The notes beneath the pieces are model-generated. The model made no database searches and was not told the origin of the DNA. It worked only from the letters and a program-made list of their open reading frames with translations. A DNA stretch of 64,000 nucleotides from Escherichia coli. GTDB taxonomy: Bacteria; Pseudomonadota; Gammaproteobacteria; Enterobacterales; Enterobacteriaceae. This document shows positions 1 to 64,000 of the stretch, in pieces. How positions within the stretch are numbered: position 1 is the first letter of the stretch; every line of letters begins with the position of its first letter. The position numbers were made by a program, and so were the translations under genes. The stretch lies in NCBI RefSeq assembly GCF_001677475.2, contig NZ_CP015229.1, one strand, 5' to 3'.

Positions 1-127
1 CCTTCAGCCGGGGTAAAAAGACATCGGCATTCAACTCCTGTTCTGAAGGGTGAGCGACCACACAGGCTACTTCACAAGTACGGCAGCCAATACAGTCAGC
101 CGGATTAACGATAACTAACGATTTCAT
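1..127 (-). CDS. ygfS: 4Fe-4S ferredoxin-type oxidoreductase subunit, N-terminal part only (gene continues past the left edge)
   Basis: Minus-strand ATG at 127-125 overlaps the ygfT stop (ATGA); translation [22 protein letters not shown] has a CxxCxxC ferredoxin motif; sits downstream of ygfT as in K-12. Confidence 0.6.
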
Positions 128-2046
128 CACGATGCCTTCGTATCAAACAGAGTTAACATATCGCGCGCCGCCTGCCTTCCTGCGGCCATTGCAGTGACAA
201 CCAGATCCGCGCCATGAACTGCATCACCACCAGCAAAGACTTTTTTCAGATGCGTCTGGGTAGGTAAATACCCGACGTCACCGGTTTGAATCAGGCCCCA
301 TTTATCGAGTTTAATTCCGCTGCCCTGCAACCACGGCATGGCATGCGCCTGGAAACCAAAGGCCATAATGAGAACATCGGCGGGCAATTCAAACTCTGAA
401 CCCGCTACCGGACGAGGACGACGGCGACCATCCGGCCCCGGCTCACCCATGGCGGTACGAATCAGGCCCACCGCAGTTAAACGCCCATCTTCGTCACAAG
501 CGATATATTGCGGCTGAACATTGAACTGAAACTCGACACCTTCCTCGCGCGCATTGACCACCTCTTTGCGCGAGCCCGGCATACTGACTTCATCACGACG
601 ATACGCGCAGGTCACGCTGGCGGCATTGAGGCGGATGGAAGTCCGCAAACAATCCATGGTCGTATCGCCACCGCCCAATACCACGACTCGCTTACCTTCC
701 ACATCCGTCAGCGGATACTCTTCAGACTCCGGCAACCCCATGAGCTGGCGGGTATGGGCAGTCAGGAATGGTAGAGCCTGAATGACACCGGGCGCATCTT
801 CATGCGGCAGATCTGCTCGCATCATCCCGTAAGTCCCCACGCCGATGAAAACTGCATCATATTCAGAAGTTAAATCGCTAAAGGCAATATCGCGGCCAAT
901 TTCACAGTTAAGATGAAAGTCGATTCCCATTGCGGTGAATATCTCTCGCCGCTGGCTTAATACCGTTTTATCGAGTTTGAAAGGAGGTATGCCAAAAGTC
1001 AGCATACCGCCAATTTCTGGATGGCGATCAAAGACATCAACCTGAACTCCTGCGCGCGCCAAAATATCAGCACACCCTAACCCTGCAGGCCCTGCGCCAA
1101 TCACCGCCACTTTTTCGATACGGGGAACAACTTTGCTGACATCGGGACGCCAGCCCATCGCCAGCGCGGTATCGGTAATGTAGCGTTCCAGATTCCCGAT
1201 AGAGACTGCGCCAGAGTGATCTTTCAAAGTACATGCGCCTTCACAAAGACGGTCCTGTGGACATACCCTGCCGCAGATTTCTGGCAAGGAACTGGTCTGG
1301 TGGCAAAGTTCTGCCGCTTCAATAATCTTTCCTTCCTGCACCAGACGGATGTAATCCGGAATAGCGTTATGCAGCGGGCAATGCCAGTTGCAGTTAGCTT
1401 TTTCGGCGCAATAAACACAGCGGTCACTCTCATAAGTCGCTTGTTGTGGATCCAGCCCGTAATAGATTTCGCCAAAGTGGGTTTTCCGTTCACTCGCTGA
1501 AATTTTATCTGCGCCTTTACGCGAGTTAACGGGGAGCAACGCTGCACTGCGAGATGGCTGAGCGTCTGATGACGCTTTTCCTGCTGCCGTTTTGCGCTGG
1601 CGGACCACCTTTATCTGTTGCAACCCTTTATCGTCCATCAGCCGTAACGCCTGTGTTGGGCAGACTTCAATACAGGCTTGCGTGCCGGAACTACGCTGGT
1701 TACAAAGGTCGCATTTCTGCGCAATCGTATCGACCATCTCAACGACGCCAAAGGGGCAAGCGATTGCGCATCTTTTACAACCAATACATTTTTGCTCGTC
1801 CAGTTGTACGCTATCGGGCTGGAAAGTCAGAGCATTAACCGGACAAGCCGTAACGCAAGGGGCATTGTTGCAGTGATGGCAGGCCACCGGATTCGCAGCC
1901 TGGCCTTTCCCTACAACGTGGATACGCGGTCGAAAGTCACTGTGACTCAGCGGCCAGTTTTCTTGATTATGTGCCATCGCACAGGCAATTTCACAAGCAT
2001 GACAGCCTATACATTCCGCAGCTTCAGCAGCGATAAACTTATTCAT
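127..2046 (-). CDS. ygfT: fused Fe-S / FAD-NAD(P)-binding oxidoreductase (GltD-like), 639 aa
   Basis: ORF 127..2061; N-terminal Cys clusters and GxGxxG motif ([10 protein letters not shown]); start at MNKFIAAE gives the K-12 length. Confidence 0.85.
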
Positions 2047-2481
2047 TTGCATCCCTTTCATTTAATGAGTTATGTCTTCTCAAATTTCGCGATGCAATAA
2101 ATGGGCATATATTAGGTAGCATGGCCGATTTAATTATAATTTTGCGACTGAGTTCAAATTATTGCCCCTCAATCTGTGCCGCTTTCATTATTTCAACATT
2201 GCCGACCAAAAGAGAGCTAACCAGATAAAAACGATTAAATACGAGAGTGCGACATGCCAGAATGATTAATGAAATATCAATATGAGAAAATTACAGATAA
2301 TTCCATTGTCAGGTTCTCTTCTCATTTTCGTGGTTTAACCACGATTATGTGATTGCCTCCGCAATTCCTGTCTCTAACTCCCCTTCCTCGCAAAAACTGG
2401 CACTCCACGAGCATGTGTTTAGACAGTTTCATTAACGTAAACGGTTGCTTTTTACTCTGGCGAGCGAAAGGAGAAACACTG

Positions 2482-3930
2482 ATGAGCGCCATAGATTCCC
2501 AACTTCCCTCATCTTCAGGGCAAGATCGCCCAACTGATGAGGTTGACCGCATATTATCACCAGGAAAGCTGATCATACTCGGTCTGCAACACGTCCTTGT
2601 CATGTACGCAGGTGCAGTCGCTGTTCCTCTTATGATTGGTGACCGACTGGGCCTCTCAAAAGAAGCTATTGCGATGCTCATTAGCTCGGATCTCTTTTGC
2701 TGCGGGATCGTCACATTATTGCAATGTATCGGTATCGGCCGCTTTATGGGGATCCGCCTGCCGGTGATTATGTCGGTGACCTTCGCCGCTGTAACACCAA
2801 TGATAGCCATTGGGATGAACCCGGATATCGGCCTGCTGGGGATATTCGGTGCCACTATCGCCGCGGGTTTTATCACCACATTATTAGCGCCACTTATCGG
2901 TCGCTTGATGCCTTTATTCCCGCCACTGGTTACCGGTGTGGTTATTACTTCTATCGGACTTAGCATCATTCAGGTGGGTATTGACTGGGCCGCAGGAGGT
3001 AAAGGGAATCCGCAATATGGTAATCCTGTTTATTTAGGTATCTCCTTTGCTGTCTTAATTTTTATCTTGCTCATTACTCGCTATGCGAAAGGATTTATGT
3101 CCAACGTCGCCGTATTACTGGGGATTGTATTTGGCTTTTTACTTTCGTGGATGATGAATGAAGTCAATTTATCCGGGCTACATGATGCTTCATGGTTTGC
3201 GATTGTCACGCCGATGTCATTTGGTATGCCGATTTTCGATCCCGTTTCCATTCTGACCATGACTGCCGTGTTAATCATCGTGTTTATCGAGTCGATGGGG
3301 ATGTTCCTGGCACTGGGTGAAATAGTCGGTCGTAAACTCTCTTCACACGATATTATTCGCGGGTTGCGTGTCGATGGCGTAGGGACAATGATAGGCGGAA
3401 CGTTTAACAGCTTCCCCCACACGTCATTTTCTCAAAACGTTGGCCTGGTTAGCGTGACGCGCGTTCATAGCCGCTGGGTGTGTATTTCTTCGGGAATTAT
3501 ATTAATCCTGTTTGGCATGGTGCCAAAAATGGCGGTGCTGGTCGCCTCCATTCCGCAATTTGTGCTGGGCGGTGCTGGGCTGGTGATGTTCGGCATGGTA
3601 CTGGCGACAGGGATTCGAATTCTGTCGCGCTGTAACTACACCACCAACCGTTACAACCTCTATATTGTGGCGATCAGTCTCGGCGTTGGCATGACTCCGA
3701 CGCTCTCTCACGATTTCTTTTCTAAGTTACCGGCCGTACTGCAACCGTTGCTGCATAGCGGCATTATGCTCGCAACCCTTAGCGCCGTTGTGCTGAACGT
3801 CTTCTTTAATGGCTATCAGCATCATGCTGATCTGGTGAAGGAATCCGTCTCTGATAAAGATTTAAAAGTCAGGACAGTACGTATGTGGCTTCTGATGCGC
3901 AAGCTGAAGAAAAATGAGCATGGAGAATAA
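2482..3930 (+). CDS. uacT: NCS2-family uric acid/xanthine permease, 482 aa
   Basis: ORF 2353..3930; start chosen at ATG 2482 with AGGAG 9 nt upstream; polytopic membrane protein; position between ygfT and idi. Confidence 0.85.
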   Translation: MSAIDSQLPSSSGQDRPTDEVDRILSPGKLIILGLQHVLVMYAGAVAVPLMIGDRLGLSKEAIAMLISSDLFCCGIVTLLQCIGIGRFMGIRLPVIMSVTFAAVTPMIAIGMNPDIGLLGIFGATIAAGFITTLLAPLIGRLMPLFPPLVTGVVITSIGLSIIQVGIDWAAGGKGNPQYGNPVYLGISFAVLIFILLITRYAKGFMSNVAVLLGIVFGFLLSWMMNEVNLSGLHDASWFAIVTPMSFGMPIFDPVSILTMTAVLIIVFIESMGMFLALGEIVGRKLSSHDIIRGLRVDGVGTMIGGTFNSFPHTSFSQNVGLVSVTRVHSRWVCISSGIILILFGMVPKMAVLVASIPQFVLGGAGLVMFGMVLATGIRILSRCNYTTNRYNLYIVAISLGVGMTPTLSHDFFSKLPAVLQPLLHSGIMLATLSAVVLNVFFNGYQHHADLVKESVSDKDLKVRTVRMWLLMRKLKKNEHGE

Positions 3931-3931
3931 T

Positions 3932-4057
3932 ATGAATCTTTTAATGCGCGCTATATTCAGTCTGTTGTTGCTTTTTACTCTCTCTATTCCTGTCATTTCT
4001 GACTGTGTTGCAATGGCCATTGAAAGTCGCTTCAAATATATGATGCTGCTTTTTTAA
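3932..4057 (+). CDS. candidate small hydrophobic protein, 41 aa (MNLLMRAIFSLLLLFTLSIPVISDCVAMAIESRFKYMMLLF)
   Basis: ATG 2 nt after the uacT stop with GGAG 6 nt upstream; single predicted TM helix; too short for the ORF track; not validated. Confidence 0.25.
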   Translation: MNLLMRAIFSLLLLFTLSIPVISDCVAMAIESRFKYMMLLF

Positions 4058-4178
4058 ATGGTTTTACCTGTCGACATCCGCTCAAAACGGGCGGTTGTCG
4101 ATAAACGCTCACTTGGTTAATCATTTCACTCTTCAATTATCTATAATGATGAGTGATCAGAATTACATGTGAGAAATT

Positions 4179-4727
4179 ATGCAAACGGAACACGTCATTT
4201 TATTGAATGCACAGGGAGTTCCCACGGGTACGCTGGAAAAGTATGCCGCACACACGGCAGACACTCTCTTACATCTCGCGTTCTCCAGTTGGCTGTTTAA
4301 TGCCAAAGGACAATTATTAGTTACCCGCCGCGCTCTGAGCAAAAAAGCATGGCCTGGCGTGTGGACTAACTCGGTTTGTGGGCACCCACAACTGGGAGAA
4401 AGCAACGAAGACGCGGTGATCCGCCGTTGCCGTTATGAGCTTGGCGTGGAAATTACGCCTCCTGAATCTATCTATCCTGACTTTCGCTATCGCGCCACCG
4501 ATCCGAATGGCATTGTGGAAAATGAAGTGTGTCCGGTATTTGCCGCACGCACGACCAGTGCATTACAGATCAACGATGATGAAGTGATGGATTATCAATG
4601 GTGTGATTTAGCAGATGTATTACACGGTATTGATGCCACACCGTGGGCGTTCAGTCCGTGGATGGTGATGCAGGCAGCCAATAGTGAAGCAAGAAAATTG
4701 TTGTCTGCTTTCGCGCAGCACAATTAA
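4179..4727 (+). CDS. idi: isopentenyl-diphosphate delta-isomerase, 182 aa
   Basis: ORF 4179..4727; Nudix-type IPP isomerase sequence; convergent with lysS. Confidence 0.9.
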
Positions 4728-4752
4728 AAAACCCCGACATTTGCCGGGGTTG
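4726..4752. terminator. bidirectional intrinsic terminator between convergent idi and lysS
   Basis: Stem CCCCG/CGGGG (4732-4749) flanked by an A-run upstream, which is a T-run on the lysS strand. Confidence 0.6.
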
Positions 4753-4769
4753 TGAGCATAACGTAATGC

Positions 4770-6287
4770 TTATTTTACCGGACGCATCGCCGGGAACAGA
4801 ATAACGTCGCGGATGGTATGGCTGTTGGTGAACAGCATTACCATACGGTCGATACCAATTCCCAGACCTGCTGTCGGCGGTAAGCCGTGTTCCAGTGCGG
4901 TGACATAATCTTCGTCGTAGAACATCGCTTCGTCGTCACCTGCATCTTTCGCGGCAACCTGATCCAGGAAGCGCTGCGCCTGATCTTCCGCGTCATTCAG
5001 CTCGCTAAAGCCGTTACCGATTTCACGACCACCGATAAAGAACTCAAAGCGGTCTGTGATTTCCGGGTTAACGTCGTTACGACGCGCCAGCGGAGAAACT
5101 TCTGCCGGATATTCAGTAATGAAGGTCGGCTGGATCAGATGTGCTTCTGCCACTTCTTCGAAGATCTCGGTAACGATACGGCCCAGACCCCAGCTCTTCT
5201 CAACGTGGATGCCGATAGATTCAGCAATCGCTTTCGCAGAGTCGAAGTTGTCCAGATCTGCCATGTCGGTTTCCGGGCGATATTTCTTGATCGCTTCACG
5301 CATGGTCAGTTTTTCGAACGGTTTACCGAAGTCCAGCGTTACGTCGCCGTAGGTCACTTCCGTCTTACCGAGAATATCCTGTGCCAGAGTACGGAACAGC
5401 GATTCGGTCAGCTCGATCAGATCTTTGTAATCTGCGTAAGCCATATAGAGTTCCATCATGGTGAACTCTGGGTTATGACGTACGGAAATACCTTCGTTAC
5501 GGAAGTTACGGTTGATTTCGAATACACGCTCGAAGCCACCGACCACCAGACGCTTGAGGTACAGTTCCGGCGCGATACGCAGGTACATGTCGAGATCCAG
5601 CGCATTATGGTGGGTGATGAACGGACGCGCAGCCGCACCGCCTGGGATCACCTGCATCATCGGCGTTTCAACTTCCATAAAGCCGCGATTCACCATGAAC
5701 TGGCGAATGCCAGAGAGGATCTGCGAGCGCACTTTAAAGGTGTTGCGGGATTCATCGTTAGAGATGAGATCCAGATAACGCTGACGATAGCGCGCTTCCT
5801 GGTCCTGCAAGCCGTGGAATTTGTCCGGCAGCGGACGCAGTGCTTTGGTCAGCAGACGCAGCTCGGTGCAGTGGATAGACAGTTCGCCAGTTTTGGTTTT
5901 GAACAGTTTACCTTTCGCGCCGAGGATGTCGCCGAGGTCCCATTTTTTGAACTGCTCGTTGTAAACGCCTTCCGGCAGATCGTCACGGGCAACGTACAGC
6001 TGAATGCGGCCCCCCACGTCCTGCAGGGTAACGAAAGACGCTTTACCCATAATACGACGGGTCATCATGCGGCCGGCAACGGCGACTTCGATGTTCAGCG
6101 CTTCCAGTTCTTCGTTCTCTTTACCGTCGAATTCTGCGTGCAATTGGTCAGAGGTATGATCGCGACGGAAATCGTTCGGGAAGGCAATCCCCTGCTCGCG
6201 CAGGTTCGCCAGCTTCTCACGACGCGTTTTCAGTTCATTGTTAAGATCGACTACCGCGTCAGCGCCCTGTGCGTGTTGTTCAGACAT
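4770..6287 (-). CDS. lysS: lysyl-tRNA synthetase (constitutive), 505 aa
   Basis: ORF 4770..6287; class II aaRS; immediately downstream of prfB as in the prfB-lysS operon. Confidence 0.95.
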
Positions 6288-6296
6288 GTTGGTTCC

Positions 6297-7395
6297 TCAT
6301 AACCCTGCTTTCAAACTTGCTTCGATAAATTGATCCAGGCTGCCGTCCAGCACGGCCTGCGTGTTACGGGTTTCTACCCCGGTACGCAGATCTTTAATGC
6401 GGGAGTCATCAAGGACATAAGAACGAATCTGGCTGCCCCAGCCGATGTCGGATTTGTTATCTTCCATCGCCTGCTTCTCGGCATTTTTCTTCTGCATCTC
6501 CAGTTCATAAAGCTTCGCTTTCATCTGCTTCATGGCCTGGTCTTTGTTCTTGTGCTGGGAACGGTCGTTCTGGCACTGGGTCACGATCCCAGTTGGGATG
6601 TGAGTAATACGCACCGCAGATTCGGTACGGTTAACGTGCTGACCGCCCGCGCCGGACGCGCGATAAACGTCAATGCGCAGATCCGCCGGGTTGATTTCGA
6701 TATCAATATCATCATCAACTTCCGGGTAAACAAACGCAGAGCTGAACGACGTGTGGCGACGACCGCCGGAGTCAAACGGGCTCTTACGCACCAGGCGGTG
6801 AACGCCAGTTTCTGTACGCAGCCAGCCGTAAGCGTAATCGCCGGAGATTTTGATCGTCACGGATTTAATACCCGCCACTTCACCTTCCGACTCTTCGATG
6901 ATTTCAGTTTTGAAACCACGCGATTCTGCCCAGCGCAGATACATACGCTCAAGCATGCTCGCCCAGTCCTGTGCTTCCGTACCGCCAGACCCCGCCTGAA
7001 TATCGAGGTAGCAGTCGGCGCTGTCATATTCGCCAGAGAACATACGGCGGAACTCAAGCTGCGCCAGTTTTTCTTCCAGGGCGTCGAGTTCAGCAACGGC
7101 TTCGTTAAAGGTTTCTTCGTCGTCAGCTTCTACAGCCAGTTCCAGCAGACCAGAAACATCTTCCAGCCCCTGTTTCATTTGGTCGAGGGTGTCGACAACG
7201 GCTTCGAGGGAGGAACGCTCTTTACCCAGCGCCTGTGCGCGTTCGGGTTCGTTCCAGACATCCGGCTGTTCCAGCTCGGCGTTTACTTCTTCCAGACGCT
7301 CTTTCTTGGCGTCGTAGTCAAAGATACCCCCTAAGAACGTCGGAGCGTTCCGTGAGGTCCTGAATGCGATTATTTACCGGATTAATTTCAAACAT
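6297..7395 (-). CDS. prfB: peptide chain release factor 2, made by programmed +1 frameshift (365 aa)
   Basis: Frame 0 is ATG 7395..7393 through Leu25 (7324..7322) then in-frame TGA (7320..7318); the +1 frame continues 7319..6297 and matches ORF 6297..7178. Site reads CTT AGG GGG TAT CTT TGA C with the internal SD AGGGGG. Confidence 0.95.
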
Positions 7396-7485
7396 GGTCT
7401 GATTTCTTTTATTGAGCTAGTCAAAATGCGGTGATAAGAGCGGGATTGTACCCAATCCACGCTCTTTTTTATAGAGAAGATGACG

Positions 7486-9219
7486 CTAAATTGGCCAGAT
7501 ATTGTCGATGATAATTTGCAGGCTGCGGTTGCCGCGAAACTCGTTAATATCGAGCTTGTAAGCCAGTTGTACTTCGCGCACGCCGTTATCCGGCCAGAGG
7601 GCGGTATCGACATTAAAAGCAATACCATCCAGCAGCGGACCGCCGCCGACCGGTTCGACCATCACCTTCAAATGACGTTCGCCCACCAGCCGCTGTTGCA
7701 GCAGACGGAAATGACCGTCAAACAGCGGCTCCGGGAACATCTGCCCCCACGGGCCAGCATCGCGCAGCAGCTGAGCCACTTCCATGGTCATTTCGGCCGG
7801 GCTTAACGGACCGTCTGACACTACTTCGCCTTGCAATAGCGAAGGGTCCAGCCACTCAGAAACCAGTTCGCCAAACCGTTGTTGAAAGAGTTCGAATTTA
7901 TCCTCTTCCAGCGACAAACCCGCCGCCATCGCATGACCGCCAAACTTGAGCATCATGCCGGGGTAGAGTGTGTCTAATCGCTCCAGCGCATCACGCATAT
8001 GCAGCCCCTGAATCGAGCGACCGGAACCTTTCAGCGTACCGTCACCTGCTGGCGCAAAGGCGATAACCGGACGGTGAAAACGCTCTTTGATGCGCGAAGC
8101 CAGAATACCGACAACGCCCTGATGCCATTCGGGGTGATACATTGCCAGCCCGCCGGGTAGCGTGTCACGGCTGCGCTCCAGTTTCTCGCACAGGGTCAGG
8201 GCTTCAATCTGCATTCCTTGTTCGATCTCTTTTCGCGTCTGGTTTAGCGCATCGAGTTCATTTGCCAGCACGCGCGCTTCGCCGATGTTGTCGCAGAGCA
8301 ACAGCGCCACACCGACGGACATATCATCCAGTCGCCCGGCAGCATTGAGACGTGGCCCCAGCGCAAAACCTAAATCGCTGGCGGCGAGTTTTTGTGCATC
8401 ACGGTTTGCCACTTCAAGCAGAGCTTTAATCCCTGGACGGCACTTTCCGGCACGGATGCGACTCATCCCCTGCCAGGTCAGAATGCGATTATTAGCGTCC
8501 AGCGGCACGACGTCCGCTACTGTCCCCAGCGCGACCAGATCCAGCAGTTCTGCCAGGTTAGGAATTGCGATGCCATGCTCATCAAACCAGCCCTGATCAC
8601 GCAAAAAGGTGCGCAGCGCCAGCATCAGATAAAACGCCACACCCACGCCTGCCAGTGATTTCGACGGGAAATTACAGTCGCGCAAGTTAGGGTTAATGAT
8701 CGCTTCCGCTGCGGGTAATGTGTCGCCCGGCAAATGGTGATCGGTAACAATAACCGGAATGCCCAACGAGCGAGCGTGTTCAACCCCCGCATGGGAGGAA
8801 ATTCCGTTATCCACCGTGACAATTAACTGCGCGCCACGGGCATGGGCCTGATCGACCACTTCCGGGCTTAAGCCGTAACCGTCTTCGAAACGGTTTGGAA
8901 CCAGGTAGTCGATATTGCTGCAACCAAGCGAGCGCATCGCCAGCACGCTTAGAGCCGTACTGGTGGCACCGTCTGCGTCGAAATCACCGACCACAATAAT
9001 CCGCGTTCCTTCGCGAAAAGCGTTGTAAAGGATCTCAACGGCCTTTTCGACGCCGCTCAGTTGCTGCCAGGGCAGCATACCTTTAACACTGCGTTCCAGT
9101 TCTTGCGCACTGCGTACTCCCCGGCTGGCGTATAAACGGCGCAGCAAGGGAGGCAATTCAGCGGGCAAGTCTGCCGTTTCATCGACTTCACGGCGACGAA
9201 GTTGTATCTGTTGTTTCAC
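7486..9219 (-). CDS. recJ: single-strand-specific 5'-3' DNA exonuclease RecJ, 577 aa
   Basis: ORF 7486..9219; DHH phosphoesterase motifs (VVGDFDADG, DHH); xerD-dsbC-recJ order. Confidence 0.95.
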   Translation of the reverse strand: MKQQIQLRRREVDETADLPAELPPLLRRLYASRGVRSAQELERSVKGMLPWQQLSGVEKAVEILYNAFREGTRIIVVGDFDADGATSTALSVLAMRSLGCSNIDYLVPNRFEDGYGLSPEVVDQAHARGAQLIVTVDNGISSHAGVEHARSLGIPVIVTDHHLPGDTLPAAEAIINPNLRDCNFPSKSLAGVGVAFYLMLALRTFLRDQGWFDEHGIAIPNLAELLDLVALGTVADVVPLDANNRILTWQGMSRIRAGKCRPGIKALLEVANRDAQKLAASDLGFALGPRLNAAGRLDDMSVGVALLLCDNIGEARVLANELDALNQTRKEIEQGMQIEALTLCEKLERSRDTLPGGLAMYHPEWHQGVVGILASRIKERFHRPVIAFAPAGDGTLKGSGRSIQGLHMRDALERLDTLYPGMMLKFGGHAMAAGLSLEEDKFELFQQRFGELVSEWLDPSLLQGEVVSDGPLSPAEMTMEVAQLLRDAGPWGQMFPEPLFDGHFRLLQQRLVGERHLKVMVEPVGGGPLLDGIAFNVDTALWPDNGVREVQLAYKLDINEFRGNRSLQIIIDNIWPI

Positions 9220-9224
9220 GCGAA

Positions 9225-9935
9225 TTATTTACCGCTGGTCATTTTTTGGTGTTCGTCGAGGAATTCTTTCATGTCTTTCGGTGGCTGGTAACCCGGAACA
9301 AGTGTGCCATTGCTCAGCACAATTGCCGGTGTGCCGCTAACGCCAAGCTGGACGCCAAGTGCGTAATGATCGGCAATATCGATATCGCAACTTGCCGGAG
9401 TGGCAGCTTTACCTGCCATCACATCATCAAACGCTTTGTTTTTATCTTTCGCACACCAGATAGCTTTCATTTCTTTCTCTGCATCGCTGTCCAGCCCCTG
9501 GCGCGGGAAAGCAAGATAACGCACGGTGATCCCCAGCGCGTTGTAGTCTGCCATTTGCTCATGCAGTTTGTGGCAGTAACCACAGGTAATATCAGTAAAC
9601 ACGGTGATGACGTGTTTTTCCTGCGGCGCTTTATAAACGATCATCTCTTTTTCAAGCGCATTCAACTGCTTTAACAGCATCTTATTGGTGACATTGACCG
9701 GAGCCGTGCCACTAACGTCATACATTGGCCCCTGAATGATATGTTTACCATCATCGGTGATGTACAACACACCGCTGTTAGTCAGAACTGTCTTCATGCC
9801 AGCTACAGGCGCGGGCTGAATATCGCTGCTTTTGATGCCCATTTTGGCTAACGTTTGTTGAATTGCCGCGTCATCAGCCTGAGCAAAGCCTGAAAACGCC
9901 GCTAACAAAGTAAACAACATAAAACCTTTCTTCAT
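9225..9935 (-). CDS. dsbC: periplasmic disulfide isomerase DsbC, 236 aa
   Basis: ORF 9225..9935; signal peptide and CGYC active site. Confidence 0.95.
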   Translation of the reverse strand: MKKGFMLFTLLAAFSGFAQADDAAIQQTLAKMGIKSSDIQPAPVAGMKTVLTNSGVLYITDDGKHIIQGPMYDVSGTAPVNVTNKMLLKQLNALEKEMIVYKAPQEKHVITVFTDITCGYCHKLHEQMADYNALGITVRYLAFPRQGLDSDAEKEMKAIWCAKDKNKAFDDVMAGKAATPASCDIDIADHYALGVQLGVSGTPAIVLSNGTLVPGYQPPKDMKEFLDEHQKMTSGK

Positions 9936-9959
9936 AAATCTTCCCGTTCTTTTCAGACA

Positions 9960-10856
9960 TCACGCCCGCGGGTGATGCTGTTGATGAAGTTGCCGCAGAC
10001 GCTCGGTAGCGACATGCGTATAAATTTGCGTGGTGGAGAGATCGCTGTGGCCCAGTAGCATCTGCACCACGCGTAAATCCGCACCATGATTTAATAAATG
10101 AGTGGCAAAAGCGTGACGCAACACATGCGGTGACAGCTTTTCGCTGTCGATACCCGCCAGCACGGCATAATGTTTAATGCGGTGCCAGAAGGTTTGTCGC
10201 GTCATCTGCTGCGCACGCTGGCTGGGGAACAACACATCAATAGAGACACCGTTCAACAACCACGGTCGCCCATGCTCGAGATACGTTTCCAGCCAGTAAA
10301 CCGCCTCTTCACCTAACGGTACCAGGCGCTCTTTGTTGCCTTTACCAATGACCCGCACTACGCCCTGACGCAGGCTGATATCACTCATTGTCAGTCCGAC
10401 CAGTTCAGAGACACGCAGCCCGGTAGCATACAACACTTCAAGCATGGCTTTATCGCGTAGCTCCAGTGGCTGATCAATTAATGGTGCCTGTAATAAACGT
10501 TCAACCTGCGCTTCGCTTAAATCTTTTGGCAAACGCTGGGGCAATTTCGGTGAAGCGAGATGCGCACTGGGATCGTCTTCACGAAACTTTTCGCGATAAA
10601 GATACTGGAACAATCGGCGCACTGCACTCAGCAAACGCGCTGAGCTGGTGGCTTTATACCCGCCCTCCAGCCGTTCTGCCAGTAATGCCTGCAAATCGTC
10701 ACTTTGCGCAGTCGCCAGCGTCAACCCGCGGTGATGCAACCACTCCACCATCATTGACAGATCGCGACGGTATGCGTTCAACGTATTTTCAGCCAGATTT
10801 TTTTCCAGCCACAGAGCATCAAGAAACTGCTCGATGCGTGCCAGATCCTGTTTCAC
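9960..10856 (-). CDS. xerD: site-specific tyrosine recombinase XerD, 298 aa
   Basis: ORF 9960..10856; tyrosine recombinase C-terminal motifs (HxLRH...Y); core gene, not an integrase of a mobile element. Confidence 0.95.
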   Translation of the reverse strand: MKQDLARIEQFLDALWLEKNLAENTLNAYRRDLSMMVEWLHHRGLTLATAQSDDLQALLAERLEGGYKATSSARLLSAVRRLFQYLYREKFREDDPSAHLASPKLPQRLPKDLSEAQVERLLQAPLIDQPLELRDKAMLEVLYATGLRVSELVGLTMSDISLRQGVVRVIGKGNKERLVPLGEEAVYWLETYLEHGRPWLLNGVSIDVLFPSQRAQQMTRQTFWHRIKHYAVLAGIDSEKLSPHVLRHAFATHLLNHGADLRVVQMLLGHSDLSTTQIYTHVATERLRQLHQQHHPRA

Positions 10857-10967
10857 TTGCGCCCCTTATGGTCACTCATTTGATCCATTATGCCTTATTG
10901 TGCCGTGACTAAAGCGATTCTGATACACTAGCCGCAAAAGCCACAGCAGAATCGAGAAGCTTACGTT

Positions 10968-11489
10968 ATGAATATGGGTCTTTTTTACGGTTCCAGCACC
11001 TGTTACACCGAAATGGCGGCAGAAAAAATCCGCGATATTATCGGCCCAGAACTGGTGACCTTACATAACCTCAAGGACGACTCCCCGAAATTAATGGAGC
11101 AGTACGATGTGCTCATTCTGGGTATCCCGACCTGGGATTTTGGCGAAATCCAGGAAGACTGGGAAGCCATCTGGGATCAGCTCGACGACCTGAACCTCGA
11201 AGGTAAAATTGTTGCGCTGTATGGGCTTGGCGATCAACTGGGATACGGCGAGTGGTTCCTCGATGCGCTCGGTATGCTGCATGACAAGCTCTCGACCAAA
11301 GGCGTGAAGTTCGTCGGCTACTGGCCAACGGAAGGATATGAGTTTACCAGCCCGAAACCGGTGATTGCTGACGGGCAACTGTTCGTGGGCCTGGCGCTGG
11401 ACGAAACTAATCAGTATGACCTTAGCGACGAGCGTATTCAGAACTGGTGCGAGCAAATCCTCAACGAAATGGCAGAGCATTACGCCTGA
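10968..11489 (+). CDS. fldB: flavodoxin 2, 173 aa
   Basis: ORF 10968..11489; flavodoxin fold sequence; divergent from xerD. Confidence 0.9.
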
Positions 11490-11528
11490 TGTCACTGACG
11501 GCTTAGCGCATATGCTTTGCCGTCATCT

Positions 11529-12195
<667 letters not shown>

Positions 12196-12425
12196 TCACG
12201 AAAATCCAGTACCCGGCTATTGTAACGTGTTTTTCGACTTCTTTTACGGGAATATCAGTAAACACAATCGCGATCGCGAAATTAATTCACAACAATTCAA
12301 GAGCTTCATTTTTTTGGAAGTCGCCTCGCAGAAGGCACAGATCGCGTAGTGAAAGCACTTGCATTGCCTCATAGCTCTTTTACCATTAGTTATTAATACG
12401 CCGTTAAGCAACTCAGGACTCTATT

Positions 12426-13406
12426 ATGGCTTTTACACCTTTTCCTCCCCGTCAGCCTACGGCTTCTGCCCGTTTACCGCTGACGCTGATGACGCTTGAT
12501 GACTGGGCGCTTGCCACCATTACTGGCGCGGACAGCGAAAAATATATGCAGGGTCAGGTGACAGCAGATGTCAGCCAGATGACAGAAAATCAGCATCTGC
12601 TCGCCGCCCATTGCGACGCCAAAGGTAAAATGTGGAGCAATTTACGTCTGTTCCGCGACGGCGATGGCTTTGCATGGATTGAACGGCGCAGCGTGCGTGA
12701 ACCGCAGCTGACTGAACTGAAAAAATATGCGGTGTTCTCTAAAGTGACCATCGCGCCAGACGACGAGCGTGTGCTGCTTGGTGTTGCCGGTTTTCAGGCG
12801 CGCGCCGCGCTGGCCAATCTCTTTAGTGAACTGCCTTCGAAAGAAAAACAGGTAGTTAAAGAAGGCGCGACCACTTTGCTATGGTTTGAACACCCGGCAG
12901 AACGTTTCCTGATCGTAACCGATGAAGCTACTGCCAATATGCTGACCGATAAACTGCGCGGTGAAGCGGAACTGAACAATAGCCAACAGTGGCTGGCATT
13001 AAACATTGAAGCGGGTTTCCCGGTGATTGATGCCGCGAACAGCGGGCAGTTTATCCCACAGGCGACCAATCTCCAGGCGCTGGGCGGTATCAGCTTTAAG
13101 AAAGGCTGTTATACCGGACAAGAGATGGTGGCGCGAGCAAAATTCCGTGGTGCCAATAAACGTGCGCTCTGGTTGCTGGCAGGTAGTGCCAGCCGACTGC
13201 CGGAAGCTGGTGAAGATTTAGAGCTGAAAATGGGCGAGAACTGGCGTCGCACCGGTACGGTGCTGGCTGCGGTAAAACTGGAAGATGGTCAGGTCGTGGT
13301 ACAGGTCGTCATGAATAACGATATGGAACCGGACAGCATCTTCCGCGTGCGTGACGATGCGAATACATTGCATATCGAGCCGCTGCCGTATTCGCTCGAA
13401 GAGTAA
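12426..13406 (+). CDS. ygfZ: folate-binding Fe-S cluster repair/tRNA modification protein YgfZ, 326 aa
   Basis: ORF 12426..13406; GcvT-like fold sequence with KGCYTGQE motif. Confidence 0.9.
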
Positions 13407-13413
13407 ATCTCTG

Positions 13414-13448
13414 TGTCGCATCAGGCATTTATCGCCTGATGCGACACG
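13414..13448. terminator. long perfect hairpin between convergent ygfZ and yqfA
   Basis: GTGTCGCATCAGGC / GCCTGATGCGACAC, 14-bp perfect stem with a 7-nt loop; arms contain the REP-like GCCTGATGCG motif. Confidence 0.6.
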
Positions 13449-13482
13449 GGTGTGTCTTTTCAGGCCTACAAAGGCACACCCA

Positions 13483-14145
<663 letters not shown>

Positions 14146-14305
14146 TTACTCCGGAGAAACGTACACGCACATGTATACCTCTCCAGCGTAACTGAGAATA
14201 GTTCCAGTGAACACCTGTTAGCTAAAATAAATTCTGATTTGAGACTAATCTCCGAAAAATCAGGAAATTAAATGCGAAATTTCAACTAACAGGCGTGAGT
14301 TCAAT

Positions 14306-14617
14306 TTAAAGGCATTTAAATTCAATCACATAAAACTGTGTCTGGCCGGGATAGATATCGGCAATGACCTTTTTCAGATCAGTCAGGGGCATATTTTCCT
14401 GCTCTGCATGTTTTTCCGTCAGTGTATCCAGCGTTACGGTTGAGGTTGCGGTGACTTCAATCGTGCAAAAATAACCGTCATCTTCAAAACGTCCGACACG
14501 AAGCACATCACCCGTTTTGAAGTGCGATTCAGACTCGTCGCGGATGGTGATGGTTTTACGCCCAGCCAGAATGTCATCCTGGAAACGTTGAAAAAAAGTG
14601 ATGTCGTTTGGCTGCAT
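14306..14617 (-). CDS. yqfB: ASCH-domain protein YqfB, 103 aa
   Basis: ORF 14306..14617; matches the K-12 length and position, divergent from bglA. Confidence 0.85.
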
Positions 14618-14634
14618 GGTACTATTTCCTGTAA

Positions 14635-16095
<1,461 letters not shown>

Positions 16096-16106
16096 GTAGA
16101 TGAAGT

Positions 16107-16139
16107 ACCGGATGCAATGCTTGTTGCGTTGCATCCGGT
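16107..16139. terminator. hairpin between convergent bglA and ygfF
   Basis: ACCGGATGCAA ... TTGCATCCGGT, 11-bp stem. Confidence 0.55.
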
Positions 16140-16156
16140 CAGACAACTTTCCTGCT

Positions 16157-16900
16157 TTATTTCCCGCCCGCCAAATCGATAAAACTTCCCGTGACATAAG
16201 AGGCTTTATCACTAAGCAGCCAGACAATGGCCTGCGCGACCTCTTCCGCCTGTCCGCCGCGCTGCATGGGGATGTTCGACTTAACGCGATCGACGCGTCC
16301 GGGTTCACCACCGCTGGCATGCATTTCGGTATAAATAAACCCAGGCCGCACGCCGTTAACGCGAATGCCCTGCGCGGCGACTTCCAGCGATAATCCGGTG
16401 GTTAACGTATCAATCGCCCCTTTCGATGCCGCATAATCAACGTATTCTCCGGGTGATCCCAGCCTGGCTGCTACCGAAGAAACATTGACGATAGCGCCGC
16501 CACTGCCGCCGTTTTTCAGCGCCATGCGTTTTACCGCCTCGCGGCAGCAGAGAAAATAACCCGTCACGTTGGTGGAAAGTACTTGGTTGATTCGCTCTGC
16601 CGTGAGATTTTCCACTGTGCATTGGGTAAACAATATTCCTGCGTTATTGACCAGCGCGGCTAACGGTTCATCACGCTGATCGATTGCTGTAAACATTGCG
16701 ATAACCTGATTTTCGTCGCTGATATCCGCCTGGAGCACAAATGCCTTGCCACCGGCTTGCGTTATTAAGTTCACCACTTCCTGCGCCGCGTGGAGGTTTT
16801 GCTGATAATTAACCGCCACCGTATACCCTTCTTTTACCAGCAGCAGCGCAGTTGCCCGCCCAATGCCGCGACTACCACCGGTCACAAGTGCTATAGCCAT
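16157..16900 (-). CDS. ygfF: short-chain dehydrogenase/reductase, 247 aa
   Basis: ORF 16157..16900; TGGSRGIG Rossmann motif and YAASK catalytic motif. Confidence 0.9.
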   Translation of the reverse strand: MAIALVTGGSRGIGRATALLLVKEGYTVAVNYQQNLHAAQEVVNLITQAGGKAFVLQADISDENQVIAMFTAIDQRDEPLAALVNNAGILFTQCTVENLTAERINQVLSTNVTGYFLCCREAVKRMALKNGGSGGAIVNVSSVAARLGSPGEYVDYAASKGAIDTLTTGLSLEVAAQGIRVNGVRPGFIYTEMHASGGEPGRVDRVKSNIPMQRGGQAEEVAQAIVWLLSDKASYVTGSFIDLAGGK

Positions 16901-16916
16901 TTGTTTTCCCCAAAAA

Positions 16917-17106
16917 TAAAGGCGCCGAAGCGCCTTTCAAATTGATGACAAAGTGCGTTTTTATGCCGGATGCGGCGTGAACGCCTTATCCAGCCTACAA
17001 GATCGTGCAAATTCAATACATTGCAGAGACCATGTAGGCCTGATAAACGAAGTGCATCAGGCAATGTTGAGTTTGTCATCAGCCTCAAAGGCGCCGAAGC
17101 GCCTTT
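16917..17106. repeat. REP pair (BIME/RIP-like): two inverted REP units with a linker, bracketed by duplicated hairpin AAAGGCGCCGAAGCGCCTTT
   Basis: REP unit TGCCGGATGCGGCGTGAACGCCTTATCCAGCCTAC (about 16964-16998) and inverted unit TGCCTGATGCACTTCGTTTATCAGGCCTAC (about 17033-17064); identical 20-bp hairpins at 16918-16937 and 17087-17106. Confidence 0.8.
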
Positions 17107-17128
17107 AGAAGATAGTCGAATCAGTAAA

Positions 17129-20002
17129 TTACTGGTATTCGCTAATCGGTACGCAGGAGCAGAACAGGTTACGGTCGCCGTAAACATCATCCAGACGTTT
17201 CACTGTTGGCCAGTATTTGTCTGCCACGCCTGCCGGGAATACTGCAACGTCACGGCTGTACGGATGCGCCCACTCGGCGACCAGTTCGCTCTGAATGTGC
17301 GGCGCGTTCACCAGCGGGTTATCTTCCAGCGGCCAGACACCAGCTTTCACCTGTTCAATTTCTGCGCGGATAGCCAGCATAGCGTCGATAAAGCGATCCA
17401 GTTCCACTTTGCTTTCAGATTCAGTCGGTTCAACCATCAGCGTACCCGCCACCGGGAACGACATCGTCGGCGCGTGGAAACCGTAGTCGATCAGGCGCTT
17501 GGCAATATCCAGCTCGCTGATGCCGGTTTCTTCTTTCAGCGGGCGAATATCGAGAATACATTCGTGCGCCACGCGACCGTCGCGACCGGTATACAGCACC
17601 GGGAAGGCATCCTGCAGGCGGCTGGCAATATAGTTGGCGTTAAGAATTGCCACCTGGCTTGCTTTTTTCAGCCCTTCTGCGCCCATCATGCGGATGTACA
17701 TCCAGCTGATTGGCAGAATGGATGCGCTACCGAACGGTGCCGCAGAAACCGCGCCCTGACGGGTTAACATGCCTTCGATTTGCACCACGCTATGACCCGG
17801 TACAAACGGTGCCAGATGCGCTTTCACACCGATCGGTCCCATACCCGGACCACCACCGCCGTGCGGAATGCAGAAAGTTTTATGCAGGTTAAGGTGCGAA
17901 ACATCCGCGCCAATAAAGCCCGGCGAAGTGATACCAACCTGAGCGTTCATGTTCGCGCCATCAAGGTAAACCTGACCACCGAACTGATGCACGACTTCAC
18001 ACACCTCACGGATCGTTTCTTCATACACGCCGTGGGTGGAAGGATAGGTCACCATGATACAGGAGAGGTTATCGCCCGCCTGTTCCGCTTTCGCGCGCAG
18101 ATCAGTCAGATCGATGTTGCCGTTTTTATCACACGCCACAACCACCACCTGCATTCCTGCCATATGTGCAGAAGCGGGGTTAGTTCCGTGCGCAGAAGCC
18201 GGGATCAGGCAGATATCGCGATGCCCTTCGTTGCGGCTTTCATGATAATGACGAATCGCCAGCAGGCCCGCATATTCGCCCTGTGCGCCAGAGTTCGGCT
18301 GCATACAAACGGCGTCGTAACCGGTCAGTTTCACCAGCCAGTCAGCCAACTGCGCAATCATCTGCTGATAACCTTCGGCCTGTTCCGGCGGGCAGAACGG
18401 GTGCAGTTCGGCAAATTCCGGCCAGGTGATTGGGATCATCTCGGCGGCGGCGTTCAGTTTCATGGTGCAGGAACCCAGCGGGATCATCGCCTGATTCAGC
18501 GCCAGATCTTTACGCTCCAGCGAGTGCATATAGCGCATCATTTCGGTTTCGCTGTGGTAGCGATTAAACACCGGATGAGTGAGGATTTCGTCGTCGCGCA
18601 GCATCGCAGGCTGAATAGAGCGGCTGTCGTGAGCCACGTCTTTGTCCAGCGTGTCGATCTCCAGCCCGTGGTTATCGCCCAGCAGCACGCTGAAAAGCTG
18701 CATCACGTTTTCACGCGTGGTGGTTTCATCAAGGGTGATCCCAACCGCGTTCAGGATATCGCTACGCAGGTTGATTTCAGCCGCTTCGGCACGCGTCAGT
18801 ACGCCCGCTTTGTCGGCCACTTCCACACACAAGGTGTCGAAATAGTGCGCATGACGCAGTTTCAGACCTTTTTGTTGCAGGCCCGCCGCCAGGATATCGG
18901 TCAGACGGTGGATGCGGTTAGCGATACGTTTCAGGCCCACCGGGCCGTGATAAACGGCATACAGGCTGGCGATGTTTGCCAGCAGTACCTGGGAAGTACA
19001 AATGTTGGAGTTCGCTTTCTCACGGCGAATATGTTGCTCGCGAGTCTGCATCGCCATGCGCAGCGCGGTATTGCCAGCTGCATCTTTCGATACACCGATA
19101 ATACGGCCCGGCATTGAGCGTTTGTATTCATCTTTCGCCGCAAAGAATGCCGCGTGTGGGCCTCCGTAGCCCATCGGCACGCCGAAACGTTGCGCCGAAC
19201 CAAAGACAATATCCGCGCCCTGTTTACCCGGCGCAGTTAACAGCACCAGCGCCATAATATCGGCGGCAACGCTGACCACGATTTTGCGTGATTTCAGTTC
19301 GCTGATAAGCGCAGTATAGTCGTGGATTTCACCGGTAGTGCCGACCTGCTGTAACAGCACGCCGAAGACGTCCTGATGATCGAGCACTTTTTGCGCGTCA
19401 TCGACAATCACTTCAAAACCAAAGGTTTCGGCACGAGTACGGACCACATCCAGCGTTTGCGGATGCACATCGGAAGCCACGAAGAAGCGGTTGGCATTTT
19501 TCAGTTTGCTGACGCGTTTCGCCATCGCCATTGCTTCGGCGGCAGCAGTGGCTTCGTCAAGAAGAGAAGCCGATGCCATATCCAGCCCGGTTAAATCCAG
19601 CGTTACCTGCTGGAAGTTGAGCAGTGCTTCAAGGCGGCCCTGGGAGACTTCAGGTTGATACGGAGTATACGCGGTATACCAGCCCGGATTTTCCAGCATG
19701 TTACGCAGGATAACCGGCGGTAACTGCACGGCGGTGTACCCCATGCCGATGTAAGACGTGAAGCGTTTATTGCGACTGGCAATAGCCTTGAGTTCTGCCA
19801 GTGCGGCGTATTCGGTCGCCGGTGCGCCAACCTGCGGCGGAGTCGCAAGCTGAATATCTTTCGGCACAATCTGGCCGGTCAGCGCGTTTAACGATTGTGC
19901 GCCAACGGCATTCAGCATTTCTTGCTGTTGCGCGGCGTCCGGTCCGATATGGCGTTCAATAAAAGCGCCGCTGTTTTCAAGCTGGCTTAACGTCTGTGTC
20001 AT
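17129..20002 (-). CDS. gcvP: glycine dehydrogenase (decarboxylating), glycine cleavage P protein, 957 aa
   Basis: ORF 17129..20086; start at [11 protein letters not shown] (ATG 20002..20000) gives the K-12 length. Confidence 0.95.
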
Positions 20003-20120
20003 GAGCGATGGTTCCTGAAACGTGCAGTGAATTGTGAACCTCTCTCCTTGCGAAGAGAGTGAGGGTGAGGCGTAAAAGTTCCTCACCCTGATCCTCTCCC
20101 GCAGAAGAGGAATAAAGCCG

Positions 20121-20510
20121 TTACTCGTCTTCTAACAATGCTTCGTATGCGGTCGCATCCAGCAGTGATTCCAGTTCGCTTTCATCGCTGGCTTTGATTT
20201 TGAAAATCCAGCCGCCTGCATACGGTTCGCTGTTCACCAGTTCCGGGGAATCGCTCAGTGCGTCGTTTACCGCCACGATTTCACCGCTTACTGGCGCATA
20301 AATGTCTGACGCCGCTTTTACTGATTCGGCAACCGCGCAGTCATCGCCCGCGCTAACCGTTGCGCCCACTTCCGGCAGGTCAACAAACACCATATCGCCT
20401 AACAGCTCCTGGGCATGTTCGGTGATACCAACGGTGTAAGTGCCGTCGGCTTCTTTACGCAGCCATTCGTGTTCTTTGCTGTATTTCAGTTCTGCTGGTA
20501 CGTTGCTCAT
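20121..20510 (-). CDS. gcvH: glycine cleavage system H protein (lipoyl carrier), 129 aa
   Basis: ORF 20121..20513; lipoyl-lysine motif ESVKAAS. Confidence 0.95.
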
Positions 20511-20533
20511 CAATCAATCTCCAAAAAAGTAAA

Positions 20534-21628
20534 TCACGCGACGGCTTTACCGTTACGCACAAAAACAGGTTTCGTCACTTTAACCGGCATTTCACGGTTG
20601 CGAATTTGCACAATCGCTGTTTCACCAATACCTTCCGGCACGCGCGCCAGCGCAATGCTGTAACCCAGCGTCGGGGAGAAAGTACCGCTGGTGATAATGC
20701 CTTCATGCTGGTTGCCCTGCGCATCGGTAAAGCGTACCGGCAGTTCATTACGCAGCACGCCTTTTTCGGTCATCACCAGACCAACCAGTTTTTCTGTGCC
20801 ATGCTCACGCTGCACTTCCAGGGCTTCACGACCGATAAAGTCACGATCTGCCGGTTCCCAGGCGATAGTCCAGCCCATGTTGGCGGCTAACGGAGAAATG
20901 GTTTCGTCCATCTCCTGACCATAAAGATTCATACCCGCTTCCAGACGCAGCGTGTCACGCGCGCCCAGGCCGCATGGCTTAACGCCCGCTTCCACCAGCG
21001 CACGCCAGAAATCGGCCGCTTTTTCATTGGGCAGCGCAATTTCATAGCCCGCTTCACCGGTATAACCAGTGGTGGCAATAAACAGATCGCCCGCCTGCAC
21101 GCCAAAGAACGGTTTCATCCCTTCCACCGCCTGACGCTGGGCGTCATTAAACAGTGTGGCAGCTTTTGCCTGCGCATTCGGCCCTTGTACGGCAATCATG
21201 GAAAGGTCATCACGAACGGTAATTTCGATGCCGAAAGGTTCAGCGTGTTGGGTGATCCAGGAGAGGTCTTTTTCGCGGGTGGCGGAGTTAACAACGAGGC
21301 GGAAGAAATCTTCAGTAAAATAGTAGACGATGAGATCATCTATCACACCGCCAGAGGCATTCAACATCCCCGAGTAAAGGGCTTTGCCGCTTTTGGTGAG
21401 TTTCGCCACATCGTTCGCCAGCAGATAACGCAGAAACTCCCGGGTGCGGCTGCCGCGGAGATCGACGATGGTCATATGTGACACATCAAACATTCCGGCA
21501 TCGGTACGTACCGCATGATGTTCGTCGATTTGCGAACCGTAATGCAGCGGCATCATCCAGCCGTGGAAATCCACCATGCGAGCGCCGCAAAGCGTGTGTT
21601 GTTCGTACAAAGGAGTCTGTTGTGCCAT
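20534..21628 (-). CDS. gcvT: aminomethyltransferase, glycine cleavage T protein, 364 aa
   Basis: ORF 20534..21628; first gene of gcvTHP. Confidence 0.95.
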
Positions 21629-21990
21629 CTTGTCCTCATTGAATAAGCGGGGCTGACAACTTTTTCATGGCGAAATTATCACCACGAAACCCAGCATCGG
21701 GGCCACTCCCGGTCCCCAACGCAATCGTTCTCTTTTGTCTGAACTTACCACCGAAACAGACTGTTAACCATAAGGTAAAATTGATCATCACATTAGCTTA
21801 TGGTTAAAAAACGCCAAAATCGCAACAGAATAAAAAACCAAAAAACACACCAGTTTCTATACAAAGATGATGCTATTAGAAAGTTAATTTGAATAAGGCA
21901 ATATTAAGAACTGAAAAAATGTCAAAAAATACTAAATCAAAAAATCATGGCATTAGAAAATATAATGCGAAAACGGAGGTGAAATTAGTT
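21629..21990 (-). promoter_or_regulatory. gcvTHP promoter and upstream control region
   Basis: About 450 bp of AT-rich non-coding DNA upstream of gcvT; in K-12 this region holds the gcvT promoter and the GcvA/Lrp/PurR sites. Individual sites not mapped here. Confidence 0.5.
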
Positions 21991-22000
21991 TATTTCAAAT

Positions 22001-22032
22001 GAGGAAAATCTCCCGGCGAAAAAACCGGGAGA
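22001..22032 (-). terminator. intrinsic terminator downstream of ubiI (end of pepP-ubiH-ubiI unit)
   Basis: Perfect 8-bp stem TCTCCCGG/CCGGGAGA with 8-nt loop, followed on the minus strand by TTTTCCTC. Confidence 0.7.
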
Positions 22033-22075
22033 TGAAAGTGTGATGGGTATCAAATAAACAACAGAGGAAAAATTT

Positions 22076-23278
22076 TTAACGCAGCCATTCAGGCAAATCG
22101 TTTAATCCCATTGCCTGGCGGATAAGTTGCGGCTTAACGCCAGGAAGCGTGTCGGCCAGTTTCAAACCAATATCACGCAGCAGTTTTTTCGCCGGATTGG
22201 TACCGGAAAACAGATCGCGGAATCCCTGCATACCAGCCAGCATCAGCGCCGCACTGTGCTTGCGGCTACGCTCATAGCGACGCAGATAAATGTACTGCCC
22301 GATGTCTTTCCCCTGACGATGCAACCGTTTCAGTTCAGCAATCAGCTCTGCAGCATCCATAAAGCCGAGATTTACCCCCTGCCCCGCCAGCGGGTGAATG
22401 GTATGCGCGGCGTCGCCCACCAGCGCCAGACGATGCGCGGCAAACTGGCGCGCATAACGCCCCGTCAGTGGGAACACCTGACGCGCGCTCTCAACCTTGC
22501 ATAAGCCAAGGCGATTATCAAAAGCGATATTTAACGCGCGATTAAATTCGTCTTCACTTGCCTGCTGCATCCGCTGCGCTTCCTCTGGCGACAGTGACCA
22601 GACAATCGAGCAAAGATGCGGATCGCTAAGCGGTAAAAAGGCCAGAATGCCTTCGCCATGGAAAACCTGCCGCGCCACCGCATCATGCGGTTCTTCCGTG
22701 CGAATGGTCGCTACCAGCGCGTGATGCTGATAATCCCAGAAAGTCAGCGGAATATCGGCTTTGTTGCGCAACCAGGAATTAGCGCCGTCCGCGCCAATCA
22801 CCAGGCGCGCCGTTAACATGCTGCCATCTTTCAGCGTCAGGAAGGTTTCGTTTTCTCCCCAGGCGACCTGCTGTAATTCTGCGGGGGCCAACAGAGTGAT
22901 ATCTGACGACTGATGCGCTTTGTTCCACAGCGCGTAGTGAATCACTGAGTTTTCAACGATATGCCCAAGATGGCTATAGCCCATGCTTTGATCGTCAAAC
23001 GAAATGTGACCAAAACTGTCTTTGTCCCACACTTCCATGCCGTGATAGCAGCTGGCCCTACGAGCGAGAATGTCCTGCCAGACGCCAAGACGGGTGAGTA
23101 ATTTTTCGCTGGCGGCATTGATAGCCGAAACGCGCAGTTGTGGTGGTGCATCCGCCGCCAGAGGTTCCGGTACGCGCTGCTCCAGTACGGCAACGCGTAA
23201 GCCGCTACCCTGTAAGCCGCAGGCAACCGCCAGCCCCACCATGCCGCCGCCAACAATGGCTACATCAACACTTTGCAT
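22076..23278 (-). CDS. ubiI: FAD-dependent 2-octaprenylphenol hydroxylase UbiI (VisC), 400 aa
   Basis: ORF 22076..23278; N-terminal GGGMVG FAD-binding motif. Confidence 0.9.
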   Translation of the reverse strand: MQSVDVAIVGGGMVGLAVACGLQGSGLRVAVLEQRVPEPLAADAPPQLRVSAINAASEKLLTRLGVWQDILARRASCYHGMEVWDKDSFGHISFDDQSMGYSHLGHIVENSVIHYALWNKAHQSSDITLLAPAELQQVAWGENETFLTLKDGSMLTARLVIGADGANSWLRNKADIPLTFWDYQHHALVATIRTEEPHDAVARQVFHGEGILAFLPLSDPHLCSIVWSLSPEEAQRMQQASEDEFNRALNIAFDNRLGLCKVESARQVFPLTGRYARQFAAHRLALVGDAAHTIHPLAGQGVNLGFMDAAELIAELKRLHRQGKDIGQYIYLRRYERSRKHSAALMLAGMQGFRDLFSGTNPAKKLLRDIGLKLADTLPGVKPQLIRQAMGLNDLPEWLR

Positions 23279-23300
23279 TGTTTATTCCTTAAAACCGCCT

Positions 23301-24479
23301 TCAACGCGCCACCCAACCGAGGGTGCGCTGCGCCAGCACATCGCGTGCCGGGGTGAATAATTCCATCGTCATCAGCCCGATGTTGCGCCCGACAACCAGC
23401 GGCGTCCAACGGTTGGCAAAAAGATGTACAAGGCTGTCCGTGACGCCAATGGTTGCTTCGCGATCGCTCTGTCGACGCTGCTGATAACGACACAATACGC
23501 CGTAATCACCCATGTCTTCTCCGCGCTCCTGCGCCTGAGTCAGGGTTTCCGCAAGACTCATGACATCTCGCATACCGAGGTTGAATCCTTGCCCGGCAAT
23601 TGGGTGCAGAGTTTGCGCCGCATTGCCCACCAGCACGGTACGATGGGTAATAGGTCTGGCGGCGCGGGTTAACGCCAGCGGATAAGCACTGCGTTTACCT
23701 GCGTGGGTAATTTTCCCAAGTCGCCAACCAAAGGCCGACTGGAGTTCACGGCAAAACTTCTCATCACTCCACGACAGCACCTCTTCGCGCCGTTCCAGTG
23801 GATGACACCAGACCAGCGAACAGCGTCCGTCAGACATCGGCAACATCGCCAGCGGGCCATGTTGTGTAAAGCGTTCAAAAGCGCGCCCTTCATGCGCAAC
23901 GGAAGTCGCAACGTTGGCAATCACAGCCAGTTGTTCGTAAGGCTCCTGCTGCCAGTCAACGCCGCACGCGGTGGCTAACGCTGAATGGGTGCCATCAGCG
24001 GCTACCAGCACGCGGCCCGTCAGCGTCTCGCCACTCTCCAGCGTCACTTCAACGTGACTCTGAGTACGGGCAACGTTAGCCACGCGATCCGGGCAATGCA
24101 GCGTTACGCCAGGTGCTTTTCGCAGCAATGCAAACAGCCGTTGCCCGACATTATGCAATTCGACAACCTGCCCCAGCGCCGCCAGTTGGTAATCTTCTGC
24201 GGCGAGGGTGACGAATCCGGCATGACCACGATCGCTGACATGCACGGTAGTGATGGCGGTTGCGCAATCAGCCAAAGATTGCCAGACGCCGATGCGCGCC
24301 AGTTGCTGACAGGTACCCGCCGCCAGCGCAATAGCTCGTCCATCAAAGCCCGGATGAGCATGTGACTCTGGTGCGGTCGCCTCAATTAAATGAACCGGCA
24401 GCGCCCCGTGACTTAACCGGGAAATAGCCAGCGCCAGCGTCGCGCCCGCCATGCCGCCACCGACGATGATTACGCTCAT
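23301..24479 (-). CDS. ubiH: 2-octaprenyl-6-methoxyphenol hydroxylase UbiH, 392 aa
   Basis: ORF 23301..24479; GGGMAG FAD motif; 4-nt overlap with the pepP stop. Confidence 0.9.
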   Translation of the reverse strand: MSVIIVGGGMAGATLALAISRLSHGALPVHLIEATAPESHAHPGFDGRAIALAAGTCQQLARIGVWQSLADCATAITTVHVSDRGHAGFVTLAAEDYQLAALGQVVELHNVGQRLFALLRKAPGVTLHCPDRVANVARTQSHVEVTLESGETLTGRVLVAADGTHSALATACGVDWQQEPYEQLAVIANVATSVAHEGRAFERFTQHGPLAMLPMSDGRCSLVWCHPLERREEVLSWSDEKFCRELQSAFGWRLGKITHAGKRSAYPLALTRAARPITHRTVLVGNAAQTLHPIAGQGFNLGMRDVMSLAETLTQAQERGEDMGDYGVLCRYQQRRQSDREATIGVTDSLVHLFANRWTPLVVGRNIGLMTMELFTPARDVLAQRTLGWVAR

Positions 24480-25801
24480 TGCTTTCTCGCAGCTGCCATC
24501 AACGCTTCGATTTCTTCCGGCTTTTTCACCACGCTGGCGGTGAGGTTTTCGTTGCCGGTTTCGGTAATCACAATGTCGTCTTCAATACGAATGCCGATAC
24601 CGCGATATTGTTCTGGCACATCCGCATCCGGCGCGATATACAGACCAGGCTCTACGGTCAGTACCATCCCCGGTTCCAGAATGCGCGAGCGATCCTGACC
24701 ATAAACGCCAACGTCATGGACATCCAGTCCTAACCAGTGGCTAAGGCCATGCATAAAGAAAGGACGATGGGCGTTCTGAGCGATCAGTTCATCAACATCA
24801 CCTTTCAGAATGCCGAGTTTTACCAGGCCGCTAACCATGATACGCACCACTTCACCGGTGACTTCCTGAATGGAAGTTCCCGGACGATACAGGCGCAGGC
24901 TGGTTTCAAGAGACTCCAGCACAATGTCGTAGATTTCACGCTGGGCCTGAGTGAATTTGCCGTTGACCGGGAAGGTGCGGGTAATATCGCCAGCGTAACC
25001 TTTGTATTCGCAACCCGCATCAATCAACACCAGGTCACCGTCACGCAGTTCACACTCGTTTTCGGTGTAATGCAGAATGCAGCCGTTTTCACCGCTGCCG
25101 ACGATGGTGTTGTAGGACGGATAACGCGCACCGTGGCGGTTAAATTCGTGGTGAATTTCGCCTTCCAGATGGTACTCGAACATTCCCGGACGGCATTTTT
25201 CCATCGCCCGGGTATGCGCCAGGGCGGTGATTTCTCCCGCGCGGCGAAGTACGGCAATCTCTTCCGGCGATTTGAACAGGCGCATTTCATGGACCATGGG
25301 ACGCCAGTCGATCATCGTTGCCGGTGCGGTGAGATTTTGCCGCGAACCTTTACGCAGTTTTTCCAGCGCGCTGTTCACGATTTCATCAGCATATGCATAT
25401 TCGCCCTGGGCGTGGTAAACCACATCCAGACCATTAAGTAGTTGATAAAGTTGCTGATTAATTTCGCTGAATGCCAGTGCGCGGTCAACGCCCAGTTTCT
25501 CTGGCGCGGCATCCTGACCTAAACGACGGCCAAACCAGATCTCCGCCGTCAGGTCGCGAACGCGGTTAAACAGAACGCTGTGATTATGAGTGTCATCGCT
25601 TTTAATCAGCACCAGCACCGCTTCCGGTTCGTTAAAGCCGGTGAAGTACCAGAAGTCACTGTTCTGACGATAGGGGTATTCGCTGTCGGCGCTACGTGTT
25701 ACTTCTGGTGCAGCAAAAATCAGCGCGGCGCTGCCGGGTTGCATTTGCTCCACCAGGGCCTGACGGCGACGCTGAAACTCTTGCCGGGATATCTCACTCA
25801 T
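24476..25801 (-). CDS. pepP: Xaa-Pro aminopeptidase (aminopeptidase P II), 441 aa
   Basis: ORF 24476..26014; start at MSEISRQEF (ATG 25801..25799) gives the K-12 length; M24 metallopeptidase motifs. Confidence 0.9.
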   Translation of the reverse strand: MSEISRQEFQRRRQALVEQMQPGSAALIFAAPEVTRSADSEYPYRQNSDFWYFTGFNEPEAVLVLIKSDDTHNHSVLFNRVRDLTAEIWFGRRLGQDAAPEKLGVDRALAFSEINQQLYQLLNGLDVVYHAQGEYAYADEIVNSALEKLRKGSRQNLTAPATMIDWRPMVHEMRLFKSPEEIAVLRRAGEITALAHTRAMEKCRPGMFEYHLEGEIHHEFNRHGARYPSYNTIVGSGENGCILHYTENECELRDGDLVLIDAGCEYKGYAGDITRTFPVNGKFTQAQREIYDIVLESLETSLRLYRPGTSIQEVTGEVVRIMVSGLVKLGILKGDVDELIAQNAHRPFFMHGLSHWLGLDVHDVGVYGQDRSRILEPGMVLTVEPGLYIAPDADVPEQYRGIGIRIEDDIVITETGNENLTASVVKKPEEIEALMAAARKQ

Positions 25802-25826
25802 AACACTCTCCTTACGTTTTTTGTTT

Positions 25827-26405
25827 TTAGTGTAGAGTCGGTTTTTGTACTTCTGGCGCGGTCGGTTGCGGATGAGTAAAGGTGTCGTGGCATAACAGCG
25901 CGGCAACACGAACGTATTCGATGATCTCTTCAAGCGACATTTCAAGCTCTTCCTGATCTTCGTCTTCGTCGTAGCCCAGCTGCGCGATGTTACGCAGATC
26001 GTCGATAGCTTCACCGGTTTCTCCGGTCACTTTGTCCAGCTTCGGTTGCGTAACGCCAAGACCAAGCAGGAAGTGATTGACCCAACCTGCCAGCGCATCA
26101 GCCCGATCGAAAACGCTGACATCATCGCCATCAGGCAGATAAAGCTGAAAAAGGAAGCCGTCATCCTGCAGGGCATCGCTGGTGGCAGAGTGCATTTTGC
26201 GCAGTGCCTGTGCCAGCTCATGACCGAAAGCCATGCCTTCGTTCGTCAGGTCGTGAAGTAGCGGCAGCCATGAGCTGTCATCGTTACCGCCACATATCAT
26301 CCCGCTGATTAAACCATGCATCTCAGCAGGGGTCAGACCCGTCCCTTGTTGGTTCAGATACTGGTTCATTTCGTTGTAACCAGGCATTTCGTTCTGTATA
26401 GACAT
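25827..26405 (-). CDS. ygfB: UPF0149 family protein YgfB, 192 aa
   Basis: ORF 25827..26411; start at MSIQNEM chosen for the K-12 length. Confidence 0.8.
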
Positions 26406-26506
26406 AAGCATTCGTCGTCAAAGGGAGGAATATTCATGATATGCTACCACTTTGGGCCCTGGTGGACCAGAAAAGGGCTTGTCTCTTCTCATCAGGGTAG
26501 CTATAG

Positions 26507-26902
<396 letters not shown>

Positions 26903-26943
26903 CACTTTTCGGTTTACTGTGGTAGAGTAACCGTGAAGACAAA

Positions 26944-27127
26944 ATTTCTCTGAGATGTTCGCAAGCGGGCCAGTCCCCTGAGCCGATATTTCATACCACA
27001 AGAATGTGGCGCTCCGCGGTTGGTGAGCATGCTCGGTCCGTCCGAGAAGCCTTAAAACTGCGACGACACATTCACCTTGAACCAAGGGTTCAAGGGTTAC
27101 AGCCTGCGGCGGCATCTCGGAGATTCC
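26944..27127 (+). ncRNA. ssrS: 6S RNA
   Basis: Matches the E. coli 6S RNA as I remember it from ATTTCTCTGAGATGTTCGCAAGCGGGCCAGTCCCC to GGCATCTCGGAGATTCC; ends approximate to a few nt. Confidence 0.9.
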
Positions 27128-27201
27128 CTTCTTATCTGGCACCAGCCATGACGCAACTACCAGAACTCCCACTGACATTATCCCGACAAGAAATCCGCAA
27201 A

Positions 27202-27750
27202 ATGATTCGGCAACGTCGTCGTGCGTTAACGCCGGAACAACAGCAGGAAATGGGTCAACAAGCCGCTACCCGGATGATGACGTATCCCCCGGTGGTGATG
27301 GCACATACGGTCGCTGTATTCCTCTCTTTTGATGGCGAACTCGACACCCAGCCACTCATAGAACAACTCTGGCGCGCCGGTAAGCGCGTATATCTTCCAG
27401 TTTTGCATCCCTTTAGTGCCGGTAATTTGCTGTTCCTGAATTACCATCCGCAAAGCGAACTGGTGATGAACAGGTTGAAGATCCATGAGCCAAAACTGGA
27501 TGTGCGTGACGTGCTACCCCTTTCCCGATTAGACGTGTTGATCACACCGCTGGTCGCCTTTGATGAGTACGGTCAGCGCCTGGGAATGGGCGGTGGTTTT
27601 TATGATCGGACCTTACAAAACTGGCAGCGCTATCAAATGCAACCGGTGGGTTATGCGCATGATTGTCAGTTGGTGGAAAAACTCCCCGTTGAAGAGTGGG
27701 ATATCCCACTTCCTGCGGTGGTTACACCGTCGAAAGTCTGGGAGTGGTAA
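27202..27750 (+). CDS. fau: 5-formyltetrahydrofolate cyclo-ligase, 182 aa
   Basis: 3' part of ORF 27004..27750; start at MIRQRRRALT (ATG 27202) lies outside the 6S RNA and gives the K-12 length. Confidence 0.85.
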   Translation: MIRQRRRALTPEQQQEMGQQAATRMMTYPPVVMAHTVAVFLSFDGELDTQPLIEQLWRAGKRVYLPVLHPFSAGNLLFLNYHPQSELVMNRLKIHEPKLDVRDVLPLSRLDVLITPLVAFDEYGQRLGMGGGFYDRTLQNWQRYQMQPVGYAHDCQLVEKLPVEEWDIPLPAVVTPSKVWEW

Positions 27751-27810
27751 GGGCGACACACCTGCATCGCCCTGATTGACATCGTTGATTCTTTAACCTA
27801 ATTTAGTGAG

Positions 27811-27951
27811 TAAGGGTAAGGGAGGATTGCTCCTCCCCTGAGACTGACTGTTAATAAGCTGGGAAACTTATGAGTAACAGTACAATCAGTATGATGACAA
27901 GTCGCATCATAACCCTTCTCCTTTAAGCCCTCGCTTCGGTGAGGGCTTTTC
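27811..27951 (+). ncRNA. sibC: Sib-family antitoxin sRNA (SibC), antisense to ibsC
   Basis: Promoter TTGACA (27776-27781), 17-nt spacer, TAATTT (27799-27804); terminator hairpin AGCCCTCGCTTCGGTGAGGGCT plus T-run at 27926-27951; ends approximate. Confidence 0.65.
27851..27910 (-). CDS. ibsC: type I toxin peptide IbsC, 19 aa (MMRLVIILIVLLLISFPAY as translated here)
   Basis: Minus-strand ATG 27910..27908 to TAA 27853..27851; short hydrophobic peptide fully inside the antisense sRNA. Confidence 0.7.
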   Translation of the reverse strand: MMRLVIILIVLLLISFPAY

Positions 27952-28085
27952 CGTTACAGCCCCATGCTGCCCTGCCATCGTAAATCCCCATTAAATAAAC
28001 ACAACGCATTGATCTGACTTTGATTTATTTTCTGGAGCAGACTCGCAAAGTAGAATGCGCAACGCGGCAACGGTGTGGAGAAGGG

Positions 28086-28117
28086 ATAAAAAAACGGGCA
28101 AGTCAGTGACCTGCCCG
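28086..28117 (-). terminator. serA intrinsic terminator
   Basis: Stem CGGGCA/TGCCCG followed on the minus strand by a T-run (plus-strand ATAAAAAAA at 28086-28094). Confidence 0.65.
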
Positions 28118-28138
28118 TTGATTGTCAGAGAAGGGGAA

Positions 28139-29371
28139 TTAGTACAGCAGACGGGCGCGAATGGTACCCGGAATAGCTTTCATTGCCTGCAGCGCTTTTT
28201 CGGCAACGTCTTCGTCGGCTTCAATATCAATAACTACATAACCCATCTGGGCGGAAGTTTGCAGATATTGCGCGGCGATGTTGACCCCCTGCTCGGCAAA
28301 AATTTTGTTGAGCGCAGTTAGCACGCCCGGACGGTTTTCGTGGATGTGCATCAGACGACGCCCACCGTGCAGTGGCAGCGAGACTTCCGGGAAGTTCACC
28401 GCAGAGAGCGTTGAGCCATTGTCAGAGTACTTGATCAATTTACCCGCAACTTCCAGGCCGATATTCTCCTGCGCTTCCTGAGTCGAACCGCCAATGTGTG
28501 GCGTCAGAAGAACGTTGTCGAATTCACACAGCGGAGAGGTAAATGGATCGCTATTGGTCGCCGGTTCCGTCGGGAATACGTCGATTGCCGCCCCCGCCAG
28601 ATGTTTGCTCGCCAGCGCGTCACACAGCGCTGGAATATCCACCACAGTACCGCGCGAGGCATTAATTAGCAGCGAGCCGGGCTTCATTAGTGAAATTTCT
28701 TTCGCGCCCATCATATTTTTGGTGGACGGATTCTCTGGTACATGCAGACTCACCACATCGCTCATATTCAGCAGGTCAGAAAGATGCTGTATCTGAGTGG
28801 CGTTGCCTAGCGGCAGTTTGTTTTCAATATCATAAAAGTAAACATACATTCCCAGCGATTCAGCCAGAATGCCCAATTGCGTACCAATATGACCGTAGCC
28901 GATGATACCCAGCTTTTTGCCGCGCGCTTCAAAAGAACCCGCCGCCAGTTTGTTCCACACGCCACGGTGCGCTTTAGCATTGGCTTCCGGCACGCCGCGC
29001 AATAGCAGCAGCAGTTCGCCAATCACCAGCTCCGCAACAGAGCGAGTATTTGAGAACGGTGCGTTAAATACCGGGATACCGCGTTTTGCCGCCGCATCCA
29101 GATCAACCTGGTTTGTTCCGATACAGAAACAGCCAATAGCGACCAGTTTTTCTGCGGCGTTGATCACGTCTTCAGTCAGATGGGTACGGGATCGCAGGCC
29201 GATGAAGTGGGCATCGCGGATGGATTCTTTTAATTGTTCATCATCCAGCGCGCCTTTGTGAAATTCGATGTTGGTGTAACCAGCTGCACGAAGGCTTTCC
29301 AGCGCCTTTTGGTGCACGCCTTCTACCAGCAGAAACTTAATCTTGTCTTTCTCCAGCGATACCTTTGCCAT
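28139..29371 (-). CDS. serA: D-3-phosphoglycerate dehydrogenase, 410 aa
   Basis: ORF 28139..29371; 2-hydroxyacid dehydrogenase motifs and C-terminal ACT domain region. Confidence 0.95.
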   Translation of the reverse strand: MAKVSLEKDKIKFLLVEGVHQKALESLRAAGYTNIEFHKGALDDEQLKESIRDAHFIGLRSRTHLTEDVINAAEKLVAIGCFCIGTNQVDLDAAAKRGIPVFNAPFSNTRSVAELVIGELLLLLRGVPEANAKAHRGVWNKLAAGSFEARGKKLGIIGYGHIGTQLGILAESLGMYVYFYDIENKLPLGNATQIQHLSDLLNMSDVVSLHVPENPSTKNMMGAKEISLMKPGSLLINASRGTVVDIPALCDALASKHLAGAAIDVFPTEPATNSDPFTSPLCEFDNVLLTPHIGGSTQEAQENIGLEVAGKLIKYSDNGSTLSAVNFPEVSLPLHGGRRLMHIHENRPGVLTALNKIFAEQGVNIAAQYLQTSAQMGYVVIDIEADEDVAEKALQAMKAIPGTIRARLLY

Positions 29372-29626
29372 TTACCCAATCCTGTCTTTTGAAATGTTGT
29401 GTGCGGATTTGCGTCCGCCTTTCAACATATCAAAAAATAATATTGCGGCAATATGAACGTTTGCGTCGCGATGTTGAGGAAATATCACGCAAAGGTAATT
29501 ATTGGATGAATATGCTGGTTTAGAGGATTTATTTAGAGCAATCGACAATAGCCAGGTAAAAACGTGACACATGTCACCAAATTTAATGAAGAGAATTTTT
29601 TTAACGGGGGAGGTTCCCCCGTCAGA

Positions 29627-30286
29627 TCATTTCACAATGGTTTTGACACCGTCAGGTGTGCCAATCAGCGCAACGTCCGCGCCACGGTTAGCAAACAAGC
29701 CAACAGTCACCACGCCAGGAATCGCATTTATGGCGTTTTCCATCGCTATCGGGTCAAGGATTTCCATGCCGTGGACGTCGAGGATCACGTTGCCGTTATC
29801 GGTCACCACGCCCTGACGGTATTCCGGACGACCGCCCAGTTTCACCAGCTGGCGCGCCACTGCACTACGTGCCATCGGGATAACTTCTACTGGCAGCGGG
29901 AATTTGCCCAGAATATCAACCTGCTTGGAGGCGTCGGCAATACAGATAAATTTTTCCGCAACCGAAGCAATGATTTTTTCACGGGTCAGCGCCGCGCCGC
30001 CGCCTTTGATCATTTGCATGTGGCCGTTGATTTCATCTGCGCCATCAACGTAGATGCCAAGGCTGTCGACTTCGTTGAGATCAAAAACGTGAATGCCGAG
30101 GCTTTTCAGTTTTTCAGTGGAAGCATCTGAACTGGAAACGGCCCCTTCAATCTGGCCTTTCATTGTACCGAGCGCGTCAATAAAGTGTGCGGCGGTGGAA
30201 CCTGTACCTACACCAACAATGGTGCCGGGCTGAACATACTGAAGTGCCGCCCATCCTACTGCTTTTTTCAATTCATCCTGCGTCAT
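29627..30286 (-). CDS. rpiA: ribose-5-phosphate isomerase A, 219 aa
   Basis: ORF 29627..30322; start at [10 protein letters not shown] (ATG 30286..30284) gives the K-12 length. Confidence 0.9.
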
Positions 30287-30322
30287 GATCGTTTCGCCTG
30301 TGGTATGAAATTTCACACGCAT

Positions 30323-30520
30323 TATACTCTAAATAATTCGAGTTGCAGGAAGGCGACAAGAGAGTGACAAATTCGTCAGGAACGAATTTGCCCAGCCGCA
30401 GGCTGGCCTTCGGTGAGAGACATGGATGTCTCTCATTAATCCCCAGGAGCTTACAGAAGTAAGTGACTGGGGTGAGCGAACGCAGACGCAGCACATGCAA
30501 CTTGAAGTATGACGAGTATA
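30323..30520. repeat. ERIC/IRU element, long form with a ~70-bp internal insertion
   Basis: Contains the ERIC core AAGTAAGTGACTGGGGTGAGCG; collinear with the inverted copy at 42381..42507 except for extra DNA at about 30368-30437. Confidence 0.8.
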
Positions 30521-30566
30521 TACAAAAAAAGCGATTCAGACCCCGTTGGCAAGCCGCGTGGTTAAC

Positions 30567-30770
30567 TCATCCATAAAATATCGCGCAATGGCGGGCATCC
30601 CCTTTCGCCCGGCAAATAAAGCATACAACGGTCTGGGTATGCCGCTCCACGGTGCGAACAGAGGCAATAACGCCACGCCATTCAACATAACCAGGGCGCG
30701 AAGTCGCTAAGCGAAATGCAATAGCGCAAATCCCTGATCTTTTAAGCTGCGCGTTTAACCATTGATACAA
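30567..30770 (-). pseudogene. yqfE: short ORF in the rpiA-argP spacer, possibly the yqfE remnant
   Basis: Only the ORF track (67 aa) and its position; no recognisable domain. Confidence 0.2.
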
Positions 30771-30862
30771 ATGTTACCCACCGACGGCTTCGGTATATGC
30801 AACCTGACACAAAATTGTGTCATAGTGCAGGAAAAAGCATTTACCAGGAGCAGACAACAGCA

Positions 30863-31756
30863 ATGAAACGCCCGGACTACAGAACATTACAGGCACTGGA
30901 TGCGGTGATACGTGAACGAGGATTTGAGCGCGCGGCACAAAAGCTGTGCATTACACAATCAGCCGTCTCACAGCGCATTAAGCAACTGGAAAATATGTTC
31001 GGGCAGCCGCTGTTGGTGCGTACCGTACCGCCGCGCCCGACGGAACAAGGGCAAAAACTGCTGGCACTGCTGCGCCAGGTGGAGTTGCTGGAAGAAGAGT
31101 GGCTGGGCGATGAACAAACCGGTTCAACTCCGCTGCTGCTTTCACTGGCGGTCAACGCTGACAGTCTGGCGACGTGGTTGCTTCCGGCGCTGGCTCCTGT
31201 GTTAGCTGATTCGCCTATCCGCCTCAACTTGCAGGTAGAAGATGAAACCCGCACTCAGGAACGTCTGCGCCGTGGCGAAGTGGTCGGCGCGGTGAGTATT
31301 CAACATCAGGCGCTGCCGAGTTGTCTTGTCGATAAGCTCGGTGCGCTTGACTATCTGTTCGTCAGCTCAAAACCGTTTGCCGAAAAATATTTCCCTAACG
31401 GCGTAACGCGTTCGGCATTATTGAAAGCACCTGTGGTCGCCTTTGACCATCTTGACGATATGCACCAGGCCTTTTTGCAGCAAAACTTCGATCTGCCCCC
31501 AGGCAGCGTACCGTGCCATATCGTTAATTCTTCAGAAGCGTTCGTACAACTTGCTCGCCAGGGCACCACCTGCTGTATGATCCCGCACCTGCAAATCGAG
31601 AAAGAACTGGCCAGCGGTGAATTGATTGACTTAACGCCGGGGCTATTTCAACGCCGGATGCTCTACTGGCACCGCTTTGCTCCTGAAAGCCGCATGATGC
31701 GTAAAGTCACTGATGCGTTGCTCGATTATGGTCACAAAGTCCTTCGTCAGGATTAA
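30863..31756 (+). CDS. argP: LysR-type transcriptional regulator ArgP (IciA), 297 aa
   Basis: ORF 30797..31756; start at [10 protein letters not shown] (ATG 30863); N-terminal LysR HTH. Confidence 0.9.
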
Positions 31757-31959
31757 TCCATCAAATAATGCCTGATAGCACATATCAGGCGTTATCCTCA
31801 CTTCTTTTTGTATTCCTTGAAACACATCACAAAATAGACAAATCTCAGGCGGCAAAAAACGACGTCTGAATGCATTTTTTTTGCTGGAGACAAACCCACG
31901 TAAAAAGCTCACCGTAAGCGCAAATACCCTCATTTTGATTGCGTTTTACGGAGCAAATA

Positions 31960-34104
31960 ATGTCTAAGGTGCAGGAGTGGCAACAGCTTGCCAACAAGGA
32001 ATTGAGCCGTCGGGAGAAAACTGTCGACTCGCTGGTTCAGCAAACCGCGGAAGGGATCGCCATCAAGCCGCTGTATACCGAAGCCGATCTCGATAATCTG
32101 GAGGTGACAGGTACCCTTCCTGGTTTGCCCCCCTACGTTCGTGGCCCGCGTGCCACTATGTATACCGCCCAACCGTGGACCATCCGTCAGTATGCTGGTT
32201 TTTCAACAGCAAAAGAGTCCAACGCTTTTTATCGCCGTAACCTGGCCGCCGGGCAAAAAGGTCTTTCCGTTGCGTTTGACCTTGCCACCCACCGAGGCTA
32301 CGACTCCGATAACCCGCGCGTGGCGGGCGACGTCGGCAAAGCGGGCGTTGCTATCGACACCGTGGAAGATATGAAAGTCCTGTTCGACCAGATCCCGCTG
32401 GATAAAATGTCGGTTTCGATGACCATGAATGGCGCAGTACTACCAGTACTGGCGTTTTATATTGTCGCCGCAGAAGAGCAAGGTGTTACACCCGATAAAC
32501 TGACCGGCACCATTCAAAACGATATCCTCAAAGAGTATCTTTGCCGCAACACCTATATTTACCCGCCAAAACCGTCAATGCGTATTATCGCAGACATCAT
32601 CGCCTGGTGTTCCGGCAACATGCCGCGATTTAATACCATCAGTATCAGCGGTTACCATATGGGTGAAGCGGGTGCCAACTGCGTGCAGCAGGTAGCATTT
32701 ACGCTCGCTGATGGGATTGAGTACATCAAAGCAGCAATCTCCGCCGGGCTGAAAATTGATGACTTCGCTCCTCGCCTGTCGTTCTTCTTCGGCATTGGCA
32801 TGGATCTGTTTATGAACGTCGCCATGTTGCGTGCGGCACGTTATTTATGGAGCGAAGCGGTCAGTGGATTTGGCGCACAGGATCCGAAATCACTGGCGCT
32901 GCGTACCCACTGCCAGACCTCAGGCTGGAGCCTGACTGAACAGGATCCGTATAACAACGTTATCCGCACCACCATTGAAGCACTGGCTGCAACGCTGGGC
33001 GGTACTCAGTCACTGCATACCAACGCCTTTGATGAAGCGCTTGGTTTGCCTACCGATTTCTCAGCACGCATTGCCCGCAATACCCAGATCATCATTCAGG
33101 AAGAATCAGAACTCTGCCGCACCGTCGATCCACTGGCCGGATCCTATTACGTTGAGTCGCTGACCGATCAAATCGTCAAACAAGCCAGAGCTATTATCCA
33201 ACAGATCGACGAAGCCGGTGGCATGGCGAAAGCGATCGAAGCAGGTCTGCCAAAACGAATGATCGAAGAGGCCTCAGCGCGCGAACAGTCGCTGATCGAC
33301 CAGGGCAAGCGTGTCATCGTTGGTGTCAACAAGTACAAACTGGATCACGAAGACGAAACCGATGTACTTGAGATCGACAACGTGATGGTGCGTAACGAGC
33401 AAATTGCTTCGCTGGAACGCATTCGCGCCACCCGTGATGATGCCGCCGTAACCGCCGCGTTGAACGCCCTGACTCACGCCGCACAGCATAACGAAAACCT
33501 GCTGGCTGCCGCTGTTAATGCCGCTCGCGTTCGCGCCACCCTGGGTGAAATTTCCGATGCGCTGGAAGCCGCTTTCGACCGTTATCTGGTGCCAAGCCAG
33601 TGTGTTACCGGCGTGATTGCGCAAAGCTATCATCAGTCTGAGAAATCGGCCTCCGAGTTCGATGCCATTGTTGCGCAAACGGAGCTGTTCCTTGCCGACA
33701 ATGGTCGTCGCCCGCGCATTCTGATCGCTAAAATGGGCCAGGATGGGCACGATCGCGGCGCAAAAGTGATCGCCAGCGCCTATTCCGATCTCGGTTTCGA
33801 CGTAGATTTAAGCCCGATGTTCTCTACACCTGAAGAGATCGCCCGCCTGGCAGTAGAAAACGACGTTCACGTAGTGGGCGCATCCTCACTGGCTGCCGGT
33901 CATAAAACGCTGATCCCGGAACTGGTCGAAGCGCTGAAAAAATGGGGACGCGAAGATATCTGCGTAGTCGCCGGTGGCGTCATTCCGCCGCAGGATTACG
34001 CCTTCCTGCAAGAGCGCGGCGTGGCGGCGATTTATGGTCCAGGTACACCTATGCTCGACAGCGTGCGCGACGTACTGAATCTGATAAGCCAGCATCATGA
34101 TTAA
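31960..34104 (+). CDS. scpA: methylmalonyl-CoA mutase (sleeping beauty mutase), 714 aa
   Basis: ORF 31939..34104; start at MSKVQEWQQ (ATG 31960); C-terminal B12-binding DxHxxG motif ([10 protein letters not shown]). Confidence 0.9.
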
Positions 34105-35092
34105 TGAAGCCACGCTGGCAGAAAGTATTCGCCGCTTACGTCAGGGTGAGCGTGCCACGCTCGCCCAGGCCATGACGTTGGTGGAAAGCCGTCACCCGCG
34201 TCATCAGGCGCTAAGTACGCAGCTGCTTGATGCCATTATGCCGTTCTGTGGTAACGCCCTGCGACTGGGCGTTACCGGCACACCCGGCGCGGGGAAAAGT
34301 ACCTTTCTTGAAGCCTTTGGCATGTTGTTGATTCGTGATGGATTAAAGGTTGCGGTTATTGCGGTCGATCCCAGCAGCCCGGTCACTGGCGGTAGCATCC
34401 TCGGGGATAAAACCCGCATGAATGACCTTGCGCGTGCCGAGGCGGCGTTTATTCGCCCGGTACCCTCCTCCGGCCATCTGGGCGGTGCCAGTCAGCGAGC
34501 GCGGGAATTAATGCTGTTATGCGAAGCGGCGGGTTATGACGTAGTGATTGTCGAAACGGTTGGCGTCGGGCAGTCAGAAACGGAAGTCGCCCGCATGGTG
34601 GACTGTTTTATCTCGTTGCAAATTGCCGGTGGCGGCGATGATCTGCAGGGCATTAAAAAGGGGCTGATGGAAGTGGCAGATCTGATCGTTATCAACAAAG
34701 ACGATGGCGATAACCATACCAATGTCGCCATTGCCCGGCATATGTACGAGAGTGCCCTGCATATTCTGCGACGTAAATACGACGAATGGCAGCCACGGGT
34801 TCTGACTTGTAGCGCACTGGAAAAACGTGGAATCGATGAGATCTGGCACGCCATCATCGACTTCAAAACCGCGCTAACTGCCAGTGGTCGATTACAACAA
34901 GTGCGGCAACAACAATCGGTGGAATGGCTGCGTAAGCAGACCGAAGAAGAAGTACTGAATCGCCTGTTCGCGAATGAAGATTTCGATCGCTATTACCGCC
35001 AGACGCTTTTAGCGGTCAAAAACAATACGCTCTCACCGCGCACCGGCCTGCGGCAGCTCAGTGAATTTATCCAGACGCAATATTTTGATTAA
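34097..35092 (+). CDS. argK: G3E-family GTPase ArgK/MeaB-like, 331 aa
   Basis: ORF 34097..35092; P-loop GTPGAGKST; 8-nt overlap with scpA. Confidence 0.9.
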
Positions 35093-35102
35093 AGGAATTT
35101 TT

Positions 35103-35888
35103 ATGTCTTATCAGTATGTGAACGTTGCCACTATCAACAAAGTGGCGGTCATTGAGTTTAACTATGGCCGAAAACTTAATGCCTTAAGTAAAGTCTTTAT
35201 TGATGATCTTATGCAGGCATTAAGCGATCTCAACCGGCCGGAAATTCGCTGTATCATTTTGCGCGCGCCGAGTGGATCCAAAGTCTTCTCCGCAGGTCAC
35301 GATATTCACGAACTGCCGTCTGGCGGTCGCGATCCGCTCTCCTATGATGATCCGTTGCGTCAAATCACCCGCATGATCCAAAAATTCCAGAAACCGATCA
35401 TTTCGATGGTGGAAGGTAGTGTTTGGGGTGGCGCATTTGAAATGATCATGAGTTCCGATCTGATCATCGCCGCCAGTACCTCAACCTTCTCAATGACGCC
35501 TGTAAACCTCGGCGTCCCGTATAACCTGGTCGGCATTCACAACCTGACCCGCGACGCGGGCTTCCACATTGTCAAAGAGCTGATTTTTACCGCTTCGCCA
35601 ATCACCGCCCAGCGCGCGCTGGCTGTCGGCATCCTCAACCATGTTGTGGAAGTGGAAGAACTGGAAGATTTCACCTTACAAATGGCGCACCACATCTCTG
35701 AGAAAGCGCCGTTAGCCATTGCCGTTATCAAAGAAGAGCTGCGTGTACTGGGCGAAGCGCACACCATGAACTCCGATGAATTTGAACGTATTCAGGGGAT
35801 GCGCCGCGCGGTTTATGACAGCGAAGACTACCAGGAAGGGATGAACGCTTTCCTCGAAAAACGTAAACCTAATTTCGTTGGTCATTAA
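35103..35888 (+). CDS. scpB: methylmalonyl-CoA decarboxylase (crotonase fold), 261 aa
   Basis: ORF 35061..35888; start at MSYQYVNVAT (ATG 35103). Confidence 0.85.
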   Translation: MSYQYVNVATINKVAVIEFNYGRKLNALSKVFIDDLMQALSDLNRPEIRCIILRAPSGSKVFSAGHDIHELPSGGRDPLSYDDPLRQITRMIQKFQKPIISMVEGSVWGGAFEMIMSSDLIIAASTSTFSMTPVNLGVPYNLVGIHNLTRDAGFHIVKELIFTASPITAQRALAVGILNHVVEVEELEDFTLQMAHHISEKAPLAIAVIKEELRVLGEAHTMNSDEFERIQGMRRAVYDSEDYQEGMNAFLEKRKPNFVGH

Positions 35889-35911
35889 TCCCTGCGAACG
35901 AAGGAGTTAAA

Positions 35912-37390
35912 ATGGAAACTCAGTGGACAAGGATGACCGCCGATGAAGCGGCAGAAATTATCCAGCATAACGACATGGTGGCATTTAGCGGCTTTACCCC
36001 AGCGGGTTCGCCGAAAGCCTTACCCACCGCGATTGCCCGCAGAGCTAACGAACAGCATGAGGCCAAAAAGCCGTATCAAATTCGCCTGCTGACGGGGGCG
36101 TCAATCAGCGCCGCCGCTGACGATGTACTTTCTGACGCCGATGCTGTTTCCTGGCGTGCGCCATATCAAACATCGTCCGGTTTACGTAAAAAGATCAATC
36201 AGGGCGCGGTGAGTTTCGTTGACCTGCATTTGAGCGAAGTGGCGCAAATGGTCAATTACGGTTTCTTCGGCGACATTGATGTTGCCGTCATTGAAGCATC
36301 GGCACTGGCACCGGATGGTCGAGTCTGGTTAACCAGCGGGATCGGTAATGCGCCTACCTGGCTGCTGCGGGCGAAGAAAGTGATCATTGAACTCAATCAC
36401 TATCACGATCCGCGCGTTGCAGAACTGGCAGATATTGTGATTCCTGGCGCGCCACCGCGGCGCAATAGCGTGTCGATCTTCCATGCAATGGATCGCGTCG
36501 GTACCCGCTATGTGCAAATCGATCCGAAAAAGATTGTCGCCGTCGTGGAAACCAATTTGCCCGACGCCGGTAATATGCTGGATAAGCAAAATCCCATGTG
36601 CCAGCAGATTGCCGATAACGTGGTCACGTTCTTGTTGCAGGAAATGGCGCATGGGCGTATTCCGCCGGAATTTCTGCCGCTGCAAAGTGGCGTGGGCAAT
36701 ATAAATAATGCAGTCATGGCGCGACTAGGGGAAAACCCGGAAATTCCTCCGTTCATGATGTATTCGGAAGTGCTACAGGAATCAGTGGTGCATTTACTGG
36801 AAACGGGCAAAATCAGCGGGGCCAGCGCCTCCAGCCTGACTATCTCGGCCGATTCCCTGCGCAAGATTTACGACAATATGGATTACTTTGCCAGCCGCAT
36901 TGTGTTGCGTCCGCAGGAAATTTCCAATAACCCGGAAATCATCCGTCGTCTGGGCGTCATCGCTCTGAACGTCGGCCTGGAGTTTGATATTTACGGGCAT
37001 GCCAACTCAACACACGTAGCCGGGGTCGATCTGATGAACGGCATCGGCGGCAGCGGTGATTTTGAACGCAACGCGTATCTGTCGATCTTTATGGCCCCGT
37101 CGATTGCTAAAGAAGGCAAGATCTCAACCGTCGTGCCAATGTGCAGCCATGTTGATCACAGCGAACACAGCGTCAAAGTGATCATCACCGAACAAGGGAT
37201 CGCCGATCTGCGCGGTCTTTCCCCGCTTCAACGCGCCCGCACGATCATTGATAATTGTGCACATCCTATGTATCGGGATTATCTGCATCGCTATCTGGAA
37301 AATGCGCCTGGCGGACATATTCACCACGATCTTAGCCACGTCTTCGACTTACACCGTAATTTAATTGCAACCGGCTCGATGCTGGGTTAA
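35912..37390 (+). CDS. scpC: propionyl-CoA:succinate CoA transferase, 492 aa
   Basis: ORF 35912..37390; last gene of the scpA-argK-scpB-scpC operon. Confidence 0.9.
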   Translation: METQWTRMTADEAAEIIQHNDMVAFSGFTPAGSPKALPTAIARRANEQHEAKKPYQIRLLTGASISAAADDVLSDADAVSWRAPYQTSSGLRKKINQGAVSFVDLHLSEVAQMVNYGFFGDIDVAVIEASALAPDGRVWLTSGIGNAPTWLLRAKKVIIELNHYHDPRVAELADIVIPGAPPRRNSVSIFHAMDRVGTRYVQIDPKKIVAVVETNLPDAGNMLDKQNPMCQQIADNVVTFLLQEMAHGRIPPEFLPLQSGVGNINNAVMARLGENPEIPPFMMYSEVLQESVVHLLETGKISGASASSLTISADSLRKIYDNMDYFASRIVLRPQEISNNPEIIRRLGVIALNVGLEFDIYGHANSTHVAGVDLMNGIGGSGDFERNAYLSIFMAPSIAKEGKISTVVPMCSHVDHSEHSVKVIITEQGIADLRGLSPLQRARTIIDNCAHPMYRDYLHRYLENAPGGHIHHDLSHVFDLHRNLIATGSMLG

Positions 37391-38283
37391 TGACTCGTCC
37401 CGTCACGATCTTCAGCAATATGCTGAAGCATCGTGGCGGTATAACGATGATTTCTGATTGAATAAAGATATTCCTGCATATACATCGGCCTGTGCGGTGC
37501 ATCAAAATATTTCAGCGTTGCCGGATTCACCAGTCGCCAGGCAAAATGCGGGATCACCGTCAGAAAATGTCCGCGCTCCACGGCGCTGATTTTGGCCATA
37601 AAACTGTAGGGACGATAAATAATGGTTGGATTGATCCCACAAGGTCGCATATTCGCATCAATCATTGCTTCGAAGTTGGCCCGGTTCTGAAAGCGCATTT
37701 GCAGCCAGGGCAGCTCCTGAAGCAGCTCTTGCTCTTGACGCTCTTCATAACGGCGAGAAACGAGAAAGCCCAATCGCAGCGGCGGTAGTTCACTGATAGT
37801 CAGGTTTTCCAGTTCCTGAACTCGTGAAGATACATGCTGTGGGGAGATAATAAAATCTAACTGACGGTCAAAAAGATTATCGATAACGCCGTTTTCGCTG
37901 AACTCAACTGGCTGGGCGGTCACGCCTTCATACTTATCTCCGAGACTAATCAACTGATCGAAAATAATTGTCGGATAAGTATTATCTATGCCAATCACAA
38001 TTTCTCGTGAACGACGCCCTGAGTTATGGATTTCATTATCAATCGCAGAAAGTCGTTGATAAACCGGGAACAGTTTTTGATACAGTTCCTGTCCGGCTTT
38101 ATTGAGGCTGATATTATTATCTTTGCGGGTAAATAGCGTATAGCCAATTTGTTCTTCCAGCGCGGCAATGCTTTTACCAAATGGCGAAGCCGTCATATGG
38201 ATTTTTTCTGCCGCCCGGGCAATATTATTGGTTTGCGCTAATAAAATGAAATTGCGCATCTTTTTCGAAATAAAAATGTCCAT
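37387..38283 (-). CDS. ygfI: LysR-family transcriptional regulator, 298 aa
   Basis: ORF 37387..38283; N-terminal HTH; 3' end overlaps the scpC stop by 4 nt (convergent). Confidence 0.85.
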   Translation of the reverse strand: MDIFISKKMRNFILLAQTNNIARAAEKIHMTASPFGKSIAALEEQIGYTLFTRKDNNISLNKAGQELYQKLFPVYQRLSAIDNEIHNSGRRSREIVIGIDNTYPTIIFDQLISLGDKYEGVTAQPVEFSENGVIDNLFDRQLDFIISPQHVSSRVQELENLTISELPPLRLGFLVSRRYEERQEQELLQELPWLQMRFQNRANFEAMIDANMRPCGINPTIIYRPYSFMAKISAVERGHFLTVIPHFAWRLVNPATLKYFDAPHRPMYMQEYLYSIRNHRYTATMLQHIAEDRDGTSH

Positions 38284-38421
38284 ACCCCCTCCCCCGCATC
38301 CTTGTCCGCTTAACCGTTTCAGTCAGCCTATCCTTGATGAAACCGCGAGCAAAGATAGGTGATTACGTCATGGTTTTACAGAAAATTACAGAAAAAGGAG
38401 GCAATATCGGGTAAAGGCATT

Positions 38422-38443
38422 AGCCCGACGAATACGTCGGGCT
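38422..38443 (-). other. 9-bp-stem hairpin just downstream of yggE (possible terminator or 3' stabiliser)
   Basis: AGCCCGACG-AATA-CGTCGGGCT; no clean T-run follows on the minus strand. Confidence 0.35.
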
Positions 38444-38450
38444 ACAAATA

Positions 38451-39191
38451 TTATTGTGCTGCAGGTGTTTTAGCGGGTTGTTGATCCACAGGTTCTAACT
38501 GGAAGACCACATCGACCTGATCATCAAACTGAATAGCGGCCTGCTCGTAAGTTTCCTGGGCGGACACCGGCGCGGCATCGGCTTTCATCATCCGCACCAT
38601 TGGGCTGGGCTGATAGTTGGAAACATGGTAGCGCACGCTATATACCGGCCCCAGTTTACGATGAAAGCCGTTCGCCAGTTCCTGCGCCTGATGAATCGCG
38701 TTATCAATCGCTGCCTTACGCGCTTTGTCTTTATAGGCATCCGGCTGCGCCACGCCCAGCGACACAGAACGAATTTCGTTAAGACCCGCCTTCAGCGCGC
38801 CATCCAGCAAGGAATTCAGTTTGTCTAACTGACGGAGCGTGACTTCCACCGTTCTCACAGCACGGTAGCCTTTCAGGATACTTTTACCATCCTGATAATC
38901 ATAATCTGGCTGGGTGCGTAAGTTCGCTGAGCTGATATCTTTTTTCGCGATCTGATTGAGTTCAAGGAAGGAAATGTATTGTGCGACGCGCTCATCCGCC
39001 TGTTTCTTGGCAGTAGCGGCATCCTTCGCGGCCACGTTGACTTCAATCGCAAGAGTGGCAATGTCTGGCACCGCATCCACGCTTGCCGTACCGGAGGTGA
39101 CAATATGCGGTCCATCCGGCAATTCGTTAGCCTGCGCTGCCATCCCGCTAATACCCATTAATGCCGCCAGGGCGATAACTTTGAACTTCAC
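38451..39191 (-). CDS. yggE: periplasmic DUF541/SIMPL-like protein YggE, 246 aa
   Basis: ORF 38451..39191; N-terminal signal peptide. Confidence 0.85.
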   Translation of the reverse strand: MKFKVIALAALMGISGMAAQANELPDGPHIVTSGTASVDAVPDIATLAIEVNVAAKDAATAKKQADERVAQYISFLELNQIAKKDISSANLRTQPDYDYQDGKSILKGYRAVRTVEVTLRQLDKLNSLLDGALKAGLNEIRSVSLGVAQPDAYKDKARKAAIDNAIHQAQELANGFHRKLGPVYSVRYHVSNYQPSPMVRMMKADAAPVSAQETYEQAAIQFDDQVDVVFQLEPVDQQPAKTPAAQ

Positions 39192-39283
39192 GTTAGTCTC
39201 TCCGTGTTAATTGACTTGCCTAAAATTCAGGACCTCTGGAGGCAAGCTTAGCGCCTCTGTTTTATTTTTCCATCAGATAGCGC

Positions 39284-39919
39284 CTAACTGAACAAGGCTT
39301 GTGCATGAGCAATACCGTCTCTCGCCAGCTGCAAAGCAATAAACCACATAACACATCCCACTACCAGATTGATAATGCGCTGTGATTTTGCCGTGCGCAG
39401 GCGCGGTGCCAGCCAGGCTGCGAGAATAGCCAGACCAAAGAACCACAGGAAAGAGGCGCTAATTGTCCCGAGCGCAAACCAACGTTTTGGTTCCACATCA
39501 AGTTGCCCGCCAAGGCTGCCCAGCACAACAAAAGTATCCAGGTAAACATGCGGGTTCAGCCAGGTCACTGCCAACATGGTGGCGATAATTTTCCATCTGC
39601 CTTGCTTCAGGACTTCGGCACTGGCTAACTCAATGTTACTGCTCATTGCTGTTTTAAAAGCGCCAAAACCATACCACAGCAAGAAGGCTACGCCGCCCCA
39701 GGTGACCAGCGCCAGCAACCACGGCGACTGCATCAATAACGCGCTGCCACCAAAAATCCCCGCGCAAATCAGGACCAAATCGCTGATAGCACAAAGTAAG
39801 GCAATCATAATGTGGTACTGACGACGAATGCCCTGATTCATCACAAAAGCATTTTGTGGACCGAGCGGTAGGATCATAGCTGCGCCAAGCACAAGACCTT
39901 GAAAGTAATAAGAAAACAC
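39284..39919 (-). CDS. argO: arginine exporter ArgO (LysE family), 211 aa
   Basis: ORF 39284..39919; multi-TM LysE-type sequence. Confidence 0.9.
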
Positions 39920-40004
39920 GTTGTATATTCCGAATTAAGTATCTGATGCAGAGACTATATCGCGGGATTGTTATTAGCGGAAATTGATAATATTAATTGG
40001 CAAT

Positions 40005-40048
40005 CAGAAAAACTAATAAGAGAGAGGCCAGAGAGTATTATCTGGCCT
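40005..40048 (-). terminator. hairpin downstream of mscS
   Basis: Perfect 8-bp stem AGGCCAGA/TCTGGCCT; T-rich tract on the minus strand about 10 nt after the stem. Confidence 0.45.
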
Positions 40049-40057
40049 CAGCGTTGA

Positions 40058-40918
<861 letters not shown>

Positions 40919-41050
40919 TCAATATTCCTTTTCAACTGACTCAAAATGGAGAAATACACTCCGCCGCCTTATGACGGGCAGTCTGACAAGGGTAAACAAT
41001 AAAGCATAATTTTGCCAAATAGATCACAGATTTCTCATCTGTATCACCTT

Positions 41051-41250
41051 GCTTTTGGCGAAAAATCCCCGCAGAGCGGGGCTCAGACAGATATCAATGT
41101 GCGCTTTGTCATGCCGGATGCGGCGTGAACGCCTTATCCGGCCTACAAAAACCTGCAAATTCAATATATTGCAGGATACGTGTAGGCCTGATAAGCGTAG
41201 CGCATCAGGCAACTTTTCTTTTGGCGAAAAAAAGACCCGCAGAGCGGGCC
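41051..41250. repeat. REP pair (BIME/RIP-like) bracketed by a ~30-bp direct repeat containing a small hairpin
   Basis: REP unit TGCCGGATGCGGCGTGAACGCCTTATCCGGCCTAC and inverted unit TGCCTGATGCGCTACGCTTATCAGGCCTAC; flanks TTTTGGCGAAAAA..CCCGCAGAGCGGG at 41054-41083 and 41220-41250. Confidence 0.8.
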
Positions 41251-41274
41251 TTGAGATAAGCAGAAAGGAATATC

Positions 41275-42354
41275 TTACAGAACGTCGATCGCGTTCAGTT
41301 CCTGGAATGCTTTTTCCAGACGAGCGATCATCGAAGTCTGACCGGCACGCAGCCATACACGCGGATCGTAGTATTTCTTGTTCGGCTGATCTTCGCCTTT
41401 CGGGTTACCCAGCTGACCCTGCAGATAAGCTTCGTTTGCTTTGTAGTAGTTCAGAACGCCTTCCCAGGTTGCCCATTGGGTATCGGTATCGATGTTCATT
41501 TTAACTACGCCGTAGCTTACGGAGTCTTTGATTTCCTGAGCAGTAGAACCGGAACCACCGTGGAATACGAAGTTCAGGCTGTTGTGCGGCAGGTTGTGTT
41601 TCTTAGAAACATATTCCTGAGAATCACGCAGGATGGTCGGAGTCAGAACCACGTTACCCGGCTTGTAAACACCGTGTACGTTACCGAAGGACGCTGCGAT
41701 GGTGAAACGCGGGCTGATTTTGCTCAGCTCGGTATACGCATAATCAACGTCTTCCGGCTGGGTGTACAGTGCAGAAGCGTCCATGTGGCTGTTGTCCACG
41801 CCGTCTTCTTCACCACCGGTGCAACCCAGTTCGATTTCCAGAGTCATGCCGATTTTGGACATGCGCTCCAGGTATTTAGAGCAGATTTCGATGTTCTCTT
41901 GCAGAGATTCTTCAGACAGGTCGATCATGTGAGAAGAGAACAGCGGCTTGCCGGTAGCTGCGAAGTGTTTTTCACCCGCGTCCAGCAGACCGTCGATCCA
42001 CGGCAGCAGTTTCTTCGCGCAGTGGTCGGTGTGCAGGATAACCGGAACACCATAATGTTCAGCCATCTGGTGAACGTGATGCGCACCAGAGATCGCGCCC
42101 AGGATAGCAGCACCCTGCGGAACATCAGATTTCACGCCTTTACCAGCGATAAAGGAAGCACCACCGTTGGAGAACTGAACGATAACCGGCGCTTTAACTT
42201 TAGCAGCGGTTTCCAGTACGGCGTTGATGGAGTCAGTACCGACGCAGTTTACTGCTGGCAGTGCGAAGTTGTTTTCTTTTGCTACCTGGAAAACTTTCTG
42301 TACGTCATCACCAGTGATTACGCCAGGTTTTACGAAATCAAAAATCTTAGACAT
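41275..42354 (-). CDS. fbaA: fructose-bisphosphate aldolase class II, 359 aa
   Basis: ORF 41275..42438; start at MSKIFDFVKPG (ATG 42354..42352) gives the K-12 length. Confidence 0.95.
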   Translation of the reverse strand: MSKIFDFVKPGVITGDDVQKVFQVAKENNFALPAVNCVGTDSINAVLETAAKVKAPVIVQFSNGGASFIAGKGVKSDVPQGAAILGAISGAHHVHQMAEHYGVPVILHTDHCAKKLLPWIDGLLDAGEKHFAATGKPLFSSHMIDLSEESLQENIEICSKYLERMSKIGMTLEIELGCTGGEEDGVDNSHMDASALYTQPEDVDYAYTELSKISPRFTIAASFGNVHGVYKPGNVVLTPTILRDSQEYVSKKHNLPHNSLNFVFHGGSGSTAQEIKDSVSYGVVKMNIDTDTQWATWEGVLNYYKANEAYLQGQLGNPKGEDQPNKKYYDPRVWLRAGQTSMIARLEKAFQELNAIDVL

Positions 42355-42380
42355 GTCTCTTGTCCTGTATCGTCGGGCCT

Positions 42381-42507
42381 TATACTCGTCATACTTCAAG
42401 TTGCATGTGATGCGTCTGCGTTCGCTCACCCCAGTCACTTACTTATGTAAGCTCCTGGGGATTCACTCTCTTGTCGCCTTCCTGCAACTCGAATTATTTA
42501 GAGTATG
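42381..42507. repeat. ERIC/IRU element, short ~127-bp form, in the pgk-fbaA intercistronic region
   Basis: Contains both ERIC core strings (ATGTAAGCTCCTGGGGATTCAC and the reverse complement of AAGTAAGTGACTGGGGTGAGCG); inverted relative to the copy at 30323..30520. Confidence 0.85.
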
Positions 42508-42568
42508 AAAAAGTGCGTGCTTTAAAAGCGCGCTGCAACAAGGGCAGGTTTCCCTGCCCTGTGATTTT

Positions 42569-43732
42569 TTACTTCTTAGCGCGCTCTTCGAGCATCGCTA
42601 CTGCAGGCAGTACTTTACCTTCCACGAATTCGAGGAATGCGCCGCCGCCAGTGGAGATGTAGGAGATTTTGTCAGCAATGCCGAACAGGTCGATTGCTGC
42701 CAGAGTGTCGCCGCCGCCAGCGATGGAGAACGCTTCGCTGTCTGCGATAGCGTTAGCCACGATTTCAGTACCTTTGCGGAAGTTCGGGAATTCGAACACG
42801 CCAACCGGACCGTTCCACAGAATGGTTTTCGCATTCTTCAGGATTTCAGCCAGTTCCTGAGCGGAAGCATCACCGATATCCAGGATCTGCTCGTCAGCTT
42901 TCACATCGTTAACAGATTTCAGGGTAGCCGGTGCAGTTTCAGAGAACTCGGTTGCTACGCGAACATCAGACGGAACCGGGATGTTGCAGGTGGTCAGCAG
43001 ACGTTTAGCTTCGTCAACCAGGTCAGCTTCGTAAAGGGATTTACCCACATCGTGGCCTTGTGCCGCGATAAAGGTGTTAGCGATACCACCACCAACAATC
43101 AGCTGGTCAGCGATTTTAGACAAGGAGTCCAGAACGGTCAGTTTGGTAGATACTTTAGAACCACCAACGATAGCCACCATCGGGCGAGCAGGTTCTTTCA
43201 GTGCTTTACCCAGCGCGTCCAGTTCAGCTGCCAGCAGCGGGCCTGCGCACGCAACGTCAGCGAATTTACCGATACCGTGAGTAGAAGCCTGCGCGCGGTG
43301 AGCAGTACCGAATGCGTCCATTACGAACACGTCACACAGTGCAGCGTATTTTTTGGACAGGGTTTCGTCGTCTTTCTTCTCGCCTTTGTTGAAGCGAACG
43401 TTTTCCAGAACAACCAGTTCACCTTCAGCAACGTCAACGCCGTCGAGGTAATCTTTAACCAGACGAACCGGGTTAGACAGTTTGTCTTTCAGGTAGTTAA
43501 CAACCGGCAGCAGAGAGAATTCTTCGTTGTACTCGCCTTCGGTAGGACGACCCAGGTGGGAAGTTACCATCACTTTTGCGCCTTGTTTCAGGGCCAGTTC
43601 GATGGTCGGCAGAGAAGCACGGATACGCGCATCGCTGGTTACTTTCCCGTCTTTTACTGGTACGTTCAGATCCGCACGGATAAATACACGTTTCCCAGCA
43701 AGATCCAGATCGGTCATCTTAATTACAGACAT
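42569..43732 (-). CDS. pgk: phosphoglycerate kinase, 387 aa
   Basis: ORF 42569..43795; start at [11 protein letters not shown] (ATG 43732..43730). Confidence 0.95.
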
Positions 43733-43781
43733 GGTGAATCCTCTCGTTGATTCTAAAAGTTTTGCAGACGCTGCTTGCGTC

Positions 43782-44801
43782 TTACCTGAAAGCAACAGTA
43801 GCCATAGCTAACGTCGTGTCGAGCATTCGGTTAGCAAAGCCCCATTCGTTATCGCACCAGACCAACGTTTTGATCAGGTGTGCACCACTGACCCGGGTTT
43901 GGGTGCCATCGACAATGGCACTGTGCGGATCGTGGTTAAAATCTACAGAGACCAACGGCAATTCCGTATAGTCAACTATACCATGAAATGCACCTTGTGC
44001 TGCTTTTTGCAGCAACAGGTTGACTTCATTGGCTTTTACAGGTTTCTTCACCGTCACGCTTAAATCGATTGCCGTCACATTTATGGTTGGCACACGTACC
44101 GCAATCGCCTCAAAGCGATCGTTAAATTGCGGAAAAAATCGTGTGATACCGGCGGCCAGTTTAGTATCGACCGGAATGATCGACTGGCTGGCTGCCCGGG
44201 TGCGACGCAGGTCAGGATGGTATGCATCAATAACCTGTTGATCGTGCATGGCGGAGTGAATTGTGGTCACAGTGCCGGACTCAATACCGTACGCATCATC
44301 TAACAATTTGATGACGGGAATTATGCAATTCGTGGTACAGGAAGCGTTAGAAACGATGCGGTGTTCCGCACGAAGTTGATCCTGATTGACGCCGTAAACA
44401 ACGGTCGCGTCGAGATCGTTACTGCCAGGATGTGAAAAGAGCACTTTTTTAGCCCCGGCGGCAATGTGCGCTTCGCCATGCTCGCGGGAGCCATATACGC
44501 CGGTGCAGTCGAGGACTACATCAACGCCAAGTTCACGCCAGGGGAGCGATTGCAGTGAACGTTCATGCAATACGCGGATGGCGTCATCACCAACAAAAAG
44601 TTGATCGCGTTCCTGTCGTACTTCCCATGCAAAACGGCCATGGCTGGTGTCATATTTCAACAAATGCGCCATGCCCGCAGCATCCGCCAGTTCGTTGATT
44701 GCCACCACGGTAATTTCCGCCCGACGTCCGGATTCATACAAAGCACGAACCACATTACGCCCGATGCGACCGAAGCCATTTATCGCTACGCGTACGGTCA
44801 T
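43782..44801 (-). CDS. epd: D-erythrose-4-phosphate dehydrogenase, 339 aa
   Basis: ORF 43782..44885; start at [15 protein letters not shown] (ATG 44801..44799); GAPDH-family Rossmann motif. Confidence 0.9.
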
Positions 44802-45028
44802 AGATCTCCTGCAAGGTTTTCCCTGAGCAAATTTGCCAGACAGAGTAATCCAGCAAATCGTCCGGGGAAACCTTACCTGTCGCAAACTGCGACTGATTGG
44901 TTAATTGTCGAACATTTAATCGACTGAAACGCTTCAGCTAGGATAAGCGAAACGTGGAATAAAAGGAATGATTGTCCAGTCAAAGAAGACAATTATCTGA
45001 CTTACGTCACGTTTTCAGCCCCGCCCCT

Positions 45029-45044
45029 GTGGAATTTATTCCAC
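45029..45044. promoter_or_regulatory. candidate operator: inverted repeat GTGGAAT-TT-ATTCCAC, with an extra GTGGAAT half-site at 44954..44960
   Basis: Perfect 7-2-7 inverted repeat in the divergent epd / PPC-ECF operon spacer; no binding factor identified. Confidence 0.3.
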
Positions 45045-45172
45045 TTTGCAGAATCACGAATAAGCGTAGCAAAATCTTTTCGTTGTGCCGTCACAAACCC
45101 TGACTTATATCAGAATATGACTGATGCAGCGTCGATATTATCCGCAATACGTCCGAGTTTCGGAGTACTCCA

Positions 45173-45604
45173 ATGATGACATTGCCCTACCCATATTCTT
45201 CCTCCGCACGCTTTTACTCGCTGCGCCTGCTCCCCGGGCAGGAAGTTCTCTCCCAATTGCGCGCCTTCACGCAGCAACAACAACTCCACGCCGCGTGGAT
45301 TGCAGGTTGTACCGGCAGTCTGACTGACGTCGCCTTACGCTATGCCGGACAAGAAAACACGGCCCTACTAAGCGGTAAGTTCGAAGTCATCGCATTGAAC
45401 GGCACGCTGGAACAGAGTGGTGAACATCTTCATCTCTGCGTTTCCGATCCACACGGCACGATGCTTGGCGGTCATATGATGCCCGGCTGTACCGTGCGGA
45501 CCACGCTTGAACTGGTGATCGGCTGCCTTGAGGAACTGGCGTTTAGCCGCCAGTCTTGCGCGCTTTCTGGTTACGACGAGTTGCATATTTCCCCCGTTAA
45601 ATAA
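45173..45604 (+). CDS. PPC/DUF296-like domain protein, 143 aa (first gene of the island operon)
   Basis: ORF 45173..45604; GGAG 9 nt upstream; domain assigned from memory of the family (AAWIxGCxGSL, HLHLCVSDPHG, GGH..PGCTV). Confidence 0.7.
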   Translation: MMTLPYPYSSSARFYSLRLLPGQEVLSQLRAFTQQQQLHAAWIAGCTGSLTDVALRYAGQENTALLSGKFEVIALNGTLEQSGEHLHLCVSDPHGTMLGGHMMPGCTVRTTLELVIGCLEELAFSRQSCALSGYDELHISPVK

Positions 45605-45626
45605 CTACTTTCAGAGAGGTTTTCTT

Positions 45627-46205
45627 ATGGCGCGTCGCCACTTTTCCAGTCAGGCGTTGGTGTTGATCGTTATATCTATCGCCATCAATATGATCGGCGG
45701 GCAACTGGCCAGCATGGTCAAATTACCTATATTTCTCGACTCCATCGGCACACTTATTAGCGCGGTACTGCTTGGTCCGGTGATCGGGATGCTGACCGGC
45801 TTACTGACCAATTTACTCTGGGGATTGCTAACCGACCCGATCGCCGCCGCATTTGCGCCCGTCGCGATGGTCATCGGCCTGGTCGCCGGTTGGCTGGCGC
45901 GAGCGGGTTGGTTCCGCACCCTGCCAAAAGTTGTTGTCAGCGGCGTGATTATTACGCTTGTGGTAACGGTCGTCGCTGTACCGCTGCGTACTGCGCTGTT
46001 CGGCGGTGTCACCGGTAGCGGAGCCGATTTGTTCGTTGCCTGGATGCACTCAATGGGGCAAAACCTGGTGGAGTCGGTGGCGATTACGGTGATAGGCGCG
46101 AACCTGGTCGATAAAGTTCTCACAGCGGTGATTGTCTGGCTTTTACTGCGTCAGCTGCCGATTCGCACCACGCGCCATTTTCCGGCAATGGCAGCCGTGC
46201 GCTAA
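45627..46205 (+). CDS. ECF-transporter substrate-specific (S) component-like membrane protein, 192 aa
   Basis: 3' part of ORF 45528..46205; start at MARRHFSSQ (ATG 45627) with GAGAGG upstream; about 6 hydrophobic helices. Confidence 0.65.
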   Translation: MARRHFSSQALVLIVISIAINMIGGQLASMVKLPIFLDSIGTLISAVLLGPVIGMLTGLLTNLLWGLLTDPIAAAFAPVAMVIGLVAGWLARAGWFRTLPKVVVSGVIITLVVTVVAVPLRTALFGGVTGSGADLFVAWMHSMGQNLVESVAITVIGANLVDKVLTAVIVWLLLRQLPIRTTRHFPAMAAVR

Positions 46206-46913
46206 ATGCATCCGTTTACCTCATTAACGCTGTGGGCGCTGGCAGCCTGCACCACGCTAATCCTGCCCGCGCAGACCATTTTGCCGGTCTATAGCGCGGC
46301 GACCTTTCTCTGCCTTATTGCGTTAAAGTCCACGCGGCGGCGAGCAAAATATGTCGTCTGGCTGATGTTCTCGCTGGGGGCTGGACTGTGGCTGGTACAC
46401 GGTGGCTGGCTGACAGAATGGCTAAGCGGCACGCCACGCTCGCCAGAACGGTGGGCGCATGCTATTACGCTCTGGTTGCGGATTCTGGCGATTGTTTCAA
46501 CCTCGCAGTTGTGGATGCAATTCGTCCCCGTGCAACGTTTTATCCGCGCTTTGTTTGCTTCTCGCCTGCCGCCAGGCGTCGCTTATCTGTTTGCCGGGCC
46601 GTTATTGGTCGTTGAGCAGTTAAAACGGCAATTAGCGATTATTCATGAAGCGCAGCGTGCCCGCGGCGTGCCTCTGGATGAGGGCTGGTATCAACGTTTA
46701 CATGCGATGCCCGCGTTAATTATTCCGCTAACACACAATGCGCTAAACGATCTTGCTGTCCGTGGTGCGGCGCTGGATATGCGGGCATTTCGGATCCACA
46801 GCCGACGAACAACGTTGTGGGCACCAGCCGATAGCCCCCTACAACGCGTAGCGCGTTACACCATGATCTTGCTGATGCTGGCAGAATTCGGAGCGTGGAT
46901 ATGGTTACGTTAG
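46206..46913 (+). CDS. ECF-transporter transmembrane (T) component, CbiQ/EcfT family, 235 aa
   Basis: ORF 46206..46913; start abuts the previous stop (TAAATG); C-terminal coupling-helix motifs QRARG and AVRGAA. Confidence 0.75.
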   Translation: MHPFTSLTLWALAACTTLILPAQTILPVYSAATFLCLIALKSTRRRAKYVVWLMFSLGAGLWLVHGGWLTEWLSGTPRSPERWAHAITLWLRILAIVSTSQLWMQFVPVQRFIRALFASRLPPGVAYLFAGPLLVVEQLKRQLAIIHEAQRARGVPLDEGWYQRLHAMPALIIPLTHNALNDLAVRGAALDMRAFRIHSRRTTLWAPADSPLQRVARYTMILLMLAEFGAWIWLR

Positions 46914-47578
46914 AACAGTTTCGCTATTGCCCGACAAACTCAACGCATCCTCCGTTCTGTTATGACTTTCACTATGTCAAACCGGGGATAGTCGCCATCT
47001 TTGGTGACAACGGCAGTGGCAAAAGTACGCTGGCGCAACTGATGGCGGGCTGGTATCCAGACTTTCTACCAGGAGAGATAACCGGCACGGGGACACTTCT
47101 CGGTACGCCCATTGGGCATCTCCCGCTTAATGAACAATCCGCCACCATCCAGCTCGTCCAGCAATCGCCCTATTTGCAGCTCTCCGGCTGTACCTTTAGC
47201 GTGGAAGAAGAAGTTGCCTTTGGGCCAGAAAATCTGTGTCTTGCTGAAAAAGAGATTATGGCGAGGATTGATGCCGCCCTGACTCTGAGCGAGTGCCAGC
47301 CGTTGCGCCATCGACACCCGGCAACACTCTCCGGTGGAGAGACACAGCGCGTGGTCATCGCCTGCGCTATCGCGATGCAGCCAAAACTATTAATTCTTGA
47401 TGAAGCCTTTAGCCGCCTGACGCCGCAGGCCAGCGAAATGCTGTTGCAGCGCTTACAACACTGGGCGTTTGAACGTGGTTCGCTGATTATTCTTTTTGAA
47501 CGTCATCGCACACCTTTCCTGAACTACTGCCAGCAAGCGTGGCAACTGCAAAACGGAGCGCTCCAGCCACTATGTTAA
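46895..47578 (+). CDS. ABC ATPase (EcfA-like), 227 aa
   Basis: ORF 46895..47578; Walker A GDNGSGKST, signature LSGGETQR, Walker B LLILDEA; overlaps the T gene by 19 nt. Confidence 0.85.
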   Translation: MDMVTLEQFRYCPTNSTHPPFCYDFHYVKPGIVAIFGDNGSGKSTLAQLMAGWYPDFLPGEITGTGTLLGTPIGHLPLNEQSATIQLVQQSPYLQLSGCTFSVEEEVAFGPENLCLAEKEIMARIDAALTLSECQPLRHRHPATLSGGETQRVVIACAIAMQPKLLILDEAFSRLTPQASEMLLQRLQHWAFERGSLIILFERHRTPFLNYCQQAWQLQNGALQPLC

Positions 47579-48249
47579 CGTTAAATCAGGTAACTTATCG
47601 CTGGCCTGGCGCGGCAACGGATTGTCTTTGCGACATTTCTCTGCAACTCAAACAAGGCGAATGGCTGGCGCTGACCGGCGACAATGGCGCAGGGAAATCG
47701 ACGCTGTTACGAGTAATGGCAGGTCTTCTTACGCCCACAGCCGGTACAGTTATGCTGCAACAACAGACGATGAAAAACCTGAAAAACCGCCAGCGCGCGG
47801 CAAAGATTGGCGTACTGTTTCAGGAAGCGGAAAACCAGCTTTTTCACAGCACCGTCGCTGACGAGATCGCATTTGGTTTGAAACTGCAAAAATGCCCGGC
47901 GGATGAAATCACTCAACGTACCCATGCTGCCCTGCAATGCTGTCAGTTAGCAGACACTGCCAGCGCGCACCCGTTGGATCTGCATAGTGCGCAGCGACGG
48001 ATGGTCGCCGTCGCCTGCCTGGAAGCACTCTCTCCGCCACTATTGCTGCTGGACGAGCCGAGTCGGGATTTTGACGAAAATTGGTTGAGCGTGTTTGAAA
48101 GCTGGCTGGAGAAGTGCCGCCAGCGAGGCTCGAGCGTCGTAGCAATCAGTCATGACGCCGCATTTACCCGGCGTCATTTCTCTCGTGTGGTGCGACTGGA
48201 AGATGGTGTAATCAGGAACGTTAATCCACCAGACGATATTCACCCGTAG
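47572..48249 (+). CDS. ABC ATPase (EcfA'-like) with a degenerate signature motif, 225 aa
   Basis: 3' part of ORF 47539..48249; start at MLTLNQVTY (ATG 47572, ATGTTAA overlap with the upstream stop); Walker A GDNGAGKST, Walker B LLLLDEP, H-loop ISHD; signature position reads LHSAQR. Confidence 0.8.
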   Translation: MLTLNQVTYRWPGAATDCLCDISLQLKQGEWLALTGDNGAGKSTLLRVMAGLLTPTAGTVMLQQQTMKNLKNRQRAAKIGVLFQEAENQLFHSTVADEIAFGLKLQKCPADEITQRTHAALQCCQLADTASAHPLDLHSAQRRMVAVACLEALSPPLLLLDEPSRDFDENWLSVFESWLEKCRQRGSSVVAISHDAAFTRRHFSRVVRLEDGVIRNVNPPDDIHP

Positions 48250-48934
48250 CGGTCATCATTAAAGTCAAATTTGCAGGCAGACTCTCTTCCAGCACCCGGC
48301 GAACATTCGGCCCGTCGGTACGGTCATAAAAAGCTTCTGCGTCTGCCAGTGATAACCCTCCCGCCAGCTTGCGCCCCACCAGTCGTTCCCGCAACGCAGT
48401 AGCTGGCGCATTGATAAAGATCGAGAAATCACAAAATTGCGCAAGCTGGCACCACTTCTCGTCGTCCAGCAACAACCAGTTTCCTTCGACGATGACGAGT
48501 GGTGCGGTAACGTGCAACGCATCTTCAACAGGATCATGCTTTTGTCGATCATACTGCGGCCACGCACAATCCCCTTCCACTACCTGGCGCAGGTTTTCCG
48601 CCAGTTTCGCTACATCGAATGTCTCTGGTGCGCCTTTGAAGGGGCGCAATTGATGCGCATCCAGCCAGCTATTGTAATGGTGAAAACCATCCATCGGGAG
48701 TGTCTGAATAGCGGGTAGTTCCGGGTCTTGTTGCGCGAGATATTCCCAGAAGGTGGTTAGGGTAGATTTACCCGTCCCCGGCGGAGCGCAAAGAAAAACC
48801 ACCGTACGCCGCTGCGGATTTACCGTCTGTAAGGCCGCCAGCATACGCAGTAGCGTTTTATGAACATTCTCAATTTCATCATCAGAGTACTGCGCCTGTA
48901 CCTTTAGTCCATTCACCGTCAGTTCGATTTTCAC
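48221..48934 (-). CDS. yggC: P-loop nucleoside/pantothenate kinase-like protein YggC, 237 aa
   Basis: ORF 48221..48934; P-loop GTGKST; 3' end overlaps the convergent EcfA' gene by 29 nt. Confidence 0.85.
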   Translation of the reverse strand: MKIELTVNGLKVQAQYSDDEIENVHKTLLRMLAALQTVNPQRRTVVFLCAPPGTGKSTLTTFWEYLAQQDPELPAIQTLPMDGFHHYNSWLDAHQLRPFKGAPETFDVAKLAENLRQVVEGDCAWPQYDRQKHDPVEDALHVTAPLVIVEGNWLLLDDEKWCQLAQFCDFSIFINAPATALRERLVGRKLAGGLSLADAEAFYDRTDGPNVRRVLEESLPANLTLMMTATGEYRLVD

Positions 48935-49440
48935 GGCGTTAATTCCTTTAAGGTTGTCGTTACTGCCAGCGTCAGCGCCGTTTTGACCATCCCGCTAAAA
49001 CGCGCCTCTGACCAGACGGCGAAATCGGCGAACTTCATCGCTTTCAACGCGTCATAGAGCGTCGCATTGCGGATTATGCTATTGACGTTGCTGATAAAAT
49101 CCCAGGTCATGTCATCGGCAAATCCGGGCATTTCATCCTGTTCGTTCAGGTAATGCCAGAACTGGGAAAAATGCGTGATATCGGCGTACAGCCATTTATC
49201 CATTTTCCCCAGCGCATAAATCAAACGCAGTGCAACATCAATATCGTCAAGCGGGCCGCTTTGGGCGAGTAACGGCTTCACTGCATATTCGACGATCTCT
49301 TCATCATTATCGACAAACAGCGACGGCAGAAACTGGCGTATCCCCTGGAGCAAAATAGAATGCGCAGTTTTCATAAATGAAAATAAATTGTCCTGTGCCT
49401 CCAGTTGCTCAAGCACATCATCTTCTGTCAGCGTCGCCAT
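48931..49440 (-). CDS. yggD: MtlR-like putative transcriptional regulator YggD, 169 aa
   Basis: ORF 48931..49440; 4-nt overlap with yggC. Confidence 0.85.
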   Translation of the reverse strand: MATLTEDDVLEQLEAQDNLFSFMKTAHSILLQGIRQFLPSLFVDNDEEIVEYAVKPLLAQSGPLDDIDVALRLIYALGKMDKWLYADITHFSQFWHYLNEQDEMPGFADDMTWDFISNVNSIIRNATLYDALKAMKFADFAVWSEARFSGMVKTALTLAVTTTLKELTP

Positions 49441-49461
49441 TGGTCTTCCGATAGATCACCA

Positions 49462-50427
49462 TCAATGCAGGGAGTCTATTATATTACACGTTTGGTCCGC
49501 GCCGCCGATCAGTAATGTCTGCGTCCGCACCCCATTCGCCGTCTGTTGGATTCCGTTCACCAACTCGCCGCCCGTCACGCCCGTAGCGCTAAAGAGGATA
49601 TCGTTCCCCCTCACCAGTTCATCGAGCGAGTACACACGGTTAACGTCAACGCCCATTTCCTTGCAACGCTTGCGCTCCTGCTCTGCAATCTGCCGATTTT
49701 CCGTGTAATCCCCTTTAGCCTGACAAAAGTCAATCAGCTCGGCCTGCATATCCCCGCCTAATGCTTTAACGGCACAGGCAGAAATCACGCCTTCTGGCGC
49801 ACCGCCGATGGTGTACATCACATCGTAAGGATTATCCTGCCAGCAGGTCAGCACGCTGGCGGCGACATCGCCATCCGGCAGGGCAAAAACCTTCACGCCC
49901 AGCTGTGTTGCTTCCTCAATTGCGGCACTCAGGCGCGGTTTATCCAGCGTAACCATACGCAGCTTGTCCAGCGGTTTGCCTAACGCTTTCGCCACGTTGC
50001 GCAAGTTGTCCGCCAGAGGCATGGACAGATCAATCGCGCCCGCCGCCAGCCGATTAACAACCAGTTTTTTCATATACATATCGGGCGCGTGTAACAGGCT
50101 ATCTCGAGGGGCGAAAGCCATGACCGCCAGCGCATTGCTCTGCCCCATCGCCACCATCCGCGTGCCTTCAATGGGATCGACCGCGATATCGACTTCTGGC
50201 CCATCGCCTTTGCCCACCTCTTCGCCAATCCACAGCATCGGCGCATGGTCAATTTCTCCCTCGCCGATAACCACTCGCCCACGAAAAGCGACGTCGTTCA
50301 ACGCCTGGCGCATCGCGGTGACCGCCAGGCCGTCGATTTTGTTTTTATCGCCACATCCGGTTTGCGGCCAGGCAGCCAACGCTGCCTGTTCCGTAACGCG
50401 AAATAATGGCCACGCCAGGGACATCAT
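49462..50427 (-). CDS. yggF: class II (GlpX-type) fructose-1,6-bisphosphatase YggF, 321 aa
   Basis: ORF 49462..50427. Confidence 0.85.
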   Translation of the reverse strand: MMSLAWPLFRVTEQAALAAWPQTGCGDKNKIDGLAVTAMRQALNDVAFRGRVVIGEGEIDHAPMLWIGEEVGKGDGPEVDIAVDPIEGTRMVAMGQSNALAVMAFAPRDSLLHAPDMYMKKLVVNRLAAGAIDLSMPLADNLRNVAKALGKPLDKLRMVTLDKPRLSAAIEEATQLGVKVFALPDGDVAASVLTCWQDNPYDVMYTIGGAPEGVISACAVKALGGDMQAELIDFCQAKGDYTENRQIAEQERKRCKEMGVDVNRVYSLDELVRGNDILFSATGVTGGELVNGIQQTANGVRTQTLLIGGADQTCNIIDSLH

Positions 50428-51701
50428 TGCGTGGTCTCCCCAATATCAACGCCAAATTGTGCCAGCAGATATTTCTCGGCCTGTTCATTCCAGATGCCGT
50501 GCGTTTCCTCAACCAACCGCGCCAGCTCTTTAAACAGCGGATCGGTTTTGCCTTTTTCGGCAAAATCGGCAATGGCAGTGAGCGGCATGGTCACGCCGTT
50601 ATAAATGAGTTTTTTACCGCCAGGGATATCCGGCAGATTGAGCACGGTTTCTGGCACCGCATCCAGGCCACCAATATGGGTCACCATAAACGACGGCTGT
50701 AACTGTCCTGTGGCGCTAAGGGCAATCGCCTCTTTCATGTCGTCCGTTGAACCGCCAGATGTACCGACGACGTGCGTGCTGTTGTAATGGACGTTGTAGA
50801 AATTAAACGGCACTTTGAAGTTTTTATCCGTCGGACCGGCAAAGAAGTTCAGACAGCCATCTTCCGCCAGTAATTCGTCAGCCATCTCAACGACAGCAGG
50901 CACCGCCGCATAAACAAAAATGTCATCGAACCCGGCATCTCCTGTAAGCGCCCGCAGCATCTGGACTGGATCGCTCATCCCTTTGGTATTCACATACACC
51001 AGCTCAATGCCTTTACTAGCCGCCAGTTCCACCGGCAGCAGCTTCTGTACCTGCGCCAGGCGTTTGTCGTCGATATCGACCACCACCACCCGCGACGGTT
51101 GTATGCCACCGTTAATGGCGTAATCGATAGCGCCAATGCCCATTGGACCAGCACAGGCCAGCAGTGCAATATTGCCGCCAGGTTTGACGCCCATGCGATG
51201 CTCATAAACATATTGCGTGGTGTGATAATTGGCATGATAAGCGCCAATAATGCAGCACATAGGCTCTGCCAGCGACGCAGCAGCAAAATAAGAGCCGTGA
51301 TACGGTAATACGCAGCCCAAATTAATGGCTACCTCTGGAATAATCATATAGGTGGCGTTACCGCCAAAATATTCGTAGCTGTAGCCCGCTGAATATCCGC
51401 TTGGTAACCCCATTGCCGGTTGCAATACAAAACGCTGGCCTTTTTTATATTTGCCGGTGAGATTTTTACCCACTTCAACAATAACCCCGGCACATTCATG
51501 TCCGGTAATGACCGGATGATTTTCTAAATCGTCGGATACGCGTTTATGTTCACTACCGAGTAACGCCGCTTTCCAGGTGGATAAACAGACGCTGTCAGAA
51601 ATTACACTCACTAACAGTTCATTATCGGTAATTTCTGGCAGTTCAAATTCGCGCAGACGGACATCCCGCTTGCCATAAATAGCAGCAACTTTGGTTTTCA
51701 T
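50424..51701 (-). CDS. yggP: Zn-dependent polyol/sugar-phosphate dehydrogenase (MDR family) YggP, 425 aa
   Basis: ORF 50424..51701; 4-nt overlap with yggF. Confidence 0.85.
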   Translation of the reverse strand: MKTKVAAIYGKRDVRLREFELPEITDNELLVSVISDSVCLSTWKAALLGSEHKRVSDDLENHPVITGHECAGVIVEVGKNLTGKYKKGQRFVLQPAMGLPSGYSAGYSYEYFGGNATYMIIPEVAINLGCVLPYHGSYFAAASLAEPMCCIIGAYHANYHTTQYVYEHRMGVKPGGNIALLACAGPMGIGAIDYAINGGIQPSRVVVVDIDDKRLAQVQKLLPVELAASKGIELVYVNTKGMSDPVQMLRALTGDAGFDDIFVYAAVPAVVEMADELLAEDGCLNFFAGPTDKNFKVPFNFYNVHYNSTHVVGTSGGSTDDMKEAIALSATGQLQPSFMVTHIGGLDAVPETVLNLPDIPGGKKLIYNGVTMPLTAIADFAEKGKTDPLFKELARLVEETHGIWNEQAEKYLLAQFGVDIGETTQ

Positions 51702-51715
51702 TTTTACCTCTGTAA

Positions 51716-53104
51716 TCAGTGTTTATGTTCGGCGGTTAATTGATTAAATAAAGTGTCGAGTTTTGGATCGCCAATATAGTTACTAATCAATATCAGTGGT
51801 TTATCCGTCACACGTTTCACGCGCCCTTCCAGACTGGCATGAGTAACGACGATATCCGCATCCGCAGGCACGTTTTCTATCGCGTAATGTTTTACTTCAA
51901 TTGCCAGCCCCGCTTTTTCCAGGCGTTTACGGAAGGTGGTCGCGCCCATCGCACTGGAGCCCATCCCCGCATCGCAAACAAAGGCGATACGCTTAACCTT
52001 GCTTAACGAGAATGCACCTTCTTGTTTCATCGCCTTAACCGCATTGGCTGACTGAGCAAACTCATATTCGCTCTCCGTTTCCACCGTTTTTTCCATCTTC
52101 AGTATCAGCGAAGTGATAGCAAAGGACACCAGGGTACCTACCGTAACACCGGCAATTGTCGCCAGGAATGAGCCTTTCGGCGTCAGCGCCAGGTAAGCAA
52201 AGATAGACCCCGGACTTGGGCCAGCCACCAGACCACCGTCCAGTAAGTTAAACATCCAGGTGCCAGACATACCGCCCGCAATCATGGCAATAATGGTCAG
52301 CGGCTTCATCAGCACATATGGGAAATACAGTTCGTGGATCCCACCGAGGAAGTGAATAATCATCGCCCCGGGCGCAGAACGTTTACTCATCCCTTTACCA
52401 AACAAGGTAAACGCCAGCAGCAGCCCCAGGCCCGGACCTGGGTTAGAGGCCACCATAAAGAAGATGGATTTACCGTTAACCGAAGCCTGTTGCATTCCCA
52501 GCGGATAATAGACGCCCTGATCGATCGCGTTATTGAGGAAAAGCACTTTCGCCGGTTCATTGATGACTGACAGCAGAGGCAGATAACCCGCATGTACCAG
52601 CGCCTCAATACACTCTTTGACGAAAGTATTGGCAATTAACACCGCCGGGCCGATCACTTCAAAACCCAGCAGACAAAGGAGCATCCCCGCGATACCTAAT
52701 GAGAAGTTATTGATAACCATCTCAAAACCGGCAGGTATGCGTTTTTCCAGTGCCTTATCGACATATTTTATGACCAGACCACCGAGCGGCCCCATAATCA
52801 TCGAACCAAGGAACATCGGGATCTCTGCGCCGACGATCACACCAATAGTACCTATTCCGCCCATGACCGCCCCGCGTTTACCGCCGACCAGATGACCACC
52901 GGTAGAACCAATCATCACGGGCAATAAATAGGTAATCATCGGGCCGACAATTTTGGCGAAATGTTCATTCGGCAGCCAACCGGTGGGAATAAATAACGCA
53001 GTTATAAAACCCCAGGCAATAAAAGCACCGATATTGGGAATGACCATTGCAGTCAAAAAGCCCCCAAAAGCCTGGACCCTTGCACGAGCAGACTTGTTTT
53101 CCAT
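51716..53104 (-). CDS. cmtA: PTS mannitol-family EIICB component (cryptic), 462 aa
   Basis: ORF 51716..53104; polytopic N-terminal domain plus C-terminal EIIB with conserved Cys (AFVCDAGMGSS). Confidence 0.9.
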   Translation of the reverse strand: MENKSARARVQAFGGFLTAMVIPNIGAFIAWGFITALFIPTGWLPNEHFAKIVGPMITYLLPVMIGSTGGHLVGGKRGAVMGGIGTIGVIVGAEIPMFLGSMIMGPLGGLVIKYVDKALEKRIPAGFEMVINNFSLGIAGMLLCLLGFEVIGPAVLIANTFVKECIEALVHAGYLPLLSVINEPAKVLFLNNAIDQGVYYPLGMQQASVNGKSIFFMVASNPGPGLGLLLAFTLFGKGMSKRSAPGAMIIHFLGGIHELYFPYVLMKPLTIIAMIAGGMSGTWMFNLLDGGLVAGPSPGSIFAYLALTPKGSFLATIAGVTVGTLVSFAITSLILKMEKTVETESEYEFAQSANAVKAMKQEGAFSLSKVKRIAFVCDAGMGSSAMGATTFRKRLEKAGLAIEVKHYAIENVPADADIVVTHASLEGRVKRVTDKPLILISNYIGDPKLDTLFNQLTAEHKH

Positions 53105-53131
53105 AATATTATCCTGTAGAGGAGAGAGTCA

Positions 53132-53575
53132 TTATCCGCGGCTGATTATGTCCGCTAATTGTTTTTCTGATGATGCTGTTAAGAGTTGTTCGAGTATTTC
53201 TTCTTCGCTCAGTAATTCACTTAACGCCTGAATAGCGCCAATGTGCGAATCGGCATCGGCAGCAGAAAGCCCGATGAGTAATTTAATCGGTTCGTCATTC
53301 CCCGGGAAATAAACGCCTTGTTTAAGTAACGTTAAAGACATCCCGGTTTTAAGCGCCCCACATTCCGGTCGAGCATGAGGCATTGCCACGCCTGGTGCGA
53401 GAATATAATAAGGACCATTGCTGATGGTGGAGTCTTTAATAGACTGAATGTAATTCTCGCTGATATAGTTTTTATCCAGCAATGATGCCATCGAGAAATC
53501 GATAGCTTCCTGCCAATCTTTTGCTGAATGTATAACTGAGATTGATGATTCTGGAAAATAATCAATAAGCCGCAT
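53132..53575 (-). CDS. cmtB: PTS mannitol-family EIIA component (cryptic), 147 aa
   Basis: ORF 53132..53575; EIIA-Mtl active-site His region (VAMPHAR). Confidence 0.9.
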   Translation of the reverse strand: MRLIDYFPESSISVIHSAKDWQEAIDFSMASLLDKNYISENYIQSIKDSTISNGPYYILAPGVAMPHARPECGALKTGMSLTLLKQGVYFPGNDEPIKLLIGLSAADADSHIGAIQALSELLSEEEILEQLLTASSEKQLADIISRG

Positions 53576-53951
53576 AAATTATCCTTATTTTATTTTTAGG
53601 GTACCGTCCGGCGGTAAAAATAAAATACTCGTGCGGTTTAATGAAAGCAATTGGGTACGCGAGAAGAAAAACCCCATGAACAAAAATAATAAAACTTTAA
53701 ATAACAACAACATGAAATTGATATTTTTAAAGTCAACTTTGTATTTGTTATGTTTATCACAAAATCAACATTTTGATTGTTGTTGTATTTGTGATGCATA
53801 TCGCCATTTATTTATTGAATGTCCGAAAACATACTTTTTTAATGCAATGTTTTTTCGCTATACCCCTTTATAGATTCTGAATTCTCACCTGTCGGCTATT
53901 TTCTCCTCACCTCATGTGACATATTCCCCACTTTACTCAAGGAAGATTCAT

Positions 53952-54860
53952 ATGAAAGCACCTGTTTCATTAACCTCATTTCGCCCACAAAAATCTATTG
54001 CTATCGCCATTGGCGTGCTTGCCGTGGTTGTGCTGCCATTTCTCTCGTATTACACCGTTAATGAAGGTGAACGCGGCATTTTGCTGCGCTACGGAAAAAT
54101 CGTAAAAGTTGCCGAGCCGGGTCTGGGTTTTAAGATCCCTTTTATGGAAAGCGTGGAGAAAATTTCCACGCGTAATCAGGCTGTGGTTTATCAGGGATTA
54201 CAGGCCTACAGCCGCGACCAGCAACCGGCACAAATGACAGTATCAGTCAGCTTCCACATTAAACCTTCAGAAGCTGGCGCAGTTTATACAACCTACAACA
54301 CCATTGAATCTTTAAAAGAGCGTCTGATCGTCCGCCAGCTGCCAACCCAACTGGAGAACGTTTTCGGGCAATATACAGCCATCAGCGCGGTACAGGATCG
54401 TACAAAACTGGTTCAGGATCTGCAAAATGCCATGCGTAAAGCCGTTGTTGGCCCGGTGGTGATTGATGGTGTTCAGATTGAAAATATTGATTTTTCTGAC
54501 GCTTATGAAAAATCGATTGAAGATCGAATGAAAGCAGAAGTCGCCATTGCCACACGTAAGCAAAATCTGGAAACAGAGAAAATCCAGGCGCAAATAGCGG
54601 TAACTCAGGCCCAGGCAGAGGCAGACAGTAAACTGGCGGCAGCCAAAGCAGAAGCGGAAACTATTCGCGTAAGAGGCGCGGCAGAGGCTTAAACTATTCG
54701 TTTAAAAAGTGCGGCTGAAGCAGAAGCGATCCGCCTGCGCGGTGAAGCTCTGCGGGATAATCCCGGACTTGTTGCCCTCACCACTGCTGAGCGTTGGGAC
54801 GGTAAGCTACCCGATACCATGATCCCCGGCAGTACAGTTCCGTTTATCTCTACTAAGTAA
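53952..54860 (+). pseudogene. SPFH/band-7 (prohibitin-like) membrane protein gene interrupted by an in-frame TAA at 54690..54692
   Basis: ORF 53916..54692 (start probably ATG 53952 with AAGGAAG upstream); N-terminal TM helix, SPFH-like core, AEA-rich tail; the same frame continues 54693..54860 (55 codons); the stop sits where the upstream repeat copy has GAA. Confidence 0.65.
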
Positions 54861-54885
54861 AAAAAGGGCCGATTTCGCGGCCCTT
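54859..54885 (-). terminator. tktA intrinsic terminator
   Basis: Stem GGGCCG/CGGCCC (54866-54883) followed on the minus strand by a 7-nt T-run (plus-strand A-run 54859-54865). Confidence 0.7.
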
Positions 54886-54905
54886 CTCACAAAGCATCTT
54901 ACCGA

Positions 54906-56897
54906 TTACAGCAGCGCTTTGGCTTTCGCAACAACGTTGTCAACGGTGAAGCCGAACTCTTCAAACAGCAGTTCTGCCGGAGCAGATTCACCGAAGGTGG
55001 TCATGCCGACGATAGCACCGTTCAGGCCAACATACTTGTACCAGTAGTCAGCAATGCCAGCTTCCACCGCAACGCGTGCAGTAACCGCTTTCGGCAGTAC
55101 GGATTCACGGTAAGCCGCATCCTGCTTGTCGAATGCGTCGGTAGACGGCATGGAAACCACGCGCGCTTTCACGCCTTCGGCAGTCAGTTTTTCGTAGGCA
55201 GCAACCGCCAGTTCAACTTCAGAACCGGTAGCGATGAAGATCAGTTCCGGCTGACCGGCACAGTCTTTCAGCACATAACCACCGCGCGCGATGTTTGCCA
55301 GCTGCTCTTCAGTACGTTCCTGCTGCGCCAGGTTCTGACGGGAGAGGATAAGCGCAGTCGGGCCGTCCTGACGCTCAACGCCGTATTTCCACGCGACCGC
55401 GGATTCAACCTGGTCACACGGACGCCATGTGGACATGTTCGGGGTCACGCGCAGAGAAGCGACCTGCTCTACCGGCTGGTGAGTCGGGCCATCTTCGCCC
55501 AGACCGATGGAGTCGTGGGTGTAAACCATCACCTGACGCTGTTTCATCAGCGCAGCCATACGTACGGCGTTACGTGCGTATTCCACGAACATCAGGAAGG
55601 TGGAGGTGTACGGCAGGAAGCCACCGTGCAGGGAGATACCGTTAGCAATCGCGGTCATACCGAACTCGCGAACACCGTAGTGGATGTAGTTACCCGCAGC
55701 ATCTTCGTTGATTGCTTTAGAACCAGACCACAGGGTCAGGTTAGACGGTGCCAGGTCAGCAGAGCCGCCGAGGAATTCCGGCAACAGCGGACCGAACGCT
55801 TCAATCGCATTCTGAGACGCTTTACGGCTGGCGATTTTCGCCGGATTAGCCTGCAGTTTAGCGATGAATTCTTTCGCTTTGGCGTCGAAGTCAGACGGCA
55901 TTTCGCCTTTCATACGGCGGGTAAATTCAGCGGCTTCCTGCGGATAAGCTTTCGCGTAAGCCGCGAATTTCTCGTTCCATGCGGATTCTTTCGCCTGGCC
56001 TGCTTCTTTCGCATCCCACTGAGCATAGATTTCAGACGGGATTTCGAACGGTGCATATTTCCAGCCCAGCTGTTCGCGGGTCAGGGCGATTTCAGCGTCG
56101 CCCAGCGGCGCACCGTGGGAGTCGTGCGTACCGGCTTTGTTCGGGGAACCGAAACCGATGATGGTTTTGCACATCAGCAGGGACGGTTTGTCAGTCACTG
56201 CGCGCGCTTCTTCTACTGCGCGTTTGATGGATGCCGCGTCATGACCGTCGATGCCGCGAATAACGTGCCAGCCGTAAGCTTCGAAACGCATTGCGGTGTC
56301 GTCGGTGAACCAGCCTTCAACGTGGCCATCGATAGAGATACCGTTGTCATCGTAGAACGCAATCAGTTTACCCAGCTTCAGCGTACCCGCCAGAGAGCAA
56401 ACTTCGTGGGAGATACCTTCCATCATGCAGCCGTCGCCCATGAAGGCGTAGGTGTAGTGGTCGACGATGTCGTGGCCCGGACGGTTAAACTGCGCCGCCA
56501 GCGTTTTTTCTGCAATCGCCATACCGACTGCGTTGGCAATACCCTGACCCAGCGGACCAGTAGTGGTTTCCACACCAGCGGTGTAACCCACTTCCGGGTG
56601 ACCCGGAGTTTTAGAGTGCAGCTGACGGAAGTTTTTCAGTTCTTCCATCGGCAGATCGTAACCGGTGAGGTGCAGCAGGCTGTAGATCAGCATGGAGCCG
56701 TGGCCGTTGGACAGCACGAAGCGGTCACGGTCAGCCCAGGACGGATTCTGCGGGTTGTGTTTCAGGAAATCACGCCACAGGACTTCGGCAATGTCAGCCA
56801 TACCCATAGGGGCACCCGGGTGACCGGATTTGGCTTTCTGTACTGCGTCCATGCTCAGCGCACGAATAGCATTGGCAAGCTCTTTACGTGAGGACAT
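54906..56897 (-). CDS. tktA: transketolase 1, 663 aa
   Basis: ORF 54906..56927; start at [12 protein letters not shown] (ATG 56897..56895); TPP-binding motifs. Confidence 0.95.
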
Positions 56898-57174
56898 TTT
56901 GACTCCAGATCGGATGATGAAGGGCACGCCCTTAACGACTTGACGACAGCGCGTTTTGGGCTACGCCAGAAAATTTGCCAACAATTTACCGCAAGCCGCG
57001 CGTCATGTACATGGAACATCCTTTTGCCGCTTCAGAAATCTCTGGATCATGCTCGCATGTTGCGCAATCTGCTCGCCCGTCCGCTGCGCTTTTCCTTATA
57101 CTGAGACTGAGCGTCGATTCACCTGCAAACGGCGCATTTTTAGAATAATCCTGACCTTGTGCGGAAGAGAAAAC

Positions 57175-57933
57175 ATGAAAATTCGCGCCTTATTGGTAGC
57201 AATGAGCGTGGCAACGGTACTGACCGGTTGCCAGAATATGGACTCCAACGGACTGCTCTCATCAGGAGCGGAAGCTTTTCAGGCTTACAGTTTGAGTGAT
57301 GCGCAGGTGAAAACCCTGAGCGATCAGGCATGTCAGGAGATGGACAGCAAGGCGACGATTGCGCCAGCCAATAGCGAATACGCTAAACGTCTGACAACTA
57401 TTGCCAATGCGCTAGGCAACAATATCAACGGTCAGCCGGTGAATTACAAAGTGTATATGGCGAAGGATGTGAACGCCTTTGCAATGGCTAACGGCTGTAT
57501 CCGCGTCTATAGCGGGCTGATGGATATGATGACGGATAACGAAGTCGAAGCGGTGATCGGTCACGAGATGGGGCACGTGGCGTTAGGCCATGTGAAAAAA
57601 GGGATGCAGGTGGCGCTTGGTACAAATGCCGTGCGAGTAGCTGCGGCCTCTGCGGGCGGGATTGTCGGCAGTTTATCGCAATCACAACTTGGTGATCTGG
57701 GCGAGAAATTAGTCAATTCGCAATTCTCCCAGCGCCAGGAAGCAGAAGCCGATGATTACTCTTATGATCTTCTGCGCCAACGCGGCATCAGCCCGGCAGG
57801 TCTTGCCACCAGCTTTGAAAAACTGGCGAAACTGGAAGAAGGCCGCCAAAGCTCAATGTTTGACGACCACCCAGCATCCGCCGAACGCGCCCAGCATATT
57901 CGCGATCGTATGAGCGCGGATGGGGTTAAGTGA
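57175..57933 (+). CDS. loiP: outer-membrane M48-family metalloprotease LoiP, 252 aa
   Basis: 3' part of ORF 56956..57933; start at MKIRALLVAM (ATG 57175); lipobox LTGC; HEMGH zinc motif. Confidence 0.9.
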   Translation: MKIRALLVAMSVATVLTGCQNMDSNGLLSSGAEAFQAYSLSDAQVKTLSDQACQEMDSKATIAPANSEYAKRLTTIANALGNNINGQPVNYKVYMAKDVNAFAMANGCIRVYSGLMDMMTDNEVEAVIGHEMGHVALGHVKKGMQVALGTNAVRVAAASAGGIVGSLSQSQLGDLGEKLVNSQFSQRQEAEADDYSYDLLRQRGISPAGLATSFEKLAKLEEGRQSSMFDDHPASAERAQHIRDRMSADGVK

Positions 57934-57940
57934 TTTCATA

Positions 57941-57972
57941 TTTCTCCGACAGGAATGTCGGAGAAATTTTCA
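57941..57972 (+). terminator. loiP intrinsic terminator
   Basis: TTTCTCCGACA-GGAAT-GTCGGAGAAA followed by TTTTCATTC. Confidence 0.75.
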
Positions 57973-58018
57973 TTCAGGATCGGTCACAGTCATTAAACAA
58001 GCTCAATCATTGGGGGCA

Positions 58019-59581
58019 TCAATTCGCTTCGTAGATTGCTTTATCCGGTGTATCCGATTGCACCTCTACTACATCGGCAGTGCTTACGCCACAAGCCCAG
58101 GCAAAAGCCGTCTCTGTTCCTTCAGGTAATGGAGTATCCCAGGGTAAAGTACGCCACGGACTCCCCTGCTCTTTTAATAAAGATGTAATGGCTTTCTTAA
58201 AAAGAATATGGGTAATCAGGTGCCGTTTATCCGTTGCTTTCCAGTACCAACGGGCCAGCAAAAAATGTCCGGCCAATTCGCGCCAGCTTCTGTAATGTTG
58301 CTGTACGCGTCTGGCTGCCAGCATCGAAAAATCGACCATTTCACGCTGGGTAATGTATCCCACTTGCGCCCCGCTATTACATAGCATGACAAAGCGCACC
58401 ATATCCCAGGCACAAAAATCTATGTCGCATATTTTACGTCGATTTTTTCTGACCATCTGTAGCTGCCACAAACGCTCTTTCGCTTCGCTACTTAATTTCG
58501 CGTTCTGAGCTAATTGCTGAGCGAACGCGCTATATTCAGCATCCGGCATTTCGCTATCGTTTTTGATCTGTTCTTCATAAACTGAACGATGCCCTGCTAC
58601 AAACAAAGCTAAGAGTTGCTCAAGTAACGAATCCCGATCAAAGACGCCCCACATGTCAGCAAGGGACTCAACTTCACTTTTGCAATCATTCTCTGCTTCC
58701 ACGGAATCATCATTAACGACTCGTCGCGCCCAGTGATTGTTACCCGCAATGGCATAAGGCGCGCCGACTGCCATTGCCCAACGTTCGGCAGCAGGAATTT
58801 TTTGAATTGAGGGATCTTTACAGGATGCTTTGAAAAGGCGATGTCCGGCGAACACCAGGCCATAACCAATCCACAAAACAGCCACCAAGGCGAGAATAAG
58901 TATTATCGCTACCAGATAAAGGGCATATTTGCCTATTGTCAGTAAGACATCCAGCCAGGAAGAGTCTGGCTCCGTAACTGTTTGCTCCACCGATGTCAAA
59001 GGGGACTTACTGACCCGCTCTGGCGCGGTCCTCGTCAACAGAGGGAAATCCCTATGTTGCTTGAATGAGCGTTTTTTAAGCAAATCTATTTTTTTCTGCA
59101 CCTCATCAGTAACCCGACCGTTTTTTTCAAACTCATGTAACGATGCAAAATCAATCGCCGCAATCTTCCATTTACCATCCCCTTCACGGATTAATTCCAT
59201 TGGAATATCAATATAAGATTGGTGACCAAAAAAAGCACCAATCTGCGCCTTGTCGCCTTCGACGAAGGTCGCTAAAGGATCGCTATAACTGGGGAAACGT
59301 CGTTTACACGTTTTGGGTGACTCTTGCCAGTATTTCAGTACAGGCTCCATTAAAGCAGGCGTAAATACTTGCTGCATTTCCACAAGGCGATCGTGCGAAT
59401 CTGTGCTGGTGACAAACTCAGGGCCACATAATGCGCGATAACTCTTTTTGACGACAGAGGAAATAGCTTCTTTGTCTTGTTGCAGCTGTGCGGCAATTTT
59501 CTGTTTTTCTGCTCTATCGCAGCCAGTTGATAAAAGAAATAACAAACAAAGAAGAGGCTTCCAGGGAAGAGTGCGTTCCAT
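58019..59581 (-). CDS. hypothetical membrane protein, 520 aa: N-terminal signal/lipobox-like segment, one internal TM helix, large C-terminal domain (possibly DUF1266-like)
   Basis: ORF 58019..59581; N-terminus MERTLPWKPLLCLLFLLSTGC; internal hydrophobic segment YALYLVAIILILALVAVLWIGYGLVFAG; domain assignment is from memory and tentative. Confidence 0.7.
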   Translation of the reverse strand: MERTLPWKPLLCLLFLLSTGCDRAEKQKIAAQLQQDKEAISSVVKKSYRALCGPEFVTSTDSHDRLVEMQQVFTPALMEPVLKYWQESPKTCKRRFPSYSDPLATFVEGDKAQIGAFFGHQSYIDIPMELIREGDGKWKIAAIDFASLHEFEKNGRVTDEVQKKIDLLKKRSFKQHRDFPLLTRTAPERVSKSPLTSVEQTVTEPDSSWLDVLLTIGKYALYLVAIILILALVAVLWIGYGLVFAGHRLFKASCKDPSIQKIPAAERWAMAVGAPYAIAGNNHWARRVVNDDSVEAENDCKSEVESLADMWGVFDRDSLLEQLLALFVAGHRSVYEEQIKNDSEMPDAEYSAFAQQLAQNAKLSSEAKERLWQLQMVRKNRRKICDIDFCAWDMVRFVMLCNSGAQVGYITQREMVDFSMLAARRVQQHYRSWRELAGHFLLARWYWKATDKRHLITHILFKKAITSLLKEQGSPWRTLPWDTPLPEGTETAFAWACGVSTADVVEVQSDTPDKAIYEAN

Positions 59582-59664
59582 CTATTTATTCCATTAAAAA
59601 CACGGTAATAACAATCCATTAAAAAACAGCAGTCAGGGTAAAGATGACTTAATTAACAGGATAG

Positions 59665-59701
59665 GTTTTAAATGATAAGTCCCTTGTGCCAGACAAGGGA
59701 C
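59665..59701 (-). terminator. hairpin downstream of speB
   Basis: Perfect 8-bp stem GTCCCTTG/CAAGGGAC followed on the minus strand by a T-rich tract. Confidence 0.5.
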
Positions 59702-59730
59702 TGTGCAAAAAATTCGACCAGGCAGGTTAC

Positions 59731-60651
59731 TTACTCGCCCTTTTTCGCCGCCTGAATATACAGCATCTCCAGCGCCAGCGTTGCCGCTGCCAGAGCAGTG
59801 ATTTCCGACTGATCGTATGCCGGAGCCACTTCCACTACGTCCATCCCAACGATGTTGAGATCTTTCAGGCCGCGTACCAGTTTAATGGCGCGATCGGAGG
59901 TCAGGCCGCCAATTACCGGCGTACCGGTGCCTGGTGCAAAAGCAGGATCCAGGCAGTCGATATCAAAGGTCAGGTAAACCGGCATATCACCCACAATCTG
60001 TTTCACCTGGGCGATAACATCATCCACGCTGCGATCGTTCACCTGGCAGGCGTCCAGCACGGTAAAGCCGTTGTCTTTATCAAACTCGGTACGAATACCA
60101 ATCTGCACGGAATGATTCGGGTCAATCAGACCTTCTTTTGGCGCGGTATAGAACATCGTGCCGTGGTCAAATTCACAACCGTTCGCATAGGTATCGGTGT
60201 GAGCGTCAAAGTGTACCAGCGCCATTTTGCCGAAATGTTTTGCATGGGCGCGCAGCAGCGGCAGCGTAACAAAGTGGTCACCACCGAAGGAGAGCATACG
60301 CTTACCGGCAGCCAGCAGTTTCTCTGCGTGCGCCTGCAATTTCTCGCTCATCTCACGGGCATCGCCGAAGGCATATACCAGATCGCCGCAGTCCACGACG
60401 TTCAGGCGCTCGCGCATGTCGAAATTCCACGGGAAACGGTTGTGTTCCCAGGCCAGGTTAGTTGATACCTGACGGATAGCCGCCGGACCGTGACGACCAC
60501 CCGCACGACCAGAAGTGGCCATATCGAACGGTACGCCGGTAATCACCCAGTCAGCATCGCTGTCATACGGCTGGAAGTTCATCGGCAGGCGTAAAAAACC
60601 AAAGGCGTTGGAAACCAGTGAGTTATCGTATTGATGCCCTAAGGTGCTCAT
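59731..60651 (-). CDS. speB: agmatinase (agmatine ureohydrolase), 306 aa
   Basis: ORF 59731..60651; arginase-fold metal-binding motifs ([14 protein letters not shown]). Confidence 0.95.
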
Positions 60652-60678
60652 GGATGGACTCCTATTACAAAGTCGATA

Positions 60679-60721
60679 TAAAAAAACCCTTCCGCGTCGT
60701 TAGGCCCGACGAGGAAGGGTT
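60679..60721 (-). terminator. strong intrinsic terminator after the lipoprotein gene, about 30 nt upstream of the speB start codon
   Basis: Long stem AACCCTTCC...GGAAGGGTT with an inner CGTCG/CGACG pairing, followed on the minus strand by a 7-nt T-run. Confidence 0.7.
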
Positions 60722-60786
60722 GGATTTGCGAAACACAAGTTTGTGCTAATTATCGCCTTAAATGGGCGAGGCATCAAGCGAGGTTG

Positions 60787-61518
60787 CTATTTCCGACACG
60801 GTGGCGGCGCATAGCCATTGTTATCTGCTGGAAAAGCTTGTCCAGAGCACGGTGGCAGCGCGTTTTGCGCCGGGCCTTGTAATTCAAAGGCGGCAAAGCC
60901 GATTACCCCGGTATTACGCACATCGCCTTGCGCCGAATTGGCGGCGTAGGAATCAGCAACGTTGGCGAACTGAAAAGCCGCTTCGGTATGTTTATCTTTG
61001 CGGAATCCTTTAATCGCTAACGAATCTCCGGCATTCACAATATAACCGTTGTTATTCAGCGAACCTTGCTTGCCGTTCAGCACATCCAGGCCATCAACCG
61101 TAGCAACGATCTCGTAATTGGTGTTCCGGCTGTAGTTACGGACATATAATTGATAATTCATCCCCACTCTGGCATGAACAATATATCGCGGTTCATTATT
61201 TGATGAATCATAAACTCGCGTAATAGGTAGAGAATTAAAATTCGCATCACGAATAGCATATTCCAGTTCGTTAATACGAATGCTATAAACACGGTCGTAG
61301 CCGGAAGGAATATTTGTCGAATAATTAATAACGATCATCTCTGCCGGATCGCGCCAGGCGCGTTCAGCAGATACGCCCTGAACCGTTGAGTGCACATCTC
61401 CACCCCAGGCAGTGCCGACATTGCCCGATGCACTGCTATTATACTGCGCATTACTTGAGCAACCAGCCAACAACACGACTAATGCCACCAACGCGCTACG
61501 TACTTTCCATTTTTTCAT
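60787..61518 (-). CDS. hypothetical lipoprotein, 243 aa
   Basis: ORF 60787..61518; signal peptide with classic lipobox (VVLLAG-C, Cys20); N/S/Y-rich mature part; no domain recognised. Confidence 0.7.
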   Translation of the reverse strand: MKKWKVRSALVALVVLLAGCSSNAQYNSSASGNVGTAWGGDVHSTVQGVSAERAWRDPAEMIVINYSTNIPSGYDRVYSIRINELEYAIRDANFNSLPITRVYDSSNNEPRYIVHARVGMNYQLYVRNYSRNTNYEIVATVDGLDVLNGKQGSLNNNGYIVNAGDSLAIKGFRKDKHTEAAFQFANVADSYAANSAQGDVRNTGVIGFAAFELQGPAQNALPPCSGQAFPADNNGYAPPPCRK

Positions 61519-61600
61519 TACCGTTCCCTCTATTTAATTAATACAGCGATTGTAGGGGGGTTATTTAATAATAAAAGCAGCCAAATTATTTTTAAGAATA

Positions 61601-61644
61601 TATAAAAAGAAAGCGGGCCGATTTACGTAAATAAATCGACCCGC
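61601..61644 (-). terminator. speA intrinsic terminator
   Basis: GCGGGCCGATTTA ... TAAATCGACCCGC, 13-bp stem with one mismatch, followed on the minus strand by TTTCTTTTTATA. Confidence 0.7.
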
Positions 61645-61661
61645 CAGCGGAATAATCTTAA

Positions 61662-63638
61662 TTATTCATCTTCAAGATAGGTATATCCGTACAACCCTGC
61701 CTCGAACTCTTCAAGGAACTGTTGTTGCAATTCAGCATCAAGATCGGTTTTCTTCACTTGATCACGGAACTGAGTTAACAGCGTTTTCGGATCGAGCTGT
61801 ACATATTGCAGCATGTCCGCCACGGTATCGCCTTCGTCAGACAGTTCTACTTCTACGCTACCGTCAGGGAAGACGAACACGTCAACCGCTTCGGTATCAC
61901 CGAACAGGTTGTGCATATTGCCGAGGATCTCCTGATATGCGCCGACCATAAAGAAACCGAGCATCGGCGGATTCTCCGGATCGTACTCCGGCATTGGCAT
62001 TGTCGTGGCAATACCGTCACCATCAATATAGTGGTCGATAGCACCGTCAGAGTCACAGGTAATATCCAGCAACACAGCGCGGCGTTCCGGCACTTGATCC
62101 AGCCCTTCCAGCGGCAGAACCGGGAACAACTGGTCGATCCCCCATGCGTCCGGCATCGACTGGAACAGCGAGAAGTTGACGTACATTTTGTCCGCCATAC
62201 GTTCCTGCAGCTCGTCGATAATCGGGCGATGCGCACGGTTTTGCGGATCCAGTTGCTTCTGCACTTCATGGCACATGCTCAGATAGAGTTGTTCTGCCCA
62301 TGCACGTTCTTGCAGATTGTAAGTGCCCGAAGAGTATCCGATATGAATATCGTGCAGATCCATCTGGCTGTCATGCAGCCACTCACGCAGAGAACGGCGA
62401 GTCCCCGGTTCGTGCATTTCCTGCCAGGTTTCCCACATGCTTTGCAGGGCGCGCGGTGCGTCTTCTGCAGGTGCGGTCGGCACCGTGTATTCGTTACGTT
62501 CCACGCCGATGATATTTGACACCAGCACGGTGTGATGCGCAGTCACCGCACGACCCGACTCGGTGATTACCGTCGGATGCGGCAGACCATTTTCTTCACA
62601 CGCATCACCAATCGCCCAGATGATGTTGTTAGCGTATTCATTGAGGCCGTAGTTCACCGAACAGTCGGACTGCGAACGGGTGCCTTCATAATCCACGCCC
62701 AGGCCGCCGCCGACGTCGAAGCACTGAATATTGACGCCCAGCTTGTGCAGTTCCACATAGAAACGCGCGGATTCACGAACGCCTGTCGCGATATCGCGAA
62801 TATTCGCCATCTGCGAACCGAGGTGGAAGTGCAGCAGTTGCAGACTGTCGAGACGCCCGGCTTCACGCAGCGTTTCAACCAGTTGCAGTACCTGAGTCGC
62901 AGCCAGGCCGAACTTCGATTTTTCCCCGCCGGAGGACTGCCATTTACCGGAGCCCTGCGAAGCCAGACGTGCACGCACGCCCAGACGAGGAACGACATTC
63001 AGACGTTCTGCTTCATCCAGCACAATGGCAATTTCTGACATCTTCTCAATGACCAGATAGACCTTGTGGCCCATCTTCTCGCCAATTAATGCCAGGCGGA
63101 TATATTCGCGGTCCTTATAACCGTTGCAAACGATGACGCTACGGGTCATGCCAGCATGTGCCAGCACCGCCATCAACTCCGCTTTGGAACCGGCTTCCAG
63201 GCCCAGCGGTTCGCCCGAATGAATCAGGGACTCAATCACGCGGCGGTGCTGGTTAACTTTGATCGGATAAACGAGGAAGTAATCGCCGTTATAGCCGTAG
63301 GATTCCCGCGCACGTTTGAACGCGGCGTTAATAGAACGCAAACGGTGCTGCAGGATCTGTGGGAAACAGAACAGTGCAGGCAGACGCTGGCCCTGTGCTT
63401 CACGAGTTTTCACTAACTGCGCGAGATCGACGCGAGCTTCCGGGACGTCCGGGTCCGGGCACACGCTAATGTGGCCCAGCTCGTTAACGTCATAGTAGTT
63501 ATTGCCCCACCAGGCAATATTGTAAGTACGCAGCATCTTGCTGGCTTCCTGGGAGCTCATTGCAACCTCCTGCATGGAGCGTAGTACACCGTGTTCGCCC
63601 GCTGACGAAGGCAAACCCATAGACATGTCGTCAGACAT
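61662..63638 (-). CDS. speA: biosynthetic arginine decarboxylase, 658 aa
   Basis: ORF 61662..63650; start at [12 protein letters not shown] (ATG 63638..63636) gives the K-12 length. Confidence 0.95.
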
Positions 63639-63646
63639 AGCGAACC

Positions 63647-63778
63647 TCAAATTATTTTATTAAGTGTAAAACAGTTAACGACTATCGCAGCCTGGAACTG
63701 CGATAACAACCCATAAGCACATGGATTTTCCAGCAGTGAATGCTGACGCTCCAACTGCGCAACCGGTTTCTTTTTCAT
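63647..63778 (-). CDS. yqgB: small protein YqgB, 43 aa ([43 protein letters not shown])
   Basis: Minus-strand ATG 63778..63776 to TGA 63649..63647, ending 8 nt before the speA start; matches my recollection of K-12 YqgB; too short for the ORF track. Confidence 0.65.
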
Positions 63779-63913
63779 AACATTATTAAGCACATAACCG
63801 AACGTAAGTGTGACAGTTCGGCGAAACCACGAGAAAACTCTTGTTTTTACAAGAGCGCCCTTGTTCAGTCCTCAGTAACTGTAACCAGCTCTTGAATCCT
63901 GAGAAGCGCCGAG

Positions 63914-64000
63914 ATGGGTATAACATCGGCAGGTATGCAAAGCAGAGATGCAGAGTGCGGGGAACGAATCTTCACCAGAACGGTGAGACAGGTTAAGCAG
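63914..64000 (+). CDS. yqgC: possible 5' part of yqgC (runs off the right edge)
   Basis: ATG at 63914 opens a frame ([20 protein letters not shown]...) still open at the window end; position matches K-12 yqgC but the sequence was not verified. Confidence 0.25.

What the first reader, a model, noticed from the sequence alone, without database searches (positions are those of the whole stretch)
27776..27951. Type I toxin-antitoxin pair ibsC / sibC in the fau-serA spacer
A 19-codon hydrophobic ORF on the minus strand lies wholly inside a plus-strand sRNA unit that has a near-consensus sigma-70 promoter and a strong terminator. The peptide as translated ends FPAY, whereas I recall FSAY for K-12 IbsC; this single difference may be real or my memory may be at fault.
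Basis: partly seen in the sequence, partly recalled or inferred. Interest (0 to 1): 0.4.

Follow-up and report, generated by a model that had tools for sequence, protein, structure and literature searches.

The report
Ordinary sibC/ibsC toxin-antitoxin locus
This is the well-known E. coli SibC/IbsC small-RNA/toxic-peptide pair in its usual place between fau and serA; its "FPAY" peptide ending is a real, common natural variant, found in more complete E. coli genomes than the K-12 laboratory-strain "FSAY" form.

Summary
Window 27776-27926 matches Rfam SIB_RNA (138 bits, E 2e-28). It is about 98% identical to the annotated K-12 sibC/ibsC locus, with the same zapA-ssrS-fau-sibC/ibsC-serA synteny. 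All three bases of codon 17 differ (CCA vs AGC). Pro is the majority allele: allele-specific probes hit 3,098 of 5,426 complete E. coli genomes for CCA and 2,165 for AGC. An outgroup Escherichia species has CCA at the same site, and RefSeq annotates the identical peptide as IbsC. The one point worth noting is that the triplet is SibC nt +49..+51, in the apical loop of target-recognition domain 1. Han et al. 2010 mutated exactly these three bases to retarget SibC to ibsD. A second difference from K-12 (27924, +113) lies in TRD2. Relative to the tandem sib/ibs pairs carried by about a third of E. coli genomes, the window's single copy looks mosaic. Nothing here is new in kind: a known locus carrying a common allele.

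The parts
27776..27781 (+). sibC promoter -35 box, TTGACA (perfect consensus)
   Evidence: Sequence. Identical in K-12, the tandem copies and the outgroup. First positions of the Rfam SIB_RNA model.
27799..27804 (+). sibC promoter -10 box, TAATTT (3/6 to TATAAT), 17-nt spacer from the -35 box, 7 nt before +1. The spacer base 27795 is A here and G in K-12.
   Evidence: Sequence. Not called by the consensus scan. The K-12 TSS is supported by annotation and by the TSS listed in PMC4447067. 27795 A is shared with the fau-side copy of tandem genomes.
27812..27952 (+). SibC antitoxin sRNA, 141 nt (ends mapped from the K-12 annotation)
   Evidence: Gap-free alignment to K-12 sibC b4446. Rfam RF00113 at 138 bits. 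Predicted fold -55.2 kcal/mol, z = -5.3, the same structure as K-12.
27857..27879 (+). TRD1 (SibC +46..+68), the primary target-recognition domain. It contains the polymorphic triplet 27860-27862 (SibC +49..+51: UGG here, GCU in K-12, UGC in SibD, UCC in the second tandem copy).
   Evidence: TRD coordinates from Han et al. 2010, PMC2943612. +49..+51 lie in the 8-nt apical loop (+48..+55) of the predicted fold. Allele counts.
27910..27926 (+). TRD2 (SibC +99..+115), antisense to the ibsC translation-initiation region. 27924 (+113) is U here and C in K-12.
   Evidence: PMC2943612. +107..+113 are single-stranded in the fold. The T allele is present in 1,933 E. coli genomes.
27925..27950 (+). SibC intrinsic terminator: 10-bp hairpin with a UUCG loop (27925-27948), then a short U run ending at 27950. 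27950 is T here and A in every compared locus.
   Evidence: Fold -17.3 kcal/mol.. Not called by the terminator scan because the T tract is short.
27851..27910 (-). ibsC ORF: 19 codons plus TAA, encoding MMRLVIILIVLLLISFPAY
   Evidence: Translation. Identical to RefSeq WP_071525914.1 'toxin IbsC' in strain HH97. One codon differs from K-12 b4665.
27918..27923 (-). ibsC Shine-Dalgarno sequence AAGGAG, 7 nt upstream of the ATG; covered by TRD2 of SibC
   Evidence: Sequence. Identical in all compared copies. Single-stranded in the predicted ibsC mRNA fold.
27812..27970 (-). ibsC mRNA, about 159 nt (inferred from K-12 mapping): +1 at 27970, 3' end near 27812
   Evidence: Han et al. report an 18-nt 5' overhang beyond SibC and pairings of ibsC G50/G51/G53 with SibC C110/C109/C107. 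Together these give ibsC nt x = window 27971-x. Fold -63 kcal/mol, z = -5.4.
27977..28004 (-). Putative ibsC promoter: -10 TACGAT (27982->27977) and -35 TTGTGT (28004->27999), 16-nt spacer. Inferred from position only.
   Evidence: Read from the sequence relative to the mapped +1. The region is identical to K-12. Not called by the consensus scan.

Best explanation
This is the orthologue of the E. coli K-12 sibC/ibsC type I toxin-antitoxin module, present as a single copy between fau and serA. The minus strand gives a roughly 159-nt mRNA for IbsC, a 19-residue hydrophobic peptide. When over-made in K-12, IbsC depolarises the inner membrane and kills the cell. The plus strand gives the 141-nt SibC RNA from a promoter with a consensus -35 box. 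SibC is perfectly complementary to the whole ibsC ORF and ribosome-binding site. It first contacts the mRNA through two single-stranded elements: the TRD1 hairpin loop, which pairs within the ORF near codon 17, and the TRD2 stretch before the terminator, which pairs with the Shine-Dalgarno/start region. Pairing then spreads, translation is blocked, and the duplex is probably cleaved by RNase III. Shown here: sequence and structure membership, synteny, an intact ORF, SD and promoter, and the same predicted fold as K-12. Taken from K-12 experiments: transcription, toxicity and the repression mechanism. The FPAY ending is the commoner natural allele in the E. coli genomes searched and probably the ancestral one; the K-12 FSAY form is the minority allele. 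Because the two genes share the same DNA, any change is automatically compensated in the cognate pair. So the allele should not disturb self-repression, and at most it alters discrimination against paralogous ibs mRNAs.
For: Membership and orthology:
- Rfam SIB_RNA, 138.2 bits vs gathering score 56, full length.
- 97.8% identity to K-12 and 99.0% to strain HH97 over 406 nt, with no indels.
- Same gene order as the K-12 annotation.
- RefSeq names the identical peptide IbsC.
- The locus is present in 5,422-5,425 of 5,426 complete E. coli genomes.

The Pro allele:
- Allele-specific probes hit 3,098 genomes for CCA/Pro, 2,165 for AGC/Ser and 1,844 for GGA/Gly, the last seen in the serA-side copy of both tandem loci examined.
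- The outgroup Escherichia sp. E1V33 has CCA at the orthologous fau-serA site.
- Pro is the commonest residue at position 17 in 25 distinct Ibs peptides.
- K-12 IbsB and IbsE also have Pro there, and IbsE is annotated as a toxic peptide.

Structure and mechanism:
- SibC folds identically for both alleles, with +49..+51 in an apical loop and +107..+113 unpaired.
- TRD1/TRD2 definitions, EMSA, structure probing and co-transformation data come from PMC2943612.
- An EsigmaS ChIP peak, a matching TSS and northern detection of SibC come from PMC4447067.
- Membrane depolarisation and toxicity of IbsC are summarised in PMC8309996, and RNase III involvement in PMC4147584.
Against: No expression or toxicity data exist for this particular sequence or strain. 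The -10 box is a poor consensus match and neither promoter nor terminator was called by the simple scanner, although the same is true of the functional K-12 locus. Toxicity of the exact P17 IbsC peptide was not found in any paper I could read (the Mok 2010 mutagenesis paper is not held). In principle proline near the C-terminus could alter the helix, and the C-terminal residues are reported to be needed for toxicity.
Confidence: 0.95

Rival explanations
1. The Pro allele is more than a neutral variant. The triplet at SibC +49..+51 is the TRD1 specificity determinant, so the UGG allele changes which ibs mRNAs SibC can recognise (for example partial cross-repression of ibsD, whose TRD1 triplet is UGC). 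On this reading the hypervariability of Ibs residue 17 is driven by selection on RNA-RNA discrimination, not on the peptide.
For: Han et al. changed exactly G49C50U51 to UGC and thereby made SibC repress ibsD. The window's UGG is one base from UGC: complementarity to K-12 ibsD around TRD1 becomes 14 + 8 nt with a single mismatch, against 12 + 8 nt with three mismatches for K-12 SibC. Residue 17 is the most variable position in the family, at 2.2 bits, and sits between invariant S15 and Y19. The two copies in tandem genomes differ at this same triplet (UGG vs UCC). The other functional-region difference from K-12 (27924) falls in TRD2.
Against: At least about 1,600 genomes must carry both SibC-UGG and the K-12-type SibD-UGC (3,098 + 3,953 - 5,426). 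So the near-identity is evidently tolerated, and one loop mismatch plus the +60 difference may be enough for discrimination. Cross-repression would in any case be harmless (extra antitoxin). Han et al. already state that the TRDs lie in hypervariable regions used for discrimination, so the principle is known. No experiment here.
Confidence: 0.25
2. The window's single copy is a secondary product: a collapsed tandem pair. It would have arisen by unequal crossover or gene conversion between a fau-side copy and a serA-side copy, rather than descending unchanged from a single ancestral copy.
For: The diagnostic sites are mosaic. 27795 A and TRD1 TGG match the fau-side copy of tandem genomes, while 27924 T and the downstream flank match the serA-side copy. 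1,933 genomes carry the T allele; the sampled hits are mostly annotated ibsC, which is the serA-side copy in the one tandem genome aligned. Another single-copy strain, O19:H7 730V1, shows a similar mosaic. About 1,850 genomes have two copies.
Against: Only three or four informative sites are involved. Recombination between lineages or recurrent mutation could give the same pattern. Other sites (A4 alignment columns 103 and 159, window 27841 and 27897) do not fit a single clean crossover and vary between strains. The direction of the event, duplication or collapse, cannot be read from this sample.
Confidence: 0.35
3. The Pro substitution inactivates the toxin, so this is a decaying module with a still-expressed antisense RNA.
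For: Proline is a helix breaker. C-terminal residues 6-19 are reported as required for IbsC toxicity.
Against: Pro is the commoner allele in the E. coli genomes searched (57% of complete genomes) and is present in an outgroup species. It is the commonest state across Ibs paralogues, including K-12 IbsE, which is annotated as toxic. The ORF length, start codon, SD and all other residues are intact. True decay looks different, for example the frameshifted copy in Citrobacter sp. MGH106 (L021).
Confidence: 0.04

Closest known systems
E. coli K-12 MG1655 sibC (b4446) / ibsC (b4665)
   Same: Same chromosomal position (fau-serA spacer). The RNA and ORF have the same lengths and the predicted fold is the same. 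The -35 box, -10 box, SD, start codon, stop codon and terminator hairpin are identical. 97.8% DNA identity over 406 nt.
   Different: Codon 17 is CCA (Pro) instead of AGC (Ser), which is UGG instead of GCU in the SibC TRD1 loop. There are three further single-base differences inside the unit: 27795 in the promoter spacer, 27924 in TRD2 and the ibsC 5'UTR, and 27950 in the terminator tail.
RefSeq IbsC WP_071525914.1 (e.g. E. coli strain HH97), the Pro-17 allele
   Same: Identical peptide, MMRLVIILIVLLLISFPAY. Single-copy locus, 99.0% DNA identity over 406 nt.
   Different: HH97 has G at 27795, C at 27924 and A at 27950, i.e. K-12-like TRD2 and terminator tail.
Tandem sib/ibs pair at fau-serA in many E. 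coli genomes (e.g. strain 95_0274; O157:H7 Sakai is reported to carry 7 Ibs genes)
   Same: Same repeat unit. The fau-side copy carries the same TRD1 triplet (TGG/Pro) and 27795 A. The serA-side copy carries the same TRD2 base (27924 T) and downstream flank (PMC2887945).
   Different: The window has one copy, not two. The second copy in tandem genomes encodes ...SFGAY (GGA).
SibD/IbsD (K-12 b4447/b4664), the paralogue used to define Sib specificity
   Same: Same family and architecture. Its TRD1 triplet UGC is one base from the window's UGG.
   Different: Different locus (yqiK-hldE). It has Ala at residue 17, a different TRD2 and about 82% similarity to SibC (PMC2943612).
Other chromosomal type I toxin-antitoxin pairs (Hok/Sok, Ldr/Rdl, TisB/IstR-1, H. 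pylori AapA/IsoA)
   Same: A small hydrophobic membrane toxin whose translation is repressed by an antisense RNA (PMC8309996, PMC4147584).
   Different: Sib covers the entire ORF and ribosome-binding site of its target and uses two independent recognition domains. There is no sequence relationship to these other families.

Membership tests
Sib antitoxin RNA (Rfam RF00113 SIB_RNA) | Sequence plus secondary structure match to the family covariance model above the curated gathering score | tested here: met
   138.2 bits vs gathering score 56, E 2e-28, model positions 1-147 of 147, at window 27776-27926 (repeated).
Sib antitoxin RNA (Rfam RF00113 SIB_RNA) | RNA of about 140 nt whose recognition elements (P5 loop/TRD1 and J1/7/TRD2) are single-stranded in a stable fold ending in a terminator hairpin | tested here: met
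   141 nt by mapping from K-12. MFE -55.2 kcal/mol, z = -5.3. +48..+55 form an apical loop, +107..+113 are unpaired, and the terminator stem is +114..+137. The dot-bracket is identical to K-12 SibC.
Ibs type I toxin | ORF of 18-19 codons for a highly hydrophobic peptide with the family pattern MM..VIIL....L..S[FL].[AT]Y, with its own SD, on the strand opposite sib | tested here: met
   MMRLVIILIVLLLISFPAY, 15/19 hydrophobic. AAGGAG lies 7 nt upstream of the ATG. The peptide fits the pattern seen in 25 distinct Ibs peptides from 24 loci plus K-12. RefSeq names the identical peptide IbsC.
Ibs/Sib module | The antitoxin RNA overlaps the entire toxin ORF and its ribosome-binding site in antisense | tested here: met
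   SibC 27812-27952 contains the ORF (27851-27910) and the SD (27918-23). The RNA ends are inferred from the K-12 annotation through a gap-free alignment.
sibC/ibsC orthologue specifically | Located between fau (ygfA) and serA, downstream of ssrS | tested here: met
   6S RNA at 26944-27127, fau ending at 27750 and the serA stop at 28139-28141. Same order as K-12 and HH97. The R3-L4 signature of IbsC is present.
Ibs/Sib module | Both strands transcribed from their own promoters | tested here: inconclusive
   The consensus scan called no promoter on either strand. By eye, the sibC promoter is TTGACA-17-TAATTT and the ibsC promoter is TTGTGT-16-TACGAT. Both are identical to K-12 apart from one spacer base, and in K-12 the start sites were mapped and the RNAs detected (PMC2943612; PMC4447067). 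There are no expression data for this strain.
Ibs/Sib module | Peptide toxic on over-expression, with toxicity relieved by the cognate Sib RNA | not testable with these tools
   Shown for K-12 IbsC(S17)/SibC (PMC2943612; PMC8309996). Not shown for the P17 allele in any paper I could read.

The most novel reading that the evidence does not exclude
The Pro/Ser/Gly 'protein' polymorphism at IbsC residue 17 is really an RNA specificity polymorphism. E. coli populations carry at least three alleles (UGG, GCU, UCC) of the exact three-nucleotide TRD1 determinant that Han et al. showed decides which ibs mRNA a Sib RNA recognises. These alleles, together with the TRD2 variant at +113, are shuffled by recombination between tandem copies. 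If so, the window's UGG/U113 SibC would have a measurably different target range from K-12 SibC (for example partial recognition of ibsD or of the other ibsC alleles). Residue 17 of the toxin would then be hypervariable because it is read through the antitoxin's kissing loop.
Probability: 0.2. Interest if true: 0.4.

Novelty: already known. Interest (0 to 1): 0.12.

Why it matters
For the scan, the main value is as a positive control: a tool-less reader correctly recognised a 19-codon toxin gene hidden antisense inside an sRNA, and correctly recalled a one-residue difference from K-12. Biologically the locus is textbook. The modest added value is threefold. First, the K-12 reference allele (Ser17, TRD1 GCU), on which all Sib specificity experiments were done, is the minority form in E. 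coli. Second, natural alleles differ at precisely the three nucleotides shown experimentally to set SibC/SibD specificity. Third, about a third of strains carry a tandem pair differing at that same triplet. This gives a ready-made natural allelic series for testing how cis-antisense antitoxins stay insulated from their paralogues.

Tried and rejected
- Chance or non-homology: rejected by the Rfam score and the K-12 alignment.
- 'FPAY is a misreading or a rare novelty': rejected. It is real, RefSeq-annotated, and found in 57% of complete genomes.
- 'The window-specific SNPs 27795, 27924 and 27950 are private mutations': rejected for 27795 and 27924, which are shared with copies in tandem genomes. 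Only 27950 T was not seen in any compared locus.
- Promoter/terminator scan: it found nothing on the sib or ibs strands, only the serA terminator. This reflects the scanner's thresholds (-10 box 3/6, short U tract) and says nothing about function.
The other protein-family tools also state a 20-residue minimum, so I relied on RefSeq annotation of identical peptides instead.
- Papers not held: Fozo 2008 (PMC2597788), Mok 2010 (PMC3009890) and Fozo 2012. Residue-level toxicity data for position 17 could therefore not be checked.
- Source strain: the exact-Fau lookup found many lineages but none with the window's exact sib haplotype. No complete E. coli genome exceeds 98.9% identity over the spacer or about 98.7% over 20 kb. 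The source lineage remains unidentified.
- A weak Rfam hit, sR32 at 27246-27300 (20.8 bits vs gathering score 40), was dismissed as chance.

Full report
**1. What is in the sequence**

Window 27740-28145 is the spacer between fau (stop codon ending at 27750) and serA (minus strand, stop at 28139-28141), just downstream of the 6S RNA gene (26944-27127). The Rfam scan of the whole window gives a full-length SIB_RNA (RF00113) match at 27776-27926: 138.2 bits against a gathering score of 56, E 2e-28 (confirmed). It is the only Sib copy in the window.

On the minus strand, 27910->27851 reads ATG ATG CGA ... TTC CCA GCT TAT TAA, which translates to MMRLVIILIVLLLISFPAY*.

**2. Identity**

The K-12 MG1655 record annotates the same arrangement: zapA, ssrS, fau, sibC (ncRNA b4446, 141 nt) with ibsC (b4665, 'toxic peptide IbsC') inside it on the opposite strand, then serA. 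The window aligns to K-12 without gaps, at 97.8% over 406 nt.

Mapping the K-12 coordinates gives these positions in the window:
- SibC RNA: 27812-27952.
- sibC promoter: TTGACA (27776-81), 17 nt, TAATTT (27799-804), with +1 at 27812.
- Terminator hairpin: 27925-27948, -17.3 kcal/mol, UUCG loop.

The simple scanner called neither the promoter (the -10 box is only 3/6) nor the terminator (the T tract is short). Both are essentially identical to the functional K-12 elements.

The locus is nearly universal: 5,422-5,425 of 5,426 complete E. coli genomes have it.

**3. FPAY versus FSAY**

It is not a point mutation. Codon 17 is CCA here and AGC in K-12, so all three bases differ (plus strand TGG vs GCT, 27860-27862). 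Strain HH97, the closest complete genome (99.0%), has the identical Pro peptide, which RefSeq names IbsC (WP_071525914.1).

I built 53-nt probes of 25 nt + codon + 25 nt, so that every 28-nt megablast seed must span the codon. The counts among 5,426 complete E. coli genomes are:

| Plus-strand triplet | Codon 17 | Genomes |
|---|---|---|
| TGG | CCA, Pro | 3,098 (57%) |
| GCT | AGC, Ser | 2,165 (40%) |
| TCC | GGA, Gly | 1,844 (34%) |

In the two tandem loci I examined, the Gly allele sits in the serA-side copy of a tandem pair: fau, then an Ibs-family toxin (TGG), then ibsC (TCC), then serA. This agrees with roughly 1,870 genomes showing two places for the locus probe, and with the published count of seven Ibs genes in O157:H7 Sakai (PMC2887945).

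Evidence that Pro is the older state:
- A scan of one genome per species found that Escherichia sp. E1V33 has TTG-CCA (Leu-Pro) at the orthologous fau-serA site. CCA/Pro is therefore probably ancestral and the K-12 AGC derived. This rests on a single outgroup.
- Across 25 distinct Ibs peptides, residue 17 is the most variable position (2.2 bits; P 11, A 4, H 3, Q 3, S 3, G 1). It sits between invariant S15 and Y19. Note that residues 1-2 and 5-8 are fixed by the search pattern.
- K-12 IbsB and IbsE also have Pro there.

**4. How it works**

The mechanism is taken from K-12 experiments; the anatomy is verified here.

Han et al. 2010 (PMC2943612) showed the following:
- SibC recognises ibsC mRNA through two independent domains. 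TRD1 (+46..+68, the P5 loop) pairs inside the ORF, and TRD2 (+99..+115, the J1/7 single strand) pairs with the translation-initiation region.
- Pairing then spreads from these sites.
- Non-cognate SibD does not bind ibsC mRNA unless the two are denatured and annealed.

From their reported pairings (ibsC G50/51/53 with SibC C110/109/107) and the 18-nt 5' overhang, ibsC mRNA +1 maps to window 27970 and its 3' end to about 27812. A TACGAT -10 box lies at 27982->27977 (inference).

Other K-12 evidence:
- RNase III probably degrades the duplex (PMC4147584).
- IbsC over-production depolarises the membrane and kills the cell (PMC8309996).
- An EsigmaS ChIP-seq peak, a TSS equivalent to window 27812, and northern blots document SibC transcription. 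The promoter is used by sigma-S as well as presumably by sigma-70 (PMC4447067).

In the window, TRD1 is 27857-27879 and TRD2 is 27910-27926. The predicted SibC fold is identical for the two alleles (-55.2 and -55.3 kcal/mol, z about -5.3 and -5.5). Nucleotides +48..+55 form an apical loop and +107..+113 are unpaired.

**5. The one noteworthy point**

The polymorphic codon is SibC +49..+51. To convert SibC into an ibsD repressor, Han et al. changed 'G49CU51 to UGC', which is exactly these three nucleotides.

The window's UGG is one base from the SibD triplet. Around TRD1, complementarity to K-12 ibsD becomes 14 + 8 nt with one mismatch, against 12 + 8 nt with three mismatches for K-12 SibC. The K-12-type SibD triplet is present in 3,953 genomes. 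By counting, at least about 1,600 genomes must therefore carry SibC-UGG and SibD-UGC together, so this near-identity is evidently tolerated.

The second difference from K-12 in a functional region, 27924 C->T (+113), lies in TRD2, directly 5' of the ibsC Shine-Dalgarno sequence on the other strand. It is not private, as 1,933 genomes have it. The sampled hits are mostly annotated ibsC, which is the serA-side copy in the tandem genome I aligned.

Together with 27795 A and TGG, both of which match the fau-side copy, the window's single copy looks mosaic between the two tandem copies. A similar single-copy mosaic exists in O19:H7 strain 730V1. Whether this reflects collapse of a tandem pair or lineage recombination cannot be decided from three or four sites.

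In the predicted ibsC mRNA, the loop opposite TRD1 is UCCC here and UUCAGC in K-12. The K-12 loop contains a YUNR tetranucleotide (UUCA) and the window's does not. I cannot tell whether this is the motif Han et al. refer to, because the figure is not available.

Because toxin and antitoxin are read from the same base pairs, all these changes are self-compensating for the cognate pair.

**6. Verdict**

This is a known system and a known gene pair, carrying a common (majority) allele that public annotation already names. The small corrections are:
- The -10 box is weak by consensus.
- The terminator has a strong hairpin but a short U tract.
- The promoter is also bound by sigma-S RNA polymerase.
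- The Pro/Ser difference is a whole-codon polymorphism located in the antitoxin's specificity loop.

Interest is low. The only residual idea is that natural TRD1/TRD2 alleles alter Sib target range. That is an extension of a published principle and needs experiments.

Noticed in passing
fau-serA spacer in other genomes: L029 842-1600 (E. coli 95_0274), L012 1-700: About a third of complete E. coli genomes (about 1,850; O157:H7 hits are among those showing two places) carry two tandem sib/ibs units here. In the two tandem loci examined, the fau-side copy encodes ...FPAY (...MMRLA... in strain 95_0274) and the serA-side copy encodes ...FGAY. The two copies differ at the TRD1 triplet (UGG vs UCC) and at +61.
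   Followed up: partly
window 27795, 27860-27862, 27924 vs L029: The window's single copy is mosaic. The promoter-spacer base and TRD1 match the fau-side tandem copy, while TRD2 and the downstream flank match the serA-side copy. This suggests unequal crossover or gene conversion. O19:H7 730V1 (L030) shows a similar single-copy mosaic and an L4F change.
   Followed up: partly
window 27950: T instead of A in the SibC terminator tail (UUUU vs UUUA). It was not seen in any of the roughly ten loci compared and would, if anything, lengthen the U tract.
   Followed up: no
window 20000-40000 and 27700-28140: No complete E. coli genome in the collection is more than 98.9% identical over the spacer or about 98.7% over 20 kb. 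The window therefore comes from an E. coli-group lineage not represented among 5,426 complete E. coli assemblies. Shigella is a possibility because it is not in that collection, but I did not test this.
   Followed up: partly
window 27004-27750: The mechanical ORF list gives a 248-aa ORF starting inside the 6S RNA gene. The K-12 fau start corresponds to window 27202 (182 aa), whereas PGAP calls a 603-nt fau in other strains. The fau start annotation is inconsistent between records.
   Followed up: no
window 16999-17041 and 41147-41189: Two Rfam ES036 (CssrF) sRNA matches just above the gathering score (40.8 and 47.3 bits vs 37.6). The sequences end in ...GTAGGCCT, which looks like part of a repeated element.
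   Followed up: no
L031 2508-2966 (GCA_974490495.1): In one genome with the same Fau protein, a 152-aa Y1_Tnp (PF01797, IS200/RAYT-type transposase) gene sits between the sib/ibs unit and serA.
   Followed up: no
H30: E. coli O157:H7 strain TR01, NZ_CP033605.1 3897178-3897437: This genome matches only the fau and serA ends of the spacer (59% coverage) and appears to have lost the sib/ibs unit. Four of 5,426 genomes lack a match to the 90-nt ibsC probe.
   Followed up: no
L021 6013-6043 (Citrobacter sp. MGH106): A Sib-type repeat whose Ibs reading frame is disrupted (MMKRVIILGAVTDKF...). It is an example of a decayed copy, in contrast to the intact window ORF.
   Followed up: no
window 28093-28119 (minus strand): A strong intrinsic terminator (12-bp stem, T7 tail) immediately after the serA stop. 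It was the only terminator the scanner called in the spacer.
   Followed up: no

Follow-up and report, generated by a model that had tools for sequence, protein, structure and literature searches.

An ERIC repeat upstream of rpiA in Escherichia coli with a nested copy of a likely selfish four-hairpin module

The 64,000-nucleotide stretch of Escherichia coli DNA analysed here (the window) carries a complete ERIC/IRU element in the intergenic region between rpiA and a LysR-type remnant/argP, and a second, uninterrupted ERIC further along that served as the comparison copy. The features discussed below are as follows.

29627..30286, minus strand: rpiA coding sequence in the RefSeq annotation (219 aa, MTQDEL...), from annotated genomes
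30326-30321, minus strand: perfect -10-like hexamer TATAAT on the rpiA-sense strand, straddling the ERIC terminus; read from the sequence, its function putative
30323..30520, plus strand: complete 198-bp ERIC/IRU element, a 127-bp backbone with a 71-bp insert, at a TA upstream of rpiA
30323..30366, plus strand: ERIC left arm, ending ...GAGAGTG at the insertion point; from alignment and allele comparison
30367..30437, plus strand: nested 71-bp four-hairpin module ('type A' ERIC insert) at G^AATCC; boundary shiftable by one base
30368..30390, plus strand: hairpin 1, 9-bp stem CAAATTCGT/ACGAATTTG (arms 30368-30376 / 30382-30390), loop CAGGA; the stem covaries in 113 relatives
30392..30406, plus strand: hairpin 2, CCAGCC-GCA-GGCTGG (arms 30392-30397 / 30401-30406); from the palindrome and the alignment of relatives
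30407..30413, plus strand: hairpin 3, CCTTCGG mini-hairpin with a C(UUCG)G-type loop; aligns with the conserved CCC-GNAG-GGG hairpin of relatives
30414..30435, plus strand: hairpin 4, TGAGAGACAT-GG-ATGTCTCTCA (arms 30414-30423 / 30426-30435); from the palindrome and the alignment of relatives
30438..30520, plus strand: ERIC central hairpin and right arm, with the locus-specific loop variant CTTACAGAAGTAAG; from alignment and allele comparison
within 30438..30520, plus strand: second ERIC insertion site (GAGCG^AACGCAG), empty in the window copy
42381..42507, minus strand: uninterrupted 127-bp ERIC, the comparison copy; from alignment

When 30310-30530 (plus strand) was aligned pairwise with the reverse complement of 42370-42520, the two copies were collinear ERIC on both sides of a single 71-column gap and identical at 124 of 127 positions, with the 3 mismatches outside the insert. 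The original prediction, that this is an ERIC collinear with the copy at 42381..42507 save for some 70 extra bp at roughly 30368..30437, was therefore borne out, and the extra DNA can now be placed at 30367-30437 or 30368-30438, one A at the junction being ambiguous. The alignment puts the insert inside the ERIC boundaries, and its removal from the window copy restores the ERIC consensus exactly. The element has all the hallmarks of the ERIC/IRU family, namely a conserved imperfect palindrome, insertion at TA, an intergenic position, and a stable long stem-loop, and its terminal inverted repeats (30323-30347 / 30496-30520) have 25-nt arms that are 80% complementary. Alleles with an empty site, found in K-12-type and O157 genomes, read CACACGCAT|TATATAC, and filled alleles read ...CAT TATACTC...GAGTATA TAC..., with TA at both ERIC ends. 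The window element is an ordinary ERIC repeat with a nested 71-bp insert.

The element had been described as lying right next to the rpiA start codon and as making the rpiA leader highly structured. The first of these statements did not hold: the ATG at 30322 is merely where the longest ORF called mechanically has its first in-frame start, and the annotated start at 30286 is 37 nt from the element. On the rpiA-sense strand, empty-site genomes read TTTGTATATAATGCGTGTG, and TATAAT is present in these empty alleles too; the ERIC entered a TA within this sequence, and its TATA terminus rebuilds an identical perfect TATAAT. All alleles have this hexamer where the ERIC meets the flank, 35-40 nt before the rpiA ATG. 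If this hexamer is the rpiA -10 box, transcription would start near 30314 and the whole ERIC would lie upstream of the -10 and outside the leader, where, judging from the sequence, it probably is; the ERIC would then replace the -35 and spacer DNA of the rpiA promoter. An rpiA transcript starting downstream of the element, which the original prediction named as refuting it, is likely. A sigma-70 consensus scan found no full promoter in the filled or the empty allele. It is unlikely, in our estimation, that the ERIC and its insert form an rpiA 5' UTR whose structure modulates rpiA expression. The structural half of the original statement stands, as the element folds very stably on both strands within 37 nt of the start codon, but the predicted start near 30314 is downstream of the element, the scan shows no full sigma-70 promoter farther upstream, and about 99% of complete E. 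coli genomes lack the element, which is thus unneeded for rpiA control. Read-through from the LysR-type remnant ORF, which lies upstream on the same strand, is conceivable and could place the element in a longer transcript. The 2005 account by De Gregorio reportedly describes Yersinia ERICs that are co-transcribed and affect mRNA stability. Such an action of co-transcribed Yersinia ERICs on mRNA stability (PMC2229807) speaks for a role in the leader.

The insert itself was predicted to consist of three consecutive hairpins. All three palindromes are present, but there are four hairpins, the CCTTCGG at 30407-30413 having been overlooked. The 73-nt insert folds at -32.5 kcal/mol, compared with -18.2 +/- 2.8 for shuffled sequences (z -5.2), and the 198-nt element reaches -85.5 kcal/mol (z -9.0), a value matched by 0 of 200 shuffles; the minus strand of the element reaches -80 kcal/mol (z -7.6). 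Scanning the 64-kb window with a covariance model of the module (R1), made from relatives, gave a single match, 30366-30438 (75 bits, E 9e-14); its score is not independent, because R1 was partly built from the window copy. This match has the hairpin order of the four-hairpin family, its covarying stems, and its GAC...ATTTG-RAC and (R)TAA ends. The insert ends, ACAAATTCG... and ...TCTCTCATT, are not inverted, and the flank is not duplicated; a classical MITE was rejected on these grounds. Similarly, a tRNA intron, an integron attC, and a self-cleaving ribozyme were rejected, there being no Rfam match and no R'/R'' boxes. Rfam at gathering thresholds gave no match, either for the window element or for eight related loci, and at E <= 10 the region 30250-30600 matched V_AS5 and Ysr49 alone, far below threshold, both of which are probably ERIC-derived Rfam entries.

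Having defined the insert, we turned to its relatives. A pattern scan that fixed loop and stem-end bases only, for which we estimate about 0.2 chance matches, recovered at least 120 copies in genomes ranging from Rheinheimera, Halomonas-type bacteria, and Xanthomonadales to Yersinia. Across 113 distinct copies, 97.1% of stem cells pair, compared with 22-40% when the partners are slid, and double-sided changes number 513, compared with 57-101 when slid; 0 of 500 shuffles reached the observed values. G-U pairs far outnumber A-C mismatches in the stems, which indicates that one strand is the structured strand. Further divergent copies were detected with R1, including one in the K-12 rrnB T1-T2 spacer (62.9 bits, E 3e-14), and the model weakly matches the four Rfam RtT units of the tyrT operon. 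The insert thus belongs to a conserved, covarying module family across Gammaproteobacteria. The module is 70-85 nt long across the family, fills three fixed sites (C, A, and B) in enterobacterial ERICs, and makes up the core of the RtT repeats that follow tRNA-Tyr genes; in Rheinheimera, Arsukibacterium, Halomonas-type, and Xanthomonadales genomes, it is found within other palindromic repeats and within copies of tRNA 3' ends. Each subtype is bound to one context: A to ERIC site A, B to site B, and the rrn type to rrn ends. The small size of the hairpins is all that could favour reading the palindromes as chance products of local duplication or low sequence complexity, and the probability of this is negligible given the folding z-scores of -5 to -9, the identical inserts at five E. 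coli loci, and the at least 120 homologues with compensatory changes, which we count as refuting it.

Module copies sit seamlessly between G and AAY(C), as in GAATCC and GAACGC, with neither terminal inverted repeats nor target duplication; the junctions seen were G^AATCC, G^AACGC, G^AATCG, and G^AACTG. At ERIC site A, the seamless junction follows from the comparison of empty and filled alleles. Empty copies of the Rheinheimera/Arsukibacterium host repeat read GGGCC-GA-ATCGAGCC. Copies at tRNA ends read GGTTCGA[module]ATCC and then continue with a 3' end identical to that of the adjacent tRNA, and the copy at a 5S 3' end reads GAGTAGG[module]AACTGCCAGGCAT. Taking the module out of Rhodanobacteraceae copies leaves the perfect palindrome ATTCCGGC-GAAA-GCCGGAAT; no uninterrupted host hairpin was found in the same loci, and the empty site is deduced solely from the restored palindrome. 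Nested and tandem copies also occur (loci L069 and L016). The plasmid collection yielded matches in chromosome-like records only, with no mobile-element annotation under them.

At the rpiA site, about 5,370 of 5,426 complete E. coli genomes are empty, 44 carry the 127-bp ERIC, and 7 (E2348/69, VCSW5/7, and AST215) carry the ERIC with both inserts, A and B; the ERIC with A alone was found in the window only. The second ERIC site of E2348/69 and AST215 holds a 78-bp 'type B' module, and the type A insert is absent from the 127-bp ERIC alleles at the same locus (L004, L007). The loop variant ACAGAAG is common to all the filled alleles that were compared, namely L002, L003, L004, L007, and that of the window, which points to a single ERIC insertion at rpiA, with inserts later gained or lost. 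The search for the 70-bp insert proposed in the original prediction returned identical copies at five E. coli loci in total: besides rpiA, the same A insert is found in ERICs at panC-rpnC, beside ybfA, at ybhM-ybhN, and upstream of gyrA. Insert orientation at the four E. coli loci is fixed by the ERIC host. The A site is also filled in Citrobacter and Pseudocitrobacter ERICs, and the B insert occurs at yeiS-preT and dxs-yajO.

These distributions bear on whether anything was inserted at all. In favour of an ancestral long ERIC, with the 127-bp ERIC as a deletion derivative, the long forms have site-specific subtypes that cross genera and must hence be old (A in Citrobacter and Pseudocitrobacter; B in Yersinia, Pectobacterium, Brenneria, Enterobacter, and E. 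albertii), and the 127-bp and +A alleles at rpiA stand on identical flanks (100% in H118-H120). Yet the module is also present in DNA other than ERIC (the rrnB spacer, RtT units, Rheinheimera repeats, and tRNA 3'-end copies), including lineages such as Rheinheimera and the Halomonas type that lack ERICs and carry it at many sites; within ERICs it occupies three different positions, always at a G^AAY-type junction; the large majority of ERICs are uninterrupted; and, as noted above, the ERIC consensus is restored exactly without it. We therefore consider an ancestral long ERIC very improbable.

The loops of the module raise the possibility of a function as RNA. The loop region of hairpin 4, AGACATGGATGT (30418-30429), agrees at 10 of 12 positions with RUACARGGAUGU, the CsrA SELEX consensus, and keeps both the ACA and the GGA that are invariant there, with GGA preferred in a hairpin loop (PMC4347634). 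In the window, hairpin 4 reads AGACAUGGAUGU, and GGA is found in the loops of both hairpin 4 (loop region ACAUGGAUGU) and hairpin 1 (CAGGA); most module copies keep such CsrA-type GGA loops. The module could accordingly be imagined as a CsrA/RsmA-binding RNA unit whose transcribed copies and arrays behind tRNA genes titrate or recruit CsrA, which we regard as doubtful, and it is similarly doubtful that hairpins 1 and 4, with loop GGAs about 40 nt apart, which would suffice for one CsrA dimer, act in this way. In about 24 non-ERIC copies, which were found through the covariance model and not a fixed pattern, hairpin 4 loops are CAGGAUG, CAGGGAUG, CAGGACG, CAAGGACG, or CACGGAUG, and most hairpin 1 loops have the form NNGGA; the rrnB copy has the loops CGGGA and CAGGACG, L069 has five modules in 600 nt behind tRNA-Gln, and G-U pairs favour the GGA-bearing strand. 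However, the first search required GGA and CATGGATG, so that their conservation is partly ascertainment, and GGA has been lost from ERIC type C inserts and K-12 RtT units, both of which retain the hairpins. There is also no orientation bias between co-directional genes (17 sense vs 16 antisense, with crude ORF calls used as genes), nor any Rfam match to CsrB, CsrC, or Rsm, RsmY coming closest with 12 bits where the gathering score is 57. At rpiA, the strand with the GGA loops runs antisense to the gene, and the sigma-70 scan found no plus-strand promoter.

Taken together, we think it likely that the window element is an ERIC with a nested copy of a separate, probably selfish, four-hairpin module, and that it is a strain-variable passenger at rpiA. 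In this proposal, the ERIC miniature repeat would have inserted at a TA just upstream of rpiA with the 71-bp module nested in its left arm, and would, as a strain-variable passenger, replace DNA upstream of the rpiA -10 box. The module is most likely nested selfish DNA, which would be, or have been, a selfish insertion element whose spread may need a folded single strand (DNA or RNA). As each subtype is tied to one context, recent free hopping is hypothetical; the long ERICs of Enterobacterales may be old sublineages travelling with their ERIC host, or, alternatively, inserts may move from one ERIC copy to another through excision, insertion, or gene conversion, and gene conversion between ERIC copies could have produced the rpiA allelic series. 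A purely selfish model leaves the conserved GGA and the near-invariant loops unaccounted for, and a host RNA function could explain these. More tentatively, the ERIC inserts, RtT, and the rrnB spacer may all be one element of a small, seamless, site-specific mobile module class with CsrA-type GGA loops that is uncharacterised as such; the targets of this class would possibly be G^AAY(C), the tRNA T-loop GGTTCGA^ATCC, the 5S 3' end, and the loops of palindromic repeats including ERIC. If so, a module transcribed in the right orientation could carry predicted CsrA-binding capacity between places.

The finding probably leaves the rpiA leader unaltered. The rpiA site does offer a natural four-step series (empty, ERIC, ERIC with one insert, and ERIC with two) in which the putative -10 box is rebuilt by the ERIC terminus each time, and hence a ready-made test of the effects of ERICs and inserts on a neighbouring promoter. 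In addition, the strict junctions and the GGA loops make CsrA binding and a mobilising enzyme cheaply approachable.

Among known systems, ERIC/IRU elements are said to have been described by Sharples and Lloyd in 1990 and by Hulton and colleagues in 1991, and long forms with about 70 extra bp reportedly followed in 1997: Sharp (Mol Microbiol 24:1314) and Cromie, Collins, and Leach (Mol Microbiol 24:1311), both cited in PMC3696847, are said to have described ERICs with ~70-bp insertions at specific internal sites that preserve the fold. The window element, with 71 bp after GAGAGTG at a fixed internal site, is a further example of the long ERIC, a kind reportedly known since 1997. It shares with ERIC/IRU elements the 127-bp imperfect-palindrome backbone, the TA target, the intergenic position, the one long stem-loop, and the presence or absence among strains (PMC2229807, PMC10969869). 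Compared with the usual ERIC, it is longer, at 198 bp, through the nested insert, and its position is a divergent promoter region, not the space separating co-transcribed genes.

Hairpin-based non-autonomous elements that move as single strands (REP/REPIN with RAYT, and IS200/IS605-derived palindrome-associated elements) resemble the module in having no terminal inverted repeats or target duplication, in being seamless beside a short fixed sequence, and in their hairpins at both ends and strand-specific structure. This is a likeness of style only, as the module stems covary freely, whereas IS200/IS605/RAYT transposases read specific hairpin sequences. With CsrB/RsmZ, the module shares loop GGAs as CA(N)GGA(N)G, several per RNA in tandem arrays; unlike them, the window module has no independent sRNA gene, Rfam match, or orientation bias, and its CsrA binding is predicted only.

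The RtT RNA or rttR repeats of the tyrT operon were reportedly described by Bosl and Kersten in 1991. The K-12 units of RtT (RF00391) are made of the 3' part of tRNA-Tyr, split at GGTTCGA^ATCC by a diverged copy of the four-hairpin module; they read AAGGTTCGA[...]ATCCTTCCCCCACCACCA and score 133-137 bits on RF00391, and a unit behind tRNA-Gln in a metagenome-assembled gammaproteobacterial genome gives a full-length RF00391 match of 23.5 bits. RF00391 has no match in the window region 30250-30600 even at E <= 10 (gathering score 45 bits). The window insert differs from RtT in being flanked by ERIC arms and in its lack of the tRNA 3' part (T arm, acceptor ...CCA), and also in its GGA loops, which are no longer present in the K-12 RtT modules. 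The rrnB T1-T2 spacer, which many expression vectors include, has a full module (GACAAATCCGCCGGGAGCGGATTTGAAC...GGCGGGCAGGACGCCCGCCATAA; 62.9 bits, as above) inside a duplicated 5S rRNA 3' end, and 3,982 of 5,426 E. coli genomes share this copy; it differs from the window copy in its host, a pseudo 5S end rather than an ERIC, and in its subtype hairpin 4 loop, CAGGACG. Full-text literature searches on the motif sequence and on a tyrT-ERIC link returned nothing relevant. Overall, one covarying module joins ERIC insertions, RtT RNA, and the rrnB T1-T2 spacer, which are usually treated apart, and it reaches beyond the enterobacteria.

According to the annotation of matching RefSeq genomes, this segment of the window has the E. 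coli arrangement serA, rpiA, a LysR remnant, argP and scpA. The original prediction saw beside rpiA an ERIC with about 70 bp more than the copy at 42381-42507, and pairwise alignment (30310-30530 against the reverse complement of 42370-42520) bears this out: 124 of the 127 common positions are identical, the ends and centre of the two ERIC/IRU repeats agree exactly, and the extra DNA is a single 71-base block inside the ERIC. All three palindromes named in the insert were recovered by an inverted-repeat scan of the element, which also picked up the terminal repeats and central hairpin of the ERIC, but the count of three has to be raised by a fourth small hairpin that had been overlooked.

Features of the rpiA element
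30323-30520: ERIC/IRU repeat upstream of rpiA
30367-30437: the 71 extra bases, after ...GAGAGTG, with one A ambiguous at the junction (alignment)
30407-30413: fourth small hairpin, CCTTCGG

Folded as RNA, the 198-nt element reaches -85.5 kcal/mol (z -9.0) on the plus strand and -80.0 kcal/mol (z -7.6) on the minus strand; the fold retains the outer stem of the ERIC and its central hairpin, and the insert makes its own hairpins in the weakly paired ERIC middle. At E <= 10, Rfam matches in 30322-30516 were only V_AS5 (RF02818, 22.7 bits) and Ysr49 (RF02766, 14.5 bits), 'sRNA' families of Vibrio and Yersinia that may simply be ERIC copies. Elsewhere in the window, matches at the gathering threshold were ES036 (CssrF) twice (16999-17041 and 41147-41189) and 6S RNA (ssrS) and a Sib RNA (26944-27127; 27776-27926), which fits the expected E. 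coli map.

The element had also been placed right next to the rpiA start codon, but RefSeq annotates rpiA (660 nt, MTQDEL...) with its start at 30286, the ATG at 30322 being simply the earliest start in the longest mechanically called ORF, so the near end of the element lies 37 nt upstream of the annotated codon. In an alignment of the locus from seven genomes, the empty site is CACACGCAT joined to TATATAC, or TTTGTATATAATGCGTGTG on the rpiA-sense strand, with a perfect TATAAT within it; the ERIC target was a TA of this stretch upstream of rpiA, and the ERIC's own TATA terminus recreates that hexamer at 30326-30321 on the minus strand. Should it be the -10 box of rpiA, transcription would start near 30314 and the whole ERIC would lie upstream of the box, in place of the -35 and spacer DNA. 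In 1993 Hove-Jensen and Maigaard reportedly put the 5' end of rpiA some 33 nt before the ATG, which would agree with such a start. A simple promoter scan gave no full sigma-70 match in either the filled or the empty allele. Since the inferred start falls downstream of the ERIC, the predicted highly structured rpiA leader is not supported, and the consequence proposed for it is probably wrong.

The complement of hairpin 1 followed by ACTCTCTTGT (30366-30392, minus strand) was flagged as terminator-like on the rpiA-sense strand and could attenuate read-through from the LysR remnant, if there is any. That remnant, between the ERIC and argP (yqfE region of K-12), varies between the window (30520-30800) and three loci from other genomes (L005, L006, L007): 45 bp of the K-12 type are absent from the window and the O157 type, and strain GF4-3 has an intact LysR-family gene at this position.

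We then consider the allelic states of the site, for which 351-bp and 751-bp regions were searched against 5,426 complete E. coli genomes. The site is empty in about 99% of them. In 44 genomes the span is 71 bp shorter than in the window, corresponding to a plain 127-bp ERIC in both alleles examined (L004 and L007), and in seven (four E2348/69 records, VCSW5, VCSW7 and AST215) it is 78 bp longer; two longer alleles (L002 and L003) have the 71-bp insert of the window and, in the right arm of the ERIC, another of 78 bp (GAGCG^AACGCAG, ^ marking the junction). The window's own state occurs in none of the 5,426. Because every filled allele examined carries the loop variant CTTACAGAAGTAAG, where ERICs at other loci have ...CATAAG, the sequences point to a single ERIC insertion at rpiA with later gain or loss of inserts in place, which could have proceeded by precise excision or insertion, or by gene conversion between ERIC copies.

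The 71-bp insert (type A) was found in 615 genomes in the E. coli search, as a rule once per genome, at a constant ERIC position and at differing loci.

Loci of insert A
panC-rpnC, in O157:H7: insert A
Beside ybfA: insert A
ybhM-ybhN: inserts A and B together
Upstream of gyrA: insert A

The 78-bp insert (type B) was found in 649 genomes, at loci including yeiS-preT and dxs-yajO, and a type C occupies a third ERIC site, TTGCAG^G. Across the genera of Enterobacterales each subtype is bound to one ERIC site, which argues that long ERICs are old sublineages. Shortened copies occur as well: at the ybfA site of E. coli GN25 (L011, 1150-1265), just the initial 35 bp of insert A remain before the right ERIC arm, an internal deletion having removed the rest together with the ERIC centre. 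Similarly, comparison of two dxs-yajO ERICs (L010, 1190-1270, against L009) shows that in one strain the type B insert lacks hairpin 3 and is shorter by 12 bp, so single hairpins can drop out.

Types A and B can be aligned hairpin by hairpin with compensatory differences, and a wider family was therefore sought by scanning one genome per species with GACAAATNNNNNNGGANNNNATTTGN{20,45}CATGGATG, a pattern that fixes the loop motifs and for which we estimate about 0.2 chance matches. At least 120 matches were obtained. Many of those listed are from non-enterobacterial Gammaproteobacteria, namely Rheinheimera (several per genome), Arsukibacterium, Alishewanella, Halomonas/Vreelandella, Microbulbifer, Rhodanobacteraceae, Lysobacteraceae, Methylomonas and Gilliamella; others are from Yersinia, Pectobacterium, Brenneria, Hafnia, Citrobacter, Enterobacter and E. 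albertii. RNAalifold gave four hairpins for 113 distinct copies of this module, in which 97.1% of stem cells hold standard pairs (22-40% with slid partners) and 513 cells show changes on both sides (57-101 in the slid controls), values reached by 0 of 500 shuffles. Where the pattern leaves positions free, between two and four pair types occur at each (e.g., CG 43, GC 42, AU 12, UA 11), and G-U pairs far exceed A-C mismatches, which marks the strand as written as the structured one. At the gathering threshold, no Rfam family covers the motif. A covariance model (R1), built partly from the window copy and giving rough E-values, returned 137 matches in about 0.9 Mb of fetched loci, exactly one of them in the window and about 30 outside the search pattern.

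These pattern-independent matches bear on whether the GGA loops are CsrA-type sites with a role at the RNA level, a lead to which we assign a rather low probability. The CsrA SELEX consensus RUACARGGAUGU has invariant ACA and GGA, with GGA in a hairpin loop (PMC4347634); set beside it, window hairpin 4 reads AGACAUGGAUGU, and a further GGA loop, that of hairpin 1, lies about 40 nt from it. Outside enterobacteria the GGA loops are strikingly retained. Among the non-ERIC copies found independently of the pattern, hairpin 4 keeps a CA(N)GGA(N)G loop (CAGGATG, CAGGGATG, CAGGACG, CAAGGACG or CACGGATG) and hairpin 1 mostly has NNGGA. However, GGA was lost in several sublineages, the type C inserts and one Yersinia site-A insert keeping four hairpins without either GGA loop; the GGA strand at rpiA is antisense to the gene; and modules between co-directional genes are 17 sense and 16 antisense by crude mechanical ORF calls.

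Wherever an uninterrupted counterpart exists, the module sits seamlessly between G and AAY, with neither inverted termini nor target duplication.

Junctions of the module, with the uninterrupted counterpart
ERIC site A: GAGTG^AATCCCC; empty alleles of the same locus
ERIC site B: GAGCG^AACGCAG; seven-genome rpiA alignment
Rheinheimera/Arsukibacterium palindromic repeat: GGGCC-GA-ATCGAGCC; empty copies in L017 and L060
tRNA 3'-end copies: GGTTCGA-module-ATCC..., running on into an exact match to the last 18 nt of the neighbouring tRNA-Gln, or into the T-stem of tRNA-Tyr
Rhodanobacteraceae/Lysobacteraceae hairpin: G^AATCC; removing the module returns the perfect palindrome ATTCCGGC-GAAA-GCCGGAAT

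The palindromic repeat, the main host in Rheinheimera and Arsukibacterium genomes, is about 100 bp long (...ACCGTTG...ACGGCG..., outer arms GCTTGCTC/GAGCAAGC; about 2795, minus strand, in L017 and about 5061 in L060), and CGGAC or CAGGGATG also appears in the loops of its own hairpins. Module copies are also tandem and nested, with two units behind a tRNA-Ser in one locus (L016). An uncultured gammaproteobacterium (CALLCZ010000023.1; L069, 11060-11830) has five modules in about 600 nt directly behind a tRNA-Gln, one inside another, the first and last each followed by that tRNA's own last 18 nt; its roughly ten GGA hairpins resemble a multi-site RNA and could equally be a pile-up of insertions. 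In a gammaproteobacterial MAG (JACVQI010000125.1; L066, 5500-5760), modules interrupt a tRNA-Ser(GCT)-like gene in its D-loop (GGTCGA^...) and, as a partial copy, at its T-loop (GGTTCGA^...), with a third module nested on the opposite strand. The gene is presumably a dead copy of a tRNA, as ARAGORN predicts none at this position.

Two familiar K-12 loci also hold copies of the module. In the rrnB T1-T2 spacer R1 finds a full module (62.9 bits, E 3e-14, R1 E-values being rough), hosted by a duplicated 5S rRNA 3' end, GAGTAGG-module-AACTGCCAGGCATCAAAT.

NC_000913.3 4171837-4171912 (L133, 238-313): rrnB module, between rrnB T1 and T2

This rrnB copy is present in 3,982 of the 5,426 E. coli genomes, in a median of two places each. 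The spacer stretch is part of the rrnB terminator cassette in pKK223-3, pTrc99A and pBAD-type vectors, which would put the module into many laboratory plasmids. When the L069 array was scanned permissively against Rfam, it matched the full RtT RNA model (RF00391) at 23.5 bits, below its gathering score of 45; the K-12 tyrT region has four RtT units (133-137 bits), each a tRNA-Tyr 3' part, AAGGTTCGA...ATCCTTCCCCCACCACCA, interrupted by a diverged module that R1 aligns at 15-17 bits. The unit rttR is documented among the repeats of the tyrT operon (PMC3318445). A full-text literature search found no paper linking tyrT or RtT with ERIC.

Overall, the data fit a nested repeat, in which an ERIC hosts one copy of another, smaller element, and that element's spread would rely on a folded single strand. 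ERICs with inserts of about 70 bp that keep the folded structure were reportedly published in 1997, and the rpiA element as first noted is a further example of that kind; what may be new is that ERIC inserts, RtT and the rrnB spacer have one module in common, its spread across Gammaproteobacteria, and its fixed G^AAY junctions. In being seamless, target-specific, strand-specific and hairpin-ended, the module is like REPIN or IS200/IS605-derived hairpin elements in style, but unlike in those systems its stems covary freely.

Follow-up and report, generated by a model that had tools for sequence, protein, structure and literature searches.

The spacer between rpiA and argP in the window, by which we mean the whole 64,000-nucleotide stretch of Escherichia coli DNA analysed here, is in all probability (about 0.9) a non-coding deletion scar holding the pseudogene yqfE. 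This identification is carried by direct observation of the homologies, of the junctions between the joined pieces, of the distribution of intact and scarred loci among genomes, and of extra lesions in the window and in other lineages. The preliminary description, made from the letters of the sequence, had considered the spacer a decayed locus and advised against calling it a functional gene, and this view is supported both by the existence of an intact homologue and by the additional lesions of the window's allele, namely a 45-bp deletion, the loss of a start codon and a nonsense codon. The element itself is already known, being the annotated pseudogene yqfE of K-12, present here as a more degraded allele beside a long-form ERIC element. 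The explicit reconstruction of an ancestral four-gene block at this site may be unpublished, though it concerns routine pangenome variation.

The gene order in the window is serA-rpiA-[ERIC]-[spacer]-argP-scpA, as part of the E. coli chromosome. The rpiA coding sequence lies on the minus strand at 29627..30286 (219 aa from the RefSeq-style start) and the argP (iciA) coding sequence on the plus strand at 30863..31756. The spacer, 30521-30862 (342 bp), extends from the first base past the ERIC terminal repeat (30496-30520) to the last base before the argP ATG (30863), confirming both edges of the interval that had been placed between the ERIC copy and argP. The rpiA-argP spacers of the window and K-12 are collinear, and the spacer is the positional counterpart of yqfE (b2915); the earlier statement that K-12 annotates a small gene or pseudogene here is borne out by the MG1655 record, which has yqfE (b2915) as a pseudogene at the aligned site. 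Divergence in rpiA between the window and other strains is only 0.6-0.9%. The rpiA ATG is conserved and PGAP gives the gene as 660 nt in the aligned genomes. The mechanical rpiA ORF (29627-30322) starts 12 codons further upstream, giving 231 vs 219 aa, and reaches into the stretch adjoining the ERIC; the shorter start is the choice of the RefSeq genomes. An Rfam scan of 29300-32000 at E ≤ 1 returned two sub-threshold chance matches only, one of them on the ERIC, and a terminator scan of 30200-31000 returned one terminator-like hairpin, which is a hairpin of the ERIC insert.

The 67-codon minus-strand ORF to which attention had been drawn is present at 30567..30770 with a TTG start, and it lacks a domain as described, its 67-aa product having no Pfam match even at E ≤ 10. 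The same 3.5 kb contains 52 ORFs with 25 codons or more, and those antisense to rpiA and argP reach 188 and 125 codons, so an ORF of 67 codons is not above chance expectation. The yqfE frame in the window appears as a 50-codon ORF at 30536..30688, and the 67-codon ORF lies one base off that frame, out of frame with the regulator remnant described below. In K-12 the 67-codon frame has only 40 codons, with its stop inside the 45 bp that are absent from the window; the 45-bp deletion took out this stop codon and the frame is therefore open in the window. Judged from the sequence, the 67-codon ORF is an accidental out-of-frame by-product of the 45-bp deletion and is not a gene. The locus is thus decayed, as proposed, but the ORF that had been taken for the remnant is not in the remnant's frame, which is that of 30536..30688. 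When the 67-aa product was searched against 5.8 billion proteins, ten matches of high identity were obtained, all of them E. coli or Shigella hypothetical proteins of at most 99 aa, several being frameshift fusions with the yqfE frame. No Pfam domain was found in these ten proteins and no homologue outside this locus was found among the 5.8 billion. According to the preliminary description, it would be contradicted by an intact, conserved homologue comparable in length and subject to purifying selection; ORFs of similar length occur at this same locus only, in E. coli and Shigella, where they are disrupted in differing ways by lineage. The search for a longer intact homologue, also proposed there, did find one for the remnant, a 298-aa LysR-type regulator encoded between rpiA and argP.

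A protein search with the 76-aa product of K-12 yqfE (76 codons; MHFAQRVRALVVLNGVALLPQFACKQGLANGELVRLFAPWSGIPRPLYALFAGRKGMPAIARYFMDELTTRLANGV) returned short E. coli and Shigella fragments only, and one 92-aa variant among them led to a contig with a full-length, frameshift-riddled LysR-type gene next to rpiA. With the DNA of this contig as the query, 248 of 5426 complete E. coli genomes (4.6%) were seen to have an intact four-gene block separating rpiA from argP. The block consists of the LysR-type regulator (298 aa, 897 nt; Pfam HTH_1, PF00126, and LysR_substrate, PF03466) on the rpiA strand and three genes divergent from it, encoding an FMN-dependent NADH-azoreductase (AzoR-like, 209 aa; Pfam Flavodoxin_2), a DUF1471 protein (86 aa; YdgH/BhsA-like) and a ferric/ferredoxin-reductase-like flavoprotein (441 aa; Pfam Ferric_reduct, FAD-binding and NAD-binding). 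In these strains 55 bp separate the regulator stop from the start codon of rpiA, and 70 bp the reductase stop from that of argP. The block is found at the identical position, with varied decay, in Escherichia whittamii, Escherichia sp. E1V33, Escherichia sp. MOD1-EC7003 and a Pseudocitrobacter MAG. The surviving blocks are themselves in decay. The length of the reductase gene varies among E. coli, with 1326 nt in some (locus L007 4296-5621) and 1020 nt in others, and in E. whittamii, E1V33 and MOD1-EC7003 this gene is in fragments. MOD1-EC7003 also has a frameshifted regulator gene, and the Pseudocitrobacter locus has no azoreductase.

Residues 14-76 of K-12 YqfE are 100% identical over 63 residues to residues 236-298 of the intact regulator (WP_000568126.1 / WP_021557186.1, with divergent azoreductase), and the remnant descends directly from the last 63 codons of this gene. 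Compared with the intact LysR-type regulator, about 235 of 298 codons are gone (250 in the window), there is no DNA-binding domain and the effector domain is incomplete. The 76-aa product (K-12/O145) matches positions 151-207 only of the 209 in the LysR_substrate profile, at 24-28 bits, and the 50-aa ORF of the window has no Pfam match. The HTH_1 domain, residues 4-63 of the intact regulator, is absent from both the window and K-12 yqfE, in which homology begins at residue 236. With no HTH domain and about a quarter of the effector domain, the remnant does not qualify as a LysR-type regulator, and since the DNA-binding and complete effector domains are missing it cannot act as one. It has the properties of a yqfE pseudogene, corresponding to b2915 in orthologous position and sequence and being truncated and disrupted relative to a longer intact homologue. 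The window shares with K-12 yqfE (b2915) the site, the regulator-derived 3′ end, the azoreductase-fragment junction and the filler described below; it differs in lacking 45 bp, in having TTG for ATG and TAG at codon 5, and hence in having no 76-codon ORF, and the ERIC adjoining the spacer is absent from the K-12 locus. MG1655 was used as the K-12 reference. The record CP026085.1, labelled DH5alpha, was set aside for this purpose as it differs from MG1655 here at several positions: over the 192-nt remnant, for instance, 6 differences separate NZ_CP026085.1 from the intact reference and none separate MG1655 from it. The yqfE/argP allele of this record also occurs in the non-K-12 strains Z142 and FORC_082, and its chromosome is 4.83 Mb. 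It does not look K-12-derived at this locus.

To map the pieces of the scar, the spacers of K-12 and the window were each compared by blastn with an intact locus. The K-12 spacer comprises a regulator segment (193 nt), an azoreductase segment (58 nt), an unmatched segment (65 nt) and argP leader (59 nt). In the window, the regulator 3′ remnant (the yqfE frame) occupies 148 nt on the minus strand, 30536..30683, and retains 48 codons and the stop out of 298, aligning to the last 193 nt of the gene minus 45. The alignment places the junction of the 45-bp in-frame internal deletion, in which QFACKQGLANGELVR was lost, at 30660..30661 (+/-1 nt). Next to the remnant, at 30684..30741, is the 58-nt fragment of the azoreductase 3′ end, in sense on the plus strand and with 83-93% identity to intact azoR-like genes; its sense translation is TQPGRELAERNALAQIPDL in K-12 vs KTQPGRELAEQNALAQIPEL in the intact gene. 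The ATG and first 13 codons of yqfE in K-12 are this azoreductase fragment in antisense, and the K-12 ORF is thus an accidental chimera. Alignment to K-12 shows that in the window this ATG has become TTG (30719..30721, minus strand) and that a TAG nonsense codon at 30707..30709 (minus strand) stands in the yqfE frame in place of the K-12 CAG (Gln5), so that the frame reads ...ALLHFA*RLRALVMLNGVALLPLFAPWSG....

The 65-nt filler, 30742..30806, is specific to scar-bearing genomes and has no match inside the intact block: the score of its local alignment to the block was within the shuffle range, and blastn against all retrieved loci gave no match. A sensitive species-wide search found it at this locus only, once each in 5176 of 5426 genomes. 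Together with the 248 intact-block genomes these account for 5424 of 5426, a clean split of E. coli into scarred and intact. The remainder of the spacer, 30807..30862, is argP leader or promoter-proximal DNA on the plus strand, includes TGTCATAGT, and is shared with the intact-block strains. A 32-bp imperfect palindrome at 30798-30829, TGCAACCTGACACAA-AA-TTGTGTCATAGTGCA with a perfect 8+8 core (TGACACAA/TTGTGTCA), spans the junction of filler and argP leader and overlaps a possible argP -10. Its left arm is missing in intact-block strains, where two core positions differ, and one base of the core is broken in each of the B2 strains and 24A16CRGN010; it could be an operator or could have arisen by chance.

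From these pieces, the following course of events may be reconstructed. An ancestral Escherichia would have had the four-gene block between rpiA and argP, with the regulator on the rpiA strand and the other three genes divergent. About 3 kb would then have been lost in the lineage leading to ~95% of present E. coli, leaving the terminal 193 nt of the regulator gene, a 58-nt piece from the azoreductase 3′ end, the 65-nt filler and the argP leader. In K-12-type alleles, a chance ATG in the antisense azoreductase fragment opens the 76-codon chimeric ORF called yqfE. The window allele has decayed further, through the 45-bp deletion, the change of ATG to TTG and that of Gln5 to TAG, and the ERIC is inserted beside it, in front of rpiA. 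The scar probably had a single origin and then spread through recombination, and the retained flanks would persist because of the rpiA and argP promoters.

Variation within the scar was assessed in anchored alignments of 17 scar alleles, a small and non-random sample. Nucleotide diversity (pi) among these alleles was 0.035 in the regulator remnant, 0.032 in the azoreductase fragment, 0.044 in the filler and 0.004 in the argP leader, indicating that the regulator remnant is as variable as the non-ORF scar and about nine times more variable than the argP leader. In the 63 regulator codons of the 17 alleles, 19 synonymous vs 10 non-synonymous substitutions were counted, a significant synonymous excess (p about 5e-6) which alone would suggest purifying selection. 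The excess was not read in this way because of four further observations: the density of variants at synonymous sites is three times that of the adjacent scar (40% vs 13%, p = 2e-4); the non-synonymous density, 7%, is not significantly below that of the scar (p = 0.15); nine of the synonymous variants also occur in intact alleles, from E. coli, E. whittamii or E1V33; and the variants private to the 45-bp-deleted alleles are, in a small sample, 3 non-synonymous and 0 synonymous. The simplest reading would be that the excess is old polymorphism from the time of the functional gene, with a younger deletion haplotype recombined into those backgrounds; the excess is the main caveat to the pseudogene reading. 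The remnant is not a conserved small protein, its frame being disrupted by several deletions of independent origin, by frameshifts, and by mutations affecting starts and stops. A literature search on yqfE and b2915 yielded nothing relevant.

That the block was lost rather than gained is a strong inference from the sequences, since the scar holds fragments of two block genes and the outgroups have the block at the same site, which would make the block ancestral and the scar derived. The reverse, a recent insertion of the block into a minority of strains with the common spacer as the ancestral empty site, would fit the rarity of the block in E. coli (4.6%) but is extremely improbable: pieces of two of the block's genes, with sharp junctions, could not be present at an empty site, and three further Escherichia lineages as well as Pseudocitrobacter carry the block at this very location. 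Since argP is adjacent and also of the LysR family, the remnant could in principle be a partial duplicate of it; this was rejected, its probability being vanishingly small, because YqfE and ArgP share only family-level similarity (28% over 39 residues), as against 100% over 63 residues with the accessory regulator. A functional small protein encoded by yqfE or by the 67-codon ORF is also very improbable. About half of E. coli genomes have the ATG-initiated 76-codon ORF intact; it is often called by PGAP and has the synonymous excess in its regulator-derived codons, yet it is a chimera whose first 13 codons are antisense to another gene, it holds just the last ~57 positions of a 209-position domain, and the remaining half of the species, the window included, has it deleted, shortened or interrupted by a stop. 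The 67-codon frame for its part has no domain, has homologues at the same locus only and is 40 codons long in K-12, and the PGAP calls vary by genome among minus strand, plus strand and none. There is likewise only a slim chance that in K-12-type strains the deletion made a new chimeric 76-codon gene which was then kept as a micro-protein, for example one interfering with the oligomerisation of a LysR-type regulator; were this so, the synonymous excess would be real purifying selection and the window allele a secondary loss.

A further possibility, which complements the explanation of the spacer as a deletion scar, is that it is non-gene DNA kept as regulatory sequence, with the rpiA promoter and upstream region in the regulator 3′ end and the argP promoter in the leader and filler, and with selection on the expression of rpiA and argP having set the boundaries of the deletion. 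We consider this conceivable though on balance unlikely. In its favour, rpiA is transcribed toward lower coordinates, and its promoter must be in or just below the remnant. A TATAAT hexamer at 30321..30326 (minus strand), 34 nt upstream of the rpiA ATG, is the presumptive rpiA -10, and it belongs to a motif, TTTTTGTATATAAT, that is kept from E. coli out to Pseudocitrobacter while its flanks diverge. The stops of the intact block are just 55 bp (regulator to rpiA) and 70 bp (reductase to argP) from the neighbouring ATGs, and the argP leader is ~9 times less diverse than the scar; within this leader, TGTCATAGT is a possible extended -10. Retention of promoter-bearing flanks would explain the deletion endpoints. 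Against the regulatory reading, some tens of bp suffice for a core promoter, the 193-nt remnant is as diverse as the rest of the scar and tolerates deletions of 24, 45 and ~89 bp, 66 genomes tolerate an ERIC between the TATAAT and all that is upstream of it, and a consensus promoter scan of 30200-31000 found no sigma-70-like site. In a PhoB ChIP-seq study, argP was rejected as a PhoB target (PMC10294691). If the spacer has any residual role, a cis-regulatory one would be the most plausible.

Decay of the scar has continued in various ways across strains. The 45-bp segment was detected in 2711 of 5426 genomes, a number that includes the 248 intact ones, so roughly half of the scar-bearing genomes are without it. 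A 43-nt probe carrying the TTG and TAG changes of the window was matched at 99% identity or more in 421 genomes and with 1-2 differences in 326 more (up to 747), and PGAP annotates nothing under the matches. The looser class is mixed: O157:H7 strain 472, which was sampled separately, has a near-window allele with the TAG kept, while N96 (95.3% probe match) belongs to a length class like that of 24A16CRGN010, which has the TTG change only. Strain 24A16CRGN010 also has a ~89-bp deletion removing the regulator/azoreductase junction, 2013C-4282 has an additional 24-bp deletion, and frameshifted versions of yqfE are numerous in the protein database. The reduced-genome strain DGF-298 is without yqfE (PMC10652928), which speaks for its being dispensable.

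The main import of this is annotation hygiene, since the spacer should hold no protein-coding gene and pipelines label it in five ways. On the minus strand PGAP uses three names here, "LysR substrate-binding domain-containing protein", "type 2 periplasmic-binding domain-containing protein" and "hypothetical protein"; in other genomes the outcome is a plus-strand "hypothetical protein" (e.g. CFSAN018748) or nothing. The reconstruction is also a worked example of the loss of an accessory redox/detoxification cassette, with a chimeric ORF arising by accident in the scar, and it leaves the general understanding unchanged. A plus-strand ORF of 66 codons runs across the scar (CFSAN018748 locus 339-539; MG1655 locus 2498-2698) and holds the azoreductase C-terminal TQPGRELAERNALAQIPDL in sense; some genomes carry a PGAP hypothetical-protein annotation for this ORF, one more spurious call at the locus.

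The ERIC described as adjoining the spacer is genuine, with the ERIC2 primer sequence exact at 30457-30478 and that of ERIC1R, with 3 mismatches, at 30435-30456; the sequences of these two standard primers appear jointly in 246 papers. The element, a long form, spans 30323..30520 including the duplicated target, a TATA located 37-40 nt upstream of the rpiA ATG. The conserved core, the 25-nt terminal inverted repeats and the occurrence of multiple intergenic copies (a median of 6 matching places per E. coli genome) are all those of an ERIC. Its core, terminal inverted repeats and multi-copy nature are shared with canonical ERIC/IRU; the difference is an internal insert of 71 nt at 30367..30437, with perfect hairpins at 30368-30390 and 30414-30435. 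This insert is missing from the canonical copy at 42.4 kb in the window and from canonical same-site copies in other strains. The copy at 42.4 kb (approximately 42376-42500) is of canonical length, lies in the opposite orientation and is ~98% identical outside the 71-nt insert. Long forms of ERIC with internal inserts were reportedly described earlier, by Wilson and Sharp in 2006. An ERIC at this site, the rpiA-side junction, was present in only 66 of 5426 genomes, and the exact ERIC combination of the window in none of the 5426 complete genomes. Among same-site copies, several strains have the canonical form of ~127 bp, and E2348/69 and AST215 have the 71-nt insert plus a further 78 nt. The insertion lies exactly at the conserved TTTTTGTATATAAT motif (30321-30330, 30516-30522), and the duplicated TATA regenerates TATAAT on the rpiA side; the sequence upstream of the presumptive rpiA -10 is shifted by ~190 bp, with the ERIC end in its place. 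In MOD1-EC7003 this same site holds a canonical ERIC (locus L013 6895-7040), beside the full-length frameshifted regulator gene of that strain.

Follow-up and report, generated by a model that had tools for sequence, protein, structure and literature searches.

Sleeping Beauty Mutase Operon of Escherichia coli: A Known Locus with a Plausible Regulatory Link to the Convergent LysR-Type Gene ygfI/srsR

Introduction

Since about 2000, the sbm ("sleeping beauty") operon of Escherichia coli has posed a minor puzzle, consisting as it does of four intact genes for a B12-dependent propionate route that are hardly ever expressed. The pathway leads from succinyl-CoA to methylmalonyl-CoA in a B12-dependent step and on to propionyl-CoA, after which the CoA is returned to succinate and propionate is released. 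E. coli has no B12 synthesis of its own, there is barely any expression of the scp operon in the laboratory, and engineers who want propionate, propanol, or odd-chain polymers from the pathway swap the sbm promoter. Beside the operon lies a gene for a LysR-type regulator. The classical LysR-type activators of catabolic operons include CatR/BenM, CbbR, and IlvY, and regulators of this family are typically encoded divergently from their targets.

Given B12, the K-12 proteins convert succinate to propionate, and the literature agrees with the preliminary description of this DNA in treating the succinate-to-propionate pathway as normally silent (PMC3850637, PMC5512728). One paper has argued that an epimerase step is missing from the pathway. 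Earlier studies of the LysR-type gene, ygfI, gave its product new names, SrsR (Kobayashi et al. 2022; PMC9181523) and DhfA (Rodionova et al. 2022; PMC9068703).

Results

An Intact Operon and a Convergent Regulator Gene

We analyzed a stretch of 64,000 nucleotides from E. coli (NCBI RefSeq assembly GCF_001677475.2, contig NZ_CP015229.1), referred to here as the window. Coordinates were taken from a listing of open reading frames together with direct reading of the sequence, and families are NCBIfam equivalog models applied at their curated cut-offs (Table 1). The locus is the known sbm operon with the convergent LysR gene ygfI/srsR, ordinary in itself, and the gene identities are essentially certain: in profile comparison all five products score above the curated cut-off of their own equivalog. 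Genes for the mutase, a MeaB-type GTPase, a crotonase-type decarboxylase, and the CoA transferase follow one another in the same direction, as they do in K-12 (b2917-b2920, with srsR/ygfI as b2921), where orientation, lengths, and overlaps are also the same and the flanks agree (argP upstream; yggE, argO, and mscS downstream).

Table 1. Positions of genes and of noncoding features in and around the operon
Feature	Position	Strand	Description	Basis
Inverted repeat GCCTGATAGCACATATCAGGC	31770-31790	+	Terminator-like, directly after argP	Terminator scan and sequence
argP	30863-31756	+	LysR-family regulator, upstream neighbor; protein identical to K-12 ArgP	NCBIfam ArgP/LysG, 418 bits
CRP-like candidate site CTTGA-N6-TCACA	31816-31831	+	-144 to -129 from scpA ATG	Position conserved across genera
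Left arm GCAAAAAACGA	31852-31862	+	Part of conserved inverted repeat	Alignment of scpA upstream regions
Right arm TTTTTTTTGC running into T-N11-A box TTGCTGGAGACAA (TTG-N7-CAA)	31875-31893	+	Most conserved noncoding block; candidate operator	
Block AAAAAGCTCACCGTA	31902-31916	+	Conserved	Alignment
scpA (sbm)	31960-34104	+	714 aa, B12-dependent methylmalonyl-CoA mutase	NF006944, 1250.8 bits (cut-off 876)
argK (ygfD/meaB)	34097-35092	+	331 aa, mutase-associated GTPase	NF006958, 494.1 bits (cut-off 329)
scpB (ygfG)	35103-35888	+	261 aa, methylmalonyl-CoA decarboxylase	NF008506, 485.1 bits (cut-off 257)
scpC (ygfH)	35912-37390	+	492 aa, propionyl-CoA:succinate CoA transferase	TIGR03458, 754.5 bits (cut-off 658.7)
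TTAA	37387-37390		Stop codons of convergent scpC and srsR, without intergenic terminator	Sequence
srsR (ygfI, also dhfA)	37387-38283	-	298 aa, LysR-type regulator	NF047842, 635 bits (cut-off 425), residues 2-295
srsR-yggE spacer	38284-38450	-	Carries CTGTAAAA (conserved in Enterobacteriaceae loci) and a hairpin after yggE	

The preliminary description had called the four scp genes intact and tightly packed, with an 8-nt overlap of scpA and argK and with ygfI reaching 4 nt into scpC on the opposite strand, and the sequence bears this out. The scpA/argK overlap is ATGATTAA, the gaps that follow measure 10 nt (argK-scpB) and 23 nt (scpB-scpC), and the scpC stop TAA (37388-37390) and the srsR stop (the reverse complement of 37387-37389) share a palindrome. 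All five open reading frames have their K-12 MG1655 lengths, are free of internal stops, and differ from K-12 by one to five amino acids apiece; none carries a frameshift, the defect named beforehand as telling against the description. ScpA has the B12-binding motif DGHDRG at residue 595, ArgK has the P-loop GTPGAGKS, and ScpB has His66 and Tyr140. A single substitution qualifies the word "intact": ScpB of the window carries a private P96Q (codon 35388-35390) at a position that is proline in all 43 other-species loci, in K-12, and in the window's nearest relative, no other complete E. coli genome having the glutamine allele (0 of 5426) and the proline allele occurring in 4309.

Relative to K-12 the coding sequences are 97.7-99.1% identical in nucleotides (scpA, 98.4%), and there are 14 amino acid differences over the five proteins, P96Q included (five in ScpA, two in ScpC, one in the full-length SrsR). 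The window comes from a strain other than K-12, and its best complete-genome match is 99.2% identical over 8 kb. An Rfam scan of positions 29000-41000 at E ≤ 0.1 returned no matches, hence neither a B12 riboswitch nor any other known RNA. The srsR promoter presumably lies in the srsR-yggE spacer; there, cross-species comparison revealed only a vague likeness to the motif found upstream of scpA (see below), and we make no claim of autoregulation.

Five Genes Inherited Together

SrsR is encoded at 42 species-level loci, which take in Escherichia, Citrobacter, Salmonella arizonae/diarizonae, the Klebsiella oxytoca group, Kosakonia, Yersinia, and others. At every one of them srsR adjoins the operon and is convergent to scpC, and scpA-argK-scpB-scpC is complete at 41, scpA of the other (L019) lying beyond the contig end. 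The genes that flank this cassette fall into six or more arrangements (yggE/argP; FlgT/Kup; AcpH/amylase; unknown/autotransporter; YniB/fructosamine kinase; RHS/flavin reductase), and the variety of chromosomal contexts indicates that the five genes travel as one block. The argP gene adjoins the cassette only in the context of the Escherichia/Citrobacter/Klebsiella type, being absent beside it in Yersinia, Kosakonia, Superficieibacter, and other loci, and lies outside the mobile cassette.

Other versions of the operon have a regulator gene next to them as well. In the Yersinia enterocolitica type (L050, with IclR and ThrE genes) a divergent IclR-family gene lies upstream of scpA, and in a metagenomic type (L054) a convergent gene for a sigma-54 activator follows scpC; neither has srsR, and in both the enzyme genes are those of the window, in the same direction (L054 without meaB), with the regulator gene immediately adjacent. 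In the Sodalis version a LysR gene is retained in convergent orientation. Set beside the classical LysR-type activators, the locus resembles them in having a LysR gene next to a pathway operon, a candidate T-N11-A dyad upstream of the target near the presumed -35 region, and what is predicted to be a weak basal promoter. The classical activators are encoded divergently from a shared control region, whereas srsR, although kept beside the operon across taxa, is convergent, overlaps the last operon gene, and lies about 5.5 kb from its presumed operator.

The overlap of the scpC and srsR stops is 4 nt at 35 of 43 loci and longer at five more, so that it amounts to at least 4 nt at 40 of 43, from Escherichia to Yersinia. 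A terminator scan detected no terminator-like hairpin at this junction, the nearest on the plus strand being at 37573-37586, about 180 nt inside srsR. With the stop-to-stop overlap conserved, scp transcripts must run antisense into srsR, and we speculate that such read-through may add feedback. The coupling could in principle reside mainly in the RNA, with antisense read-through across the overlapping stops making srsR and scp expression mutually exclusive by transcriptional interference or antisense RNA, regardless of the sites that SrsR occupies, and the approximately 25-fold rise of srsR mRNA in stationary phase (PMC9181523) can be counted in favor of this idea, as can the overlap and the missing hairpin. 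However, the overlap may merely reflect compaction of a mobile cassette, there are cassettes (L042 and L056) in which spacers of 128-186 nt take its place, and interference by itself explains neither the motif upstream of scpA nor the conservation of a DNA-binding protein. We consider an account of this kind improbable; the mechanism is in any case compatible with SrsR being the regulator of the operon, not exclusive of it.

A Conserved Motif Upstream of scpA

A 16-nt core, TTTTTTGCYNGMGACA, is found in a single copy, invariably upstream of scpA, at 39 of the 42 species loci and at every E. coli locus fetched; in the conserved core the window has GAGACA where the consensus and K-12 have GCGACA, a difference of one base. 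The core, with its TTTTTTGC/GCGACA motif, is absent from the scp operons that have no srsR (L050-L055, L057, and L058), and the core is absent also from L042 and L056, whose only LysR protein is distant (approximately 64% identical). Presence of the motif and presence of srsR are both confounded with cassette lineage. The inverted TTTTTTGC arms contain TTTTGC, the core of the published 11-bp SrsR box. The reverse complement of the left arm, TCGTTTTTTGC, agrees with that box, TCAGATTTTGC, at 8 of 11 positions, which is as good as half of the published SrsR sites, although by our estimate such a match is by itself common by chance. It is also the best match in the argP-scpA spacer (31757-31959), which holds no SrsR box with two or fewer mismatches; the whole window has 28 such boxes, against 24 expected.

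The right arm and the T-N11-A block form a candidate LTTR operator and -35 region, and AAAAAGCTCACCGTA probably covers a weak -10 region. The TTG-N7-CAA dyad lies inside a nearly invariant block, and its position relative to the promoter, like all promoter-relative positions upstream of scpA, is a guess. A leader hairpin or attenuator in the conserved block was considered and dropped, since RNAalifold predicts no pairs there; with no conserved RNA fold, the motif points to a signal at the level of DNA. The terminator-like repeat that follows argP is not kept outside Escherichia. In Kosakonia a terminator-like stem happens to enclose the left arm.

An alternative is control of scp by argP, by global factors alone (CRP, sigma-S), or by both, with the conserved block as mere promoter core. 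The argP gene precedes scpA by 203 bp, in the same orientation, and the CRP-like site keeps its position across genera, most of the others having TTTGA-N6-TCACA. That site is best taken as a hint from conserved position, CRP consensus matches with two or fewer mismatches not being enriched in the window (30 found, 26 expected). But of the six contexts, five have the cassette without argP beside it, and the motif is unchanged there; since cassette and motif occur without argP, we reject ArgP as the scp regulator. A promoter scan of the argP-scpA spacer found nothing that scored 9 of 12 or better as a sigma-70 promoter, which suits a promoter that depends on an activator more than a self-sufficient one, and this explanation as a whole strikes us as very unlikely.

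Loss of the Operon and Selection on srsR

A single 4.26-kb deletion that removes the scp operon is common to about 21% of E. coli genomes. Among segregating variants of srsR, the ratio of nonsynonymous to synonymous changes is 17:16 where the operon is deleted and 5:48 where it is present (odds ratio 10, p = 2.4e-5), a comparison that rests on one clade because the deletion class goes back to a single event. The flanking controls yggE, argO, and argP do not shift (5:39 versus 15:173, p = 0.55), and inside the deletion class srsR differs from them (p = 2e-4). To judge by these variants, the comparison shows relaxed selection on srsR, and not on its neighbors, where the operon has been lost. It was used in place of srsR pseudogene frequency, by which co-decay was not significant in the sampled classes (4/8 versus 2/7, p = 0.61); half of the sampled deletion genomes keep an open srsR frame.

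The gene is also lost where the operon is intact. Codon 193 of srsR (TGG, middle base 37706) lies in the Dcm site CCTGG, a recurrent hotspot for amber mutation, and the W193* allele is present in E. albertii as well as in 845 E. coli genomes. Of 5426 E. coli genomes, 845 or more have a nonsense allele of srsR. W193* stands beside an intact scp operon in O157:H7 and in the type strain of E. albertii, and in the window's closest relative srsR is frameshifted and the operon intact.

Published Targets of SrsR

The published work on SrsR leads away from the operon. By gSELEX, gel shifts, and a footprint, ten target loci were obtained, and RT-qPCR revealed srsR-dependent changes; scp is not among the ten, and scpA has no peak at the stated cut-offs (PMC9181523, Table 1). 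Nor does scp qualify for this regulon through its control region, where the best box falls short of the two-mismatch search threshold. ChIP-exo of YgfI yielded two sites only, at dhaK and mdtL (PMC8464067 supplement), and the ΔygfI RNA-seq report, which describes a growth phenotype of the mutant on glycerol, leaves the scp genes unmentioned (PMC9068703). A literature search for ygfI with the mutase or the old gene names likewise found nothing relevant.

Taken at face value, these studies would mean that SrsR has nothing to do with scp and controls genes elsewhere, either stationary-phase stress and prophage genes (gSELEX) or dhaKLM and formate metabolism (ChIP-exo/RNA-seq), its adjacency reflecting shared acquisition and inheritance of the five genes. 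The open srsR frames in scp-deleted genomes are in keeping with this. Yet the gSELEX and ChIP-exo target lists have no gene in common, and an independent group failed to confirm SrsR control of fucAO (PMC11011485). The strongest gSELEX site lies within the K-12 prophage CPS-53 (PMC9181523), which cannot explain why srsR is conserved in Yersinia, Kosakonia, and Klebsiella. Hitchhiking leaves unexplained both the invariable adjacency across the differing contexts and the relaxed selection specific to srsR after operon loss, and the frequency of nonsense alleles would be odd for a general stress regulator. We regard a role unrelated to scp as possible but doubtful.

Discussion

The evidence assembled here makes it plausible, at somewhat better than an even chance, that ygfI/srsR encodes the scp operon's own regulator. 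We favor this reading for the coinheritance at 42 of 42 loci, the motif upstream of scpA, the other regulators found adjacent to related operons, the relaxed selection on srsR, and the weakness of the competing regulons; the convergent layout, the srsR pseudogenes beside intact scp operons, and the open srsR frames in half of the sampled deletion genomes count against it. The preliminary description had put ygfI forward as the natural candidate regulator. That proposal appears reasonable and better supported than could be known when it was made; it stands as what we infer from coinheritance, motif, and selection, although the published gSELEX, ChIP-exo, and RNA-seq data offer it no support.

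More specifically, we suggest, with a probability of about 0.5, that YgfI/SrsR is a dedicated, effector-dependent activator of the sbm operon, coinherited with it as a five-gene mobile cassette, and not primarily a regulator of stress or dihydroxyacetone metabolism. The five genes and some 150 bp upstream of scpA would then constitute one inherited cassette, with SrsR as its own transcription factor. As the most likely mechanism, SrsR would bind the inverted TTTTTTGC arms and the T-N11-A box, from -108 to -67 relative to the scpA start codon, in a block that would overlap the weak -35 region. Together with a small-molecule effector it would activate an otherwise near-inactive scpA promoter, cAMP-CRP at the conserved upstream site being a probable helper. 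The operon would "sleep" because laboratory conditions fail to supply the effector.

What emerges is a known locus with a plausible regulatory link. If SrsR is the natural switch of this operon, the functional names now given to YgfI, derived as they are from mutually inconsistent data sets, would be corrected, and the effector would offer a native way to induce the operon. The identity of that effector would also reveal the circumstances in which E. coli turns to this pathway in the gut.

Results

A six-frame list of open reading frames, family searches, and a base-by-base comparison with K-12 MG1655 agree that the interval 31960-37390 is the scpA(sbm)-argK(ygfD/meaB)-scpB(ygfG)-scpC(ygfH) operon, and therefore confirm the preliminary description of what is a known locus, its identity certain and ordinary. 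As that description held, the four genes are intact and tightly packed: the 8-nt scpA/argK overlap reads ATGATTAA, gaps of 10 and 23 nt separate argK from scpB and scpB from scpC, and srsR (ygfI), a LysR-type gene, ends 4 nt inside the scpC stop on the other strand, the palindrome TTAA at 37387-37390 being common to both stop codons. Checked for frameshifts, all five frames have the K-12 length and 0 internal stops, with 1-5 amino-acid differences each from MG1655. Each of the five proteins exceeds the curated threshold of a specific NCBIfam model, and the B12-binding DGHDRG motif, the MeaB P-loop, and ScpB His66 and Tyr140 are all found. The flanks (serA, rpiA, and argP upstream; yggE, argO, and mscS downstream) and the gene arrangement are those of K-12, although the strain itself is not; the best complete-genome match is 99.2% identical over 8 kb, and most genomes are 95-99% identical.

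Features of the scp-srsR locus and of the conserved sequence upstream of scpA (window coordinates)
Feature	Position	Strand	Basis
CRP-like site, TTTGA-N6-TCACA	31816-31831		conserved block, alignment
Left arm, GCAAAAAACGA	31852-31862		conserved block, alignment
Right arm, TTTTTTTTGC, running into TTGCTGGAGACAA	31875-31893		conserved block, alignment
AAAAAGCTCACCGTA	31902-31916		conserved block, alignment
scpA (sbm)	31960-34104	+	
argK (ygfD/meaB)	34097-35092	+	
scpB (ygfG)	35103-35888	+	
scpC (ygfH)	35912-37390	+	
srsR (ygfI)	37387-38283	minus, convergent to scpC	

Codon 96 of ScpB (35388-35390) is Gln in the window and Pro in K-12, in the closest relative, and at 43/43 other-species loci; a 55-mer centred on the Q96 base occurs in 0 of 5426 E. 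coli genomes, the Pro allele in 4309. P96Q is either a private, possibly damaging substitution or a base-call error. Upstream of argP, the window's closest relative (L001, NZ_AP041814.1) has extra genes for an azoreductase, a YdgH/BhsA-family protein, and a ferredoxin reductase, none of them in the window, which also lacks the TRAP-transporter binding protein gene found in L001 between argO and mscS. The K-12 counterpart of the rpiA-argP spacer (about 30330-30660) has yqfE, a pseudogene that annotations of other strains list as a 76-aa fragment of a LysR substrate-binding domain.

With SrsR as query, a scan of bacterial genomes, one for each species, gave 42 loci, distributed over Escherichia, Citrobacter, Salmonella enterica subsp. 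arizonae and diarizonae, the Klebsiella oxytoca group, Kosakonia, the Yersinia frederiksenii group, Superficieibacter, Yokenella, Pluralibacter, and a few oddly labelled records. At every one of the 42, srsR is directly convergent to scpC, and the neighbouring scp genes are free of internal stops; scpA-argK-scpB-scpC is complete in 41, the exception being L019, where the short contig ends before scpA is reached. The flanks are yggE/argP in the Escherichia-Citrobacter-Klebsiella type and, elsewhere, FlgT/Kup, AcpH/alpha-amylase, unknown/autotransporter, YniB/fructosamine kinase, or RHS/flavin reductase. Since the flanks vary while the srsR-scp adjacency is constant, the five genes travel as a single cassette. 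The cassette and the motif upstream of scpA occur also without argP, so ArgP or global factors are very unlikely to control the operon on their own. The scpC and srsR stops overlap by 4 nt in 35/43 loci and by 15-40 nt in 5 more; coupling of the two genes through convergent transcription seems improbable to us, and could coexist with regulation by SrsR. Two enterobacterial-type cassettes come from L026 ('Aeromonas sp. RU39B') and L042 ('Martelella alba'), with SrsR 89% and 64% identical, respectively, and the flanks of L042 are like those of a Sodalis locus (L056); the organisms may be mislabelled, or transfer of the cassettes may account for the records.

In the reverse comparison, ScpB relatives were examined in their gene contexts. 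A Sodalis cassette (ScpB 78% identical) retains a convergent LysR gene; more distant scp versions lack one. Contigs of the Yersinia enterocolitica type (L050 and L051) have a divergent IclR-family gene upstream and ThrE-family membrane-protein genes downstream, and a metagenomic version (L054) has a convergent sigma-54 activator gene directly after scpC. That the regulator gene differs beside these two versions is what regulation of the operon by such a neighbour would predict. The contexts of two other distant versions contain no obvious regulator gene.

When about 220 nt upstream of scpA were aligned across genomic contexts, conserved blocks stood out from otherwise diverged sequence (see table). 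Within them, GCAAAAAA is an inverted copy of TTTTTTGC, and TTG-N7-CAA forms a T-N11-A dyad; LysR proteins bind such dyads. A single copy of the core TTTTTTGCYNGMGACA, invariably upstream of scpA, is present in each of 39/42 species loci and in all E. coli loci retrieved; scp operons without srsR do not have it, and in the two cassettes with a LysR protein of only about 64% identity it is degenerate. RNAalifold predicted no conserved pairing in the block and Rfam gave no match around it, so the block appears to be conserved as a signal in the DNA. TTTTGC, the stretch best conserved in the published 11-bp SrsR box, is present in the arms; read in reverse complement, the left arm (TCGTTTTTTGC) agrees with the box at 8/11 positions, at least as well as half of the published SrsR sites do. 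No box with two or fewer mismatches was found in the argP-scpA spacer, and matches as good as the CRP-like site are no commoner in the window than expected by chance; taken alone, neither the SrsR-box nor the CRP-like match is significant. A promoter scan found no good sigma-70 promoter in the spacer, which fits a weak, activator-dependent scpA promoter. If transcription started some 40-45 nt before the scpA ATG, the left arm would lie near -60, the T-N11-A box near -30, and the CRP-like site near -92, positions that would be typical but that depend on this guessed start. At 31888, in the most conserved block, the C of nearly all cassettes is replaced by A in the window (GAGACA for GCGACA) and in two other E. 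coli loci, L003 and L061; the variant could weaken the putative operator or a -35 region.

The full region is present in 4272/5426 complete E. coli genomes and scpB in 4309/5426. About 21% of complete genomes share a single 4.26-kb deletion (window about 32979-37236); argK and scpB are lost completely and scpA and scpC for the most part, leaving a 5' scpA stub joined to the final 153 nt of scpC. We sampled eight genomes of this class evenly down the ranking (L045-L049 and L059-L061); in some, the scpA stub has another, small deletion. In four, srsR is interrupted by nonsense codons (S92*, with W193* as well in three), and in the other four the frame is open with many private substitutions, among them P34R within the DNA-binding domain and the in-frame loss of 6 nt. 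The S92* allele occurs in 552 genomes. Counted as segregating codon variants, nonsynonymous and synonymous changes in srsR stand at 17:16 in the deletion class versus 5:48 in ten operon-bearing genomes (odds ratio 10.2, p=2.4e-5), a comparison that represents one ancestral deletion event and a small sample. The controls yggE, argO, and argP show no shift in the same genomes (5:39 versus 15:173, p=0.55), and srsR differs from them within the deletion class (p=2e-4). This srsR-specific excess after operon loss points to a selective value of srsR that is in large part owed to the operon. The frequency of srsR pseudogenes does not differ (4/8 versus 2/7, p=0.61), and srsR is dead despite a retained operon in O157:H7 (W193*), the E. 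albertii type strain (W193*), and L001 (frameshift).

Codon 193 of srsR (37705-37707, minus strand) is a Trp TGG inside the Dcm methylation site CCTGG. The TAG allele is found in 845/5426 E. coli genomes, including O157:H7 with its intact scp operon, and W193* recurs in some members of the scp-deletion clade and in the type strain of E. albertii; the codon looks like a recurrent 5-methylcytosine deamination hotspot.

Discussion

The characterization of the pathway as a normally silent route from succinate to propionate agrees with the literature: the operon is reported to be silent or barely expressed, possibly through a weak promoter, to require added cobalamin, and to proceed through methylmalonyl-CoA and propionyl-CoA (PMC3850637). 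One study has argued that the epimerase step is missing from the native pathway (PMC5512728).

YgfI has received two names. A gSELEX study renamed it SrsR, reporting 10 binding loci, the strongest within the CPS-53 prophage, an 11-bp box, TCAGATTTTGC, and an approximately 25-fold rise of srsR mRNA in stationary phase (PMC9181523). The name DhfA comes from work with ChIP-exo and RNA-seq that described it as activating dhaKLM (PMC9068703); the underlying ChIP-exo run, in glucose minimal medium, gave two YgfI sites only, dhaK and mdtL (PMC8464067 supplement). The two regulons have no target in common, and for fucAO, a gSELEX target, an independent group could detect no effect of SrsR (PMC11011485); these competing functional assignments are weak. 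The scp genes are not mentioned in the target papers (PMC9181523, PMC9068703, PMC8464067), and our literature search found no paper linking ygfI to the mutase. The proposal that ygfI regulates scp finds no support in the published regulons, so experiment has neither established nor excluded it.

The main rival holds that SrsR acts elsewhere and is adjacent to scp only through co-inheritance. The published targets lie elsewhere, and the relaxed constraint on srsR after operon loss points to dependence on scp; we regard this rival as possible but doubtful. We suspect instead, with a probability of about 0.55, that SrsR is the cassette's own regulator. Three independent kinds of comparative evidence support such a link, and SrsR would most likely act as an effector-dependent activator at the conserved block upstream of scpA.

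Relative to the literature searched, what is new is the recognition of ygfI and the sbm operon as one conserved cassette with a conserved upstream motif, together with the decay of srsR where the operon has been lost. A link between SrsR and scp will not surprise a specialist; the evidence from cassette, motif, and decay makes an old, modest puzzle directly testable by simple experiments.

Follow-up and report, generated by a model that had tools for sequence, protein, structure and literature searches.

A BIME-1 element within the fbaA terminator of Escherichia coli, bracketed by probable target duplications of the terminator hairpin

The spacer between fbaA and mscS in the stretch of Escherichia coli DNA analyzed here (64 kb, hereafter the window) contains a known BIME-1 (RIB/RIP) element located inside the intrinsic terminator of fbaA. 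The 32–34-nt repeats that flank the element are very probably two copies of this terminator, that is, a local target that has been duplicated and not cargo that travels with the element. Our best reading is that BIME-1 behaves as a YPAL-type element, which inserts at terminator hairpins and duplicates them, after which repeat-mediated exchange deletes or amplifies it.

We regard the brackets as local target duplications because they are locus-specific, abut conserved element termini and occur as a single copy where the element is lacking, as seen in element-free genomes at three loci. This contradicts a preliminary description of the window, in which the element was suggested to copy together with flanking terminator-like sequence.

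The fbaA–mscS element and its flanking repeats

The minus strand of the window carries argO, mscS, fbaA, and pgk (ORFs, with names from the RefSeq annotation of matching records). The element is extragenic, lying between the stop codon (41275–41277) of fbaA, which encodes class II fructose-bisphosphate aldolase (41275..42354, minus strand), and mscS (40058..40918, minus strand), which is downstream of it on that strand; it thus occupies the 3′ end of a transcription unit. RefSeq annotation of this spacer in K-12 comprises CDS features only, with no repeat feature. Two ORFs in the region, 41024–41356 (minus strand, 110 codons) and 41049–41504 (plus strand, 151 codons), were rejected as coding sequence: they cross the REPs, the duplicated terminators, and the end of fbaA, and are repeat-sequence artefacts unfit for gene annotation.

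Read along the plus strand, the structure begins with the distal (mscS-side) copy of the duplicated fbaA terminator (41052..41083, minus strand), a T-tract and hairpin delimited by repeats, empty-site alignment, and terminator score. Its hairpin is CCCCGC-AGA-GCGGGG (stem 41067–41081), and alignment shows this copy to be missing from “empty” E. coli alleles. The BIME-1 left arm follows (41084..41112, plus strand), placed by an anchored listing of 76 elements, arm fit, and alignments; its sequence, CAGACAGATATCAATGTGCGCTTTGTCAT, is a degenerate form of the family consensus TCAGATTGCTGACAAAGTGCGCTTTGTTCAT. The REP pair of the preliminary description corresponds to a Y-type REP (palindromic unit), GCCGGATGCGGCGTGAACGCCTTATCCGGCCTAC (41113..41146, plus strand), and a Z1-type REP inverted relative to it, GCCTGATGCGCTACGCTTATCAGGCCTAC on the minus strand (41182..41210), both recognized by pattern match and inverted repeat. 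Between them lies an L linker (41147..41181, plus strand) with an IHF-consensus-like ATTCAATATATTG, assigned from linker pattern, Rfam score, and literature. Beyond the Z1 unit, anchored listing and arm fit identify a right-arm remnant, AACTTTT (41211..41217, plus strand); the canonical 25-nt right arm AATTTTGCGTTTGTCATCAGTCTCA is missing at this copy, and the duplicated target begins early. The proximal (fbaA-side) terminator copy (41218..41251, minus strand; stem-loop 41232–41252) again consists of T-tract and hairpin, was delimited in the same way as the distal one, and is identical to the single copy of the empty alleles.

This anatomy is that of BIME-1, described as one Y and one inverted Z1 unit joined by a conserved L linker, frequently with an IHF site (Ton-Hoang 2012, PMC3333891), and as about 140 bp long including flanking motifs, with some isolates having and others lacking a given copy (Chiapello 2005, PMC1187871). 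The fbaA copy has one Y and one inverted Z1 unit as a single unit, a conserved long L linker with a predicted IHF consensus site, and an extragenic position at the 3′ end of a transcription unit with presence/absence polymorphism, and its core shows no difference from BIME-1, so it is an ordinary member. The REP-Y and REP-Z1 patterns each have just two matches in the 64-kb window, where none are expected by chance, and the linker core CTGCAAATTCAATATATTGCAG (41153–41174) has one other match there (17005–17026, two mismatches), again with none expected. The same linker is found in about 100 elements retrieved by pattern. Read from the sequence, ATTCAATATATTG fits the IHF consensus WATCAANNNNTTR with one mismatch; this predicted site agrees with the earlier remark that linkers of this class are reported to bind IHF, the literature counterpart being the IHF-binding L linker of BIME-1 (PMC3333891).

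In a scan of a 601-nt region, Rfam family RF02751 (ES036/CssrF) matched positions 41147–41189 (plus strand) with 47.3 bits against a gathering score of 37.6. The segment modelled is the L linker plus adjacent REP bases. The match means no more than that RF02751 was built on this linker sequence, and is no evidence of sRNA function; the model would be expected to match other BIME-1 copies with this linker and not a single sRNA gene.

The flanks contain two pairs of direct repeats, 41046–41065/41212–41231 (20 nt, 90% identity) and 41061–41083/41229–41251 (23 nt, 87%). With boundaries refined from the empty-site alignment, the duplicated unit is CTTTTGGCGAAAAATCCCCGCAGAGCGGGGCT at 41052–41083 and CTTTTGGCGAAAAAAAGACCCGCAGAGCGGGCCT at 41218–41251, 32–34 nt long and 166 nt apart, which places the direct repeats of ∼30 bp noted earlier around the REP pair within 1–2 nt of their first description. 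Each had been said to read as a hairpin followed by a T-stretch on the minus strand, and both copies indeed score as intrinsic-terminator-like on that strand (41252–41232, nine pairs plus T run; 41081–41067, six pairs plus T run). They have diverged with pairing kept (CCCCGC/GCGGGG vs GGCCCGC/GCGGGTC). Chance similarity of the flanks was ruled out by null distributions of non-cognate flank pairs, with a left-versus-right alignment score of 44 against a 99th percentile of 33, and a score of 29 against a 99.9th percentile of 22.4 in a terminus-anchored test. The predicted outcome at this locus is that, on the minus strand, fbaA and mscS are separated by two terminator-like hairpins in tandem, between which lies an element bearing a putative IHF site.

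The fbaA copy is atypical in that its right arm is nearly gone and its duplication extends beyond the hairpin, and a secondary event must be invoked. The duplication reaches about 20 nt past the hairpin and includes the T-tract, which is why both copies keep a T run; in canonical insertions, such runs occur only on the outer side of each copy. The Escherichia whittamii ortholog (L083) keeps right-arm AATTTTGC, fused directly to TTTTGGCGAAAAAAA of the duplicated target. Because the native flank TTGCTTTTGGC resembles the right arm TTGCGTTTGTC, that arm was likely lost at fbaA through a microhomology junction (TTGCnTTTGnC) or through a later deletion or conversion.

A further palindrome of the window, at 13410–13450 after a gene end, consists of two facing REP-like halves in near-perfect symmetry (GTGTCGCATCAGGC ... 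GCCTGATGCGACAC) and is followed by a GGCCTACAAAGG motif at about 13463. It is not a BIME-1, and it lacks an IHF-type linker.

Flanking duplications in the sister element and across the family

The gcvP–ygfF spacer is the only other site of these REP and linker motifs in the 64 kb (16965–17062). Linker, REP patterns, and alignment define a sister element there (16918..17106, plus strand), composed of a hairpin, AAAGGCGCCGAAGCGCCTTT (16918–16937), the left arm, REP-Y (16965–16998), the linker, REP-Z1 (17034–17062), the right arm (17063–17086), and the same hairpin AAAGGCGCCGAAGCGCCTTT again (17087–17106). The bracket is a perfect 20-nt repeat with copies 169 nt apart, and its hairpin is unrelated to that of the fbaA bracket. 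The near identity of the two linkers and their assignment to one element family, both proposed in the preliminary description, are upheld: the linkers match at 20 of 22 bases on alignment, and the two elements can be aligned over a stretch that begins about 30 nt upstream of REP-Y and runs through REP-Z1.

The gcvP–ygfF structure of the window occurs in only eight genomes (e.g. strain 24A16CRGN010, with the same architecture), and a single AAAGGCGCCGAAGCGCCTTT copy is found in K-12-like, O157, and clone D i2 genomes. The K-12-like spacer (L006:280-500) has no BIME-1 and instead carries another repeat, CCCTCGCCCTTTCAGGGAGAGGGCCGGGGTGAGGG..., which we take to resemble boxC; in the same spacer, TTTGTCATCTGACT adjoins the single gcvP hairpin and resembles a remnant of the BIME-1 right arm, hinting that an older element was replaced. 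In clone D i2 (L007) and O157:H7 F7349 (L008), which lack ygfF, bglA and gcvP are direct convergent neighbours, with a spacer that holds a lone REP after bglA and the single gcvP hairpin. None of 5,426 genomes exceeds about 95% identity to the window's ygfF and spacer (about 94% in most K-12-like records), which thus represent a divergent allele.

A linker-pattern scan of one genome per species returned 107 stretches with 108 Y-L-Z1 elements, 24 of them in tandem arrays. This family sample derives from a single exact linker pattern, is dominated by Pseudocitrobacter and by Escherichia other than E. coli, and does not amount to a census of K-12. The 76 single elements, which reduce to 56 independent sites after merging orthologs, share conserved arms outside the REPs, left TCAGATTGCTGACAAAGTGCGCTTTGTTCAT and right AATTTTGCGTTTGTCATCAGTCTCA, that form imperfect inverted repeats (BIME-1 arm sequence, TCAGATTGCTGACAAA). 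The whole element thus measures about 152–154 bp, in agreement with the roughly 140 bp quoted for BIME-1 (PMC1187871).

We aligned the 50 nt outside the left terminus locally to the 50 nt outside the right terminus, using fixed offsets anchored on the termini, and compared the scores with those of 5,640 non-cognate flank pairs. Scores above the 99.9th percentile of these pairs were obtained for 24 elements at 21 sites (<0.1 expected), one of which, L111, is a tandem-array artefact, leaving 20 true sites. At these sites, the inner edge of each copy lies no more than about 2 nt from the adjacent element terminus, and the duplicated segment is 12–30 nt long (median 20). It coincides exactly with a GC-rich stem-loop in 18 of 20 cases, with 0–1 nt unpaired on the 5′ side and 0–5 nt on the 3′ side. 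Roughly half of the sites have an A run before the left copy, a T run after the right copy, or both; the targets are thus intrinsic terminators, many of them bidirectional, of which only the hairpin is duplicated.

The preliminary description had made the bracketed architecture depend on flanking repeats being present at other copies of the element, which holds for part of the family. The architecture recurs at 20–21 of the 56 independent sites in Escherichia and Pseudocitrobacter, and at 16 of the 28 sites with both arms intact, that is, at only about 36–57% of sites and in ∼40% of the related copies examined. At the others, the duplication is absent, the hairpin one-sided, the arms truncated, or the flanks too diverged to score. 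None of the 28 arms-intact sites is hairpin-free, the remaining 12 comprising three with diverged hairpins on both sides and nine with a one-sided hairpin. Where the two copies of a pair have diverged, base pairing is often retained (e.g. L084 and L057), and the flank sequences also reveal short non-hairpin duplications (ATGCTAT in L020/L032, AAAGCCC in L028).

These brackets make it highly improbable that the terminator-like flanks form part of the mobile unit and are copied to new sites together with the REP pair. Such a view could draw on the bracketing of both window elements and on the palindromic nature of the hairpins, which could pass for extensions of the terminal inverted repeats. 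The brackets nevertheless differ between the two window elements and among the 20 independent sites, whose duplicated segments show no meaningful similarity to one another; the loops have the same orientation in both copies, making the repeats direct and not inverted; and element-free alleles keep one local hairpin copy.

Perfect BIME-1 sequence of the Escherichia type was also retrieved from tiny contigs of non-enterobacterial assemblies, namely a 262-bp contig of Desulfosporosinus sp. OT (L019), a 261-bp contig of Methylobacterium frigidaeris (L067), a 720-bp contig of Alkalicoccobacillus porphyridii (L089), and a contig of a Collinsella MAG (L113), the last of which clusters as an ortholog of an Escherichia albertii site (L010). 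Contamination of these assemblies with E. coli or other Escherichia DNA is the most likely source of all four.

Occupied alleles, empty alleles, and arrays

The full mscS–fbaA site was found in 3,719 of 5,426 complete E. coli genomes. Among the remainder (about 1,700 genomes), all 12 sampled rows were 166–167 nt shorter (e.g. ST131, CD306, and SCU-204). The genomes searched thus divide into roughly 69% occupied and about 31% empty at this locus, and the two groups differ in 3′-UTR and terminator architecture. In the three empty alleles that were aligned, the single terminator is identical to the fbaA-side copy and is joined to the mscS-side flank.

Two further loci show the same relationship. 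The yccJ–agp site is occupied in 88 genomes, with sampled others about 182 nt shorter, and the pitA–uspB site in 1,940 genomes, with sampled others 174 nt shorter; the one empty allele aligned at each has one hairpin. Syntenic filled and empty sites, as known for YPAL-type elements, are therefore available at mscS–fbaA, yccJ–agp, and pitA–uspB. The mscS–fbaA empty allele could be either ancestral or the product of deletion between the repeats; a search for MscS homologues as outgroups returned only E. coli proteins at 99% identity, and the E. whittamii site L087 had no alignable E. coli counterpart. The yccJ–agp empty allele has a hairpin with the left copy's loop variant and the right copy's 3′ stem; this looks like a chimera of the kind made by a crossover and favours deletion between repeats. 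A 1997 paper by Bachellier reportedly speaks of “excisions of a whole BIME-1”.

Tandem arrays, in which hairpin and element alternate, support unequal exchange between the duplicates. At the gcvP–ygfF site of Escherichia sp. E1V33 (L058), two units with a 173-nt period are arranged as hairpin-element-hairpin-element-hairpin, and L107/L102 contain at least five units of 162 nt, with the same hairpin between successive units. Unequal exchange of this kind can also delete the element precisely, consistent with the known presence or absence of BIME-1 among isolates. Escherichia sp. MOD1-EC7003 carries Y-L-Z1 tandem arrays of another type (L104, L106, L112, and L111), with periods of 107, 115/230, and 229 nt; their units are shorter than element plus hairpin, and a second mode of amplification without the flanking hairpin therefore exists.

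Since unequal exchange is clearly at work, in arrays of two to at least five units, and tandem terminators do occur in bacteria, one might ascribe the brackets to local tandem duplication or unequal crossing-over unrelated to insertion, or to an element landing between pre-existing tandem terminators. We consider this very unlikely: about 20 independent loci have repeat boundaries that lie no more than about 2 nt from the element termini, the empty alleles examined have one hairpin and not two, and doubling of [element + hairpin] yields B-T-B-T and cannot make T-B-T from B-T.

A somewhat less remote, though still unlikely, explanation is Campbell-type re-integration, in which a circle of element plus one hairpin, released by recombination between the repeats, recombines homologously with the hairpin already present in a chromosome, which may belong to another strain, so that the polymorphism would reflect excision and re-integration at the same locus and not transposition. 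It accounts for an allele size difference of exactly element plus one repeat, for the chimeric yccJ–agp empty allele, which fits repeat-mediated excision, for the existence of arrays, and for the presence or absence of BIME-1 among isolates (Chiapello 2005, PMC1187871). It cannot, however, make the first T-element-T at a new, unrelated hairpin, and about 20 different hairpins are duplicated; because it cannot found new sites, it can be a secondary process only.

On the reading we prefer, insertion at terminator hairpins, arrival of the element would itself have generated the duplication, which would be the equivalent of a target-site duplication with its extent set by the target hairpin and not by a fixed stagger. 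Opposite-strand breaks might fall at both feet of a hairpin or cruciform that has been extruded, or at varying points beside it, and fill-in after these breaks would copy the palindrome to both sides. Later unequal exchange or slippage between the copies could lead to precise loss, with one hairpin left, or to tandem amplification.

Comparison with known repeat families and implications

YPAL/RU-2 of Yersinia offers a close parallel to the insertion footprint. In the work of De Gregorio et al. (2006), as relayed by Delihas (2008, PMC2229807), YPAL elements are associated with duplications of 3–26 bp, with targets that span or adjoin dyad symmetry, and with filled and empty sites. YPAL and BIME-1 are both palindromic intergenic elements of about 150–170 bp with filled and empty sites, and their termini are near identical (TTCAGACTGCTGACAAA vs TTCAGATTGCTGACAAA; ...TTTGTCAATAACCTCA vs ...TTTGTCATCAGTCTCA). 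Compared with the YPAL sequence of PMC2759123, the left BIME-1 arm matches at 16 of 17 nt and the right arm at 12 of 19. The gcvP copy and the family consensus carry the YPAL-type termini TCAGAyTGCTGACAAA ... TTTGTCA...CTCA, and the fbaA copy has a degenerate left arm (TCAGACAGATATCAA) and a right arm reduced to 7 nt. Target duplications are variable in length in both systems (3–26 bp reported for YPAL, 12–30 nt in the family studied here, and 32–34 nt at fbaA), and those of the fbaA copy and of the family lie at dyad symmetry or terminator-like sequence, as in YPAL. The interior, by contrast, is unrelated, YPAL having neither a Y/Z1 REP pair nor an IHF-type L linker.

Other systems fit less well. 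REPIN/RAYT elements (TnpA_REP, an IS200/IS605-like HUH Y1 transposase) also have an inverted REP doublet as the replicating unit, and E. coli TnpA_REP cleaves REPs in vitro (PMC3333891). Enzymes of the IS200/IS605 type are described as giving no flanking repeats (Ton-Hoang 2012, PMC3333891; Nunvar 2010, PMC2817692), whereas here 12–34-nt duplications abut arms that lie outside the REPs; insertion without target duplication, the mark of REPIN/RAYT, is thus not what we observe at the 20–21 duplicated sites. Classical MITEs (ERIC/IRU, Correia/NEMIS, and RUP) resemble the present element in being short and non-coding, with terminal inverted repeats, target duplications, and frequent location in 3′ untranslated regions (PMC2229807), but those elements are A+T-rich and their duplications short and fixed (typically TA), in contrast to the variable lengths that track a GC-rich hairpin here.

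Earlier work has classified BIME-1 in several ways. A 103-nt BIME-1 core was listed by Delihas as “RU-3” (PMC2759123) and considered probably no longer mobile (Delihas 2008 review, PMC2229807), and REPs were described as lacking MITE signatures (Delihas 2011 review). Duplication of terminator hairpins by BIME-1 is not described in Ton-Hoang 2012, Nunvar 2010, Delihas 2007/2008/2011, or Chiapello 2005, and literature searches brought up no such account; an earlier description may exist, for instance in the primary papers of the 1990s (Boccard & Prentki 1993, Oppenheim 1993, Gilson 1991, and Bachellier 1994/1997).

Taken further, these parallels allow the tentative proposal, which we judge somewhat more doubtful than probable, that the BIME-1/RIP elements of E. 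coli are true transposable elements of the YPAL family, or were so until recently, for which structure-directed staggered breaks would duplicate the whole terminator hairpin. The RAYT/IS200-type model without duplication would be incompatible with this, and another enzyme or a host pathway would be implied. If true, YPAL-type insertion would explain both the location of these elements 3′ of operons and the survival of terminators on both sides of them.

For about 40 years the question of how REP and BIME sequences spread has stood open, and under the current RAYT model no duplication of the target is expected. A reproducible, hairpin-sized duplication that adjoins defined termini offers a concrete, testable footprint of BIME-1 insertion, one shared with YPAL of Yersinia. 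It also carries a warning for annotation, as tandem “terminators” around a REP pair are probably one terminator, duplicated. At the level of the family, this footprint would explain the position of BIME-1 at operon 3′ ends, its presence or absence among strains, and the growth and shrinkage of its arrays.
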